Positions 1 to 64,000 of a stretch of DNA of 64,000 nt are shown here, piece by piece (within the stretch, counting starts at the first letter, position 1; the number at the start of each line of letters is the position of its first letter). The stretch covers positions 49,152,428 to 49,216,427 of the forward strand of contig NC_068999.1 of assembly GCF_001194135.2 (NCBI RefSeq), in the 5' to 3' direction. The notes below the pieces were generated by a model, which saw only the letters and a program-made list of their open reading frames with translations, made no database searches and had not been told where the DNA came from. The translations under genes were made by a program, and so were the position numbers. The DNA comes from Octopus bimaculoides. Taxonomy: Eukaryota.

Positions 1-10
1 TCTGATATTC

Positions 11-208
11 TTTTATTTGTTTCAGTCATTTGACTGCGGCCATGCTGGAGCACCACCTTTAGTCAAACAAATTGACCACAGGACTTATTCTTTGTAAGCC
101 TAGTACTTATTCTATCGCTCCCTTTTGCCGAACCTTTAAGTTTCAGGGACGTAAACACTCCAACATCGGTTGTCAAGCAATGGTGGTGGGGACAAACACA
201 GACACACA

Positions 209-246
<38 letters not shown>

Positions 247-405
247 ACAGGCTTCTTTCAGTTTCCGTCTACCAAATCCACTCACAAGGCTTTGGTTGGC
301 CCAAGGTTATAGTACAAGGCACTTGCCCAAAGTGCCACACAGTGGGACTGAACCTGGAACCATGTGGTTGGTAAGCAAGCTGCTTACCACACAGCCACTC
401 CTGCA
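11..405 (-). mobile_element. tRNA-derived SINE, family B1 (internal (TA)n; tail ending GGCGGTGCTCCAGCATGGCCGCAGTC)
   Basis: Head GCAGGAGTGGCTGTGTGGTAAG...GGTTCAGTCCCACTG; core GCCTTGTGAGTGGATTTGGTAGACGGAAACTGAAAGAAGCC; many copies in the window. Resembles octopus SINEs (OK/OR1/OR2 group); exact name needs a library search. Confidence 0.85.
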
Positions 406-714
406 CCTGTAGCTACTCATTTTTTTCTTTTTATCCTGTAGTTCAGAGCAGAAAGGATAGCATGCATGACCCTTTTCAGGTTCTCTAACGAACATGGAAG
501 AAAAGAAGCTATTGTAAGAATGGAAACTTGACCTAGATTCTTGCAATAGGATGTATTCTGCTGAAATTTCTTAAAGACCAGATGGTCTAACAGAGTGCAA
601 GTATATGTATGTGTGTATGTATATATTTGTGTGTATGTATATATTTGTGTGTATGTGCATGTATATGTGTTTGTGTATATATATGTGTATGCATGTATAT
701 CTATCTATTTACAC

Positions 715-758
<44 letters not shown>

Positions 759-1261
759 CATCTTTTACTTGTTTCAGTCATTCTGGGGTACCACCTTATG
801 TATGTATATATGTAGGTAGGTATGTAAAAATTGTCTGTAACCTCAAAGTTTCACCTTTGACTGATGGAGGTAACTAAGTAACTATGTATGTTCATGTGTG
901 TGTGTGTATTAACACACACACACACAAAGCATGAAAATTTCAACATGTTAGAAGCCCACTTCTGTGTGTTTCTTACCAAAAAAAAAAGTAATTTAAGTGA
1001 AATTCATACAAAGCAAAAAGCAAACCTTCAAATAATAATATTGATGATGTATAATATTGATTATTGCAGTTATGTAAATGAAACGGGTCAAACTTGTTAA
1101 ATTTATGCTTTTTAAATGAGATTATTAAATAAATATTGTTTAAATTAAAAATATTAAACAAGAATAATTTAAATTCCTTCTATAGTTAATACTCTCTTTT
1201 TTTTAACAGTTTATCTTCTTTTTATGTAAGTGTGTGTGTACATGTCTGTGCATGGGTAGAA

Positions 1262-1422
1262 ATTAGGAATGAGAACCCAGGTTCGAAATTTCCCCAAGAC
1301 ACCTGATGAAGGCTAGAGAGTATATCAGCCGAAACGTCGTGTTAACAACAAACAAGATGAAAACAAATATCTGTCGAATGTAAATAATATACATAATTCC
1401 TCATCTCTTAAATATAGAACTG
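1262..1422 (+). mobile_element. Hammerhead-bearing repeat (Penelope/retrozyme-like tail), 5'-truncated copy
   Basis: About 160 bp similar to the reverse complement of 23925-24077. Confidence 0.7.
1298..1343 (+). ncRNA. Minimal type I hammerhead ribozyme motif
   Basis: Stem I GACAC/GTGTT; CTGATGA plus one extra A; stem II GGCT/AGCC; GAAA; palindromic stem III ACGT; predicted cleavage after GUC (1338). Confidence 0.75.
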
Positions 1423-2124
1423 TATTTCTTGCAGGTTGAGTGATAACATAGAGGCTCTGGGATTGACTTATATGCTAGAGTGTGTATCTGTGTGTACATG
1501 TTTCATGCTGTGGCACAAAAAATTTCCGAACATGAAGGAGAAAAAATACCTAATATATATTATAGATTTTTATCCTATTTATTGTAGCTGAAAATTTTCA
1601 CTGACTGCTTTTCTGAGTTTCCCATTTTTGATTTTTGGGAGATCAGAAATGTGAGGGTAATGATTAGTGTTGTTTTGAGTGAGCAAAAAATTAATATAAA
1701 TAATTCAAACTGTGGAATAAACTGTATGCCAAACGAAACAAAATATGTACACAGTGAGTATCCTTGACTGAAGAGAGATGAAAATGTCAAATGGTGTTGA
1801 AGGACAAATGGGTTTCGAGAGACAGTGAGATGGGGAGTTAAGAGAGAAGGAGGAGGCGGAAGATGAAACTAGTGTTAAAGGATGGGACATAACAGCTGGG
1901 GTTTCACTTGGCCTATATGTATTATTAATCGTCAAGAGCAGACTGCAACCCACTGGACTTTCTGAATGGTACACCAACGAAAAATTACTTTAAATTTTTT
2001 TAGTAATGCAGCCATCTGATGATAAGCCATGTTTCATGTGGCCCACTTCTCAAAAAGGTTGCCCATGTTTGGTCTAAGATAGTGTTTCCCAACCTATTTT
2101 CCTCCAGGCCCCACCATAGCTTTC

Positions 2125-2490
2125 AGAAAAAAATATGTACCCCACCGTGTGGCATCTTCGGCAAATGTCTAATATTATAACGCTGTGCCGATCAAAGCCT
2201 TGTGAGTGGATTTGGTAAACGGAAACTGGAAGAAGCCCATCGTACGTATATATGTCTGTGCGTTTGTCTCCTTGTCCTGACATCGCTTGATAGTGGTGTC
2301 ACTGCCATACAAGCAGTGTCACTCATTTCTAGTATTTTGCAAGATAACTGGCCATGGGGAACTATTATCTTGTTTGAAAACAGATCAGGGTTGGCAACAG
2401 GAAGGGCATACGGCTATAGGAAATCGGCCTCAGTAAACTCCTTCCGACCCATGCAAGCATGGAAAATTAGACGTTAAAACGATGAATTAA
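2125..2490 (+). mobile_element. SINE family B2 (B-type core plus RTE-like tail ending (GAT)n)
   Basis: Same core as B1, then GGTTGGCAACAGGAAGGGCAT...GCATGGAAAA...GACGTTAAA; similar copies at 43340-43745 (-) and 60680-60990 (+). Confidence 0.72.
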
Positions 2491-3299
2491 ACGAGAAAAA
2501 AATCAAAAGCCAAGGTTGCAAATCTAAGGGAGATAATTTCATAAAAACAGGATAGAGAGACAGCCAATTGGTTGCCTTATGATGTGTGTGGTAGGCGTCT
2601 GATGTTGGCCTCTGTTTAAGTAGAAGACAGACATTTTATTGTTTTAATAAGAAAATAAACGATTTGCTTTCGTAATCCAAGAAATGTAAACTCTGTGCAT
2701 TCCACTCACATTTTACATCTAAAGAATATATACGAAAAGAAAGTGAGAAGTGCTATTTAACTATGTACATGAAGAGAGATATATTCTAAGAGAAGTAATA
2801 GAAATGGACAACACGTAACGAATAATTTAAACATGTCTGAGAGAAGAAGCATGAGAAAGATTGTTGTGTTACGTAGAGATAAGGGCAAAAAGGAAAGGGA
2901 GTTTAAGTCTGTGAGACAGAGAGGAAGAGAATGAGTAAAAGGTATTTATTGGACAGGAAGGGAAAAAGAAAGACTAATGTCTAAAGATAGATGACAAACG
3001 AGGACAATGTCGCTTCTAGAACAAACACAGAATGAAGTAGATTGGATAGATTATGTCTATGTGGCTTTACTGAGCGTTTTTCATATGCATACTAGGCAAA
3101 GTAAGATCAGAAATGTTCCTGATTTATTAGAGAATATGCTAGGCTATCTGGATGTATGTGTGTGCGTAGTGACTATATCATTATAGAGCTTGTGCTAATT
3201 ATGTTTGTTTTTTGCCATCACGGTTAAGGCCATGCTGGTGCACTGCACTCGTTAATATACTCGGAATACACGAATTAGAGTTTGCGTGAATGAGAATAC

Positions 3300-4150
3300 A
3301 TGTCAAAGTATTAGGATGAGTAGATGTATATGAGTTTCAGAGGGTTGGAGTACGAGGGGGAGTGAGTATATAAAAGAGAGAAATGGGAGAGAGAGAGAGA
3401 GAGTTTATGAAAGTGAGAGTAAGATGGGAGATGTTTCAGAGAGAGAGAAAGAGTAAATATACAATAGCGAGGTGTCAGAGAGTACGTGGGGGAAATGCAA
3501 ATAAAAGGGAGGATGTATGTGAAAGAGTAAGAAGTGGAGTAGAAATAAGCGAGAGTGTGTTTGAAAGGAGAAGTGAGAGGGAATGTGTATGAGAAAATAA
3601 AGGCGTAGTGAAAATAAGAGTCAGAGAGAGAAAGTAAAAATGAGAGAGGGTGTGTCTAGTGGAGGAGTGGAAAGGAAAGAAAGAAGCATGAGAAAATGAA
3701 TAGAAGGGGAGTGAAAATGAAAAGGGAATGCGTTTGAGACAGTAAATAGAGAAGGAGTGAAAATAAAGCAGGTAATATGTCTAAGAGAGGAGACTGAAAA
3801 TAAGAAATGGAATGTGTCTAAGATGGAGTGGAAATTAGAGAGGTAATGGGAGGAAAAGTAAAAGAGAAAATATGAGAGATTAAGTAGAGGAAGGGGAGTG
3901 AAAAATTAGAAAGGGAGTGTATCTGAATGGGAGTGAAAGTAAAAGAGATGTGTGTGAGAGATAAAGTAGAGGAAGGGGAGTGAAAGTAGAAGATATGTGT
4001 GAGAGAAGTAGTAGAAGGCAAGAAAAAAATTAGAGAAGCAATATGTCTAAATGGGAGTGAAAGTAAAACTGGAGATGGCTATGAGAGAAGCAGTAGAAGG
4101 GGAGTGAATGTATGGAAGAAGAAGAGGAGTCAGGGTAGAGAAGGTTCTGT
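3300..4150. repeat. Purine-rich degenerate minisatellite (GGAGTGAAA...ATGTGTGAGAGAAG units)
   Basis: Strong GA skew with recurring units; other purine/pyrimidine tracts at 6210-6440, 10590-10860, 13430-13860 and 14700-15100. Confidence 0.7.
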
Positions 4151-7100
4151 GAGGTTTCTTTAGAACAGATTCTGAATGCATACAAGTGTATAGTTTTTCT
4201 AATATTATATATATGTAGATATATAATTTTTGAGAACGTTAATGGTATGGGAGTGAGCAGGTGTAACTGGGAAGAAAGAAGAAAGTGACTGATTGATTCT
4301 ACGGAGTAAAAGTCAGTGAAAATGAGAATGTTCTCGACAGCCAGTGCATATTTAAATATGTGGAAGAAAGGAAGTCGAGTTCGTTGTGTGTGTATATGTA
4401 ATAATAGAAGGATAAACTAGAAAGGTTTTTTTTTTCGGTTTTGATTTTTATCAACGGGACAGTTGGAGTCGAGAATGTGTATATATATATATATATATAC
4501 AAGCACGTGTTTGTATATATATATATGTATATATGTAAATGGTATAAAAAAAAAGAAAACGGGATAAAAAAAAAACAAAGAAGAATTGGGTGTGTGTAAA
4601 GTTTCCCTGAATGTGAATCAGAATGCGTTAAAGTGTGAATATATGTATGATGTAACGGTATGTATATGAGTGTGTGTAATTTACTGTGTAAGCTTCCTGT
4701 TGTCAAGTAAATTAACATGGCTAAAAGCCAACTAAACGAAAAAGAAAGAAAAAAAAAGCCTTTCTCTGCTCTGCGATAGTTAAGATTGCTTTTCATTTGG
4801 TAGTGGATGATTTTTTCTTTTTTTTTTTTGGTTTATTTTTAGTATACTTTTAAGGAGAAAATTTAACTGGAACCCGAAGGTAGATGCGTGATAGGCGCGC
4901 GGTACATACACACACATGTATATCGAGATACGTATACGCACTCGCAATGTGTGTGCATCAATGTATATGTCTATATATATGTGTGTGTGTATGATGCATG
5001 TAGCTCATGTATACTAACATATACACATGTGCGCGCGCGCGACATTACTACAGAGAGAATGAATAGGTAGAGATGGCTAGATAAATAGCCAAATGATATA
5101 TATAGACAGATAAAGATGTTAAGGTAGATAGAAGACAGGACATAAAAGGAGAGAAAGATAAATAGATAGAGGAAGAAAGACTGAGATAATAAGGGTAAAA
5201 AAATAGATAAGAGACAAAAAAGAAAAAAATTGAAGTGTGGGTTGTAAAATAAATAAACCAAAGACAAAGTGACCGCAGTGGAGTGTCCTCATTTTGCCGG
5301 AATATTATTTCACTTTGGGTCATTTGCAGTTATAAATACTGGTGTCTTTGACTTTTATAAAGAAGCTTGGCTTACGCGAAGAGAGGAGAGAGGAAAAGAA
5401 GGAGAAAGATGGCGGTGTTGTTGGAAAGAAAGATTATTTTAGATAATTCTGTTTAATACTTGAAATGGCCATTTCAACCGTGAATACGTACATACATATT
5501 ACACATACGGACAAATATATGCGTACAGACACACATACGCACGTACATACACATGCATAATCATATACATAGGCGAGTGCACGCACAAACACATATTACC
5601 TATATATATGTGTGTGTGGTGCGTGTACGTTTTAGTGTTAAACATTAAAATGATAAAATTAACAATTCTGCCATCCATAAACACGCACATACACACATAT
5701 AAAAGACTCCCCCCCCCATGAGTTTACCTTTCAGCTCTCTCTCTCTCTCTCTGTTAACACACACATACACATCTATATAAGCATATACAAACAGACGTAG
5801 GTGTGTACGTACTCATATATACAACTTGTGGTATGTACGTACAGCGGGGTCACCTGCATGTGTTAAATTTCTTGAAAAAAAAAAAAACAAAGAGAGAGAG
5901 ACGAACAAATAGAGAAGGGAAAGAGAATCATAAATCAAAAATAAACCTTTGTTTATATTGCAGCCTTTTGCCTTTATTTTATACACTTTTTTTTTCAATG
6001 AGCGCTATAGTTTCATTATGTTCTCCTGTTGACAAGCATCCAATATTTTTTTCGCTTAATTTCCAATATATATACTCATTTTAATTATTTTTTTAATGCA
6101 TGGTTATCGTCAAAACAACAAATATATTAAAAATAAAACTATTTAAATGTAATCAAATGTAGTTAGTAGAAAATAAGTCGTAATTATCACGGCCTTCTTT
6201 TTTTTCCAACACCCTCTCTCTGTCATTCTGATTCTCTTCTCTCTTGCTTTCTCTTTCCTTCGTTCTCTCTTGCTTTCTCTTTCGTTTTCTCTCTCCATTT
6301 CTCTTTCCTTTTCTCTCTCCATTTCTCTTTCCTTCTCTATCTCCCTTTTTCTTCAGTCTATATCTCTCCCTTTCTCTCCATCGATATTAGCTTATGTCAC
6401 TTTCTCTTGTCTGACATCTTTTCTTTCCTCTTTCTCTCCGATCTCTATTACATTAGGTACATCTAGTGCACAATGGTCTGCAACTTATGGGTCACGACCC
6501 AGATCGGGTCATTGTATGTCTCAAAGGACCACCAAAACAAATTCGTTTTCGTGATATACGTGACATGCGCGTGGCCTAGTGGTTAAAGTGTTAGGCTCAA
6601 GATCATAAAGACCTAGGTTCGATTCATGCACCGGGGTTTTCAGTAACACTCCATATAACTTTGTTCCAGTCCCTTCAGTTAAAAGAAGAGTACCGGCCCA
6701 GTGCTGGTACTCGTTTACGTGTATTTACTATATATATATGCTATTGTATATATGTCTTTATAACGCATCCAGACGCAGTTTATGCGTATATACACAAGTA
6801 CGTACGTGCCCGCATATATACAAATAGACAAATGCACAGACAAAGACTATATTATATAGTCATAAACACATCTCCCTCCAGTTTAGCTCTTATTTCTAGC
6901 AATTTAGGAGTTTCCTAACACCCTAGTCACTTTTAATGGTAATTATAATTCTCCTTCTTATTGAAACATTACAAACTGCTGTTTATATTAATTCTGTGTG
7001 TATGCGTGTGTGCATACACACATATATATACATGTAAAACACCTTGGATCATATATGTCCACCTGACCAGGGCTGCCATGGAATGAATGAGATAAAGAAA

Positions 7101-8093
7101 GCAAGGAAGAAAGAAAGAAAGAAGGAAAGAAAGGAAGAACATGAGACCACATGCACATAACTCACATGTCTCTTTGGAAGAAACACTCACAAACATACAC
7201 AAACTCAATCATACACACACACACATCAGCACACAAACACACACACATTTACAACATGTGACTGACAATAGAAAGAACAGTGCTATTGGTGGCAAATTTC
7301 TACAAAAACACTTGAATTCGAACTTGAACTAATTGTTTTGGCCTAGGAAGAAAAAAGAAAACGAAATGAATTGGATACATTCAAAATGGTTTTCAGCAAT
7401 TTCAAAAACTTTGAATGATTCTATTGTGTTATTTTTTTATGTATATTCTTCCCCCACCATCTCAACCTAGTCTTCTGTTTTAAAAAGAAGACAGTTACTT
7501 TTGTAATATTATAATTAATTAATTAACTATCAACAGTCTGATTATTCCTGTTGGATATGGTGGTCTCAAGGAAATTATTATTTCCAACTACATCAAGGGT
7601 GCTTTATATAAATATTAAATCACTCTCAGTAACCGATTGATACTTGATTTCATTGATCGCTGGAAAGGATAAGCAGCAATGATGACCACTGGGATAGCGA
7701 ACACAAAACACAGAGGAACTGAAACGCAATACCGTTCGATGTTCGAACAATTCTGGTTTGGTCGATCGTGCCAAAAACACAAACTCCACGGTAAAAATAG
7801 ATATTCAAAAACCTAACATCATCAGGCAATGTTTTCCGATATTGTATTTATTTATTATTATGAATACACACAAAGCTAACCGAATCAATATTTTGCTTTC
7901 AAATGTTTTGAAGGGATGTCACTCAATGAATATGTGTGATCTATTGGACATGAAGTGTCAGTAAAAAATTTTAAGCTCATTCATAATTAAATATTTTGAT
8001 GAAGTTCTTGGAGCGTTACTTACTATTGATTTGAAGTTTGGCAGACTCATTAGAGCATTGAAATCAAGAGTTTTTTTGGCATTTAATTGTGAC

Positions 8094-8310
8094 TCTTTTA
8101 TTTGTTTCAGTCATTTGACTGTGGCCATGCTGGAGCACCGCCTTTAGTCAAGCAAATCGACCCCAGGACTTATTCTTTGGAAGCCTAGTACTTATTCTAT
8201 CAGTCTCTTTTGCCAAACCGCTAAGTTACGGGGTCATAAACACACCAGCATCGGTTGTCAAGCGATGTTGGGGGGACAAACACAGACACACAAACATATA
8301 CACACACATG
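8094..8310 (-). mobile_element. SINE family B1, 3' half
   Basis: Very similar to 11-200. Confidence 0.8.
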
Positions 8311-8326
8311 CATATTTATATATATA

Positions 8327-8700
8327 TCATCATCATCATCATCGTCGTCGTTTAACGTCCACTTTCCATGCTAGCATGGGTTGGACAATTTGACTGAGGA
8401 CTGGTGAAACCAGATGGCAACACCAGGCTCCAATCTGATTTGGCAGAGTTTCTACAGCTGGATGCCCTTCCTAACGCCAACCACTCCGAGAGTGTAGTGG
8501 GTGCTTTTACGTGCCACCGGCACGAAGGCCAGTCAGGCGGTACTGGCAACAGCCACGCTCAAAATGGTGTATTTTATGTGCCACCCGCACAAGAGCCAGT
8601 CCAGGGGCACTGGCAACGATCTCGCTCGAAAATCCTTACACTTGTCACGGGCACAAGTGCCAGAAAGGCAATGCTGGGCACAGGTGCTATCCTGATTTCA
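8327..8700 (-). mobile_element. RTE-type 3' tail element ending (GAT)n
   Basis: GGTTGGCGTTAGGAAGGGCATCCAGCTGTAGAAAC motif; copies at 58031-58275 and 34505-34700 (-), 31500-31760 and 28990-29190 (+). Confidence 0.75.
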
Positions 8701-8833
8701 CACTGAAAGGATAAACGGTAAAGTCCACCTTGGCAGAATTTCAACACAGAATATAAAGATGCACGAAATGCTGATGAGCATTTTACCTGGTGTGGTAATG
8801 GTTCTGCCAGCCTGTCACCTTACTGTTATAATT

Positions 8834-9000
8834 TACCGTATTTTAACATGTATAAGGAATCCTTTTTGTGTCAAAAATTAAGTTAAAAATATATGGGAGT
8901 TTCTTATACATGGATAGTATTATAATCCCTTATAAAATCTTTTTTCCAAATTTTAAGCCCCCAAAATTAGGGGATTCCTTATACACGTTGAAATACAGTA
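8834..9000. mobile_element. pogo/Tigger-like MITE
   Basis: TA-flanked, about 29 bp TIR TACCGTATTTTAACATGTATAAGGAATCC/GGATTCCTTATACACGTTGAAATACAGTA. Confidence 0.8.
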
Positions 9001-12000
9001 ATATTATCAAGAATCATGTAAGGTAGTGAGTGAGCTGGCAGAATTGTTAGCATACCAGGCAAAATGCTTAGGGACATCTCGTTGGTCTTTACATCCAGAG
9101 TTCAAATTCTGCCAAGGTCAACTTTGCCTTTCATCCTTACCTCCTCCCCAGAAAATACAGGTCTTGTGCCAAAATTTGAAACTAAGAATTGCATAAGGTG
9201 GTAAGGTGGCAGAGTCATTAGCACACCAGGCAAAATGCTTAGCGGCATTTTGTCCATCTATGTTCTGAGTTCAAATTCTGTCGAGGCTGATTTTGCCTTT
9301 CATCCTTTCAGGGTTGATAAAATAAGTACCAATTGATCACTGGGGTTGACGTAATCAACGACCACCCATCCCTGAAATTGCTAACCTTATGCTAAGATTT
9401 AAAACTAATATTATTAGGAATTATATATATAAAAAACAAATTGCTGAAATATTTCATGTGTTGTAGATGTATAGCTCATAAATTTTAACAGCAAAACCTA
9501 ATATGGACCCCTAAGGACCATGTGGACCCTGGTTGAGAATCATTGACTTGGTGGAGCAAAATCTGAAAAGAAATTACGAGGCCAACCCACAGCCAAGAAC
9601 ACTGGAGAAGGGGCTCTTAAGTAAGGATTAGGCATAAGTAAAGTGTTCGGTCGTCTTTTACATACTGGATTTCTAATTGTAGCTGTACCCCTAGGTTACG
9701 ATTGAACTTACAGACTCAATTTTGTGGGGTGGGGGGAGTGAAATGGTGGATAAGAGTTAGAGATCAGTGTTAGAAATAAAAGTTCACAAATCTTTGCTCA
9801 TGGTATGAAAATATATGTGCATAAATGTGTGTGTGTGTGCTTATGTGTTTATTGAAATATGAGAGTGCAGATAGATAACTCAGATGATTTTGTAACCTGT
9901 CTGTCAATGGCATTGTGATGTGTCTATCACCAAGGAACTTGACATTCAAAATAAGCAGCATGTGGATACTTCAATGAAAGATTCACTATTGTAAAATTAG
10001 CCTTCTTTTTTTTTTTTTTTTGTCTGTGTGTCTCTTGTGGAAACATAAATATGCAGAACAATAGGCTCTCTTAGAATATCTGGCTCTAGATACAACTCTA
10101 CATAAATGAGTGATCGAGGAATTAAGAGCTTGGACAGGAGTTCTTCATCTTTTTATGATTCCAGACTTTTAAAGAATTACACAATATGTCCTCATATCCA
10201 CCTTAACCAAACAACCAAAATCATCATCACCATTTATATATTGGTTTCAAATTTCAGCACAAGGCCAGCAAGTTTGGGGGAGGGGACTGGTTGGTCATAT
10301 TGACCACAGTGCTCAACTGGTACTTATTTTATTGACACCCAAAAGAATCAAAGGTAAAGTCAACCGTGGTGGAATTTGAACTCAGAATGAAAAGACAGAT
10401 GAAATGCCGCTAAGCATTTTACCCGGCAAGCAAGCGATTCAGCCGGCTTGTTGCCTTCTCATCATTTATATATTAATACAACAGTGAATTCCTACCTACC
10501 TTTAGTGCAACTCTAAGAGAAGTAACTCAAATAGAGTAATAAAGAAATGGTAGTGGTGGTGTTGGTGGAAAAGTTGGCAGTGACAATAGTGTTGGTAATG
10601 GGGGAGAAAGATGCATGGAGAGAGGGGAAGGAATAGAGAAAAGGGGGAAACAATAGAATCAATAAAAATAAAAACAGGGAGAGAAAATACAAGAGAAACA
10701 GAGGGGAAGAGAGAAAAGGAGAAGAAAGTAAGACAGAGGATTCTAAGAAGTAAATATGCAAAAAAAGTTAAAGTAAATATGCAAAAAAAAGTTAAAGTAA
10801 ATATGCAAAGGGAAGAGAAGAAATAGAAAGTCGGGAGTTTTAAACACAGAGAGTGAGGGAAGACTATGATTGATGCGGCAAAGTTTGTGATGTCACTGCA
10901 TCTTTAGTTATCTCGTTCTCTCATTTCCCCCCTCCTTCTTTCTCTGCATTTGTTTGAAGTATTTTTGGAAGTATATCTTAGTTTTATTTCGCTGCAAGAA
11001 AGGGTAAATAAATACGTAATGACTAAGCGGGAGTCGGGGGTGTAAACGGAATAAATATAAACACACACTCAATGGGCTTCCATACTGTTTCTGATTTCTC
11101 AAGATATTAATGAACTCGAGGCTCTAATTGAAGACACTTGTCAAAGATGCAACGCAGTGGGACCGAACCCGGAACGACATGGTTACGGAGCAAATTTTTA
11201 AACCATACTGCCATACCTGCCTCTAAATCATTTATATATTTATTTAGAATCCACAGGTCACTGGGAAAGCTTCTATGTTTGGTTCACTGAGACTCAAGTC
11301 AGTCCATATGATCATATGAAAATAAGGAGAGAATACTTTGTAGTTAGATTTGTTAAAGCTTTGCTAACGTAGTTGTACAGTAGCAGAATAATGTTATAGC
11401 TTGATTATGTATTCGTCATTGTCCTATGATCACGATACGATATAATACTATTTTCTCAAAAAGCTGTAGCCACATAACTGAACTAGTGACAACTACTGGA
11501 AATCATAAACCTTCCCCCAGTTGAAGCATATTTCAGTTTACTCGTGCTTCTAATATCTTTGGGGGAGTGCGTGCACGTCAGAGAATCTCTTATTACAAAT
11601 GACTAACTATTTAATTTCTCCCCACTAATTCAGATCAACACAAACATACACATCATGCAGTGATTAGTGGAGAGGACTTAATTCGTACGAAAAGAACAAG
11701 CCAAGCAGTTGCATCCTTGAAAGCATAAACTAACATCCATCCGAGTCGCGAAAATGTTAGAACTACTACATTACATCACACCTCACCATTACTACTACAT
11801 AACATTACGCAACGAGTCAGCGAAAGCGCTGCTATGTGGTCCCCAGAACAGCCAAATTGTCCCTCAGTTCACTCCCTACAATTTTCAGTAGGAAAAGTAT
11901 TGGGTAATGTAGTCGTAGATACTTTAAAAAAAGACGAAATGGTCACGGTTGAAACACTTGTGATCATAAACAACGAACAAACAAGGGAGCTGCTACTCGG

Positions 12001-12657
12001 TCAGTGAACCTGCTAGAAATAGCAGCCAAATAATACCCTTCAAATCGCAGCCTCCCAGTCTTAAAAAAAGGTACATTCAATATTGTAGTCCTAGATATAA
12101 TAGGTGTAAATATAAAACAAAATACTTTTATCATGGATCTGTTTGGTTAATACTGACCAGAAGCTAACCAATATATATATATGTGTGTGTGTCTGTATAT
12201 ATAAAGAAAAAGAGATGACAAGGGAATAAACGATTATCTTATGAACTTCATTAGCTTACACCTGTTTCTGCTAGAGAATGCAGTGGATTCATAGTTGAGT
12301 GCTTGAGTAACACCTTATAGCTTCATCGGAGCCTTAAATATGAAGTGCAATTTCTTTGGGAAAAACAATTACATTTAAGGTATACACACAGAAAAGTGTT
12401 ACCAATGAGAAAACATGTATGTGGGGAATGAAATTCAGGTGCGCCTCCCATAGTTAGAATAAGATTAATGTTGAAGTGTGTATAAGGATAAATATACCGA
12501 GATGTAGAGAAACAGTAATTAGATCTACCAGTAAAAATAAATGTGTAAACATATGCATACACAGACATGGATACAAATAAACACACATATTTACATATAT
12601 CTATATATATATACATAGACAGACATTATATTCTTGGACTCTGATGCAATATCAGAG

Positions 12658-12698
<41 letters not shown>

Positions 12699-15600
12699 AA
12701 GCCATTGTTACATTTCTGACAATGCTTTCTTCTGTAAGGATTACATAATACAAATAAAACAAAGAGAAAAGCGACAGAACACCATTTCATGGCGGCTATG
12801 TATCACCTATGTTTATCCCATAAAACTGTTTAAAAAGAGCAACAACATCCGTAACCCACTTATTTTAAACTGTACATAATACGAGCTTTAGCTAAAATCT
12901 ATATTTAACAAACCCTTACATAATAGTAAGCTATCGTTTTCTGTTAATCTCTCATTTCCGTACTGGACAATTCACTTCATTATTTAGATTACAGTTTACA
13001 AAAAGAAACCAAGCAGTTTATATGATGCTTTTCTTTTTTGTTTCTTTGTTATTTTTCTCAGAAATATTTCTTCTTGGTTTTCATTCCTTGTCTCTTTTCA
13101 GACAACTATGGTTGTTTACACGGTGTTTAATTTCTGATCGTTCCTTACAAAACGATATTCCTCTATCGTTTCCATTATTCTACCTCTCCTTACCTCCCTT
13201 CCTTTGGTCGTAGTTAATAATCGTTTCTTTATTTGCCACAAGGACATATATCAATATAATAACCACCCTCTTGTTTCTCTTAAGATAATAGTAATGATTT
13301 CAAACGCTGGCATAAGACCTCCTCTAATGATAATAATAATGCTAATTATTATTAGCATTATTATGTAACCACTCAAACCGCTTCGGCTTTCAGTTTTTTT
13401 TTATTGACTAACCCGCCCTAGCTAATTCTATAATTCTCTTTCCTTCCTCCTCCTACGATCATTTTTGCTGCTGTTTCTTTAACCTTTTCTGTGTCGCTAC
13501 GTCCCCTTTATACTCTCCTCACCACCCGTTTTCTTTTTCTTCGTTATTCTCAAACCTCTCTTTCCTTCTCATAATCATTCTCAGTCTCTTCCCTTCCATT
13601 TCTGTGACCACCTCGCCTGTGTTTTCTTTCCTTCAACCTCTAACCTCCCCTTCTTCTATAACCTTCACCTTTTACAGCTCGTTTCTTTTCTCTCTCACTC
13701 TTTATCTACACCTTTAATTCTCCTCCCACTACTCCTTTAAAATTTCTCCCTTTCTTTTCTTACTAATTCTTTCGCATTCTTTCTTCCTCCTCCCTCTTTA
13801 TTTCTCACACTTCCCCTTCTTTACCTCTTTATTTCTCTTCACTGCTTTTCCTCCTTGAGATATCTTTCTCGTCACATATCTTGGAGGGTCTAAGACTTGA
13901 CCCATTCTTTGAGTCTTGCATTTTCCTTGCTATATGTCCTTAGTGTTTCTTTCTCACTCTCACTACCACGCAGCCATGTCTCTTTCCCCGTCATTTTATC
14001 ATACCCCTCTCTCTATATATCGTTCGTTCACTGTATCTCTTTCCTTCCCAATATATTGCTCCATTTTTTAAAAAATACTGTCTCGTACACCTTTATATTA
14101 GCAAGAATCTTATTTCGCTATCATATTTTATGCTTTTTTTGTTTAAAAAAAAAAGCCATTTCTATGGTAACGTGGAAGTTTCAATTTTCGGTTGTGACTC
14201 ACTCCACTTACACTGTTCATGCCTTTAACAGAAAGGCATGAACGCCACTGTTCGTTTCTTCCTATTTAAGTCAATCAGGACGAACCACCTTTTGATGGAT
14301 ACCGTCATATACTGAAGGTCAAACAATTGACTGTTATTTACACATTAATACGTGGCATAAGCATTTCTAATACACAACGAAATTTCGTCATTGCATTGAT
14401 CGAGAATAAAATTAATTCTCAATCTGAAATAATAATTCTCATCGTTATTTAACATTTTCAAAGAAAATATATGTATCATGATTTATTTTTAAATTTTTCG
14501 ATTTGCTTTGTAGTCTTACTAGTTTCTCGTACTGAAATAATAAGAGACAACAAAACACCATACTGCAGGTCATTTCTTTTAGTCACACAGACAGAACGGA
14601 AAGAAAAAAGGGGGGGGAAATGCATAAAATATCCCCTAAAACATGTAAAACAAGGACATGGATAATGGTCTGAAAATAGCAAAATGACTTGATTCAATGA
14701 GGAAGGATCCGGGTTGAGAGGAATGGCGAGAGTAAAATAAAAGTAATATAGTATTAAGAATGAGAGAGGGGGAAAAGAAGTATTGAGATAAACAGTTCAG
14801 GATGTGAATGTTAATGCAGAAAGTTGTGGTGGAGGAGGAAAAGAGATGAATATTGTAGAAGGAGGAGGAAAAAGGAGAAGGGGAGGAAGAGTACAGGCAA
14901 ACAGGCGAAGGGTGGTGATGTATGTAACGGAGAAGGGGATGCAGAGGGGAACGGAAGAGAGCAGGAGAAAAGTATAAGCTAAAATACGGAGGGTTAGTAG
15001 TGGCAAAGAAAGAGGAGAGGAGGAATAGGTGAGCGAAGGCACCACACGGGAATGTTTATAATGGTGGTAGAGGCGAAGAAAAACGAAGAGGGTAAAAAGT
15101 ATGTGAGGTGGGGGAACAGACAGACAAGGAAATGATGAGGGTGGTGGTAGAAAAGTATTTAGAGTCGACTCAACTGCACCTCCACTCAGGCAGCGAGAAA
15201 GCTACGAATAAGTGTCTTCTCTGTCTGGCTTGCTTTTGTTTCCATTGCTCCTCAATGGCGGCTACCAAACGAATTATTATATATCAACCAGTTTTGAATT
15301 ATAATAATAATAATACTATTAGTAATTAATGAGGCACAAATACTCAAGATTTATAGAGGAAAGCAAATAGAATGTGATATTCATGCCTTTCTCAACGAAG
15401 GGACATAAAATATAGATTCAACCTAAATAATGATAATAAATAATTATTTGCTGATATATTCACTATTTCTCATTTAAATCAAATCTTTATAATTTCATTG
15501 TTCTATCGCTGTTTTTCTTTCCTCGAAAAACATATTTTCTTTTGAGTAAAACATTTACGCATTTTTTTAAAGTGAAATACATATCTACATATAACTAGAA

Positions 15601-17299
15601 TCTTCTTTTCAACCTCTGGCCAATGGTGTTCATTTACGATGGCTTGTAAATAAGGTGAAATGTTCTTTGCTTTCAGTGAAACGTTTAAAATGGCTGCCAG
15701 ATTACGTTTTGTCAGAAATGAATCCCGCTGCTTATCTAAAGTCTCCCTTTCCCTCCTCTGTTACTCTCTATCTATCTCTCTGTCTGTCTCTTACCTTTCC
15801 CCTCTCTGTATCATTCATAAACTGACATTTTCTCTCTCCGTCTTTCTGACTATCTCTTTCCTTCTCAATGCCATATCCAAAACCCCTTCCTTTCACAGAA
15901 ACTGAGCCAATTGATTTTCAAAATGGCTGAAAGTATTATTACAAACAATTTTTAATAGATCAATTCTAATATTTTTAATATTTACGTTGGGGGGAGACAG
16001 CTTAGGCAGTAGTGTCGAACTAAATGCTTTATTGTATTTAGTTTCGTCTTTTTTCAATTTTTCCTTCAAATCTAATCAGAGTTGACGTTTTCATCTTTGG
16101 TGAAGTCGGGTCAATAGGACCAGTACCAGTAATATGCGGTGTCGATTTACGCTATTGTATACTTCTCCCATACAAACGGTCTTTATGCATTGTCGAAAGG
16201 AATCAATATTTATATTTATGCGTTTGATGTGTGTATGAAATGAGATGTGTGTATACGTGCGTAGGTAGGTATTACGTCGCTGCCCCTTAATGTATGTTTA
16301 TATTCCTTTTTTGTTTTTATGAATGCAGTCCGTATATGAGAATTTCTATGAATGCGTCGTAACAGCACATGTTAAACGGATACGAATGTGTCTGCTTGTG
16401 AATAGTGTATCTGTGTGTGTGGAGCATGAAATAAATTATTCGTCAATAGCTGTACAGACGTCATGAACGCCAGAAGGAACAAAAAAGGGAAATTAACGTT
16501 TTTGACTTAAATTATTTGAAAGAAATGGACCTTTTTTTTTTAATCGCCGAACATTTTATTCAAATCTTCTCTCACGTATTTATTTCTTCGCGAAAATAAA
16601 AATAGAAGTACAAAAAAAGCTGGTGTTAAGTGTGGTATTTGTAAATGGGTTTTCGTTATCTAGAGAAGAGAAATCGATCCGTCATCAGTCTCTCTTCATT
16701 GACCATTCTACTTCGTAAGCAGCACTGTTCTCTTTAATAATTTTGCAAGATCACTTGACTCTGTAGGCAATGAACATCTTAACCAAAGGTGAGGGGTTTT
16801 ATGTAAGGTGAAGGTCATACATGCATACATATCTATATATACATACACATGTGAATGTATATATATGTGTGTGCGCGTGTGTATATATATACATATAAAT
16901 CATATATATATATATGTATATATAAATGTGCTGATTTACCTTCAGACTACGGGTGCTCATATGGAACACATTTCTAACGAGTAAACTCTCCAGAGTGAAC
17001 GAACTTACACAATGTCATCGCCATTTTGCAAACGAAGATGCCATTTTCCTGTAATTGTTTTCACATTGTAATAAAACGCGACCAAAATGGTAGTGCAAGC
17101 GAAACTGATTAGGTTTATTAATTATAGTTATTTAAACATGAACATATATATATATATTAGTTACCTCCGGTATTCAAGTATTATTTTTTTCCACCTTGTT
17201 TCACATTTACTCTGATGTTTATACACCTGTCTTCGTCTTTTGTGTTTCTGTAAATTTCAACTATATATATGTATGTTTGTATGTATGTATGTATGTATG

Positions 17300-17336
<37 letters not shown>

Positions 17337-20300
17337 NNNNNNNNNNNNNNNNNNNNNNNNNNNNNNNNNNNNNNNNNNNNNNNNNNNNNNNNNNNNNNNN
17401 NNACAAAAAGACTGTGTCCCATCTAACAGCTGTTTCTGCTGCCATTGTTCTTTGGAATTACCATTATGATGCTTAGAAAGTATTTATTATAGTTTGGTAA
17501 AAAAAAAAACTGATTTGAATCATGGAGCTTCATCAGAGTGGAAAATAAATAAATAAATAAATAAGACACAAGGAAAGAAGAAGGAAAGATTGAATATGGT
17601 GAGAGTCATGTCATGTTGCATGTAGAGCCATTGGACGATAAATAAATGACCAAAATTTAAAATAAAAGGGGTATTTGGTGGGATTGCAAATCAATTATTG
17701 TTCATCAATGTTATCTCCATTTTCTGTTTTCTTTAAATTTTGATTCCTGATAAACTCCTACTTAATTTATCGACCCCAAAAGGATGAAAAGATGAGACTG
17801 ACTTTGTCTTGCACCCTTTTGGAGGTCAATAAAAGAAGTACCAGTCAAGCACTGAAGTCGATGTACTTCAATTAACAACCTCACTCTAAAATTATTATTA
17901 GCCTTCTGCCAAAATTTGGAATCATTATTTGTATTATAAGGTCAATGGAGTGGCAGAGTTATCAAAGTGTCAGAGAAAATGCTTTGCAGTGTTTGTTCTG
18001 GTTCTTTTGGTTCTGATTTCAAATCACACTGAAATTATCTCTCATGCTTTTGAGTTTGATTAGCCACCAAACCATGGGATTGATGGAAGCAATCAACTCT
18101 TTCCCCCTTTAAAATTGCTGGCCTTGTACCCAAATCAGAGCCCGGGTGCTTGGCTTTTGAAATGTCATCAAGCATTCACAGTTCTCAACCAGTTGGGCAA
18201 TGTTGTTAATTAATCATGCATTATCTTGTAGCATCAAGATTTCAATGATGTGATTGTTTACATTTAGAATGACATTGTAAGTTAGGTGTGAGAGGTTAGA
18301 TTTGGCCAGTTTGAACATAAAACAAATAGAATATTTGGGCTGGATATGGCTGGCTTAAATACTGAAGGGTTAAACAACATATATGTATTTGCCTAAAAAG
18401 GAGAACTAGTCTACATCATTGAATGCAAATGAAGTCACAGGTGTTATACCAGAGTTTGCCTTCTCCTAGAGAGATGTCTAAGCAAAGATTAAGAGTTTTT
18501 CTCTCCTAGCTGTTGGATGACCTTTGACTCAACTGAATTCATCTGCCTTTCAACAGGTTTTGTTTCTCGTCCTGCTGAGTGTCAAACAAAATCCACACTC
18601 CTTATCAAGCAGGCTTGGTTGTGTTGCTGGTTTGGTTGCTGATGGCCTGACCATACAGCAAGTTGTACTGGGCTATGTGTTATTAATAGCACTATGAGAG
18701 ACAGTGATGTCTCTAACTTTTCAAAGAACATAAATACACTTTGTGAAGTGAAATGTCTTCAACTAGAAATCAAACTAAATTGGGAATCCTGTCTACTCAG
18801 AGCTTAACTCTAATTTACCAAAGCCTATGGGACAGGCATAAATATTACAACACCCAATAAGTAAGTGAAAATCCAGAGGAAAGGTCCCTAAGGCAGATAT
18901 ATATGGTTATACTTCACCAATATCTGGCATCCCTCGTGGCTCCATGGATGCAGTGAACATATTGACTTCTTATTCCTTTGTGGCTTATCCATAAGTACAG
19001 AGGTGATTATCACTACTTGGGATTAGGCCCCTGCTTCTGGAAACGGCCCAGGTACAGCAGAGTTGGTGAAGTTTAAGTTATTTTCTCTGCAATACCATTG
19101 GCCAATGATAAAAAAGGCTGACCAGTAAGTAGGTGACATTGTTGTTTGTAATAAATATCTTGTTCAAGCTAAAAAATAATGAACTACTTCTGTATGAATT
19201 TGATAAATGATTGTGGGGGGCATAGACTAAATTTTAAACTGTGCTGTACATTTTATTTCTTTTTTTCTAGGTGCTTGTCAGAAGGAAGAACCTGTGCTAT
19301 GACCTGCACAAATATTCTAAAACAGAGCAGTTTCCAGTGTTCAGGGGTCAGCTTCAGTCTAAACTAAAGTTAATTTATTTGCCAACGAAACTTGAAATCT
19401 AATCTCCATAAAAATAGTTAACTGTTAAAGAGACAAGAAACACCTATTTAATTACCAACCATTGGATAATTGCTGATTAAATGCAGGAGATTAATGGATA
19501 TTTGACATACTGCCAAATGTGAGAAATGCTGTCTTGTTACTTATCCAAATTCTCATATTATAACTGATTTACTATAGATGTATTAAAGATTCTCTTGCTG
19601 CAATAATCCTCTAATCTTTTACACAAGACTAGATCTAAGTGCATTATCATTTGTCAAAGTTAAGCAGTCAAACGAGCCAGAATAAAAAAAGGTGTCTTAA
19701 TTCTTCATTCTGGATAGCATCTTTTTTTCATTCTTCATTAAACCTTTCACAAGTTCATGTTGTGAACACCTTTCAGACCTACCTGATTGAAACTCCTAAA
19801 CAAACGGCAGCATCCTGACTATTTGGGGTCGAAATTTTTTTTTTTTTTGTAGCAACTAATGATGCCAACCATAGAAAGACCTGATCAACCCGAGGCTATC
19901 GTAGAAGTAGCAAGAGACACATGCCCAATGTTCTACTCAGTGGAATCAAAACCAGAACCATGTGATTATGAAGGAAGCTTCTTCACCACATAGCTATGCC
20001 AGTGTGTGTGTGTGTGTGTATCCATTCTTCATGCTGACATGGGTTGGATGGTTCATCACTGTCCAAATCATTTGTTGTGAGCTGCTATTTCCCTAGATTG
20101 ATGTTCACACCTCTTATTTGGCTTGGTTTTTTTTTCTACTGGAAACCCTTCCTACCATCAACCAATTTGTAGAATGTACCGGGTGTGTTTTCCATGGTAT
20201 CACCACAAGAGAAGTTGAATAAAAGAACCTCAGTACCCCTAGCATTCTCTACTCAGTTTATCAACTCCTTTACAAAGAGTACTAGGGACATTATATGATC

Positions 20301-20960
20301 CCAGCACTGAGAGAGATTGGTTCATTCACACCTCACTTTGAGTGAGTGCGAGTTGTTGGTTAGTACCAGAACAGGAGGTTTGGTGCTTTGTAGACAGTAT
20401 TCTGAAGTCAGATATATAGACTAGGGAGAGGAAATAGGAAGGAAGCAACGCCAGCAGAGAGGCTTGAAGTGGGTAAGGGGAGTAACTGTATATCGGGAAT
20501 ACTCAATAAATAATAGGGTGTATGTTTGATAGACCTAGAAGAGGAATAGAAGAGAGAGAAATGATATCAGGTGGACATGAGTGGGAGGATGAAAGAAAGG
20601 AGCAGTAGCATGATGTAAGCAGTAAGGTGATTTAGGATAAAGTTGAGTAGGCAGTGATTGATTAACAGCAGAGGTGGATAAAGGTACGGGTGGATTATGG
20701 GATAAGAAAAGGACTATGGAGGCACAATGGCCCAGTGGTTAGGGCAGCGGACTTGCGGTTGGAGGATCGCAGTTTCGATTCCCAGAACGGGCGTTGTGTG
20801 TGTTTATTGAGTGAAAACACCTAAAGCTCCACGAGGCTCTGGCAGGGGATGGCAGTGACCCCTGAAATCTTTTAAAAAGGCAGAAAGTTGGCAGAAACGT
20901 TAGCATGCCGGGTGAAATGTTTAGCAGTATTTCGTCTGCAGCTACATACATATACATATA

Positions 20961-20995
<35 letters not shown>

Positions 20996-21006
20996 GTATG
21001 TATGTA

Positions 21007-21043
<37 letters not shown>

Positions 21044-21252
21044 ATATATATTTAGAAAGTTGTTTGTTATGGCCAGTCAGAGAGTGGCCATTGGTTTCAC
21101 ACCTATAAAGCATTTGTTGTATAGGTGACTCATTAGTCATTTGAGTCTGGCGAGTCACTTACACAAGTAAGTACTTTATGAGTGTGAAACCAATACTCAT
21201 CTTTGATTAGCAATAACAAATAACCTTCTAAATATACTACTATTCTAATGTT

Positions 21253-21290
21253 TTAGAGTGTGCTTCTCATCTGGATATATGAATTACTGA

Positions 21291-21335
<45 letters not shown>

Positions 21336-21345
21336 NNNNNNNNNN

Positions 21346-21389
<44 letters not shown>

Positions 21390-22350
21390 CAAATGGATGT
21401 CTTATAAAACTATTCCGTATATACAATAACAGTCATACCAACAATCCAGCATACCTCCATCATGAACTGTCCCACGGGTATCACTATGGTTTCGACATCT
21501 GGGCAGTACCATTCAATCTGGCGGTGTCAGCAGCACTAAAATAAGTGTTGTTTGGGAACAAACATACTTTAGATATCACCACATTCATTCAATCTTAATT
21601 CTAGGAAGGATTAAACACTAACATTATTAATTAAACTACAACAAAGAAACACATTTACCCTATGTACAATATTACTGGTAAATAAATTCTATAAGTAAAC
21701 TTATAACTAACTCCTAAATTATCTAACTAAATAGCAGCCTAGCCCTTGAAATCCAAGCAGATAATATTCCCACCAGTCTTGTGGGTGTGTGGTAAAAAGC
21801 TTGCTTCCTAACTGCATGGCTCTCAGTTCAGTCCCACTGTGTGTCACCTTGGTCAAGTGTCATCTACTATAGTTTCGGGCCAACCAAAGCCTTGTGAGTG
21901 GATTTGGTGGATGGAAACTAAAAGAAGCCTGTCATATGTGTGTGTGTGTGTGTGTATTTGTCTCGCCACCACCCACTTACCACTTGTCAACTGGTGTTGG
22001 TGTGTTTACATCTCTGAAACTTAACAGTTTGACAAAACAGACTGATAGAATTCGTACCAGGTTTGAAAAAAGGAAAAACAAGACCAAGGTCTATTTCTTT
22101 GACTAAAATTCTTCAAGGCAGTGCTTCAGAATAGCTGCAGTCAAATAACTAAAACAATTAAAAGCTCTATATGACTAATGTAATTTTATCCAATCAACAT
22201 GCTTCTTACAATATCCAAAGGAACCCAAGATTTGAAACACCATGAATACAAAAACAAACTTGATATTTTATATTAGTAAAAAAAAAATAAAAAAAAAAAT
22301 TATGTGAAAAACAATTTATGTTACAAGTTGCTATCTCTGTAGTTTGTCAT
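21253..22350 (-). other. Candidate small spliced transcript divergent from RSF1 (exons 22350-22325, 22258-22210, 21688-21659, 21535-21455, 21270-21253)
   Basis: GT-AG sites around short non-repetitive blocks; coding status unresolved; no homolog recognised. Confidence 0.3.
21781..22164 (+). mobile_element. SINE family B1
   Basis: Head, core and tail match 11-405. Confidence 0.8.
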
Positions 22351-23924
22351 CTATCCTCAGCCGTCACAGCTCCAAACAGGAATGCTTCTAGGTTTTCTCA
22401 CGAGAAAAATTCCACACAATGTCTTCAACTTTGGATAGTATTAATGCTTTTTTCTTTTTTTGCCCTTCCCTTGTTTGTGCACCAACGTCAAAGCTGTTTA
22501 ATAAAAAAAATATACCCCCCCCCACAAAAAAAAAAGCTAAAACCCATCAGAAGTAGCTGATTTTAAACTTTATAAACACAGCCCTTTTTTTCTCTACTTT
22601 TTTTCACTCTTTATTTTTCTCTGTCTTCCTGTTATCATTCCTTTCTCTAATCTGATATTCTTTTATTCTTTAATTCTTTTTATTGGTTTCAGTCACTGGA
22701 CTGCAGATTTGTTGGAATACCATTTCAAAGGCTTTTTTTTTTAGTCGAAAATATTGACCTCAATTCTTATTTCGGTTTGAAACTTATTTTATCAAGATCT
22801 GTTTGTCAAACTACTAAGTTATGGGAGATAATGAGACACAGTGTAGACAGGGACACTACTTTTTAGATGGGTATAAACATAAACACACACATATCTATTT
22901 ACTTGCATATCTATATATCTCTTTCTTCTACCCCCCCTCTCTTGCAATACACAGCTTGGTCTGGGAATCAAAATCACTACGTCATAATTGTGAGCCCAAT
23001 GCTCTAATCAGCAAGCCATGTGCCTTCACATGTGTACACTACATCATATGAAATGTGAAGAATTCCAGACAGTACCCCACAATCTAAAACAAGTTAACTT
23101 GGTTTCATATCTCAAGTGCACATGCACAGAGCAGAATATAGTTGACTCCCTTAGTTTCATTGAGGATATATCAACCTCTCTAGAACTGGTGTGATGAAAA
23201 ATGCACCTGGTGCACTCTGTAGAGTGTGGTTGGTGATGGTTGCAAATACTCGTTAAAATCTATACAGACTTGGACTGTTGGGAGTCAGGCTTCTTGATTA
23301 TGGACATAATAGAATGTTGGTGATAAGATATAAAGTATTGATTGATTGATTGTTGAAAAATTTATTGATACCTTATTGATTTGGCCATGTTTGATTCCCC
23401 ATCATTTTAACATGTTAAAATGAGTGGATCTGTAAGGTAACATCTCTCTATGTGCTGATTCTGTATACTGGCATTATTAGAGATCCAATCAAATCATCAT
23501 CATCATCATAATGAGCAAAGAAATCACAAAAACGTATCAAAAGATACTTTGGAAAGATTGACTTGCTATTCCAAACTTTTGAAAGTGGGTATGTGAAGTT
23601 CCTACTGATCTAAAGTGTACAATGAATTTTTGTAGATGTGACACCCTAGCTAAATATCCTGTTTAGTAAGTCATTAACAAATGAAAAACAAAAATCATCA
23701 GAAATGGCAGTTCCATTCAACCCTTACATTACCATATTTCTGTTAACATACATCATCTTTGTTGTGATTAATTCTGATGTTAGCGACAACTTTAGTAAAA
23801 TTGCTTTGTCATTATTAAGCTGGTATTTGAAACATAAATTTACATGAAATTTTGATGCAAGTTATTAACCATTTAGTTTTCGGATAACTCTGTCAAATGT
23901 AATGCTTATTCAGTTATACTGTAA

Positions 23925-24300
23925 CATTTAAGAGCTGAGGAATTATGTACATTATTTGCATTTGATGGATATTTGTCCTCATCTTGTTTGTTGTTAACAC
24001 AATGTTTTGGCTGATATACCCTCCAGCCTTCATCAGGTGTCTTGGGGAAATTTCGAACCTGGGTTCTCATTCCTAAGGTATTTTTTGATGTTGTTGTTGT
24101 TGTTGTTCTTCTTCTTCTTCTTATTATTCAGGTCACTGCCTGGAATCAAACTCGGAATCTTGGGGTTAGTAACCCACGCTCTTAACCACTACGCCCACAG
24201 GCATATGGCGTAGTGGATAAGATATTATCATTATTATTCAGGTCACTGCCTGGAATCGAACTCGGAATCTTGGGGTTAGTAGCCCGCGCTCTTAACCACT
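23925..24300 (-). mobile_element. Tandem tRNA-like heads plus (TAA/GAA/CAA)n spacer plus decayed hammerhead tail
   Basis: Two copies of GTGGTTAAGAGC...GTT(C/T)GATTCCAGGCAGTGACCTGAATAATAA (A and B boxes) followed by the same tail as 1262-1422. Confidence 0.72.
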
Positions 24301-25199
24301 TACATTATAAGCCATTGTTTCTTGCTAAGAATCATCAGAGATTTTAACCCTTCCATTTTTATATTTCTTTTAAAATATACTGTCTTTATTTCAATTAATT
24401 TTGAAAATAATGGAAAGGATTAAGCAGTTGTACAATTAGATCGTTATAAATTGAATTTGCTACAAATAGAAATTCCAATCAGTGGCTTGAATTACAAATT
24501 CACTTTAAAATTATGAGTGCCAGTCTGGAAAATGGATGTTAACTGATGATGATAATGAGATGATGATGATGAAGAAATGCAAAAGATGCAGCTTTCAATT
24601 CTTGGAACACTCTTCTCTCAGTGAAATGAAACCTCAAAAAGACATGATAAATGCTGCAAAGATTATTGTTTATCTGAAGTAAGATGGAGAGATATCTAAC
24701 TCAAAAATAAGTCTCAACATGGCTGGAATTGTTGAAGGAGTCAAGGATTTAGAAGATTTAGATGCTGATTTTGATATATTAGCAAAGGTTGCATTTCAAT
24801 ACTTTCTTTCAAAATTAAGTAATTCACATAATTTTCTTTCAGCATATTTTAGCAGTGTTATTTTGTTGAAATCTTGAATTAAACAGTAATTTTCTTTTGG
24901 CAACACTGCTTGAGACATCACATGAGAAAATAAAAAGATATATTTTCTGTTCAAGTTAACCATTAATAAATTACACATGTATATGTATGTATATATATGT
25001 ATATATATATATATATATATAACACACATATGCCGACAACCTACATATCTTCATGATTCCAATACCCAATCAACAGAAATAGAAAGTGAAATTGGACTAC
25101 CGAGTCTACTAGATTAACTAACAGAGGATCAAATAAAAAAACAACACAAGCAAAAACTAAATAAAGACAAAAAAGCAACAGTTTCTAGCGTTTTAATTT

Positions 25200-25661
25200 G
25201 CCTATTTCGTCACGAAATATTAGCTAACGGAATAGATGTATTCATTTCGATAATATTTTGTATCAAAATTCGACCCATTAAATTGAAATTAGGTTTTCTC
25301 GAAATGGTAAGAGATTAATTGCTTGCTGAGAAAATGCACTTGTCAAAGTCGGTAATTATTACCCTTATAGTCATCTGTAGTTTTCATTTAATGAACATAT
25401 TTTCTCCTGTTTCTCCAGGCGTTCTTTTTTTTCCCCGTTTATTCAATAGTAGTTTCGTAAAATAATTTTTCTTTTCTAAAAACAAATAAAGCAAACAAAA
25501 TATAATATACGTTTTTTTGAGTAATATTATATAAGATATTTTTTGAAATTACAATAATCCACAATATCAGCCGGAGAGGAAAACAAACCATTTTTATTTA
25601 TTTATTTTCCCCATCATTCCTCGTCTTGGAAGTCGTCAAGCATTTGATTAAGCATACGAAC
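25200..25661 (+). promoter_or_regulatory. Probable RSF1 promoter/5' UTR, with candidate UTR intron 25307-25418
   Basis: CpGs retained relative to flanks; donor ATG|GTAAGA at 25307 and TTTCTCCTGTTTCTCCAG acceptor ending at 25418, upstream of the ATG. Confidence 0.45.
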
Positions 25662-25806
25662 ATGGCGAGTCCAACGGACGGTGACTGCCTCAATGATCCC
25701 AACTTCGCTGTTATCTGTTCCTTTATAGACAAATTTGGGGATAAACTAATACTTCCAGAGATATCATTCGAGGATCTACAGGAATCCATTGAAAACACCA
25801 AGGCAG
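25662..25806 (+). CDS. RSF1: RSF1 coding exon 1 ([48 protein letters not shown]), ends phase 1
   Basis: ATG in context AACATGG; donor CAG|GTAAGG; PNFAV(I/V)CSF is the RSF1 N-terminal signature. Confidence 0.93.
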
Positions 25807-26665
25807 GTAAGGCTATACAAAGGAATCGCCTCTCTTGAGGCGCCGGTACTGTGGGTGTTTGTCCGTGTACATTCAACACACATATCACATCTCCATTTAA
25901 TATTTACATCCAGAAACCACACACGCACACAAACACACACACATATATGCTCGCGATCTTTTATTCCAAGCTAGCCATTTTATAAGATATCTTTAACCGT
26001 TTTCATTCTAGCTCCTCTCTTCCGTCCATACACACAGACACACACACACATTTGCATTCATCTAGAAACTAAAAACAACTGCCTTCTCCACCATATTAAG
26101 AGACGTTAGTAGTACTAGTCTTCGTGCATTTTCCCTTTTTATTAAAAAAATAGACACATTATTCTTCGAGTCTGGACAGTTTATTGGATTCGGTTTAAAC
26201 CACTTTGTTATTAAAATTACATTCTGTAGGCCCCGGGGGGGATGGTTGGAAATCAAAATCGCCCTTAATTATTATAGTATTAATAATGATTAAATGTTAA
26301 AAAAACACCTGCATCTTTCTCTTATATAGTTTTTAGGGTAATTTATATTTTATAGTACTTTTTAAAATTCTTTTTGATCCTAATTTGTTTTTTTGTTTTA
26401 TTTATATTTGTAGAATAAGACGAATAATAACGCGTGCACATATATATATATATACACACACACAGTCACACATTAAAGTGAGTAGCTGCTGCTGCTGCTG
26501 CTGATAGCACAAATAATATTGTGAGCTGAAACAGATAAAATATAAACAGCAGCAATTAACTACCAATGGACCTTCCAGCTTAGAACAAGCACCGATGTAT
26601 TTGTGTGTCTGCATATACAAATATCTATCTATCTATATATATACATACACACACACATCAGTATG

Positions 26666-26727
<62 letters not shown>

Positions 26728-28646
26728 TACGTGTACTCTAAGTTTATGGGAATTGCTTGTGCTTGAAGCTTTCCCTTCTATCCTTTCAACCTACTTTTTT
26801 TCTTCTTCTTCCTTCCTCCACCTCTTTAAAAATGTTGCCTTAGCTACGATCGTAGTATTAGCAAATATATGAAAAAAAGGTACTAGTCATATTTGAGAAG
26901 GTATAAAATAAAAGATGGCAGGAATGGTTGTGAAGACTAAATGGTAAATGTGCCTGAACTATTATATATATATATATATAATGTGTGTGTGTGTGGTGCT
27001 TTCTTAGGAGGATGGTAGGTTAAAAAGGAATATATATTTATGTATATATATATACACACACACTTGTAAGTGTGTAAGCTGTTGGGTTAGGAGATGTCTC
27101 AGTATTGGCTGTAGTATTGAACACACACTTCTCGCGCACCACTCGCTACCCATTTCTTGTTTAGCCGCTTCGTAAATCTCGCACTCTTCTAGTAGCCCTG
27201 CAAACACACCATAATATAACAGCGATTTTCAAATAAATCGCCATCACTGTTGTGTGAGTGTAATATATGTACGTATATAGCCAGGCGTTGGAGGGTTTTG
27301 TGTTTTATATATATATATGTATATGTATTCATATGTGTGTGTGTACGATTGTGTTTGGTGGGGAAATAAAAGACGGTGTGTGTGGGGAAAATAGATGAAC
27401 GATACCAGCCCATTTTCTTTCTATCTACCACGATGCAAAATATTTTTATTGTTCATACGACATTTTTTTCGTATCTCATTTTTGTTATTGGTTTCGCTTG
27501 AAAAATGGGGGAATTTTTTTTTTGTAAAGATAGATTTACATTTTAAAACACAGATTTCCGACAAATAGATTAAAAAAAATATTTGGATTTAGACTGATAT
27601 TTTTTTTCAATTTATATCGATTCAAGAGCGTTATGTTAATTTAATATTTTTTTTCCGTTATATTTTCCCCATTACTCCAGTTCTACTAAATTTTATTATA
27701 TTTTCTAGACTTAACTGAAAAAAAATATGTAAAATGTAAATATATTTCTGTTCTCGACTCGGCGAAACTTCCCCCTTTACCCCTCAGGCGTAAGTCAGCA
27801 ATCTACGAGGAGGTGTGTATGTGTTCTATTTCGTAGCCACTTACCACCGTGGTGTTGGGTCCAACTGCTACCACAGCTCAGAAAGATGCACATTGTATAG
27901 TGTATGTAAGTGTGTGTGTCTCTGTTTATTAGTGTTTGTTTGTTTTTCTTTCTTTTTTTTTTACTTTTGAAGGGACGTAACTCTAGATTCTGTTGCTCAA
28001 TAAACAATAAACTGTTACGTATGATGATTAATCTACCGAAATGGTTCTTTGCAACACTGTTTTTTGTTGGTCTCTCTTTCCTTCATCCCCCGATACAATC
28101 ATTATTTTGTCCCCCCCCCCCAAAAAAANNNNNNNNNNNNNNNNNNNNNNNNNNNNNNNNNNNNNNNNNNNNNNNNNNNNNNNNNNNNNNNNNNNNNNNN
28201 NNNNNNNNNNNNNNNNNNNNNNNNNNNNNNNNNNNNNNNNNNNNNNNNNNNNNNNNNNNNNNNNNNNNNNNNNNNNNNNNNNNNNNNNNNNNNNNNNNNN
28301 NNNNNNNNNNNNNNNNNNNNNNNNNNNNNNNNNNNNNNNNNNNNNNNNNNNNNNNNNNNNNNNNNNNNNNNNNNNNNNNNNNNNNNNNNNNNNNNNNNNN
28401 NNNNNNNNNNNNNNNNNNNNNNNNNNNNNNNNNNNNNNNNNNNNNNNNNNNNNNNNNNNNNNNNNNNNNNNNNNNNNNNNATATATATATATATGCGCAG
28501 GCCTGTCTGTGTGGTAGGGAGCTTGATTCCCAACCACATGGTTCAGTACCACGCAGAGGTACCTTGGCAGGTGTTTACTATAGTCTCGGGCCGATTTGAT
28601 AGACGGAAGCTGAGAGAAGCCCGTCGTATATGTGTATATGTGTGTG

Positions 28647-28681
<35 letters not shown>

Positions 28682-30627
28682 CTTTGTGTCTGTGTTTTTC
28701 CCTCCATCACCGCTTGACAACCGGTTTTGGTGTGTTTATGTCCCAGTAAAGTTATGTTACGGCAAAAGGGTGTGATAAAAAAAGTACCAGTCTTAAAAAA
28801 TAGAAGTCCTTGAGTAGATTTCTTCGATTAAAATCCTTCAGGGCGGTGCTCTAGCATGGCCACAGTCAAATGACAAACAAATAAAAGAACTATATATCTG
28901 CGCTCCTGTTCCTCTAGCATACATTCACAACCCTGGGTACTATACACCATTCCGTCGAGGGATCTTTCTATTGCGGGTACTTGCTGACCTCACCTGTGTT
29001 GGTGTCATGGAAAGGAAGCATTCACTATGCTCTGTGAAGTGGTTGGCATCACGAAGTGTATCCAGCTATAGAAACCATGACAAAGCAGACATTGGATCTC
29101 AGTGCAGGCCTCTGATTCGTCAATTTATGTTGATGTGCACAACCCAGGCCAGCATAGAAAAGGGGATGTGAAAAGATGATGATGACTTCTATCTGTTACT
29201 TATGGCAAACTTTAGATGCTCATTCGGTTTTGCTACCCAGTATAAAAAACCCCTTCGGTCATGAATGGTCATGGGATTGCACCGAGGAAGTTACCCTCCG
29301 AGACACAAATCTGAGCAAGGTTGTTTATGGAAGACCAGCAGTCGCCCCTCTCCATGCCACCGATGTCATCCAAGGGAAAGGCAAAGCGGCAGATACAGCT
29401 TGGCACCAGTGATGTCGCAACTTATTTCTACAGCTGAGTGAACTGGAGCAACATAAAATGAAGTGTCTTGCTCAAGAACACCACACACTGCCTGGTCTGG
29501 GAATGGAACTCACTACCTCATGATTGTGATCCTGTTGCTCTGACCACTGAGCCATGTGCCTTCACATGTTACATAGTGATAAGTGCAAAACCTTTCCCAT
29601 AAGTTAACAATGCATATCTTAGACGCTCCAGTTATTCTTCATGATTCTGATAATTACAGATTTTGAATTTATTGGTTTTATTTTCAAGTCAATTAGTATG
29701 GCAAGCATAGTTTAAAATATTTAATTAATGTGTGTTTCTTCCCCCCCCCCACCTCTCCACCAACAGTTTGGCAAGTGGTGTTGGTTTTTTTACATCCCCA
29801 TAACCAAGCGGTTTGGCAAAAGAGACTGATAGAACAAGTGCCAGACTTGAAATTAATAAGTACTGAAGTTGATTTGTTCATCTAAAGCCCTTCAAGGTGG
29901 TGTCCCAGCATGGCCATAGTCCAATAGCTGATACAAGTAAAAGATAAAAGATCTAGAATTTATACGATTCATTTTAAATTTTAAGACTTGTTGATTTTGT
30001 CAGGAAGCCAAGACAGGTATCAACCCATACACCAGTTCCTTTTGAGATTATTAAGCTAGGCTTGGTTGTGTGAGGTGCACCTGTTGCAGAACATGTTACT
30101 TCCAGTTTGCTATTTGGTTTCCCTTTTTATGTGGATGAATGCTTGGTGTTTGATGGTCATCATGTTGAAGAAAGATCATCAATTTTGATAATTCTTGAAT
30201 CATAGTGCTACTCATAGCTTAAAAACAAAAATGTATTAGCGACAGAGACAGTGCTAGTAGTGATGAAAGATATATCCTTAACTTTTTTTGTTTTTCTTTT
30301 TAGTCAGAAAGGAAGGCCCTGTCCATGACCCTTTAAGGAGGTTTCTGAGACTGGAAAGAAGAAGGGAGGGAGGAAAGCATCCTTAAACCAGAGACATAGC
30401 CAGAATGCTTGCAGCAGGGTGGTTTTGTCTGTCAAAAGCATCCAAGGTGCCTGGTGGTTGTTATGTTAATCTGGGTGATGGATTATGCCTACTTATTATT
30501 ATTTCCAGTGACTTTGCTGTTCATCCTTTCGGGCTAATAAATTAAGTACCAGTGAAACATTGGGGTTGATGTAATCGATCTATCCCTTCTCCCAGAATTT
30601 CAGACTTTGTGCCTGTAGTAGAAATGA

Positions 30628-30676
<49 letters not shown>

Positions 30677-33600
30677 GGCGGCGAGCTGGCAGAACCGTTA
30701 GCACGCTGGGCAAAATGCTTAGCAGCATTTTGTCTGTCTTTGTGTTCTGAGTTCAAATTCCACCGAGGTTGACTTTCCCTTTCAACCTTTCGGGGTTGAT
30801 AAATCAAGTACCAGTGAAACACTGGGGTTGATGTAATCCACTAGTCCCCTCCCTCAAAATTTCAGGCCTTGTGTCTATAGTAGAAGGAATTGTTATTAGT
30901 TTGTCTGTTGTTGTCGATGTTGACCAAGGACATAACACGCGAGACGAAGATGGGTCATAGTGTGTGGGGGTGGTTGACCAGTCCAATGTGTGCTCAGAAG
31001 ACTCTGCTGCAAGTCAGGCGCTGGTGGTCTGCTGGAACTGAAGGCAAGGAGTTGGGGGGGGGGTCTGGGCTTTGCACAGCTCGNNNNNNNNNNGGAACTG
31101 AAGGCAAGGAGTTGGGGGGGGGGTCTGGGCTTTGCACAGCTCGTGTTTTCTCTGTGCTTCTGCTTTGGTTCGTAGAAGGTGGGACCTCTGTTGGTGCAGT
31201 TTTACCAGGCAAGGTGGTCTTGTGCTTGTGCTTTCCAGGTATCAGGGTTGATCTCAAAGCTCTTCAGTGAGGCTTTGAGTGTATCCTCAAAACACTTTGT
31301 CCTCCATGTGTGTGCTTGCCTCCTGCTAGTTCACCATAAAACAGTTTCTTTGGGGAGTCTCGTGTCACATGATGTCTAGACAAAAGTACACGTAAAAATA
31401 CTACACACATATATACATACATGCAAAAATATGCATGCACATGTATATAACAGATTTCTTTCAGTTTTCGTCTACCAGATCCACTCAGAGCTTTGGTGCT
31501 GGTGCCATGTAAAAAGCATCCAGTCCACACTGTGAAGTGGTTGACACTTTGAAGAGCATCCAGCTGTAAAAATCATGCCAAAACTGACCTCACTTGGTCC
31601 ACTCTGTAGGGTGGTTGGTGTTAGGAAGGGCATTCAGCCGTAAAAAATGATGCCAAAACACACAGTAACCTGGTGTAGTCTTCTACCTGGCTGGCTCCTG
31701 TCAAACTATCCAATCCATGCCAGCATTGAAGGTAGATGTTAAACAGTGATGATGATGGCTACGATAGAAGATACTTATCCAAGATGGCACACAGTGAGAC
31801 TGAATCCAAGTTTCTTAACATCACAGTGATGCATTCATGACCTATATTAAATTAAATTAATTATTTCTATGAAACAGCAGACTTAGAAAATAGCATACCA
31901 ATCTTCTCATGGGGAGGTTAAAAAAATTGTTAGGCTTATGTATATTGGTGAGGCCATGGATATGGTAAATTTCTTTCGGTGTCTGTTAAGTTGGATCTAG
32001 TGTTAATTCATAGAGAATGTCTTTGTTCTTTTTTTCACCTGTTTGACAGTTTACATGCTGTGGGTAAAATAACTTCTTTCCTCTGATTTCTTGATAATCA
32101 ATGCTATGTAGGGAGACCTTTTTTAGTGGGTACTGTTATCCATGTTTGGCATGTGCGTGCATACACACACACACACACACACATATGACAAGCTTCTTTT
32201 CAATTTCCTTTTTACCCTGTTATACATGTCTATTTCCTGCACTATTATTCATCTACCTTCTGTCTTCTACCTCTTGTCTCTTGCACTATTATAACCTCAT
32301 TTGCCTATTCTCTTATACCTTTTACACCTGCACTGCTTTATTATACTTCTGCCTCTTACACAACAACCACCACAATCTCCACCATTGTTGTTTTATTACC
32401 AATTTCACAATAGCGAACAAATAATGTTTTAGCCATCAGTCATTTGACTTTGGCCATGCTGGGGTACCTCCTCGAAGCCTTTTTAGTCACAAATCGTCCC
32501 CGGGACTTATTTTTCTGTAATCTTCATACTTATTCTATCGGTCTCATTGAATAGTGATAGAGAGGGTCAAAGTATGACACACTGACACACAGAAATTCGT
32601 TTTGGCATTTATTATTATAGATATATAGATGACATGACAAGCCTCTTTCACTTTCCATCTACCAGTTTCACTCACAAGGTGCTGGTCGACCAGAGGCGTT
32701 TAGTAGAAGACATTTGCTCAAGGTGCTGGTCGACCAGAGGCGTTTAATAGAAGACATTTGCCCAAGGTGCTGTACAGTAGAACTGAACCTGTCATCACAT
32801 GGTAGCAAGGAGAGCTTCTTAACCACACATCCATACCTGCACCTGTAATAAATTAGTGATTTACATGAGACAGGGACCTATAATCTAATTTCTGAATGCC
32901 ATATAAATGATTAATGTAGGTAGAGATAACAGGTGTCACATAATTCAGTGGACAAATAAGAATCAGTAGTTTGTTTTGAAGTGGAATTCTATTTTTATTT
33001 TGTTATGTTGATGGGTTTTTATTGTTCATAGGTTTTGCTAAATATTTCAGGGTTGGTCTTTATTTTTGTCAAGCAAGTTTATCTTATCAGAAATAATGTT
33101 TGAAAGGGATTATGTGTATGCATAAATCTTGTGAATATTGTATATAGGTATTGCTGGGTGCTTAAGAGCCTCACTTTGCAACCATGTGGTTTCAAGTTCA
33201 GTCCCACTGTGTGGCCCCTTGGGCAAGTGTCTTCTACTATATAGCCCAAGGCTGACCAGTGCCTTGTGAGTGAATTTATTAGACAAACTGTGTGAAAACT
33301 TGTTGTGTTTGTGTGTGTGTGTGTGTGTTTGTTCCTCTCCACCTCGACACCTGATGCTGGTTTGTTTACAACCCTCTTAATGCTGTGGTTTAGCAAAAGA
33401 GAATGATAAAATGATGATTATGATGAGGAATTTGATTTAACCCTTTCTGTTAACATAAGCTGCCTTTGTTTCAATTAATTTTTAAAATAAAGAAAAATTT
33501 AGTAAAATGACTTTCTCATTATCAAGCTGGGGGTCTGGAACAAATTAGCATAAAATTTTGATAGATTACAATTTAGATCACTTTAAAACAGCAAGTTTTC

Positions 33601-36600
33601 GTCATAAAACTTGGGGGTGGTCTTAGGCAGGCTGGAATCTAAAGGGTTAAAATCTTATGCTGTTTGACATTATATAAAATTTGTTAAAAGTACTTTGTTC
33701 CCCCAACCAATATGGCTCAATATTACTAACACAAGAATTATGTCAGAATTCAACCTTTCCTCATGACACATGATGTTATTTTATGTATTTTATTAAGAAT
33801 TACACAAGCTTTTGTGTGCAAAGGAACTTTCTTTGTTGATTGTATGTCTAATTTTCTGCGATGGGTTATTGTGATGACAATTTAAGCTAAATGGACTGTT
33901 AATTCCATTTTGTGTGTGTGTGTGTTCTTCTATGCCTCATATTTTGGATGGTGGTATATTCATTAAGTATGTTGAGGCAGATTGAAATATGTGAACCCTT
34001 TTAATATCAGTCTGCCTGAGATCACTCATACGAAAAGTGTTTGTTTTTAAATTAAAAAATTTCAACTAAAGTCTCATTATATTTCATCCTTTAGCTTATC
34101 CAGCTAAAATATTCCACTTGTTTTATGTTCAAACTGGCAAAATTCAGCTTCTCACACCTACTCTAATATATTCTAAAAATATACAATCATATCATTGAAA
34201 TCTCAAAGCTACAAGATAATACCTGATTAAATTCAAAACATTGGGAATAAATAATTATTACCTTTGATTGAATAATGTGAATGCTAAAGGGTTAATATGA
34301 ATAATAGCATAAAGTTCCAGTTAGTCAGTACCGGTAAAATGATAATATTTAGAATTTCAACTATTTTAGTAAAACCCTTTCAAAATATGAATATGGTTGA
34401 AAAATAAATTGAAATATAGAAACAGCCTACCTGTTAGAAATATAGCCGTGAATGGGTTGAAGTGGAGAGTATAAATTTGAAATTAATAGTTCAGAAAACC
34501 AGTCAGTCATCATCATCATCACATTCATCATCATCATCATTTAACATCTGTTTCTCGATACTGGCATGGGTTAGATGGATTGAGAGGAACCAACAAGCTG
34601 CAGGATTGCAGTGAGCTCTGATGTCAGGTTTGGCATAGTTTCTATGGCTGGATCCCCTTCCTAATGCCAACCACTTTACAGTGTGTATACTTCCTTTGTT
34701 GATGTTCAATGTCCACAGTCAGTTCTGTTTGAAAAAATATTAAAAGAAAATTAGCCCATCCGACACGCACGTAGTCGATTGACTAAATGTCTTGGAGCAA
34801 TTCCTAACTTCAGTACACCGGATAATGTAATGCATCAATCTAGTCACCAAAGTCCACTGCAGGCAGTGTTCTTTTGTTTTGGATTTGTACTCTGGCACTT
34901 TAAGCGTTTTATATCAAGCTTTCAGTTCTGTCCATGCAGACAGAAGTACATAAATGGTTTCTTTTTTTCTTTTTATCTCTCACAATCATATTTGTGATAT
35001 AGAAGTAGCTAGATAGATACTTGTGGGTTAACTACACAAACTCAACACACAGGATATTAGAAGGTTTGTGTTTTATCTTTTACTTGTTTCGGATGACCAT
35101 TTCGGGGCACTGCTGTGAAGGGTTCAGTCGAACAAATCAACCCCGGTACTTATTTTCCTTTTTAAGTCTGGTATGACTACCGATCCTATTGGTCTCTTTT
35201 GCCAAACCCCTAAATTATGGGGATGTAAACGAACCAATGACAGTTGTGGAGTGTGTGTGTGTTGGGGGCGAAGGGGAGAAATAAACACGCACACACACAC
35301 ACACACACACACAAGGGGCATGCACATAGTTTCTGTATACCAAATTCACCCACGAGGCATTGGTTGGCCCTGGATTATAGTAGAAGACACTTGCCGAAAA
35401 TGCTGTACAGTGGGACCGAACCTGAAACCATTTGATTGCAAAGTGAGCTTTCTAACCATACAAATATCCATGTGCATAAAGCAATTTATTGATAGTCAAA
35501 GATATGTAAATGTTTACCCAGTATCTAACTTAACTGCAGTATTTCCATAGAATACACAGACACAGTGTAAGCAGGAGCATGAACAGAGGTGGGGACACTC
35601 TACTCTGTTTGCAGATTGTGTGATCAGAATTAAAGTAATAATTAATCTTTTAGCATTCAGATTAATCTGTCAAACGAAACACTTATTTATTTACATTGCT
35701 TTGAATTAATCATGCATTGTCACATAGCTTTGAGATTTTGATTATGTGGTTGTTTATTTTTAGAATGACAGTATAGGGTAGGTGAGAGAGGCTGGCTCTG
35801 GCCAGTTTGAACCTAAAGCAGGTAGAATATTTGGGGCTGATGTGACTGGTTTAACCCTTTAACATTTAAACTGGCCATATCCGGCCAAAATATTGTACCT
35901 GTTTTATGTTCAGAGTGGTCAGATCTGGCCTCTCACACCAACCCTACAATATCATTTTAAAAATTAACAGTTTCCTCATCAAAATTGCAAAGCTACAAGA
36001 TAAAGGAAGATTAATTCAAAAGAAAGTGAATGTTGGAGGGCTAAATACTAAAATAAATCACCCTATAAAATTATAATTGTTGTGCAAATTAATGTCTTGG
36101 ATTATTGAGTGTATGGTCATGAACCATTAGACTAGCCATTATGCTGTACCATCATTGTCTAGGTACGTGATTCCTTTTGGTTCAGTCTGCATGGCTGACA
36201 TAATAGTTCCCTTTACACTTTGTGGTTTGAATGGTGAGCAGTAGAAGGACATCCTACTGTTAACCTTAATTGTTTAAATGGTTTGCAAAAGAAGAAAAAG
36301 AAACATTTGGAAGTCCTTCACTAGCATGTTAGCAGGAAAATTCTTCAAGCAACCAAGGAAGCTTCTGTGCAGTCATTCAACCTTCTAGAAATAGCAGCCA
36401 AATCACACTGATTTAGAAAAGGAGGACACATTAGAGAATGTGCTCCTGGGTGCAGTGTACTCAGGAAAATGAGGGATGGTCATGGTTGAATTGCTTTTAA
36501 ACCTGTCTGCCCAAAGCATTTTCATAAGATTGTCCTAAATGTTCATGCTTGTTTTTAGATTTTTAGCGAGCCCTTGTTTTATACATTCTGAGTAATATAT

Positions 36601-39600
36601 AAGGCTTTTCTCTCACAAGTCCTAAGTTATTGTGATGGTTGACAAAAATTGGGAATATGTTATCATATATGATGCAGAGATGCCAGGGAAATATGTCTTG
36701 TGTATTACAGTATCACATGTGATACACAGGTGAAATGTTAATTATATAAATTTATATTTGATCAGACATATTGCAAAAAAAAAAAACCTTCCAAAATCTA
36801 TTTCGCGAACTGATATATTCAATAAGGCTTAATTAAGATGAAAAGAAACAATAAGAAACATACCGTATTTATATATATATATATATATATTAAAAAAAAA
36901 CCTTTAAAAAAAATTTAATTTCCTGCAAAATATAGCTTATTTATTACCACTATCTTCCATTTCATCACCATGACAAATATCACAACCAACCAGCAGCATT
37001 TTGTATTGTGTTTCTTTTTCCTATTTGTGTGGATTATAATAGCAGGTTTGACTGGCTGGCTGTGTTTGGCATCACTCCAAAATACTCATCATAGCTTATA
37101 GAAGTTTGGTTTGGTTTGGATATTGTTGTGGGAGCAAACTTAGCGCATCTGTACCATTATCACGCATGTAATTTGGTTAGAACTGAGAGTTTCATGGCTA
37201 GTTCTGTTTTTAATGAGGACATTACTGAAACTAATTTAGTGTGGTGTACCATGCCTTCATTTATTTAAGACAACTACCTAACCCTCACCCTAACCCTAAC
37301 CCTCACCTGAAATGAATCTTTGCTGCCCTCTAATTTTCTTTTACTTGCTTCAGTCATTGGATTGTGGCCATGCTGGGGCACTGCCTTGAAGGGTTTATAT
37401 AGTCCAGTGGTTCTCAACCATTTTTTATCTATGGACCCCTTTGATTACTGTTTTACCCTGGTGGACCCCCATAACCTATAAAACTAGTTTTATAGGCACT
37501 TCTTTGAAAATTCCCATTTTGTTTTTCACACATTAACTCGAGTGGTTTGAACTCTGTAAAATGTTAGAGAGAGAAACCAAGCTGTTCCTTTCGGTAAATA
37601 CATCTGAATCAGAATTTTTTCATGGATCCTTAACATACTACTGTGTGCACCCAATTTACTGCTTTGCTTGCATGTCCCCACCAAACCTTACACGGACCCT
37701 CAGGGGTGATATCAACCCCGGTTGAGAATCACTAGTTTAGTCAAACAGCTTGACCCCCCCCCCCCCNNNNNNNNNNNNNNNNNNCCCCACCATTATTTTT
37801 CTTTTTAAGCCTGGTATTCTATCAGTCTCTTTTGCTGAACCACTAGGTTATGGGGATGTAAACAGACCAACACCAGTTGTCAAGCACGGGGGATAAACAC
37901 AGACACACACACACGTAATTGATTTCACAATAGCAAACCTACAAAAGATTCTTCTAGTACATCTGCTGCCTTGAATAATTTCTGTCTTGCAGTACTTACC
38001 TTCACTTTCAAAGTGTAATTTGAGAAGAGCCTCGGCTTCACATGCAATACAGAGCTGGTGACGATATGTGCTGTTGACTTCTTGATCAATTGTCTGACAC
38101 TTTATTCCTCATCTCCTTCCTTCCTTCCTTTCTTTGTTTCCTCTCTCTTGAGATCGATACAGGTGAAATTATCATAGCTTGAAGAGCTGCCCAACAGAAG
38201 CAAATTAATAATTTGTAGTAGGGCACTAGTGTACAGAGCATTCATTGACAATTTTTTTTTCCTGTTTTAGGTTTTTAAATTTATGGCTTTAAATTAAAAT
38301 TTGTCTTGATATTGACTTCTCATGTGTCCTACACCAACGTTTCATCATTTTCAACGTCCTCTTTTCCATGCTTGCATGGCTCAGACAGAATTTATTTAGG
38401 CTGATTTTCTATGGTCAGATGCCCTTCATCCTTTACCTGTTTCCAAACAAGATAATATTTCCCCATGGACAGACATGTTTTCAGAGTATTGGAAATGAGT
38501 GACACTGCTTGTATGACAATCACACTATATTCTCCTGTTTCGTACTAATTATCCTTATTCCTTGACCAATAACTTGGAATTTTGCATGTAAGAATTTAAT
38601 AACACAAATTTTCTTCCAATTTTTTTTGGTTGTCTGTGACACATTAACTCACTGGTTATATGCAATTTAGTAAGCACTCAATGAACATATATATACTGCT
38701 GAGACCCCCCTTTGGCCATGACTGACCATGGGATTGCACCTAGAAAGTTACCCTCCCAGGCACAAGTCCAGGCAAAGTTGTTTATGGAAGACCAGCAGTC
38801 ACCCATGCATACTGGCCTCCCCTCTCCGCGCCACCAGTGTTATCCAAGGGAAAGGCAAAGGCCGATACAGCTTGGCACCTGTGTGTTGTGTGTGTAGTAC
38901 CGCCTGACTGGCTCCCATGCTAGTGGTACGTAAAAAGCACCGTTCAAGCGTGGTTGATACCAGTGGCCTGTTTCAGTTCTTTCTGCTGAGTGCAAATCCT
39001 GTGCAGGTCAAGTTTATGTTTTAACCTTTCATTGTTAATCAATAAAGTACCAATCCTGGACAGTGGATTCATGGAATGTCAGAGTGTTGGGCAAATACAC
39101 CCTGTGGCATCTGTTTCAACTCAGCACATTCTTTCACTGGTTTAAAAAGAAAAAATAACCTCTAAATAAATGGTGATAGGCTTATGAAATTCTTAAGTAC
39201 CCAAGTATATCTGCTGACCATTCTCACTGTCAGAAAGCTGACAGGAAAATTGCAAGGGTACTATGCAGCTGTTTGCATACAATGAATGATAATTCTCTCT
39301 GTATTTCTCTTTCTCTCCGTCTCTCTCTCTCTACACACACACATACACACACTATGGACTCTCCTGTTGAAGACAATATATGAGCGTTCAGCTTTTGTTG
39401 AATGACCTGCACAAATGATTTGTTTACAGTGATCAAATGTTTGCTCACTCCCTCCATCAAATTGGCATTACCTGAACATGTACACAGTATACCATGTATC
39501 AGGTGACAAAGTGATTGCAGAGCAATGTGAGATGAAGTGTTTTGCTCTAGTACATAATGCACCACCCAGTCTACGAATTGAAACCAGATTCTCACAGTTG

Positions 39601-42600
39601 TGAATGCTATACCCTAATGACTAGGCCATGTGCCCTCATCATCATTTAATCTCTCATTTTCCATGCTTTGGTATAGTTTCTATAGATGGATGCCTTTCCT
39701 AATGCCACCCACTTTACAGAGTGTGCTGGGTGCTTTTTTTCATGGTACCAGCCATCACTAAGTGAGGTCACCAAGCAGTTCAGTTGCTAGGCAAGACCCC
39801 TAAAGTGAGTGGGGTACAGTATTGAGGGATGTGAAAGCATGAGAGAGGGACAGGAACAGGTGTCTTGCTGAAAAAGTGAATACATAGCTTCCTCAGGCGA
39901 AGATAAAAGTTGAATATGAGAGAAAGAGAATTGAATTAGAGGGAGAGAAAAGACAGGTGGGTAAGTGGGTAGGTAAGTGCACAAGAGTGTGATGAACCTT
40001 TGTGACTAATGAAGAAATGATTATCATTAGCATTATCACTCTATTGAGTTCAGGTTATTTTAATTTTACATAATTTTGTATCACTTGGTTGTAGGGGATT
40101 GATGACTGGGCTTTCACAAGAGTTTCCTCATGTACCTGATACACAAGGCTTTTTTTTTGTGGGATTATTTCATGGAATGGGTCCTTATTTATTTAATGAA
40201 AAATTTATTGCTTGTTAACATTGGAACTGAATGGTACTTATTCTATCAGTTTCTTTTGCCAAACCACTAAGTTACAGGGGACATAAACAAACCATTACCA
40301 GTTGTCAAGTGATAGTAGTGGAGGAGACTAACAGAAAGACACACACACACACACCCATACATTTAAACATATATACACTGGGCTTCTACACAGTTTCCCT
40401 CTATCACATTGACTCACAAGGCATTGATCAGTCTGGGGCTATAGTGGAAGATACTTGTCCAAGATGCCCAAACAGTGGGTTTGAACCCAAAACCACATGG
40501 TTGCAAAGTGAACTTCTTAACCATACAGCCATGTGTGCACCTGTTAGTCAATTCTAATTATATTAACATGCAAATAAGCTTAACAAACAGTAGATCCGTT
40601 ATCCTTCTTAACTATTATTTTGTAAGCAGTTTTCTTTCTGTTATCTTTCTCATTATTTATCTTTCTATTTCTCTACTTCAAATTACTAATTTTTATTGTG
40701 TGGCTAAGTCTTGGAAAATTTAATTAAAATTCCATTGATTTAAAAAAAAAAAAATTATTATTCAATCGTGTTTCTTTTTGAAGTTTAAATTGTCTTTTTA
40801 CTGTTAGGGTTTACTATTTCTTGTTTCTCCCCCCAAACTTAGATGTTACTTATATTCCCAGTTGTATTCAGAAAAAGAGCCATTAATGTAAATGATTTCA
40901 CTGCAAAAGTTTTCGATGTAAACGAGTTTTAGATAAAGCACCAGTTTGAAATAGATAAGAGAAATTGGCCCCACTGATGGAACATGATTGCATTTTCTAT
41001 GTTAGCTTGGTCCAATATATTTGTTATATTGTATTGAATGTTGCCAATCAGCCCATTTAATTTCTCTCCGATCAAGTTACCAATCAATAGAGCTTCTATG
41101 TGGTAACTTGTCCTCTTCAGTCTAGCAGCTGAATTTCTATCATGCATTTTCCTACTCTCAGAAGACCTTAAGAGAGCTATGCTCTCGAGAGATCACTATG
41201 GTTTATACCAGTTTGTTAGACATCACACTTCTTTGTCAGCCTCTGGGAGAGAAAAATCAATATGATCATTGATTGTATGAGTAATATGTTTCAATTTTTA
41301 ACCCTTTAGCGTTTAAGCTGGCCAAAATATTTTACCTGTTTTATGCTCAAACTGGCCAGATCTGGCACTTCATACCTACTTGTTTTATGTTCTAACCAGC
41401 CATATCCAGCCTATCACACCTACCCTTCAATTCCATTCTAAAAAGAAACAATCACATCAAAATATCAAAGCTATGAGACAATATATGATTAATTAAAAAC
41501 AATGAATGAAAGAGCAATACAACTGACAGAACATCTGAATGCTAAATGGTTAAACCGGTTATATCTGGCCCCAAATATCGTACCTGTTTTATGTTCAAAC
41601 CAGCCAGATCCAGCCTCTCACACCTACTCGACGTTTGTTCCTCTGAACATAAGCAGTCACATCATTGAAATCTCAAAGCTGTGAGGTAAGGCAAGATTAA
41701 TTCAAAACAATGTGAATGAATAAACATTATATTTGACAGAGAAATCTGAATGTTAAAGGGTTAAGGGAGTTTGTCTGCTATTTCTGACATATCAAGTCTC
41801 CGCAAAGAGGCCACCTCTTTGCTTGGTCACTCTATGTTGATATTTCTCTTTTCCGATGTTTGTTTCTTTTTTCTTTATAATCCAATATCTTTGGCTGGTT
41901 GTATAAACTTCCTGTTATACATTAAGAAAAATGTAGTGAATTAGCCAACATATATATTGTTGAGTCAGAATTAATATATTTTATACAATAATGTGCATGT
42001 TTCATATTTTCATATTTTTGAATGCTTATATTTTGCTAAGAACAGTGTTTATCTTTCAGTAATTTTTAAAAGATACGTTCAATCTTTGCTATTCTGCTTT
42101 ATTTGGTTGTTTTTCATTTGATAATCCATCTTGTGCTATCAATTTATCTGGAGCTTAATAAATTAGATTGGATTGAAACCCAAGCATGCATGTTTCACTA
42201 GTCAACAGAACGAGGCAGATAACATGAAAGAGAGGGGGGAGGGAAGAAAGAAGAGGGAAAGAGGGAGACAGAAAAGGAATAAGTGAACTGTAGTGGTTTG
42301 TGATTGGCTTTTAATCACTTCACTGAGAAGAGATCTGTTTGACATAATATGGAGATTGAGGAAGCTGGTTTCTGTAAATTTTAAGGTCGACGATGTCCTA
42401 GCAGTTGGATTTTCATATAGACATTCCCACACATTATAGAAATGTGTTTCTGGAAATCTTATTTTTCATTGGCTGCCTTGTGGGGTGGCAGTCAATGAGA
42501 AAATACATTTTGTGTTATAGAATTCCACTTTACAAAAGATCTTCAAGAGCACAGTGCTTCTTGTAACACACAGTAAGGACATCTTATTTCTAGCAATACT

Positions 42601-45600
42601 GGTACTACTTAGCACCCTCTGTCACTTTAGTGACGTCTATAAATTTGTTTTTTGGGTTGTTAAAACCCATATACATACANNNNNNNNNNNNNNNNNNNNN
42701 NNNNATATATATATATATATATAAACCATTCTTAATCCAAACAAGAAGAAATGAAGTTGAAAATGCACATAGAATATATGAGGATTAATTTATATTTTAA
42801 AACACACACACACACACTTTGCTGGTTTCACATTTGATTTTCAAAAGTGTATGTTATGTGGAGTTGCATTGCAAGTTGTCTTTTCTGGCTGTTGTAAAAA
42901 TTGTTGGTTTTTATAGAAAGAATGTTAATTGGCTTCTCTGTATAGGAGAAAGATCTTTCATTTTCATCAGTAACTAAGTTTCCTCATTTACCTCAGGTTA
43001 TAGGGTGGGGCGTGGTGTTTGTGAGTGCTGCCGCTATTAACAGCGTACAAGTATTATTCTCCCTATCTCAATGTGTGTGCGTATGTGTTAATAACATTAG
43101 TGTAAAATTCCAATAAATGATATAACATCAAAAAGGGGAGCAAGCAAACACAGGGGTATCCAGTCTCTTTTATTGATGAAAAACTGGGTCAGTCATAAAC
43201 TGTTACATTTCAGATCTTCTACTCTTTTAAGTTCTTGGTAATCACTCTGTCTCAGCTACTCTCTTGTGATGACTTCAGTCTGGTAACACACATCCCTTCG
43301 TTCTCATTAAATTATTTGTTAATGTTATTCGGTTCAAATTCATCATCATCATCATCGTTTTAACATCCACTTCTCCATGCTTGCATGGGTTGGAGGGAGT
43401 TGTGTCGAAGCAGATTTTCTATGGCTGGATGCCCTTCCTGTTGCCAACCCTCACCTGTTTCCAAGTCAGGTAATGCTCCCCCCTGGCTGGATGTATTTTC
43501 ATGGAAAACTGGAAGCAAAGGGCACTGCTTGTACGATGGTGACAGTCGTTTACAACAGCCACAGTCTCAAAACAAGGAGACACCAACTCTCTCTCTCTCT
43601 CTCTCTCGCACACACAGAGGATAGGCTTCTTTCAATTTCCATCTGCCAAATCAGCCCATATAGTTTTGGTCAATCCTGGGCTTAGAAGAAGACACTTGCC
43701 CAAGGTTCCACACAGTGGGATTGAACCCAGAACCCAGTGGTTGCAGTTCTTTTATTTCTCACATTAGTCAGTTCTCTTTCCGTTTTCTTCTTACTCTCTA
43801 TTTATTTCTCTCTCTCTCTCTCTCATGCTTATGTGCATCCATGCAAACAAACATGTCTAATTTTATAATAAAGGATGGCAATCTATCTTGCTAGTGTCTT
43901 TCTTCATCTCTCTACCTCTCGCTTACTAATTGTTGTAAATTTCTCATATTCCTCCACTGGTGGTTAGCATTCACAAGATTATATTCTCTTCTAGCAGTAA
44001 TACATCAATAGGCACACAGAACACATAAAATTATATATATGGGTGCTTTCAAGCCTTCCCCCTTGTTCTGTATTGTCACAAGACAATAATATAATAAATT
44101 ACTGCTAAGATAGTTAACACCAATCAAATGATATTAAGTTAGTTGAAACCACCAATTTAAGACAAGGCTAAACAACAGCCTCACTGCAGTGCTTATAATG
44201 TCGACCTTTTACTTCCTTTGTCTTGTTTCTCTGGTACAGCAGATCTTAGCTTTATTGGTCTTTATATAAGGAGTTGGTTTCCTGCTATTTTACACACCTT
44301 GGGCAAATGTATGCTACTATAACCCCAGATTGACCAAAGCCTTGTGAGTGGATTTTGTTGACAGAAACTTGAAAGGCGGCAAGCTGACAGAATCGGTAGC
44401 ACGCCGGGCGAAATGCTTAGCGGTATTTCGTCTGCCGCTACATTCTGAGTTCAAATTCCGCCGAGGTTGACTTTGCCTTTCATCCTTTCAGGGTCGATAA
44501 ATCAAGTACCAGTTACGCACTGGAGTTGATGTAATCGACTTAATCCCTTTGTCTGTCCTTGTTTGTCCCCTCTATGTTTAGCCCCTTGTGGGCAATAAAG
44601 AAATAAGAAACTTGAAAGGGCCTCATTGTGTGTGTGTGTGCGCGCGTGCATGCCTTTGTTCTGACATTATGTGATGTTTGTACCAGGGCTGTGGAGTCAG
44701 AAACTATTAAGGGGTAGCTGAAGTTGGAGTCGGTAAAACTATATCGACTCTGACTCACAATATCTTTATTCTTTAATATAAACCAGTTGTAACATATAGC
44801 TCAAAGTACAAGCGTATATATATGCTTTATGAGATATGTAGACCACAATCATTTAATTACATAAAGAGGAGTCAAAGTTGGAGTCAGTGGTGCCAATAGT
44901 AGAGGAGTCAGAGTCGAAGTTTTTTGCTTTGACTCCACAGCCCTGGTTTCTATGGCAGCGAGCTGGCAGAATTGTTAGCATGCTGGATGAAATGCTTAGC
45001 AGTATTTTGCCCGTTGCCACGTTCTGAGTTCAAATTCCGCCGAGGTCGACTTAACCTTTCATCCTTTCGGGGTCGATGAATTAATCATCGGTCGAGTATT
45101 GGGATCAATCTAATCGACTATTCCCCCTCCCCTCAATTTTAGGCCTTATGCCTACAGAAGACAGGATTATGTGATGTTTGTAAATATGCATTGCTGTCAT
45201 ACAAACGATGTATCATTTCCAGTCTTCTGTGAAGAAAGCAACAAAAAGAACATGTCTGGCTATGGGAAATATTACCTTGCTTGGAAACGGGTGAGGGTTG
45301 CTGACAGGAAGGGCATCCAGCCATATGAATTTCGTCTGACCCGTACAAGGATAGAAAAGTGGATGTTAAGTGGTGTGGATGATGATGATGGTAGTCTCCT
45401 CATTGCTTTTACGTCTGTTTTTTTTTTCTGTGTGGGCAGGGTTGGGTGAGACTTATTGAAGCATATTTTATGGCTGATCCCCTTCTTGTTCTCAGCTTTT
45501 GTCTTTTTTTTAGAACTTATTGCTATAAGAGATGTAAAATGTGATGAATGCTTAAATGGTGTCTATACGAGGACACATGGAAGTAAACACACACACACAC

Positions 45601-47121
45601 ACACGCATTTGGACATAACATACACATACGACGGGTTTCCATACAGTTTCCATCTACCAAATTTCACTCCTAAACCATTCGTGAGGCTGATGCTTATAAC
45701 TGACAATTACCCACAGTGCCGCGCAATGAGATGAACTTGTCGTATTTGATGGCATGTGGTGAAGGTGCGTAGCTAAGTGGTTAGGGTATTTGGTTCAAGA
45801 TCGTAAAGTCGTGAGTTCGATACCTGGTGGCGCATTGATCAAGACACTTTAATCCACGTTGTTCCATTCCACTCAGCTGTCAAAAATGAGCAGTTCACGT
45901 ATTTTAAAGAACTAGGCTTGTCACACTCTGTATCATGCTGGATCTCCCCGAAAACTACGTTAAGGGTACACGTGTCTGTGGAGTTCTCAGCCACTTGCAT
46001 GTTAATTTCACGAACAGGTCGTTCAGTTGATCGGATCAACTGGAACCCTTGTTGTTGTAACCGACTGAGTAGCAGATTTCTTTTCTTTTTCTTTTGCGAT
46101 AGCATAAAAGATGCACGGGCGTATTAAATACACCAAAAGGTTTTTAGTTCTTTAAAGCATGTAATTTAGGCCCAACTTCACTTATAGGCCCCGTCATGAT
46201 TTTTTTGAGTCTTTTTTTGTAAACATTGCATCTTATATGCTATCAAATAGAGTAAAACCACGTGTTTGCGTAATGAACATTGTCAACACAGATGCAGATT
46301 AATTAAGGAACAATAACTGTTGCAATTAATAAGCCCTTGGTTATTTGTTTAGAGGAGTAGCTTCCCATGTTTTAAATGTACCCCTCCCCTTCCGTTTCCA
46401 GTTTTGAAGTGTTAATAATGATTGTGTTAACCTTATTTAAAATGCATTTTCTCATAGTAGTCATCTTGGAATTTATTCCTTCCCATTGTCTTAACTCTTT
46501 CTTTCTTTTTTTCTTTCTTTCTTTCTTCTGTTTGAAATAGCTTCTGACCTTCTTATTGATCTGCATGTTCACTTACTCCGACGTATTGGTAAGAAGGTAA
46601 ACACAGAAAAATGGCAACGCAGCATAATAAAGGTAAGTGCTTCATTAATATTTTGAGTAATTATAGAAAATTGAGAATTATCTTTTCTGCTTGTATTTAT
46701 TGACTTGTCAGATAAATTCGTTTTTTTTTTCTCTCCTACTTGGCACTTCATCGTCATGTGGCTGGAAATAGATAAAATTTATTCGGATTTTCAAAACGAT
46801 ATACTAAATTTGTAGAGGAAGAACGGGGCTACATGACAAAAACCACCTGATACTCTACAATAAAAGCATTTTTGTGTTGTTAATTTAAAGAACATTGGAC
46901 CGGATTGAAATAAATGAAAAAAAACAAACAAACAAAAAGAACAAAAACAAACAAAAAGTGCAGGCATGGTTGTGTGGTAAGAAGCTTGCTTCCCAACCAC
47001 ATGGTTCCAAGTCGCTCAGTCCCACTGCATGACACCTTGGGCAGGTGTCTCCTACTGTAGACTCGGGCTGACCAAAATCTTGTGAGTGGATTTGGTAGCC
47101 GGAAACTGAAAGAAGCCTGTC

Positions 47122-47157
<36 letters not shown>

Positions 47158-47744
47158 AATTCATGTGTGTCAATTCATGTGTGTGCGTGTGTGTCTGTGT
47201 TTGTCCCCCCCCTCACTACCGCTTTGGCAACTGATGTTGGTGTATTTACGTCTCTGTAACTTAGCAGTTCTGCAAAAGAGACCGATAGAATAAGTACTAG
47301 GCTGAAAGAGTCCTGGAGTCGATTCATTCAACTAAAACTCTTTAAGACACTGTCCCCAGGTTGGCCACAATCAAATGACCGAAACAAGTAAAAGATGAAA
47401 AAAAAAAACCAGACGATTTTATCTGACAACTCAGTGCATTCATTTTTCTGTGCTTTCATGGATTGTTGGTTTCTTGTTGAAGTAATTGTTTGTATAGCTG
47501 GATACCCATCCTGCCCTTCAATATAATTGATTATACATCTCAGCTATGTATTTTTGATGTTTCAACTTCATAGACGCTACACAGAACACTTCACAATTTC
47601 TTTGTCTTCAGATCTATAACCTCCTCCTTGTCATGCAAGTATAGAAAACTTAAAGCAGTCATCATATTACAATTCTGCTTGTCAATCCATTAATATGTTA
47701 GCATATGTGTTGGACAGTTATCACTATAAATTGGGATTATTGTA

Positions 47745-47787
<43 letters not shown>

Positions 47788-48730
47788 CAATAAGGCAGGG
47801 AGCTGGCAGAACCGTTAGCTTGCTGGGCAAAATGCTTAGTGGCATTTCATATGTCTTTATGTTTTGAGCTCAAATTCTGCTGAGGTGACTTTGCCTTTCA
47901 TCCTTTCAGAATCAATAAAGTAAGTACCAGTTGATCCCTGGGGCTCAATGTAATTGACTTACACCCTCCCTTGGAATTGCTGGCCTTGGGCCCAAATTTG
48001 AAATCATCATCATCATCATTATTATTATCATCATCATCAGAAATACTGCCCTTCAGGTGGGTTTTTTTGCTAGTTCTTATAATTCAAATAGTAGATTGGC
48101 AGAATTGGACAATATGCCTTATGGTATTTCTCGCAGCCCTTTTTGTTCACAGTTTAGATCCTTCCATGGGTAACCTGGCAGGATTTGAGCTCAGATCTGC
48201 TGCTAAGCAATCAATTTTATCCATGCTATACACTTTCACAGTCTTGTAACACTGTTAAAAATCACTTATATATCATATAGTATTTATATTTTTAAGCATT
48301 ATTAAAAAAAATTTTTTTTTTACAGTTTTGCCATTACTTTGATAATGCTGATGCATGGGAAATTGAACAAAATGGTTATGAAAATGTCAAAGTCAGCACC
48401 AAATTAAAAATCTTAAAGGTATGTTTCTCAGCTTCCGTTTTAGAACATTACTTATATTCTTTGAACACTTTAACTATTTTGTATTCTGATTACTTAGTGA
48501 AATGTAATGCTTCTTCACCTACTTTTTGGCATGCGAATCAATGTATTCTATAGCGTAAGCATGTGTAAGCATTTAAGCATTGTTTACTATCTTTCCAAAT
48601 TCTGCTGCATTTCACATGGAATTTTTGATCCTGCAAAGTCATCTTGGTGTATAAGTTGATCCACCTTTCTTGGCTGTAAATTTTGGTCTGAAAAATTTTA
48701 ATTGTATGCTGGAAAATACAGTATTCACAT

Positions 48731-48806
<76 letters not shown>

Positions 48807-51800
48807 TGTATATATACATACACATTATATATATATATATGTATGTATGTATGTATATATATATATATATATATATACACATTATATATATATATGTATG
48901 TATATATACATACACAATATATATATATGTATGTATGTATATATACATACACATTATATATATATATGTATGTATATACACACATTATATATATATATAT
49001 ATATGTATACACGCACATTTATATATGCATATTTCTATATTTAACAATTGACAGAATCTGCTAGAAACTCAGTTTGATTTGAACTTGAAGTTTCGTGAAA
49101 AGATCAGTGATTTTGAACCTAATCAGCTCCGCTGCCAACCTCTTGGTCGAGATATAAATGGAGGCTCCTATTGGTATTTAATTGTAAGTAAAATGTACTT
49201 GACTCATTTTTTGTCTTTTCAGGCACTACTTTTGTTCTTCGTTTATTCCTCCACACCACCTTAAATTTGTGATGATTTCCCTGTAATGTAAATTATAAGT
49301 GCAGGCATCGCTTTAATCATTGACTGTGCAAAACTCAAAACAATAGATCCATATTGACAAGTCTAAAGGATCCATACGTACTTACTCAATCCTTTTGCTC
49401 CCTATGGAGCATAGGTTATTCATAACTTTTCTCCATAGTTCTTGACTCTGTGTTGTCTTTTCTGCTCCCTGAGGGAAGGCCTTCCTCTCCTAAGCCTTGT
49501 TAGTTTTGAATTGTCATCAAGGGTTCTGTAATTTTGCCTTTTCTAGAAAGAGGTGTCGGCTCTACACAAACCCATTTTTACTTCTAGGAAGAGGTGGTCC
49601 ATATTAGCCTGGCTTGTATCGTTTGATCTACTCAGCATGGGAGGCCTTGCCAGGAACTTATGCTCCTGTGTCACGGCTCCCAGGGTCATTAAGGCACACA
49701 AGTCACTCTGCCACAACCAAGGATCTATATTCAACCACAATCTTGTTTTTACTGCATATGTTGGCTAATCCTTTCATGAACATAGAACCCTAAGTTCCAT
49801 TGGTCCAGAGCTTAAATCTGATTTCCTTTCTATTGATAACCCTTTAATATTTCTAGTTTCATTGATGGATTGACAGAATCAGTGGAGCAACAGACAAAAT
49901 GCTTTAACCTTACCATATTTGGCTGCATTTTTTTGTTCTGACTTCAGATTCCAGTAGTGTCATCTTTGCTTATCATCCATTTGAGTGGATGGTGGGAGAG
50001 GTCGATAAAATATGTACCGGCCATATTTGTAATTGATTGATGGTGTTCCTTCCCACCAATTTATTGTCTATGTTAGAAATTATAATTCGTCATTTAACAT
50101 CAGTTTTTCCATGTTGGTATGTGTTGAGTGGTTTGACATGGAGTGGACAGGCTCTGATTGTCTGTTGTAGTATGGTTTCTACGGTTGGATACCCATCCTA
50201 ATGCCAACCACTTTATTGTTTTCCATTCGTTCTATATATCTTTCTCTATCTGCTGCCCAGGACAAAGAATTAAATCTGCGTATTTATCGTGAAGATCACC
50301 CAACCATAAAAGAAGAGGATGAAGTCTGGAGAGTCATATGCAAGTAAGGACCCAATTTCCTGTTTTTAATCATTTATAATTGAAGTATTCTATTCTTCAC
50401 AATGAGAAACTCTGCATGCGTACATTTATCAAGGTGAAACTATGAGCTTAGTCTCCCTGAATGACTGAAAAGACTGGCTTGTGAAAAACAAATGAAGTGA
50501 CATACCAAAACGAGTGAAGGCAGAGTTATAGTGATGTGGTAGCTCATTTCATCTTTGCATGTTGTAACTTATGATCCTAAAATTAAACTAAGTCCAAAGT
50601 TATTGATCTTTCTCTAACTTGCTCTGTTACAAACTGTAAATTTCTAGTTTTCTTTTGAGATTTTGAAAGCAGTTGGAAAAGGTACAAACACAATCCTTAA
50701 AACATATCTTAGGCTTGTGTTGTGTTCGTGTACTGCTGCATAACTCACCGTAAAGCAGCTTGGTAGCCTGTATCAATCTATGCCTCAGTATAGTTGGGTC
50801 CTGTCCAGGACCCAACTATACTTCTGGGAAAAATAGTTTCAATTGGTATTGTGTCCAAAATTTCTGACAAGTGCTTGGCTAAGAAATGGGAGCAAGAGAC
50901 AACTACAATGCTCCCATTTCTCAATGAGAAAATTACTCTACCAGTCCTTGGTGATCCATCAGAGCCATTAAGGCAGCTCACTACTGAAGATTCTAGGGAG
51001 CAGAGGGAGAGAGAGAGATTGAAGTACACATCTACATGTATTTATGCAAGCATACATAAACGTGCATACATGTATATAGACTTGCATGCATGTACACATT
51101 CACACTCAGATGTGCATATATGTATACACACACATGCACATATGTACGCACATGCACATTGTGTTTATCTTCATAATTAGTGTTGATTATGGCGTATCTA
51201 TCATATTATTTTTGTTTGTGTATTTGAATATTATTGTATAAAAAAAATGTGTTAAAAATAGAAACAACAAAATTTATAAAATGCAATATTTCCTCAGGTC
51301 CCATAAGCTTAAGTTATGAAGTGATTTAATCCTCTGATACATGATGATACATTTTTCACTTGTCACTGCTTTCTTTTAACAGGGATCGCGATGATCTTGC
51401 TGGTTTGGTTGCTATCTTGGATTCTGAGATAAATTCCAATAAAGAACAGACTGAAACTGAAGATAAAGATGAAACCAAAGAAATGGAAACTTCTGAATCT
51501 CAGGTGAAACGTAAGTGTCATATAGTTCCATATTCAACCAAATTATTTTGTAATAGAATTACTCTCTGCTTTTGTGTGGGAATGATTCAGCCATGGTAAG
51601 GCACATGGCTTCAGACAGATCCAGGGCAAGTTCTGATACCCCTTTTTCTAGGATCGTTACTGACCCTTCTTGTGATTAGATTTGCTAGTTGCTCAATCAC
51701 TTTCTTTGAGTGTCCAGTATGAGAATTCACAGGTTTTATGAGTAAGAGCCATTTTGGTTACAGCCATTTTGGAATTGCTAATTCAATGCCAACTTATTTG

Positions 51801-53862
51801 ACATCAGATGGTCTTAATCTCTCTCTCTCTCTCTCTCAGCATCAAATTATGTTTATATCTATGTCTCTCTTTATATCTATGTCTCTCTTCTAGATGTGTA
51901 TGTTATTTCTGTGAATGCATTTGACAATTAAGCACAGTTGACTAGACATTTAACTTGTTTTGGTGACTACATTTTGGTACCAGAGGCACTGATGAGCAGA
52001 AAAAACTGCAAAATATCAGTGTCTCTTACTTTTGTCCACTTCAGGGGTAATTTTGTTTTGCATGACTTTGGATTTTTTCCCAACATGCATTACACACACA
52101 CACACACACACACAATATATTTATTGAAACTGAAACAGAGTTAGTCTCATGACTTGAGTTTCAATAAAAACCCATATCATTCCCAACAATAATGAGCATT
52201 CTTCTCTCATTCATCCTACTAAAAGCCAATGTGTGTGTGTGTGTGTGTTTGTATTTATATATATATTCACATTTGCATATGCATAAATAATTTTTTAAAA
52301 ATTGTTTTTCATTCCAGCTGAAATAAAACAACCTCTCTCAGTAGACGAGTTGCTGGATTCTACAGTGAAAAAACCAGAGCATTTTAAAGTTAACCCAATT
52401 ATTATCAAGTCCGAAGGAGACGGCAGTCACGGAAAGAAAAAGTATGAAATCAGCGAAAAGGTTAGGGATGCGACAGAGGAATGCAAAGTTCTTGTGAAAC
52501 CTTTGGCAGAAGGCAGCTATGTGAAAGTGGAGCCTCCCGATGATGGATTTTACAAAATATCCAAGCCCACTACCTCCACCACCACCTCTGCTGCTGACAA
52601 GAAAGACTCGGAGATCCGTAAAATAAATGACGGTTGCCGAGATATCAAAATTGTGCTCAAAAAGGATGAGGCACACACTATTAATAGTGATGACAGCTGT
52701 GAAGCAAAAAAACCACCTGTGGTAAACAAAGATCGCGTCTCTGTAGATACTTCAGGTGTCACGGAAAAGCTGGCTGATAGCAAGCGGGATGATGAAGCAG
52801 AGAAGTCCAAAGATGAAGGTGATAAGAAGGACATTGTTAGCAAGGTGACAGAAGAAGATGTTGAAGGAAAAGATGAGTCCAAGGGCTTTGATAGTAAGGA
52901 GGAGTGTGTTGCCGGTGAGGCAAAGGGGGACAAGCTGAAAGAGAAGCATGTAAAGGATGTTGTTGCTAAGGTGGGCGAAGAGGAAATGGCCAAAACAATT
53001 AGCGGAGCAAAAGATGATGCTTTGCAAGCGAAAGAAGCTAAAGGGGAGAGGTCGGAGGCGGAGGCGAAGGCAGTTAAAAGCACAGGAGAGGAGAAAAGTG
53101 ATGCCAGTGCAGAGGTGAAAGATCAAAGGTCAGAACAGAAGACAAAAGAGAAGGAAGGCAAGATGGGAGGGGATAAGGTACAAGAGAAGAAAGATTCTGT
53201 TGAAAGTAAAGTGAAAAGTGAGAAGTTGCAGGATTGTAAGGATAAAGAGATTAAAGGTGGGAAGCCAAACGATGATAAAGAAGTGAAGGTGAAAGGTGAA
53301 GAGTTGGTAGAAAAGAAGGATAAAGATGTGAATAAGATTGAGGTGAAAGGTGAAGAGAAGAAAGAGAAAGATGTGACAAAACTTGGTAGCAAAGGAGAGA
53401 AGTTACAAGACGATAAAGACGCAGATAAAACTGAGGCGAAAGGGGAAAAGTCCCAAAAAAAGAAAGAGAAAAGTGAGGACGGGAGTGAAATGTCACAGGA
53501 TAAGAAAGAAAAAGGGTCTGTTGAAATTAAGGTCAAAGGTGACCAGTCACAGGAAGGAAAAGATAAGGACAGGAGTAAGGGCGAGGCAAAGGACGAAGAG
53601 TCAAAGAGAAACAATGATAAGGATTCAACTAAAATTGAGGTCAGAGGTGAACTGTCACAAAGTAAGAAGGATAAAGAGAGTATTGCTGAAGAAAGCAAAT
53701 CATCAGAGCAACAGCAGCAGGAGAAGAAGGACAAGCTTGGCATTGAGGCCAAAGCTGAGAAGCGGAAGCTGTCCAGCTGTGAGGAGCCTGGGGTGGAGAG
53801 TAAAAGCCGGAGAGAATGTAGTAAAAGTGGGTCTTCTGACTCTAGTACTACAACTTCTATTG

Positions 53863-53896
<34 letters not shown>

Positions 53897-56586
53897 CAGC
53901 AGTAGCAGTAGCAGTAGTAGCAGTGGCAGTTCTTCGTCTGCGAAAGTACCTGTCACCATTAATCTTGATTCCGAGGAGAAACCAATTAACTTTCGCCGAG
54001 AAAGTGTTATAAAGATTGGCAAAAGACTTGACAAAATGACGCCCGAGGACACCCTCCCCTCGAAGAAACCTGGTGACAACAAGGAGAGCAGTTCAAGCAC
54101 TTCCAAAGAACAGTCAGGTTCTAGCGGAAAGGAATCAAAAGATATCGGTCAGTCCAAGCCCGTTGCTCCGATAGATCTGAGTAATAAGAACAGAGACGGT
54201 GGTGGAAGCATTGTCAGCTCAAGTTCCAGTTCAAGCCAGTTGCTTAAAATTGCGGATAAACTTCATGCTAAGAATTTGTGCAAACAGAATGAAGGAAAGG
54301 ATGACAATAAAACAGTTGTGAACAGTAGTAAAGATGTTAGCAAAAAGGCGGAAGGCAAGGATATCGGTAAAGAAGAAAAGAAAGAAAAGCAGGAATCTGG
54401 TTCTTTGTCTGATACGAAATCTGTCCAGGAACCATCAAAATCCACAGAGAGCCGACCACCATCTGATACAAAACAAAAGCAGCCTACTGAGAAATCAAGT
54501 GAAACATCATCTTTAAAATCATCCGGTTCCAGTAGTGATAAGAATGTCAAAGAAAACAAGGAATCCAGTAGTTCCAAGAAACTTTCCAAAGACATAAGTG
54601 AGAAAGATAAGTCAGCCTCTGATGTGAGAAAAGACAGTTTGAAATCTCAAAGTAAACCGAAATCTGATGATAGTGGCAGTGATGTTTCTAAGAAGTTAGA
54701 TGAAAAGAAGTTAGAGAAAGGGGATGACGCATCAAAGAAAGAGACGAGTGGCGCAGGAGAAGTAAATGCGAAATCCAAGAAAGACGACAACGCATCCGGT
54801 TCTTCAAATGACTCAAATATCCGTACTGAATTAAAAACTAGCAAGAAGGGAGAAGAGAAACTGAAGACTAAGGCCGCTGAGGTTCCTAGTGACGATGAAG
54901 ACAGTTCAGAAGTGGTAGACAGTGCCAGCAATTCAGAAAAGAAGACCTCTTCTGAAGACAAAAATAAAGAGCCTGAAAATAAAGAGAATCTTAAAAGTAG
55001 TTGTTCAAAGCAATCTGAGGAGAAAAAAGCGGAGAGCATTCCCAAATCTGAGGGGGCTGCCGAATCATCGAAAGATAAGAAGTCAGTTGTCTCAGAAGTA
55101 TCCAACCAAAGTAAGGGCACAGAGAAAGATGTCTCCGAAGAGAAAACTGAGAAAAAAGTTGCTAAAAGGAAGTTGTCCCTAAGTAAGCCAGAGTGTGGAG
55201 GAGATGAGTTGGATAATCAAAAAGAAGACCCAGTTGACAAACTACAGAAAAGCAGTGATTATTTAGATGAAGATAAAGAGCAGCAGTTGGCATCATCAGC
55301 TAAATGTGATAGAACAAACGAGAAATCTAATGCAACTTCTTTGGATGGGGATGCTGGCAAGGAAGAAGAAATGCTACCTGATGATGGTGCCGATGACAAG
55401 AACGATTGTTCTCGAATGCGTAAAAGGAAAGCATCTGATAAACCACCAATAACGCTACCTTCTGCTAAAAATGAAAGGAAAGTAACCCCTGAAGAATCTT
55501 CTGTTAATGCTCAGACAGAGGAACATTCTGAGCAAAGAACTGAGGAATTAGACGCAGCTGTTTCTAAGGCAGAGGCTGACGGCTCTGTGAAAGAGGCTGA
55601 CGACTCTGTGAAAGAGGCTGACAGCTCTGCAAAAGAAGCTGATAGTTCTGTTAAAAAAACTGATGATTCTGCAAAAGATGCTGATAGTTCTGTGAAAGAA
55701 GCTGGCAGTGATGCCGAAGAGGGTAATCTTCGGTCATCTCGTCGACTTCGGGCAAGGAGAAAACAGAGTTACGCTCCTCCTCCTGCACCAGAAGCTGAGA
55801 AGAAAAAGAAAGGCAAGGAGTCGACGGTGAATGGCAATAGCGGCACTACTGAAAGTGAAGACGCTGCAGATGCGAAACGAACTCGATCTCGGAGGCGAAC
55901 AGAGGCTGAGCTAGTGTGTACAGATTTAATCATTCCCGATGATGAGAAGCGGACGCGGGGCAAGAAACGTCAAAACAGCCTCCTTGAGGACTTTGCCGGT
56001 GCGGAGGAGACACCTGAAGAAATCGAGCCTAAAAAGGCCAAGAACTCCAAAAACTTTCGCAAAACTAGAACACGCTTGAAAGACGGAGACGATATGCTGA
56101 GTTCACAGTCAGACAGTGATGATATGCCTTTGAGTAAAGTGACAAAAGGTCGCAAAAATATTTCCAGAGGCAAAGGACGCAACAAAAATTCTCGGCAGCC
56201 ATTAACAGTCCTCGAAGATTCAGCTTCTGCTTCTCCTACTAGAAAAAGCTCTCGCAACGTTAAGGTAGGTGTCGCAATATTTTAGCTCTCTCTTTTTTAT
56301 TTGTATTTGTTTTTTTTTACTCCTTTCTGTTACTGGACTGCGATCATGCTGGGGCACCATCTTGAAGAATTTAGTTGAATAAATCGCCTAGAGTATCTAA
56401 GTTTTTTTTTTTTTTCTTTTGTTAAACTGGGTTCTTATTCTGTTGGTCTCTTTTGCTGAACTGCTAATTTACAGGGATATAAACAAACCAGCACCAGTTG
56501 TCAAGTTGTGAGAGGACAAACAAAAAGACATGTTCACCTAGATGTGGGTATACAGACAGACAGACACAGAAATACATACACACACA

Positions 56587-56619
<33 letters not shown>

Positions 56620-57183
56620 NNNNNNNNNNCCAATATGTGTTTTCTGTTAAATTATTCTTTTACTAATCTCAGTCACTGGATTGTGGCCATGCTGGGGCAA
56701 ATCCTTCAAAGAAGCTAGTTAGTAATATTGACTGTATTACTTAAGTGGTATTCATTTTATTAAAAAGATGAAAGGGAAAATCAACTTGGACAGGCTTTGA
56801 ATTCTGATGACGAAGGGGCAGACCACAAGCTGTTTTGTTTGACACACTCCCAAATCTGCCAAACATTCCCCACTGGAGTTGATAAAATTAACTACCAGTC
56901 TTGCACTGAGGGTGATTCAATTACTTACATGCCCGTCTGTCTAAATTTGCAAAAGGGCTAGTTATGTATTGGCTATATCTCCCTCATCACTTTGCAGCCT
57001 TGTGCCAGTGTTTGAAGCCACTACTACTACTACTACGACGCCCAATCTTCCAAGTTCTTTTACAGGGCTTAAAAAACTGAAAAACGTGTGTGAATCTGAG
57101 AGGGGAATATGTTTAATAAAATCATAATTAACCGATCTTTCTGTATTTTCTGTTACCCAAAACTAGGAATTCTTCAGCTGTTC

Positions 57184-57278
<95 letters not shown>

Positions 57279-60200
57279 TTATAAACAGATATATGTATAG
57301 GTGTACACATACAAGGGGCTGCTGAAAAGTTCCTGGTTTTAAGTGTATCCCAAATGGCCTAGTTGGAGACCCAACCTTCCAAGTTCTTTTACAGGGCTTA
57401 GAAAAATTGGCAGACTGCTACAATAAGTGTGTGACTCTGAGAGAGAATATGTTGAATAATTAAATGATCCTCCTGTATTTTCTTTTACCCAAAGCCAGGA
57501 ACTTTCCAGCACACCCTTGTATATGACTATGTATGTTATAAGCTGTTGCATTCATTTCTGTTGTGACTGAATGTCTTTCATATTCTTCAGAAAAAAGACT
57601 ACGATGATGGTGACTACGAGGCTTGTCTGACAGGACGGTACTCAACCAACGGGCGTGGCAAGCAAGGGCGAGGTGCCGTTGCAGTTTCAGTTAAGGGCAA
57701 GAAGCAGGGCAAGAAGCGCAGCAGCTCCGTCGAGTCTGACAAGTGGGTGTCGGACAAAACGGAGGAAGAAGAGGAAGAAGAAGATGACGACGAGGAAGAG
57801 GAGCTGTTCGTTGGAGAACTGCTCCGTAGGAGTACTCGCGTACGCCGTCCGGTTGGTACCAAGAACAAGTTGCTCTGCCTTGGCACTTCCAGCGATGAAT
57901 GCAAATCGGAAGAGACCAATGAAGATGACACGAGTGACGAAGAGTTCCTGCTACCAAAGGGCAGAAATGCTCGGAGAGCTGCGGCACGATCAGGTCTGTA
58001 TATATATGTGTATATATATATATGTATATATCATCATCATCATCATTTAACGTCTGCTTTCCATGTTGGCATGGGTTTGACGGTTTGACAGAGGGCTGGC
58101 AAGCCAGAAGGCTGCACGAAGCTCCAATCCGATCTGGTAAAGTTTGTACAGCTGGATGCCCTTCCTAATGCCAACCACTCCGAGAGTGTAGTGGGTGCTC
58201 TTTACATGCCACTGGCACGGGGGCCAGTCAGGCAGTACTGGCATCGAACATGCTTGAATTTGTGCTTTTTACGTGCAAGCTGGCAGAATCATTAGCATGC
58301 TGGACAAAATGGTTAGCGGCATTTCATGTCTTCACATTCAAAGTTCAAATTCTGTTGGGGATGACTTTGCTTTTACCCTTTCGGGGTCAATAAAATTAGT
58401 ATGAGTTGCTGTAATTGATTTACCCCACTCCCCTGAAATTGCTGACCTCGTGCCAAAATGCCAAGCCAATATTCATAGGGTGGTGAGCTGGCAGAATTGG
58501 TAGCATGCCAGGCAAAATGCTTAGCGACATTTCGTCCATCTTGACACTTTAAGTTCAAATTCCACCGAGGTTGACTTTGCCTTTCATCCCTTCGGGTTCA
58601 ATAAAATTAGTACCAGTTGAATACTGAGGTCAATGTGACTTACCCCTTCTCCCAAATTTACTGGCATTGTGTCAAAGTGTATAAAAAAAAGGTGGGTGGG
58701 GATGTACCAACAACTACATAAACACCACAATAACAATGAATATATTTGTTCATAATTTCATATATTCTCAGGTGCTAAAGAAGCTGAAAAGGTAGAAGAT
58801 ACCGAAAACGATAAACCTTGTTCCAAATGTCAGCAATTTGACCGACCAGAAACGGTAAGATTTTATCCTGAATTTTTTTTTCTTTTTCATTTAAAAAAAA
58901 AAAATTTTTTTGTTGGTGTCATTCACCTCCAATCAAATAGATTAACTCCATGGCAGTTATAGGTAATTTGACACTTTGGTTATTATTCATTTCATTGGAA
59001 AGTTTGTGGAAACTGTGTGAACCAAATGCATTTGTTCCTATGCACTGCCTGGTTCATGAATCGAAATTTACAATTTTCCAATGGTTAGAGCAGCATTTCT
59101 CAACTGGGGTTTCCCGGAACCCTAGGGTCCCACAAAAGGTTCCTATGGGTTCCGCAAGAAAGAGTGAGATAAGCTAATGCTAATTTCATGATCGTAATAT
59201 TACTATACATGCACAACATATTATTGGTTATTGTAAGATAGACGTCATCCTATCTAACCTAATATGTTATGAAAAGGATATAACAACCACACACACACAC
59301 ACACACACATGATATTTACCCATGAACTATGATGAAAAAAATATGAGAAAGATATAGTATATAATTTTTTTTGTGCAGGGGTTCCTTGAGACATGTAATT
59401 TATTTTAAGGGTTACGCAATGGTAAAAAGATTGAGAAACACTGGGTTAGAGTGTCAGGCTCACAATAATGAGGTAGTGAATTCGATTCGTGGACCAGGCT
59501 GTGCATTTTGTTTGTTGTGAGCAAGACACTTTATTTCACGTTGCTTCAGTTCACTCAGCTGTAGAAATGAGTTGTGACATCACTGGTGCCAAGCTGTATC
59601 AGCCTTTGCCTTTCCCTTGGATAACATTGGTGGTGTGAAGAAGGAAAGCTGGTATGCACGGGCGAGTACCGGTCTTCCATATACAACCTTGTCCGGACCT
59701 GTTCCTCAGAGGGGAACTTTCTAGGTGCAATCCCATGGTCATTCATGACTGAAGGGGATCTTTATCCTTTGTCTTAGATGAACAGTTAAAGAGCTGAAGG
59801 TTTTCATCTGTCCCGGGTCCATTGGGGTGTCTGAGTGACTTTCTTCACTGCAAGGAACAACTTGATTGCTCTGGCACAAGTTTTCATATTTTGTATTCTG
59901 ATTCTTTTCCAGATCCTGCTCTGCGACAAGTGTGATGCTGGTTATCACACTCTCTGCATCCNNNNNNNNNNNNNNNNNNNNNNNNNNNNNNNNNNNNNNN
60001 NNNNNNNNNNNNNNNNNNNNNNNNNNNNNNNNNNNNNNNNNNNNNNNNNNNNNNNNNNNNNNNNNNNNNNNNNNNNNNNNNNNNNNNNNNNNNNNNNNNN
60101 NNNNNNNNNNNNNNNNNNNNNNNNNNNNNNNNNNGGGAATCAAGCTATTAAAGATTCTTGGGTGTGTGTGTGTGTGTGTGTGTAAGACCACAGGAACAGT

Positions 60201-62795
60201 TGTGTCAGCAAAAGAATGTTTGCCTCGACGGAAAGAGGCATTGATTGATGTTTTCAAATGAATCATTAGTGGACATGAGCTTAATGAATTCGTTAATTAC
60301 TTGGCAATGTCACTGGTTTAAAAGAAAAGTTTTAAGTCTTTAAAGTTGTATTTGAAAATGAAAGAAAAGAAAAAAAAAACTAATGATAATCTTTTTGTCA
60401 TTTTTGTTTTGAAAACTTCCAGTTGGATGTTTATTGATTTAAAAAAAAAAAAAATGTATTTTTATTCTTTTCACCTTCAGACATTGTTTCACAACTAGAT
60501 TTGTATCTATTATTGTTCACACATATGTGCAGTATAGAGAAAATAGAGTGATGGGCCTTGCCCAGTGTTCAAAACAAAAGTAACGTTTTTTAATTTTTTT
60601 TTACTTACTTGACTGCTGCTAATGGTCCAGCGCTTTACTTTTACAATTATTGTTACTTCATACACATCTGATGGTCTATTTCCTCAGTCTTTGCCTTGTG
60701 AGTGGATTTAGCGGATGGAAACTGAAAGAAGCTTGTGTATCTGTGTGTGTTAGTGTGTACCCTTGTTTTTGACATATGATATTACAAACAAGCATCACCA
60801 TCATATAAATGATGTTTCCAGTCTTCTGCAGAAAAACATATCTGGCTATGGGAAATATTACCTTACTCAAAAAATAGGTGAGGGTTGGCAACAGGAAGGG
60901 CGTCCAGCTGTAGAAATCATGCCTCAGCAAATTCCACCTTACTCGTGCAAGCATGTAAATGTGGACGTTAAATGATGATTATGATGACGATATCTACATG
61001 CACATGTACGCTTATTGGTTTTGAAGAAAGACAGCATGCTTTTCTCAGACACTAGGGATTTAATTTTCAATTGAAATCATCTCCCTTTGGTATTGGAAAC
61101 TGGGATGTTGCTGTCTTTGTTGTTTAGTTCTCTCCCCTCAAGTCAGCTTTGATTGATCCAGACGCATGTTGAAAGGCATTCTTGCTGTTACCATCTTAGA
61201 ACTTATGCAAACATAGTGTGTCTAAGACCACATTATCCAGTGTGTCCTTCCCTTCTTTTTCAAGACTTTTGGATGTGATTTTATTTTAGGGAGATCTGGC
61301 TGCTATTTCTACCCGACCTGGTGGTTGTGTAAGCTTAACTTTTACTCTCCACGCCTACCCTTCCTACATATGTTAAATGCATAAATTCCTTATGCTTGAA
61401 TACAGTTCTTTTATATGTATTTTTTTCCTTTATTTTTTCCTTAGAAAATGTTATTAGAAAAACTGATGACTAATCTGCAAGAACTTGATCTCCAGTTAAA
61501 GAAAAGGGAAAGATTAATGAAGAGGTAAGTGATTATTGTTATTATGTTGTTGATATAGTTGTTTTGTTGTTTAACCCTAGGTCATGGAGGCGCAATGGCC
61601 CAGTGGTTAGGGCAGCGGACTCGCAGTCATAGGATCGCGATTTCGATTCCCAGACTGGGCGTTGTGAGTGCTTACTGAGCGAAAACACCTAAACCTCCAT
61701 GAGGCTCCGGCAGGGGATGGTGGTGAACCCTGCTGTACTCTTTCACCACAACTTTCTCTCACTCTTAATTCCTGTTTAGGGTACACGTGTCTGTGGAGTG
61801 CTCAGCCACTTGCCCGTTAATTTCACGAGCAGGCTGTTCCGTTGATCGGATCAACTGGAACCCTCAACGTCGTAAGCGACGGAGTGCCAGCAACAACTAA
61901 CCCTAGGCCAAGCGGTGGTAATGCCATTTGCCCTGTTAGTAAAACATCTGCTGATTTACATATTTGAATAATATGTGTTGGATAAAAGATCCCATGCTTG
62001 AGATACAAGGCAAGGGTTCATGGCAGCAGAAAGAGCATCATGCCTCAATAACATACTCATCTAACACATGCTAACATGGAAAAAACAAATGAATGGTTGT
62101 TGTTGCTGTTGTAGCAGCCAGCAGCAAAATGCTGGGCAAAATATGCTTAGCATGGTATTTCTTCTTACCACGCACCTACACCTGCACCTACTTTCTCAAG
62201 TTTCATATGAAAAAGAAAATGAGGGTGGAAATGGAAGGTGCTGCTTCCTAGCAAATTCATTGAAAGGTGGATGAGAGCAGTGAGCATGGACTGGAGCAGC
62301 AGGCTGCCTCAGAGCCTGCTCCTGTCGATAGGTGGACAATTGGGGGTGGGTGGAGATGGACGAGCACTTATCTTCAGTGGTCAGAGTTACCATGGTTTTG
62401 TGGGGCTTCCACAAGAAAACCCTTGAAGATCTGCCTTCTTTTAGGGAATTCCCTTAACCCTTTCTATTTCCCATTTTTACTATTTTTTTATGCTTCATTC
62501 TGTACTGTCCTTGATGTCTTTTGTCAACCATTGTGGTACATTATTACTAATATAATTGTGTGCTCACACACACATTGACATACATATGCACATACATACA
62601 TACCTACATTCATATATACATATATACATGATATTTCTTGCATTGGTTTTCCCATAATGTAGGTTTCTCTTTTCTACTAAAATTTTGTATGTAGTGAAAT
62701 TGACTTGATTTATTTATTTTTTTTCCATCATTTTTGTTCCTTGCAGAAAGGAAAGGCTGGCTTTTGTTGGTATTAGCTTGGATAATATTTTATCT
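25662..62795 (+). CDS. RSF1: Remodeling and spacing factor 1, multi-exon, 3' part beyond the window
   Basis: 12 exons with canonical GT-AG boundaries and consistent phases (exon 10 donor lies in a gap) join into one frame; 1701 codons through exon 9. Motifs match animal RSF1 as I recall it: [58 protein letters not shown]-x2-C...[29 protein letters not shown]. Confidence 0.95.
28129..28480. other. Assembly gap
   Basis: Run of N; other gaps at 17337-17402, 21336-21345, 31084-31093, 37768-37784, 42680-42704, 56620-56629 and 59962-60134. Confidence 0.99.
28495..28888 (+). mobile_element. SINE family B1
   Basis: Head, core, (TA/TG)n and tail. Confidence 0.8.
30677..30892 (+). mobile_element. SINE family A, preceded by (ATT)n
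   Basis: Matches 44375-44605; other copies at 9024-9185, 9196-9412, 47787-48002, 58278-58460, 58480-58680 (+) and 10245-10455 (-). Confidence 0.82.
30895..31390 (-). mobile_element. RTE-clade LINE 3' fragment (pseudogenised ORF2 end)
   Basis: Translation [19 protein letters not shown] followed by a degenerate C-terminal region; frameshifted. Confidence 0.75.
32435..32845 (-). mobile_element. SINE family B1 with internal 44 bp tandem duplication (32675-32772)
   Basis: CAAGGTGCTG recurs at 32675, 32719 and 32763. Confidence 0.7.
33437..33650. mobile_element. piggyBac-like MITE (TTAA-CCCTTT...AAAGGG-TTAA)
   Basis: TTAA on both sides and CCCTTT termini. Confidence 0.78.
35075..35470 (-). mobile_element. 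SINE family B1
   Basis: Matches the family consensus; similar copies at 40230-40545 (-), 33150-33420 (+) and 56320-56600 (-). Confidence 0.78.
35642..36050. mobile_element. Two piggyBac-like MITEs, one nested in the other in inverted orientation
   Basis: About 210 bp family TTAACCCTTTAGCATT...AATGCTAAAGGGTTAA; other copies at 18200-18373, 34086-34295 and tandem 41298-41764. Confidence 0.8.
37276..37307 (-). repeat. Short interstitial (TTAGGG)-like repeat
   Basis: CCTAACCCTCACCCTAACCCTAACCCTCACC. Confidence 0.55.
37405..37734. mobile_element. hAT-type MITE nested in a B1 SINE
   Basis: TIR CAGTGGTTCTCAACC/GGTTGAGAATCACTA; degenerate TSD (ATATAGTC/GTTTAGTC); right end of the same family at about 9420-9545. 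Confidence 0.82.
44375..44605 (+). mobile_element. SINE family A (GGCGGCGAGCTGGCAGAATCG... type), young copy with 12 bp TSD
   Basis: AGAAACTTGAAA at 44363-44374 and 44606-44617; CpGs retained. Confidence 0.88.
44684..44945. mobile_element. hAT-type MITE with GAGTC subterminal repeats
   Basis: Perfect 15 bp TIR CAGGGCTGTGGAGTC/GACTCCACAGCCCTG; TSD GTTTGTAC/GTTTCTAT. Confidence 0.85.
44953..45165 (+). mobile_element. SINE family A with 17 bp TSD
   Basis: ATTATGTGATGTTTGTA at 44666-44682 and 45166-45182. Confidence 0.8.
45757..46075 (+). mobile_element. SINE family D (different head, CORE-like middle, family C tail)
   Basis: A/B boxes; CAAGACACTTTAATCCACGTTG; tail GGGTACACGTGTCTGTGGAG...GATCGGATCAACTGGAACCC. 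Confidence 0.72.
46541..46632 (+). CDS. RSF1: RSF1 exon 2 ([31 protein letters not shown])
   Basis: Long pyrimidine tract then TAG acceptor; donor AAG|GTAAGT; 92 nt, phase 1 to 0; intron 1 is 20.7 kb. Confidence 0.93.
46959..47396 (+). mobile_element. SINE family B1
   Basis: Full head, core and tail in RSF1 intron 2. Confidence 0.82.
48326..48418 (+). CDS. RSF1: RSF1 exon 3 ([31 protein letters not shown])
   Basis: Poly-T TACAG acceptor; donor AAG|GTATGT; 93 nt, phase 0 to 0. Confidence 0.93.
48733..49030. repeat. Compound (TA)n/(TATG)n microsatellite
   Basis: Directly visible; many similar tracts (e.g. 605-755, 20945-21050, 26630-26722, 63115-63460). Confidence 0.9.
49055..49183 (+). CDS. 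RSF1: RSF1 exon 4 ([43 protein letters not shown]), WHIM/WSD region
   Basis: ACAG acceptor; donor ATT|GTAAGT; 129 nt; GRD...YW motif. Confidence 0.93.
49375..49770 (-). mobile_element. Degenerate LINE 3' end (RTE-like)
   Basis: Ends [17 protein letters not shown] followed by an (AGTA)-type tail. Confidence 0.5.
50261..50343 (+). CDS. RSF1: RSF1 exon 5 ([28 protein letters not shown])
   Basis: Pyrimidine tract plus CCCAG acceptor; donor CAA|GTAAGG; 83 nt, phase 0 to 2. Confidence 0.9.
50620..51000 (-). mobile_element. RTE-clade LINE ORF2 fragment
   Basis: [23 protein letters not shown] resembles RTE KQLLYGEL...G.PK.RFKD. Confidence 0.65.
51383..51510 (+). CDS. RSF1: RSF1 exon 6 ([42 protein letters not shown])
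   Basis: TTTTAACAG acceptor; donor AAC|GTAAGT; phase 2 to 1 fits both neighbours. Confidence 0.9.
52318..56264 (+). CDS. RSF1: RSF1 exon 7, 3947 nt K/E/D/S-rich disordered linker
   Basis: Uninterrupted ORF (track 52302-56285); TTCCAG acceptor in phase 1; donor AAG|GTAGGT in phase 0. Confidence 0.93.
57310..57521 (+). mobile_element. mariner-derived MITE
   Basis: TA TSD; TIR CAAGGGG..TG..AAAGTTCCTGG; internal transposase C-terminus [21 protein letters not shown]; degenerate second copy at 57036-57185. Confidence 0.75.
57591..57993 (+). CDS. RSF1: RSF1 exon 8 (KKDYDDGDY...[12 protein letters not shown]...RRAAARS)
   Basis: TTCTTCAG acceptor; donor CAG|GTCTGT; open frame; phase 0 to 1. Confidence 0.88.
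58772..58854 (+). CDS. RSF1: RSF1 exon 9, start of PHD finger ([15 protein letters not shown])
   Basis: TTCTCAG acceptor; donor ACG|GTAAGA; C-x2-C. Confidence 0.92.
59091..59443. mobile_element. hAT-type MITE with perfect 8 bp TSD
   Basis: TIR CAGCATTTCTCAA/TTGAGAAACACTG; GGTTAGAG at 59083-59090 and 59444-59451. Confidence 0.88.
59444..59768 (+). mobile_element. SINE family E (CORE-like middle)
   Basis: GAGCAAGACACTTTATTTCACGTTGC...GGTGCCAAGCTGTATC; reverse copies at 29248-29565 and 38705-38885. Confidence 0.78.
59913..59961 (+). CDS. RSF1: RSF1 exon 10, PHD core ([16 protein letters not shown]), truncated by assembly gap
   Basis: TTTTCCAG acceptor; PHD C-x2-C-x3-YH-x2-C; Ns begin at 59962. 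Confidence 0.92.
61445..61524 (+). CDS. RSF1: RSF1 exon 11 ([27 protein letters not shown]), post-PHD helical region
   Basis: TTCCTTAG acceptor; donor GAG|GTAAGT; resembles vertebrate KLLCEKLEEQLQDLDVALKKKER (from memory). Confidence 0.92.
61586..61897 (+). mobile_element. SINE family C (GGAGGCGCAATGGCCCAGTGG head) with 13 bp TSD
   Basis: TAACCCTAGG(T/C)CA on both sides; a 5' half copy at 20718-20875; 3' tail shared with 45963-46075. Confidence 0.85.
62747..62795 (+). CDS. RSF1: RSF1 exon 12 ([16 protein letters not shown])
   Basis: TTGCAG acceptor; donor TCT|GTAAGT; phase 2 to 0; resembles KERLVYVGISIENI (from memory). Confidence 0.92.
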
Positions 62796-63172
62796 GTAAG
62801 TACTGCACTATTTTCTCTTTTAAGGATCCACTAGTAAGTTTATTGCTGTCTAAACATATCATTTAATTGTCCTGTCTTTAGCATTCAATACCTGCTACTA
62901 TGAAACTGCAGCATTTACTGTAACACACTTCAGGACATGATCTTGTGTCCTCTTTTGTGTGTGTGTGTTTGCCTGCTATTTTTTTCCACTGGTTGCTATT
63001 AAAAATAATCTCTGTAATGAAAACTTTTCAAAACTTATTGATTCTTCAGTCTCTGGTAACATTGTGGTATAACATTTTCACCTATATCTGTTGTCACCAT
63101 TAATCATTCACATTGACGCGCACACATGTGTATGTACATGTATGTATCTGTGTGTGTGTTTATGAGTGTATG

Positions 63173-63225
<53 letters not shown>

Positions 63226-63338
63226 AATTATTAATAATAATATTGATAATAATGTTTATGTGTGTATATGTATGTTTGTGTGTGTGTATATGTATGTATG
63301 TATGTGTGTGTATATATGTATATATATGTGTATATGTA

Positions 63339-63380
<42 letters not shown>

Positions 63381-64000
63381 CATACACACATGTACATATG
63401 TATGTGTGTGTATATATATATATGTGTGTGTGTGTATATGTCTATGTATCATATATATATCAAATCATTGTCATCATTTTACATTTGTTTTCTGTGGGTT
63501 GTCACAATCCAAATCATCGCTTATTCGAGGTTAGTACTTACTCAGATGTGGTGGAGGCCCACTTGTTTCTTTCAAAACTACTGCAGATCCTCTGTCATTC
63601 AGGTTTCACTGCCATACAATGTCATTACTCCTATTCATTCTCTCCGAGACAGAGAGAGAGAGAGAGAGTTGGGGTGGTGGCAGAGAGAGAAAAAGAGAAA
63701 GGTTGGGGAGACACTTTATTGTTAATAAATGTAGCAGTTAGCTTTAGCAGTTAACACTAGTTAATGATAGTATAATGGCTTATTGGTTAAAACTTAGCTT
63801 GCCACTGTGTTATTCTGGTATTCGCTCTGTGCAGCCAAGCTTGCTGTACCAGATGTATTGCTATGCTTTTTCTATATAGTATCTTTTTTTTCATATATGA
63901 AAACAGCTGAAATAATTAGTGCAATGTGGTTTACTTTCAGAGTATAGTTTAAGGCCGGAAATGAACTCTTGGGTTTATGATACAGTTCTATCAATGAGCT

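What the first reader, a model, noticed from the sequence alone, without database searches (positions are those of the whole stretch)
23925..24300. tRNA-headed, hammerhead-bearing retroelement with tandem heads and fold-back 5' hairpin
Read on the - strand: tRNA-like head (intact B box GTTCGATTC, 24261-24253); then CTTATCCACTACGCC-(11 nt)-GGCGTAGTGGTTAAG, a 15 bp near-perfect inverted copy of the element's own 5' end; a second head; a (TAA/GAA/CAA)n spacer; then the hammerhead tail. Established: partial tandem repeats, inverted 5' segments and minimal hammerheads are hallmarks of Penelope-like elements, and Schistosoma Sm-alpha combines Pol III boxes with a hammerhead. Inference: a non-autonomous Pol III-driven element mobilised by Penelope-like machinery, possibly through self-cleaved or circular RNA monomers. 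I do not know of a description of this family in cephalopods, but have not searched. Best candidate for an undescribed system in this window.
Basis: partly seen in the sequence, partly recalled or inferred. Interest (0 to 1): 0.85.

Follow-up and report, generated by a model that had tools for sequence, protein, structure and literature searches.

The report
Two SINEs beside a dead hammerhead repeat
This stretch of octopus DNA holds two copies of a short tRNA-like SINE next to one decayed copy of a Penelope-type hammerhead repeat; both kinds are known, and nothing here shows that they form one new composite element.

Summary
The sequence features are real. On the - strand there are two 70-nt heads (96% identical) with Pol III A/B boxes at tRNA-like spacing. 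A 16-nt inverted copy of the head's 5' end forms a hairpin. A (TAA/GAA/CAA)n run follows, then a 151-nt tail with a hammerhead-like core.

The composite reading is not supported.
- The tail recurs at window 1263-1413 (91% identical) with no head upstream.
- Both copies start at the same base, so the tail behaves as a discrete unit.
- Each head ends in its own (NAA)n tail, as a complete simple SINE does.
- The repeated unit here is the head, not the part that carries the hammerhead. That is not Penelope pLTR architecture.

The tail family does carry a Penelope-type minimal type I hammerhead, and copy 1298-1343 is intact. The copy in the finding is catalytically dead: G12A and G16.2A, both CpG decay. 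Both hammerheads are single, so neither locus can make self-cleaved or circular monomers.

Most likely these are (TAA)n-tailed SINEs plus a solo Penelope-derived hammerhead repeat, brought together by insertion at microsatellites. No other octopus DNA could be reached, so genome-wide linkage is untested. I give a true composite family about 12%. Interest is low.

The parts
24221..24303 (-). SINE copy 1. It is 5'-truncated and starts about (T)GTAAGTGG. It has a B box GTTCGATTCC at 24261-24252 and ends ...GGCAGTGACC + TGAATAATAATGATAATATC, its own (TAA)n-type tail.
   Evidence: It keeps all 4 CpGs of the shared 70 nt.
24180..24222 (-). Fold-back hairpin. The arm TCTTATCCACTACGCC (24222-24207) is an inverted copy of the SINE 5' region GGCGTAGTGGTTAAGA (24195-24180). 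The loop is ATATGCCTGTG.
   Evidence: 16 nt, 94% complementary. (-23.9 kcal/mol, z = -4.7). The weak mir-885 hit is this hairpin.
24131..24202 (-). SINE copy 2 head, apparently full length: GCCTGTG-GGCGTAGTGG... with an A box GGGCGTAGTGG at 24196-24186 and a B box GTTTGATTCC at 24151-24142.
   Evidence: It has lost 2 CpGs relative to head 1.
24077..24130 (-). Simple-repeat 3' tail of SINE copy 2: TGAA(TAA)2(GAA)5(CAA)6CATCAAAAAATACC.
23912..24076 (-). Tail copy A, a solo hammerhead-bearing short repeat. BLAST homology to copy B covers 24076-23926, with a probable extension to about 23912.
   Evidence: The translated peptide is 85% identical to Octopus bimaculoides A0A0L8FV75.
23996..24041 (-). 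Degenerate hammerhead in copy A. Helix I is GACAC (24041-24037) paired with GUGUU (24000-23996). CUGAUGA is at 24036-24030, with an extra A at 24029. Helix II is GGCUG/CAGCC. The core reads AAAA where GAAA is required (24008-24005; G12A at 24008), and 24003 is A where G16.2 is required.
   Evidence: All three core changes relative to copy B lie at CpG sites.
1263..1413 (+). Tail copy B, the sister copy of the hammerhead repeat, 91% identical. It has no SINE head upstream; a (TG)n-like microsatellite lies there instead.
1298..1343 (+). Intact minimal type I hammerhead in copy B: GACAC-CUGAUGA-A-GGCU...AGCC-GAAA-C-G-U-C|GUGUU.
   Evidence: the only descriptor match in 64 kb, against 0.017 expected; helices I and II appear in the minimum-free-energy fold.
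23865..23912 (+). 5' end of a piggyBac-like MITE (TTAA-CCATTTAG...), cut off where tail copy A ends.
   Evidence: Continuation of this MITE on the far side of the cluster is not significant.

Best explanation
The region is a patch of independent retroposon insertions in repeat-dense octopus non-coding DNA. It is not one element.

(1) Two copies of a short 'simple' tRNA-derived SINE. Each has internal Pol III A and B boxes and ends in its own (TAA)n-type trinucleotide-repeat tail. Copy 1 is 5'-truncated. Copy 2 is full length and carries a 16-nt fold-back of its own 5' end. Such SINEs are transcribed by Pol III and copied into the genome by a LINE reverse transcriptase. I infer a Dong/R4-type LINE, which targets (TAA)n repeats. 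A new copy would then land in the tail of an older one, which gives head-to-tail 'tandem heads'.

(2) One solo copy of a roughly 150-165-nt repeat that carries a Penelope-type minimal type I hammerhead. It is either a discrete non-autonomous Penelope derivative (a retrozyme-like monomer) or a pLTR-end fragment. It would be mobilised by Penelope RT/GIY-YIG machinery, which favours microsatellites. That preference would explain why both copies in the window abut simple repeats, and why this one abuts a SINE tail.

The hammerhead of this copy has been killed by CpG decay (G12A, G16.2A). It is also single, and this class of ribozyme needs two copies to form helix III. The locus is therefore inert.

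Shown: the sequence features, the second head-less tail, the intact and the dead cores, and the CpG pattern. Inferred: the identity of the mobilising enzymes, the order of insertions, and the origin of the hairpin.
For: The tail recurs without a head, and both copies start at TTAGGAATG.

The heads share ...GACCTGAATAATAA and then diverge into different simple repeats. Each is therefore a complete SINE with a variable tail.

The A/B-box-spaced pattern matches 4 times against 0.05 expected. It also picks up two other SINE families in the window, so Pol III SINEs are dense here.

Copy B is the only match to a min-HHR descriptor in 64 kb, against 0.017 expected. [quoted passage not shown] Its helix I is 5 bp, within the 4-5 bp range that paper describes.

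The literature fits this reading:
- Most such motifs are dispersed single copies (PMC4209133; PMC7761336).
- Solo monomers of Penelope-derived retrozymes are common (bioRxiv 10.64898/2026.07.22.740005).
- Octopus vulgaris has 11.6% SINEs, about 900 unclassified SINE families, 30 recently active Penelope families, and Dong-R4 as the LINE group with most recent insertions (PMC13282606).
- Dong targets (TAA)n in molluscs (PMC7998251).
- Penelope-like elements (PLEs) are biased to microsatellites (PMC8557442).

CpG retention differs between the parts: head 1 keeps 4 of 4, tail A keeps 1 of the 5 in tail B (Fisher p = 0.04). The window's CpG observed/expected ratio is 0.45. This points to different ages. 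Neighbouring unrelated repeats lying within 60 nt of each other are common in this window.
Against: There are only two tails and two heads to compare. No other cephalopod DNA could be retrieved.

Heads and tail share a strand. No Pol III terminator (TTTT) occurs until 23800, so a head-driven transcript could read through the tail.

No clean target-site duplications separate the units. The candidates (AATAYCTTA at 24226-24218 and 24082-74; ATAATG; TATAA) are short, AT-rich and mutually inconsistent with the 16-nt hairpin.

The CpG argument assumes the differences arose after insertion rather than in the source copies. Assigning the mobilising enzymes (Dong/R4, Penelope) rests on literature analogy. 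No octopus LINE or Penelope consensus was compared.
Confidence: 0.72

Rival explanations
1. Head, simple-repeat linker and hammerhead tail form one amplified composite SINE family, a cephalopod analogue of Schistosoma Sm-alpha. It would be transcribed by Pol III from the head and mobilised through its Penelope-derived 3' tail.
For: Head and tail have the same orientation and lie 54 nt apart. There is no TTTT between head and tail, so Pol III read-through is possible. The tail has a Penelope-type hammerhead. Retrozymes are reported to lack their own promoters (PMC7761336), so acquiring a Pol III head would be advantageous. A composite could have been built from the free-standing tail element, which would also explain the shared 5' boundary.
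Against: The only other tail in the window has no head. Head 1 has no tail of its own, and both heads end in their own variable (NAA)n tails. A long variable microsatellite inside a SINE body is unusual. CpG decay differs between head 1 and tail. Only one tail-derived ORF exists among 5.8 billion database proteins, and no ORF combining head and tail was found; this is weak evidence because octopus coverage is poor.
Confidence: 0.12
2. A one-off chimeric retrocopy. A reverse transcriptase began on the hammerhead-repeat RNA and reached its 5' end. It then jumped to the 3' tail of a SINE RNA, folded back briefly at that RNA's 5' end, and jumped to a second SINE RNA. The result is a single insertion that is not a family.
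For: The tail begins exactly at its family 5' end. Each SINE retains a complete 3' tail. Only the 5'-most unit is truncated. A fold-back sits at an RNA 5' end. The tail's 3' end abuts the broken MITE. End-to-end template jumping by non-LTR reverse transcriptases is established knowledge, recalled here and not tested.
Against: No single pair of target-site duplications brackets the whole block. Continuation of the MITE on the far side is not significant. The unequal CpG decay of the parts would then have to come from the source copies.
Confidence: 0.1
3. The hammerhead resemblance in the tail is chance. The tail would be an ordinary unclassified repeat with no ribozyme ancestry.
For: Rfam models do not call it, even for the intact copy at E<=10. 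The loose pattern CTGANGA...GAAA...GTH occurs 6 times against 3.9 expected.
Against: A full structural descriptor (helix I >=4 bp, core, helix II >=4 bp, GAAA, A15.1/U16.1, H17) matches once, against 0.017 expected. That match also shows traits not required by the descriptor: the bulged nucleotide, the G10.1-C11.1 pair and the palindromic ACGU. Minimal variants of this kind lack the helix III hairpin (PMC7761336), and I expect the Rfam models to require one; the models themselves were not inspected.
Confidence: 0.04

Closest known systems
Minimal type I hammerheads of Penelope-like elements, and their dispersed solo copies (Cervera & de la Pena 2014, PMC4209133)
   Same: The core is CUGAUGA...GAAA. 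[quoted passage not shown] There is no helix III hairpin, only a palindromic ACGU that can pair between two copies. Helix I is short (5 bp). The motif occurs as a single dispersed copy.
   Different: Helix II is 4-5 bp with a 10-11-nt loop, not the 7-8 bp described for Schistosoma families. No flanking RT/GIY-YIG ORF or second pLTR is present. Homology to an octopus Penelope pLTR was not tested.
Metazoan non-LTR retrozymes (Cervera & de la Pena 2020, PMC7229834; Li et al. 2026 bioRxiv 10.64898/2026.07.22.740005)
   Same: A short (about 150-165 nt), AT-rich, non-coding repeat with a type I hammerhead. Solo monomers are a recognised state. Penelope elements are the proposed mobilisers.
   Different: Retrozymes are defined by tandem arrays that yield circRNAs. 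Both copies here are single, and one is catalytically dead. The unit is somewhat shorter than the monomer sizes quoted in the retrieved papers (about 300 bp).
Schistosoma Sm-alpha SINE-like element (Pol III boxes plus hammerhead; Ferbeyre et al. 1998, recalled from memory and cited in PMC4209133)
   Same: Pol III-type boxes and a hammerhead lie on the same strand within about 200 nt.
   Different: In Sm-alpha both features belong to one repeated unit. Here the two modules occur separately in the same window and are divided by a SINE's own microsatellite tail.
Simple tRNA-derived SINEs with trinucleotide-repeat tails, and Dong/R4 LINEs that target (TAA)n (PMC7998251; octopus SINE/LINE census in PMC13282606)
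   Same: A and B boxes lie at tRNA spacing. The body is about 80 nt. The (TAA)n-type 3' tail is variable. Copies are stacked head to tail.
   Different: No cloverleaf is detectable. The partner LINE is unidentified. A 16-nt fold-back at the 5' junction is not a standard SINE feature.

Membership tests
Hammerhead ribozyme, minimal type I (Penelope type) | Catalytic core C3-U4-G5-A6-N7-G8-A9 ... G12-A13-A14, then A15.1 ... U16.1-H17 | tested here: not met
   For the copy in the finding, G12 is A (24008) and G16.2 is A (24003). The feature is met in sister copy B at 1298-1343.
Hammerhead ribozyme, minimal type I (Penelope type) | Helices I and II flank the core, with an unpaired nucleotide before helix II, a G10.1-C11.1 pair and a palindromic 15.2/16.2 | tested here: met
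   Helix I is GACAC/GUGUU (5 bp). An extra A precedes helix II, which is GGCU(G)/(C)AGCC. ACGU is present in copy B. The criteria come from PMC4209133. In copy A the palindrome is broken (ACAU).
Hammerhead ribozyme, minimal type I (Penelope type) | Match to curated Rfam hammerhead covariance models | tested here: not met
   No hammerhead hit at the gathering threshold or at E<=10 for either copy. This is probably expected for variants without a helix III hairpin.
Hammerhead ribozyme, minimal type I (Penelope type) | Self-cleavage activity (as a dimer) | not testable with these tools
   Needs in vitro transcription of dimeric constructs.
Penelope-like element insertion (pLTR architecture) | Direct repeats (pLTRs), each carrying the hammerhead, flanking or preceding an RT + GIY-YIG ORF | tested here: not met
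   There is one hammerhead per locus. The duplicated unit is the head, which has no hammerhead. Self-BLAST shows no extended homology around either tail. No RT-like ORF of 90 aa or more was recognised by eye in the window. The Pfam scan failed on stop codons and was not repeated, so decayed RT remnants were not excluded.
Penelope-like element insertion (pLTR architecture) | An adjacent inverted copy that is 5'-truncated, so that it retains the element's 3' end | tested here: not met
   The inverted piece is 16 nt of the head's 5' end. The definition is from PMC8557442.
Penelope-like element insertion (pLTR architecture) | Sequence homology of the tail to a pLTR of an autonomous Penelope element of the same genome | not testable with these tools
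   No octopus Penelope consensus, Repbase or Dfam library was reachable.
Non-LTR retrozyme | Tandem (two or more) head-to-tail repeats, each with a type I hammerhead | tested here: not met
   Both tail copies are single. They would count only as 'solo monomers' in the sense.
Non-LTR retrozyme | Expression as small circular RNAs | not testable with these tools
   Needs RNA data (RNase R treatment, divergent RT-PCR).
tRNA-derived SINE | Internal Pol III A box and B box at tRNA-like spacing | tested here: met
   GGGCGTAGTGG, then 33 nt, then AGTT(C/T)GATTCC. The spaced pattern matches 4 times against 0.05 expected.
tRNA-derived SINE | Recognisable tRNA homology or cloverleaf | tested here: not met
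   ARAGORN finds 0 tRNAs. Rfam gives no tRNA hit at E<=10. Folding is no better than shuffles. A resemblance to tRNA-Ser(GCU) is recalled from memory only.
tRNA-derived SINE | A- or simple-repeat-rich 3' tail and multiple dispersed copies with target-site duplications | tested here: inconclusive
   Variable (NAA)n tails are present on both copies. Only two copies, adjacent to each other, were seen. The target-site duplications are ambiguous.
Composite Pol III-head + hammerhead SINE (Sm-alpha-like) | Head and hammerhead linked within one repeated unit in most copies | tested here: not met
   One of the two tails in the window lacks any head, and one of the two heads has no tail directly downstream. 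A genome-wide test was not possible.

The most novel reading that the evidence does not exclude
The head-linker-tail arrangement is a member, or the founding locus, of a real composite family. That would be a Pol III-transcribed, tRNA-headed SINE that rides on Penelope machinery through a hammerhead-bearing 3' module: a cephalopod counterpart of Schistosoma Sm-alpha. It would give promoter-less Penelope-derived retrozyme-like repeats their own promoter.
Probability: 0.12. Interest if true: 0.55.

Novelty: new member of a known kind. Interest (0 to 1): 0.2.

Why it matters
As found, it matters little. It is a routine patch of nested retroposons in a genome that is about two-thirds repeats.

It does add two small annotation points. 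First, an octopus repeat family carries a textbook Penelope-type minimal hammerhead that Rfam models miss. Second, a short (TAA)n-tailed tRNA-like SINE stacks head to tail.

If the composite reading proved true genome-wide, it would be a second, independent case of a Pol III SINE head fused to a Penelope-type ribozyme module. Retrozymes are reported to lack promoters, so that case would bear on how they get transcribed.

Tried and rejected
1. Rfam at gathering score on the whole window, and at E<=10 on both tail regions, gave no tRNA or hammerhead. I wrote my own descriptor instead.

2. Attempts to fetch more octopus copies all failed:
- The tail peptide against 5.8 billion proteins gave one hit, O. 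bimaculoides A0A0L8FV75. Its contig is not on record.
- Exact look-ups of two window ORFs found nothing.
- A 68-aa antisense ORF spanning tail, spacer and head, searched against 1.84 billion representatives, found nothing.
- 22-23-mers of tail and head found nothing in metagenome or genome collections, and the tail 23-mer found nothing in viral contigs.

3. I tried to reach orthologous loci through the neighbouring large exon (52302-56285).

4. I proposed that the whole cluster sits inside one piggyBac-like MITE, which would favour a single insertion. The left flank is a significant MITE 5' end. The right-flank continuation is not better than shuffles, so I withdrew the idea.

5. Candidate target-site duplications (AATAYCTTA, ATAATG, TATAA) are short and AT-rich. 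One conflicts with the 16-nt hairpin and another overlaps tail homology. I did not use them to decide.

6. An 11-mer, GACACCTGATG, is shared with one copy of the abundant SINE at 33346. It occurs in that single copy only, so I judged it coincidence.

7. Sequence-string searches of the literature and of supplements gave no hits.

8. A Pfam scan of six-frame translations around the tails was rejected by the tool because of stop codons. I did not pursue it, because self-BLAST already shows no extended homology around either tail.

Full report
**What is there**

Read on the - strand, the region holds the following, in order.
- A 5'-truncated head, from about 24303 to 24241. It ends ...GGCAGTGACC and is followed by TGAATAATAATGATAATATC.
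- TCTTATCCACTACGCC, an inverted copy of the head's 5' end.
- An 11-nt loop, ATATGCCTGTG.
- A second, apparently full-length head (24202-24131).
- TGAA(TAA)2(GAA)5(CAA)6CATCAAAAAATACC (24130-24077).
- A 151-nt repeat (24076-23926) that contains CUGAUGA.

The two heads are 70 nt long, 96% identical and 110 nt apart. The inverted repeat is 16 nt, 94% complementary, with an 11-nt loop. As RNA it folds at -23.9 kcal/mol, z = -4.7. The trinucleotide runs are confirmed.

**How tRNA-like is the head?**

ARAGORN finds no tRNA in the window. Rfam finds nothing at gathering score and no tRNA at E<=10 on 23700-24500. The heads fold no better than shuffles.

What does hold is the Pol III promoter geometry. 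GGGCGTAGTGG matches the A box. After 33 nt comes AGTT(C/T)GATTCC, which matches the B box. The spaced pattern AGTGG-N28-38-GTTYGANNCC matches 4 times in the window against 0.05 expected. The other two matches are different SINE families, at 40443 and 45776. The head is best called a tRNA-derived SINE head on promoter evidence alone. A resemblance to tRNA-Ser(GCU) is my recollection and was not tested.

**Is there a hammerhead?**

Self-BLAST finds a second copy of the tail at 1263-1413 (+), 91% identical over 151 nt.

That copy reads GACAC-CUGAUGA-A-GGCU(A)...(C)AGCC-GAAA-C-G-U-C|GUGUU. I wrote a structural descriptor requiring helix I of at least 4 bp, the core, an optional bulge, helix II of at least 4 bp, GAA, A15.1, a short inner helix III, U16.1, H17 and closure of helix I. 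It matches only this site in 64 kb. Second-order Markov shuffles give 0.017 matches per window. Helices I and II appear in the minimum-free-energy fold.

Beyond the descriptor, the site shows traits that Cervera and de la Pena give as diagnostic of Penelope min-HHRs (PMC4209133):
- a G10.1-C11.1 pair;
- a palindromic 15.2/16.2 (ACGU);
- a short helix I.

Rfam does not call it even at E<=10. That is probably expected for variants that lack a helix III hairpin.

The copy in the finding is different. It reads CAGCC-AAAA-C-A-U-U, which is G12A, G16.2A and C17U. All three changes sit at CpG sites of copy B. The window's CpG observed/expected ratio is 0.45, so this is ordinary methylation-type decay. 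G12 is the general base of the ribozyme (established knowledge), so this copy is dead.

Minimal hammerheads of this class need two copies to build helix III. Both copies in the window are single. Neither locus can yield self-cleaved or circular monomers.

**Are head and tail one element?**

The evidence available points against it.
- Copy B has no head. Its upstream flank is a (TG)n-like microsatellite.
- Copies A and B begin at the same nucleotide, TTAGGAATG. That is what a discrete unit gives, not random 5' truncation of a longer composite.
- The two heads share ...GACCTGAATAATAA and then run into different simple repeats.
- Head 1 has no hammerhead tail of its own. The tandem is therefore not a partial tandem of a hammerhead-bearing unit.
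- The inverted piece is the 5' end of the head. Penelope insertions instead carry inverted copies that are 5'-truncated (PMC8557442).
- CpG retention differs. Head 1 keeps 4 of 4. Head 2 keeps 2 of those 4. Tail A keeps 1 of the 5 in tail B. For head 1 against tail A, Fisher p = 0.04. This suggests different ages, with the caveat that source copies may already have differed.

Two points favour linkage. The parts share a strand. There is also no TTTT on the - strand until 23800, so a head-initiated Pol III transcript could run through the tail.

**Context**

A peptide translated from the tail has one relative among 5.8 billion proteins. It is a 51-aa 'uncharacterized protein' of Octopus bimaculoides, 85% identical. 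The host is therefore an octopus, and the tail family exists elsewhere in that genus.

The window is a dense repeat mosaic. It contains the following:
- an abundant SINE with 13 BLAST matches;
- a third tRNA-like SINE;
- piggyBac-like MITEs with TTAA-CCCTTT termini.

Unrelated neighbouring repeats within 60 nt of each other are common.

The tail's 3' end abuts the broken 5' end of one such MITE (23865-23912). I first thought the MITE resumed beyond head 1, which would imply a single insertion. The right-flank match is no better than shuffles, so I withdrew that claim.

**Likely mechanism**

O. vulgaris is reported to have 11.6% SINEs, about 900 unclassified SINE families, 30 recently active Penelope families, and Dong-R4 as the LINE group with most recent insertions (PMC13282606).

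Dong elements target (TAA)n repeats in molluscs (PMC7998251). A (TAA)n-tailed SINE mobilised by such a LINE would land in the tails of earlier copies, which gives stacked heads.

Penelope-like elements are biased to microsatellites (PMC8557442). Both tail copies here abut simple repeats. These links are inference. No octopus LINE or Penelope consensus could be compared.

The hairpin is most simply a fold-back made at the 5' end during second-strand synthesis. This is also inference.

**What is known**

Dispersed single minimal type I hammerheads, interpreted as truncated Penelope copies, are described in thousands per genome in many metazoans (PMC4209133; PMC7761336). Short Penelope-derived non-autonomous hammerhead repeats (non-LTR retrozymes), including solo monomers, are also described (PMC7229834; bioRxiv 10.64898/2026.07.22.740005). 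Rfam-type hammerheads have been counted in a squid genome (PMC6962438). I found no description of these two octopus families by sequence string. Repbase, Dfam and SINEBase were not available.

**Limits**

No further cephalopod DNA could be reached. The linkage test rests on two tails and two heads in one window.

My probabilities are as follows:
- independent or nested insertions, 72%;
- a true composite family, 12%;
- a one-off template-switch chimera, 10%;
- a chance hammerhead resemblance, 4%.

**Verdict**

The finding consists of new members of known kinds, and its interest is low (0.2).

Noticed in passing
window 1263-1413 (+), hammerhead at 1298-1343: An intact Penelope-type minimal hammerhead in a solo repeat next to a (TG)n microsatellite. 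Rfam misses it. A 13-nt direct repeat, TGTGTGTACATGT, lies at 1232-1244 and 1488-1500 and may bracket a longer (about 245 nt) insertion.
   Followed up: partly
window 23865-23912, 34172-34295, 35642-35764, 41297-41775; also 23716-23856, 24343-24416, 33444-33562: Two families of piggyBac-like MITEs with TTAA-CCCTTT(A/T) termini. One copy (41775-41297) is a tandem of two units. They are nested with SINEs throughout the window.
   Followed up: partly
window 33140-33300 and 12 further BLAST matches (e.g. 259-370, 21825-21905, 35323-35447, 40388-40532, 46978-47108): An abundant SINE family (...GGTGCTTAAGAGCCTCACTTTGCAACCATGTGGTTTCAAGTTCAGTCCCACTG...), usually followed by (TG)n. It gives recurrent spurious ORFs ('[19 protein letters not shown]').
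   Followed up: no
window 45764-46070 (+): A third tRNA-like SINE with A and B boxes and a conserved-looking core (...GTCGTTCAGTTGATCGGATCAACTGGAACCCTTGTTGTTGTAACCGAC...). ARAGORN does not call it a tRNA.
   Followed up: no
window 52302-56285 (+), 57747-58088 (+), about 59835-59960 (+): A 1327-aa open exon, rich in K, E and S, followed by an acidic exon and a PHD-finger-like exon ([12 protein letters not shown]) that is cut by an assembly gap. It is probably a chromatin-protein gene on the + strand. Two word-indexed protein searches found no relative.
   Followed up: partly
window 17337-17402, 21336-21345, 28129-28480, 31084-31093, 37767-37784, 42680-42704, 56620-56629, 59962-60134: Eight runs of N (664 bases in total). 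These are assembly gaps, mostly next to microsatellites.
   Followed up: no
window 33346-33356 (+): The 11-mer GACACCTGATG (helix I plus the start of the hammerhead core) also occurs in one copy of the abundant SINE. I judged this coincidence, because other copies lack it.
   Followed up: partly
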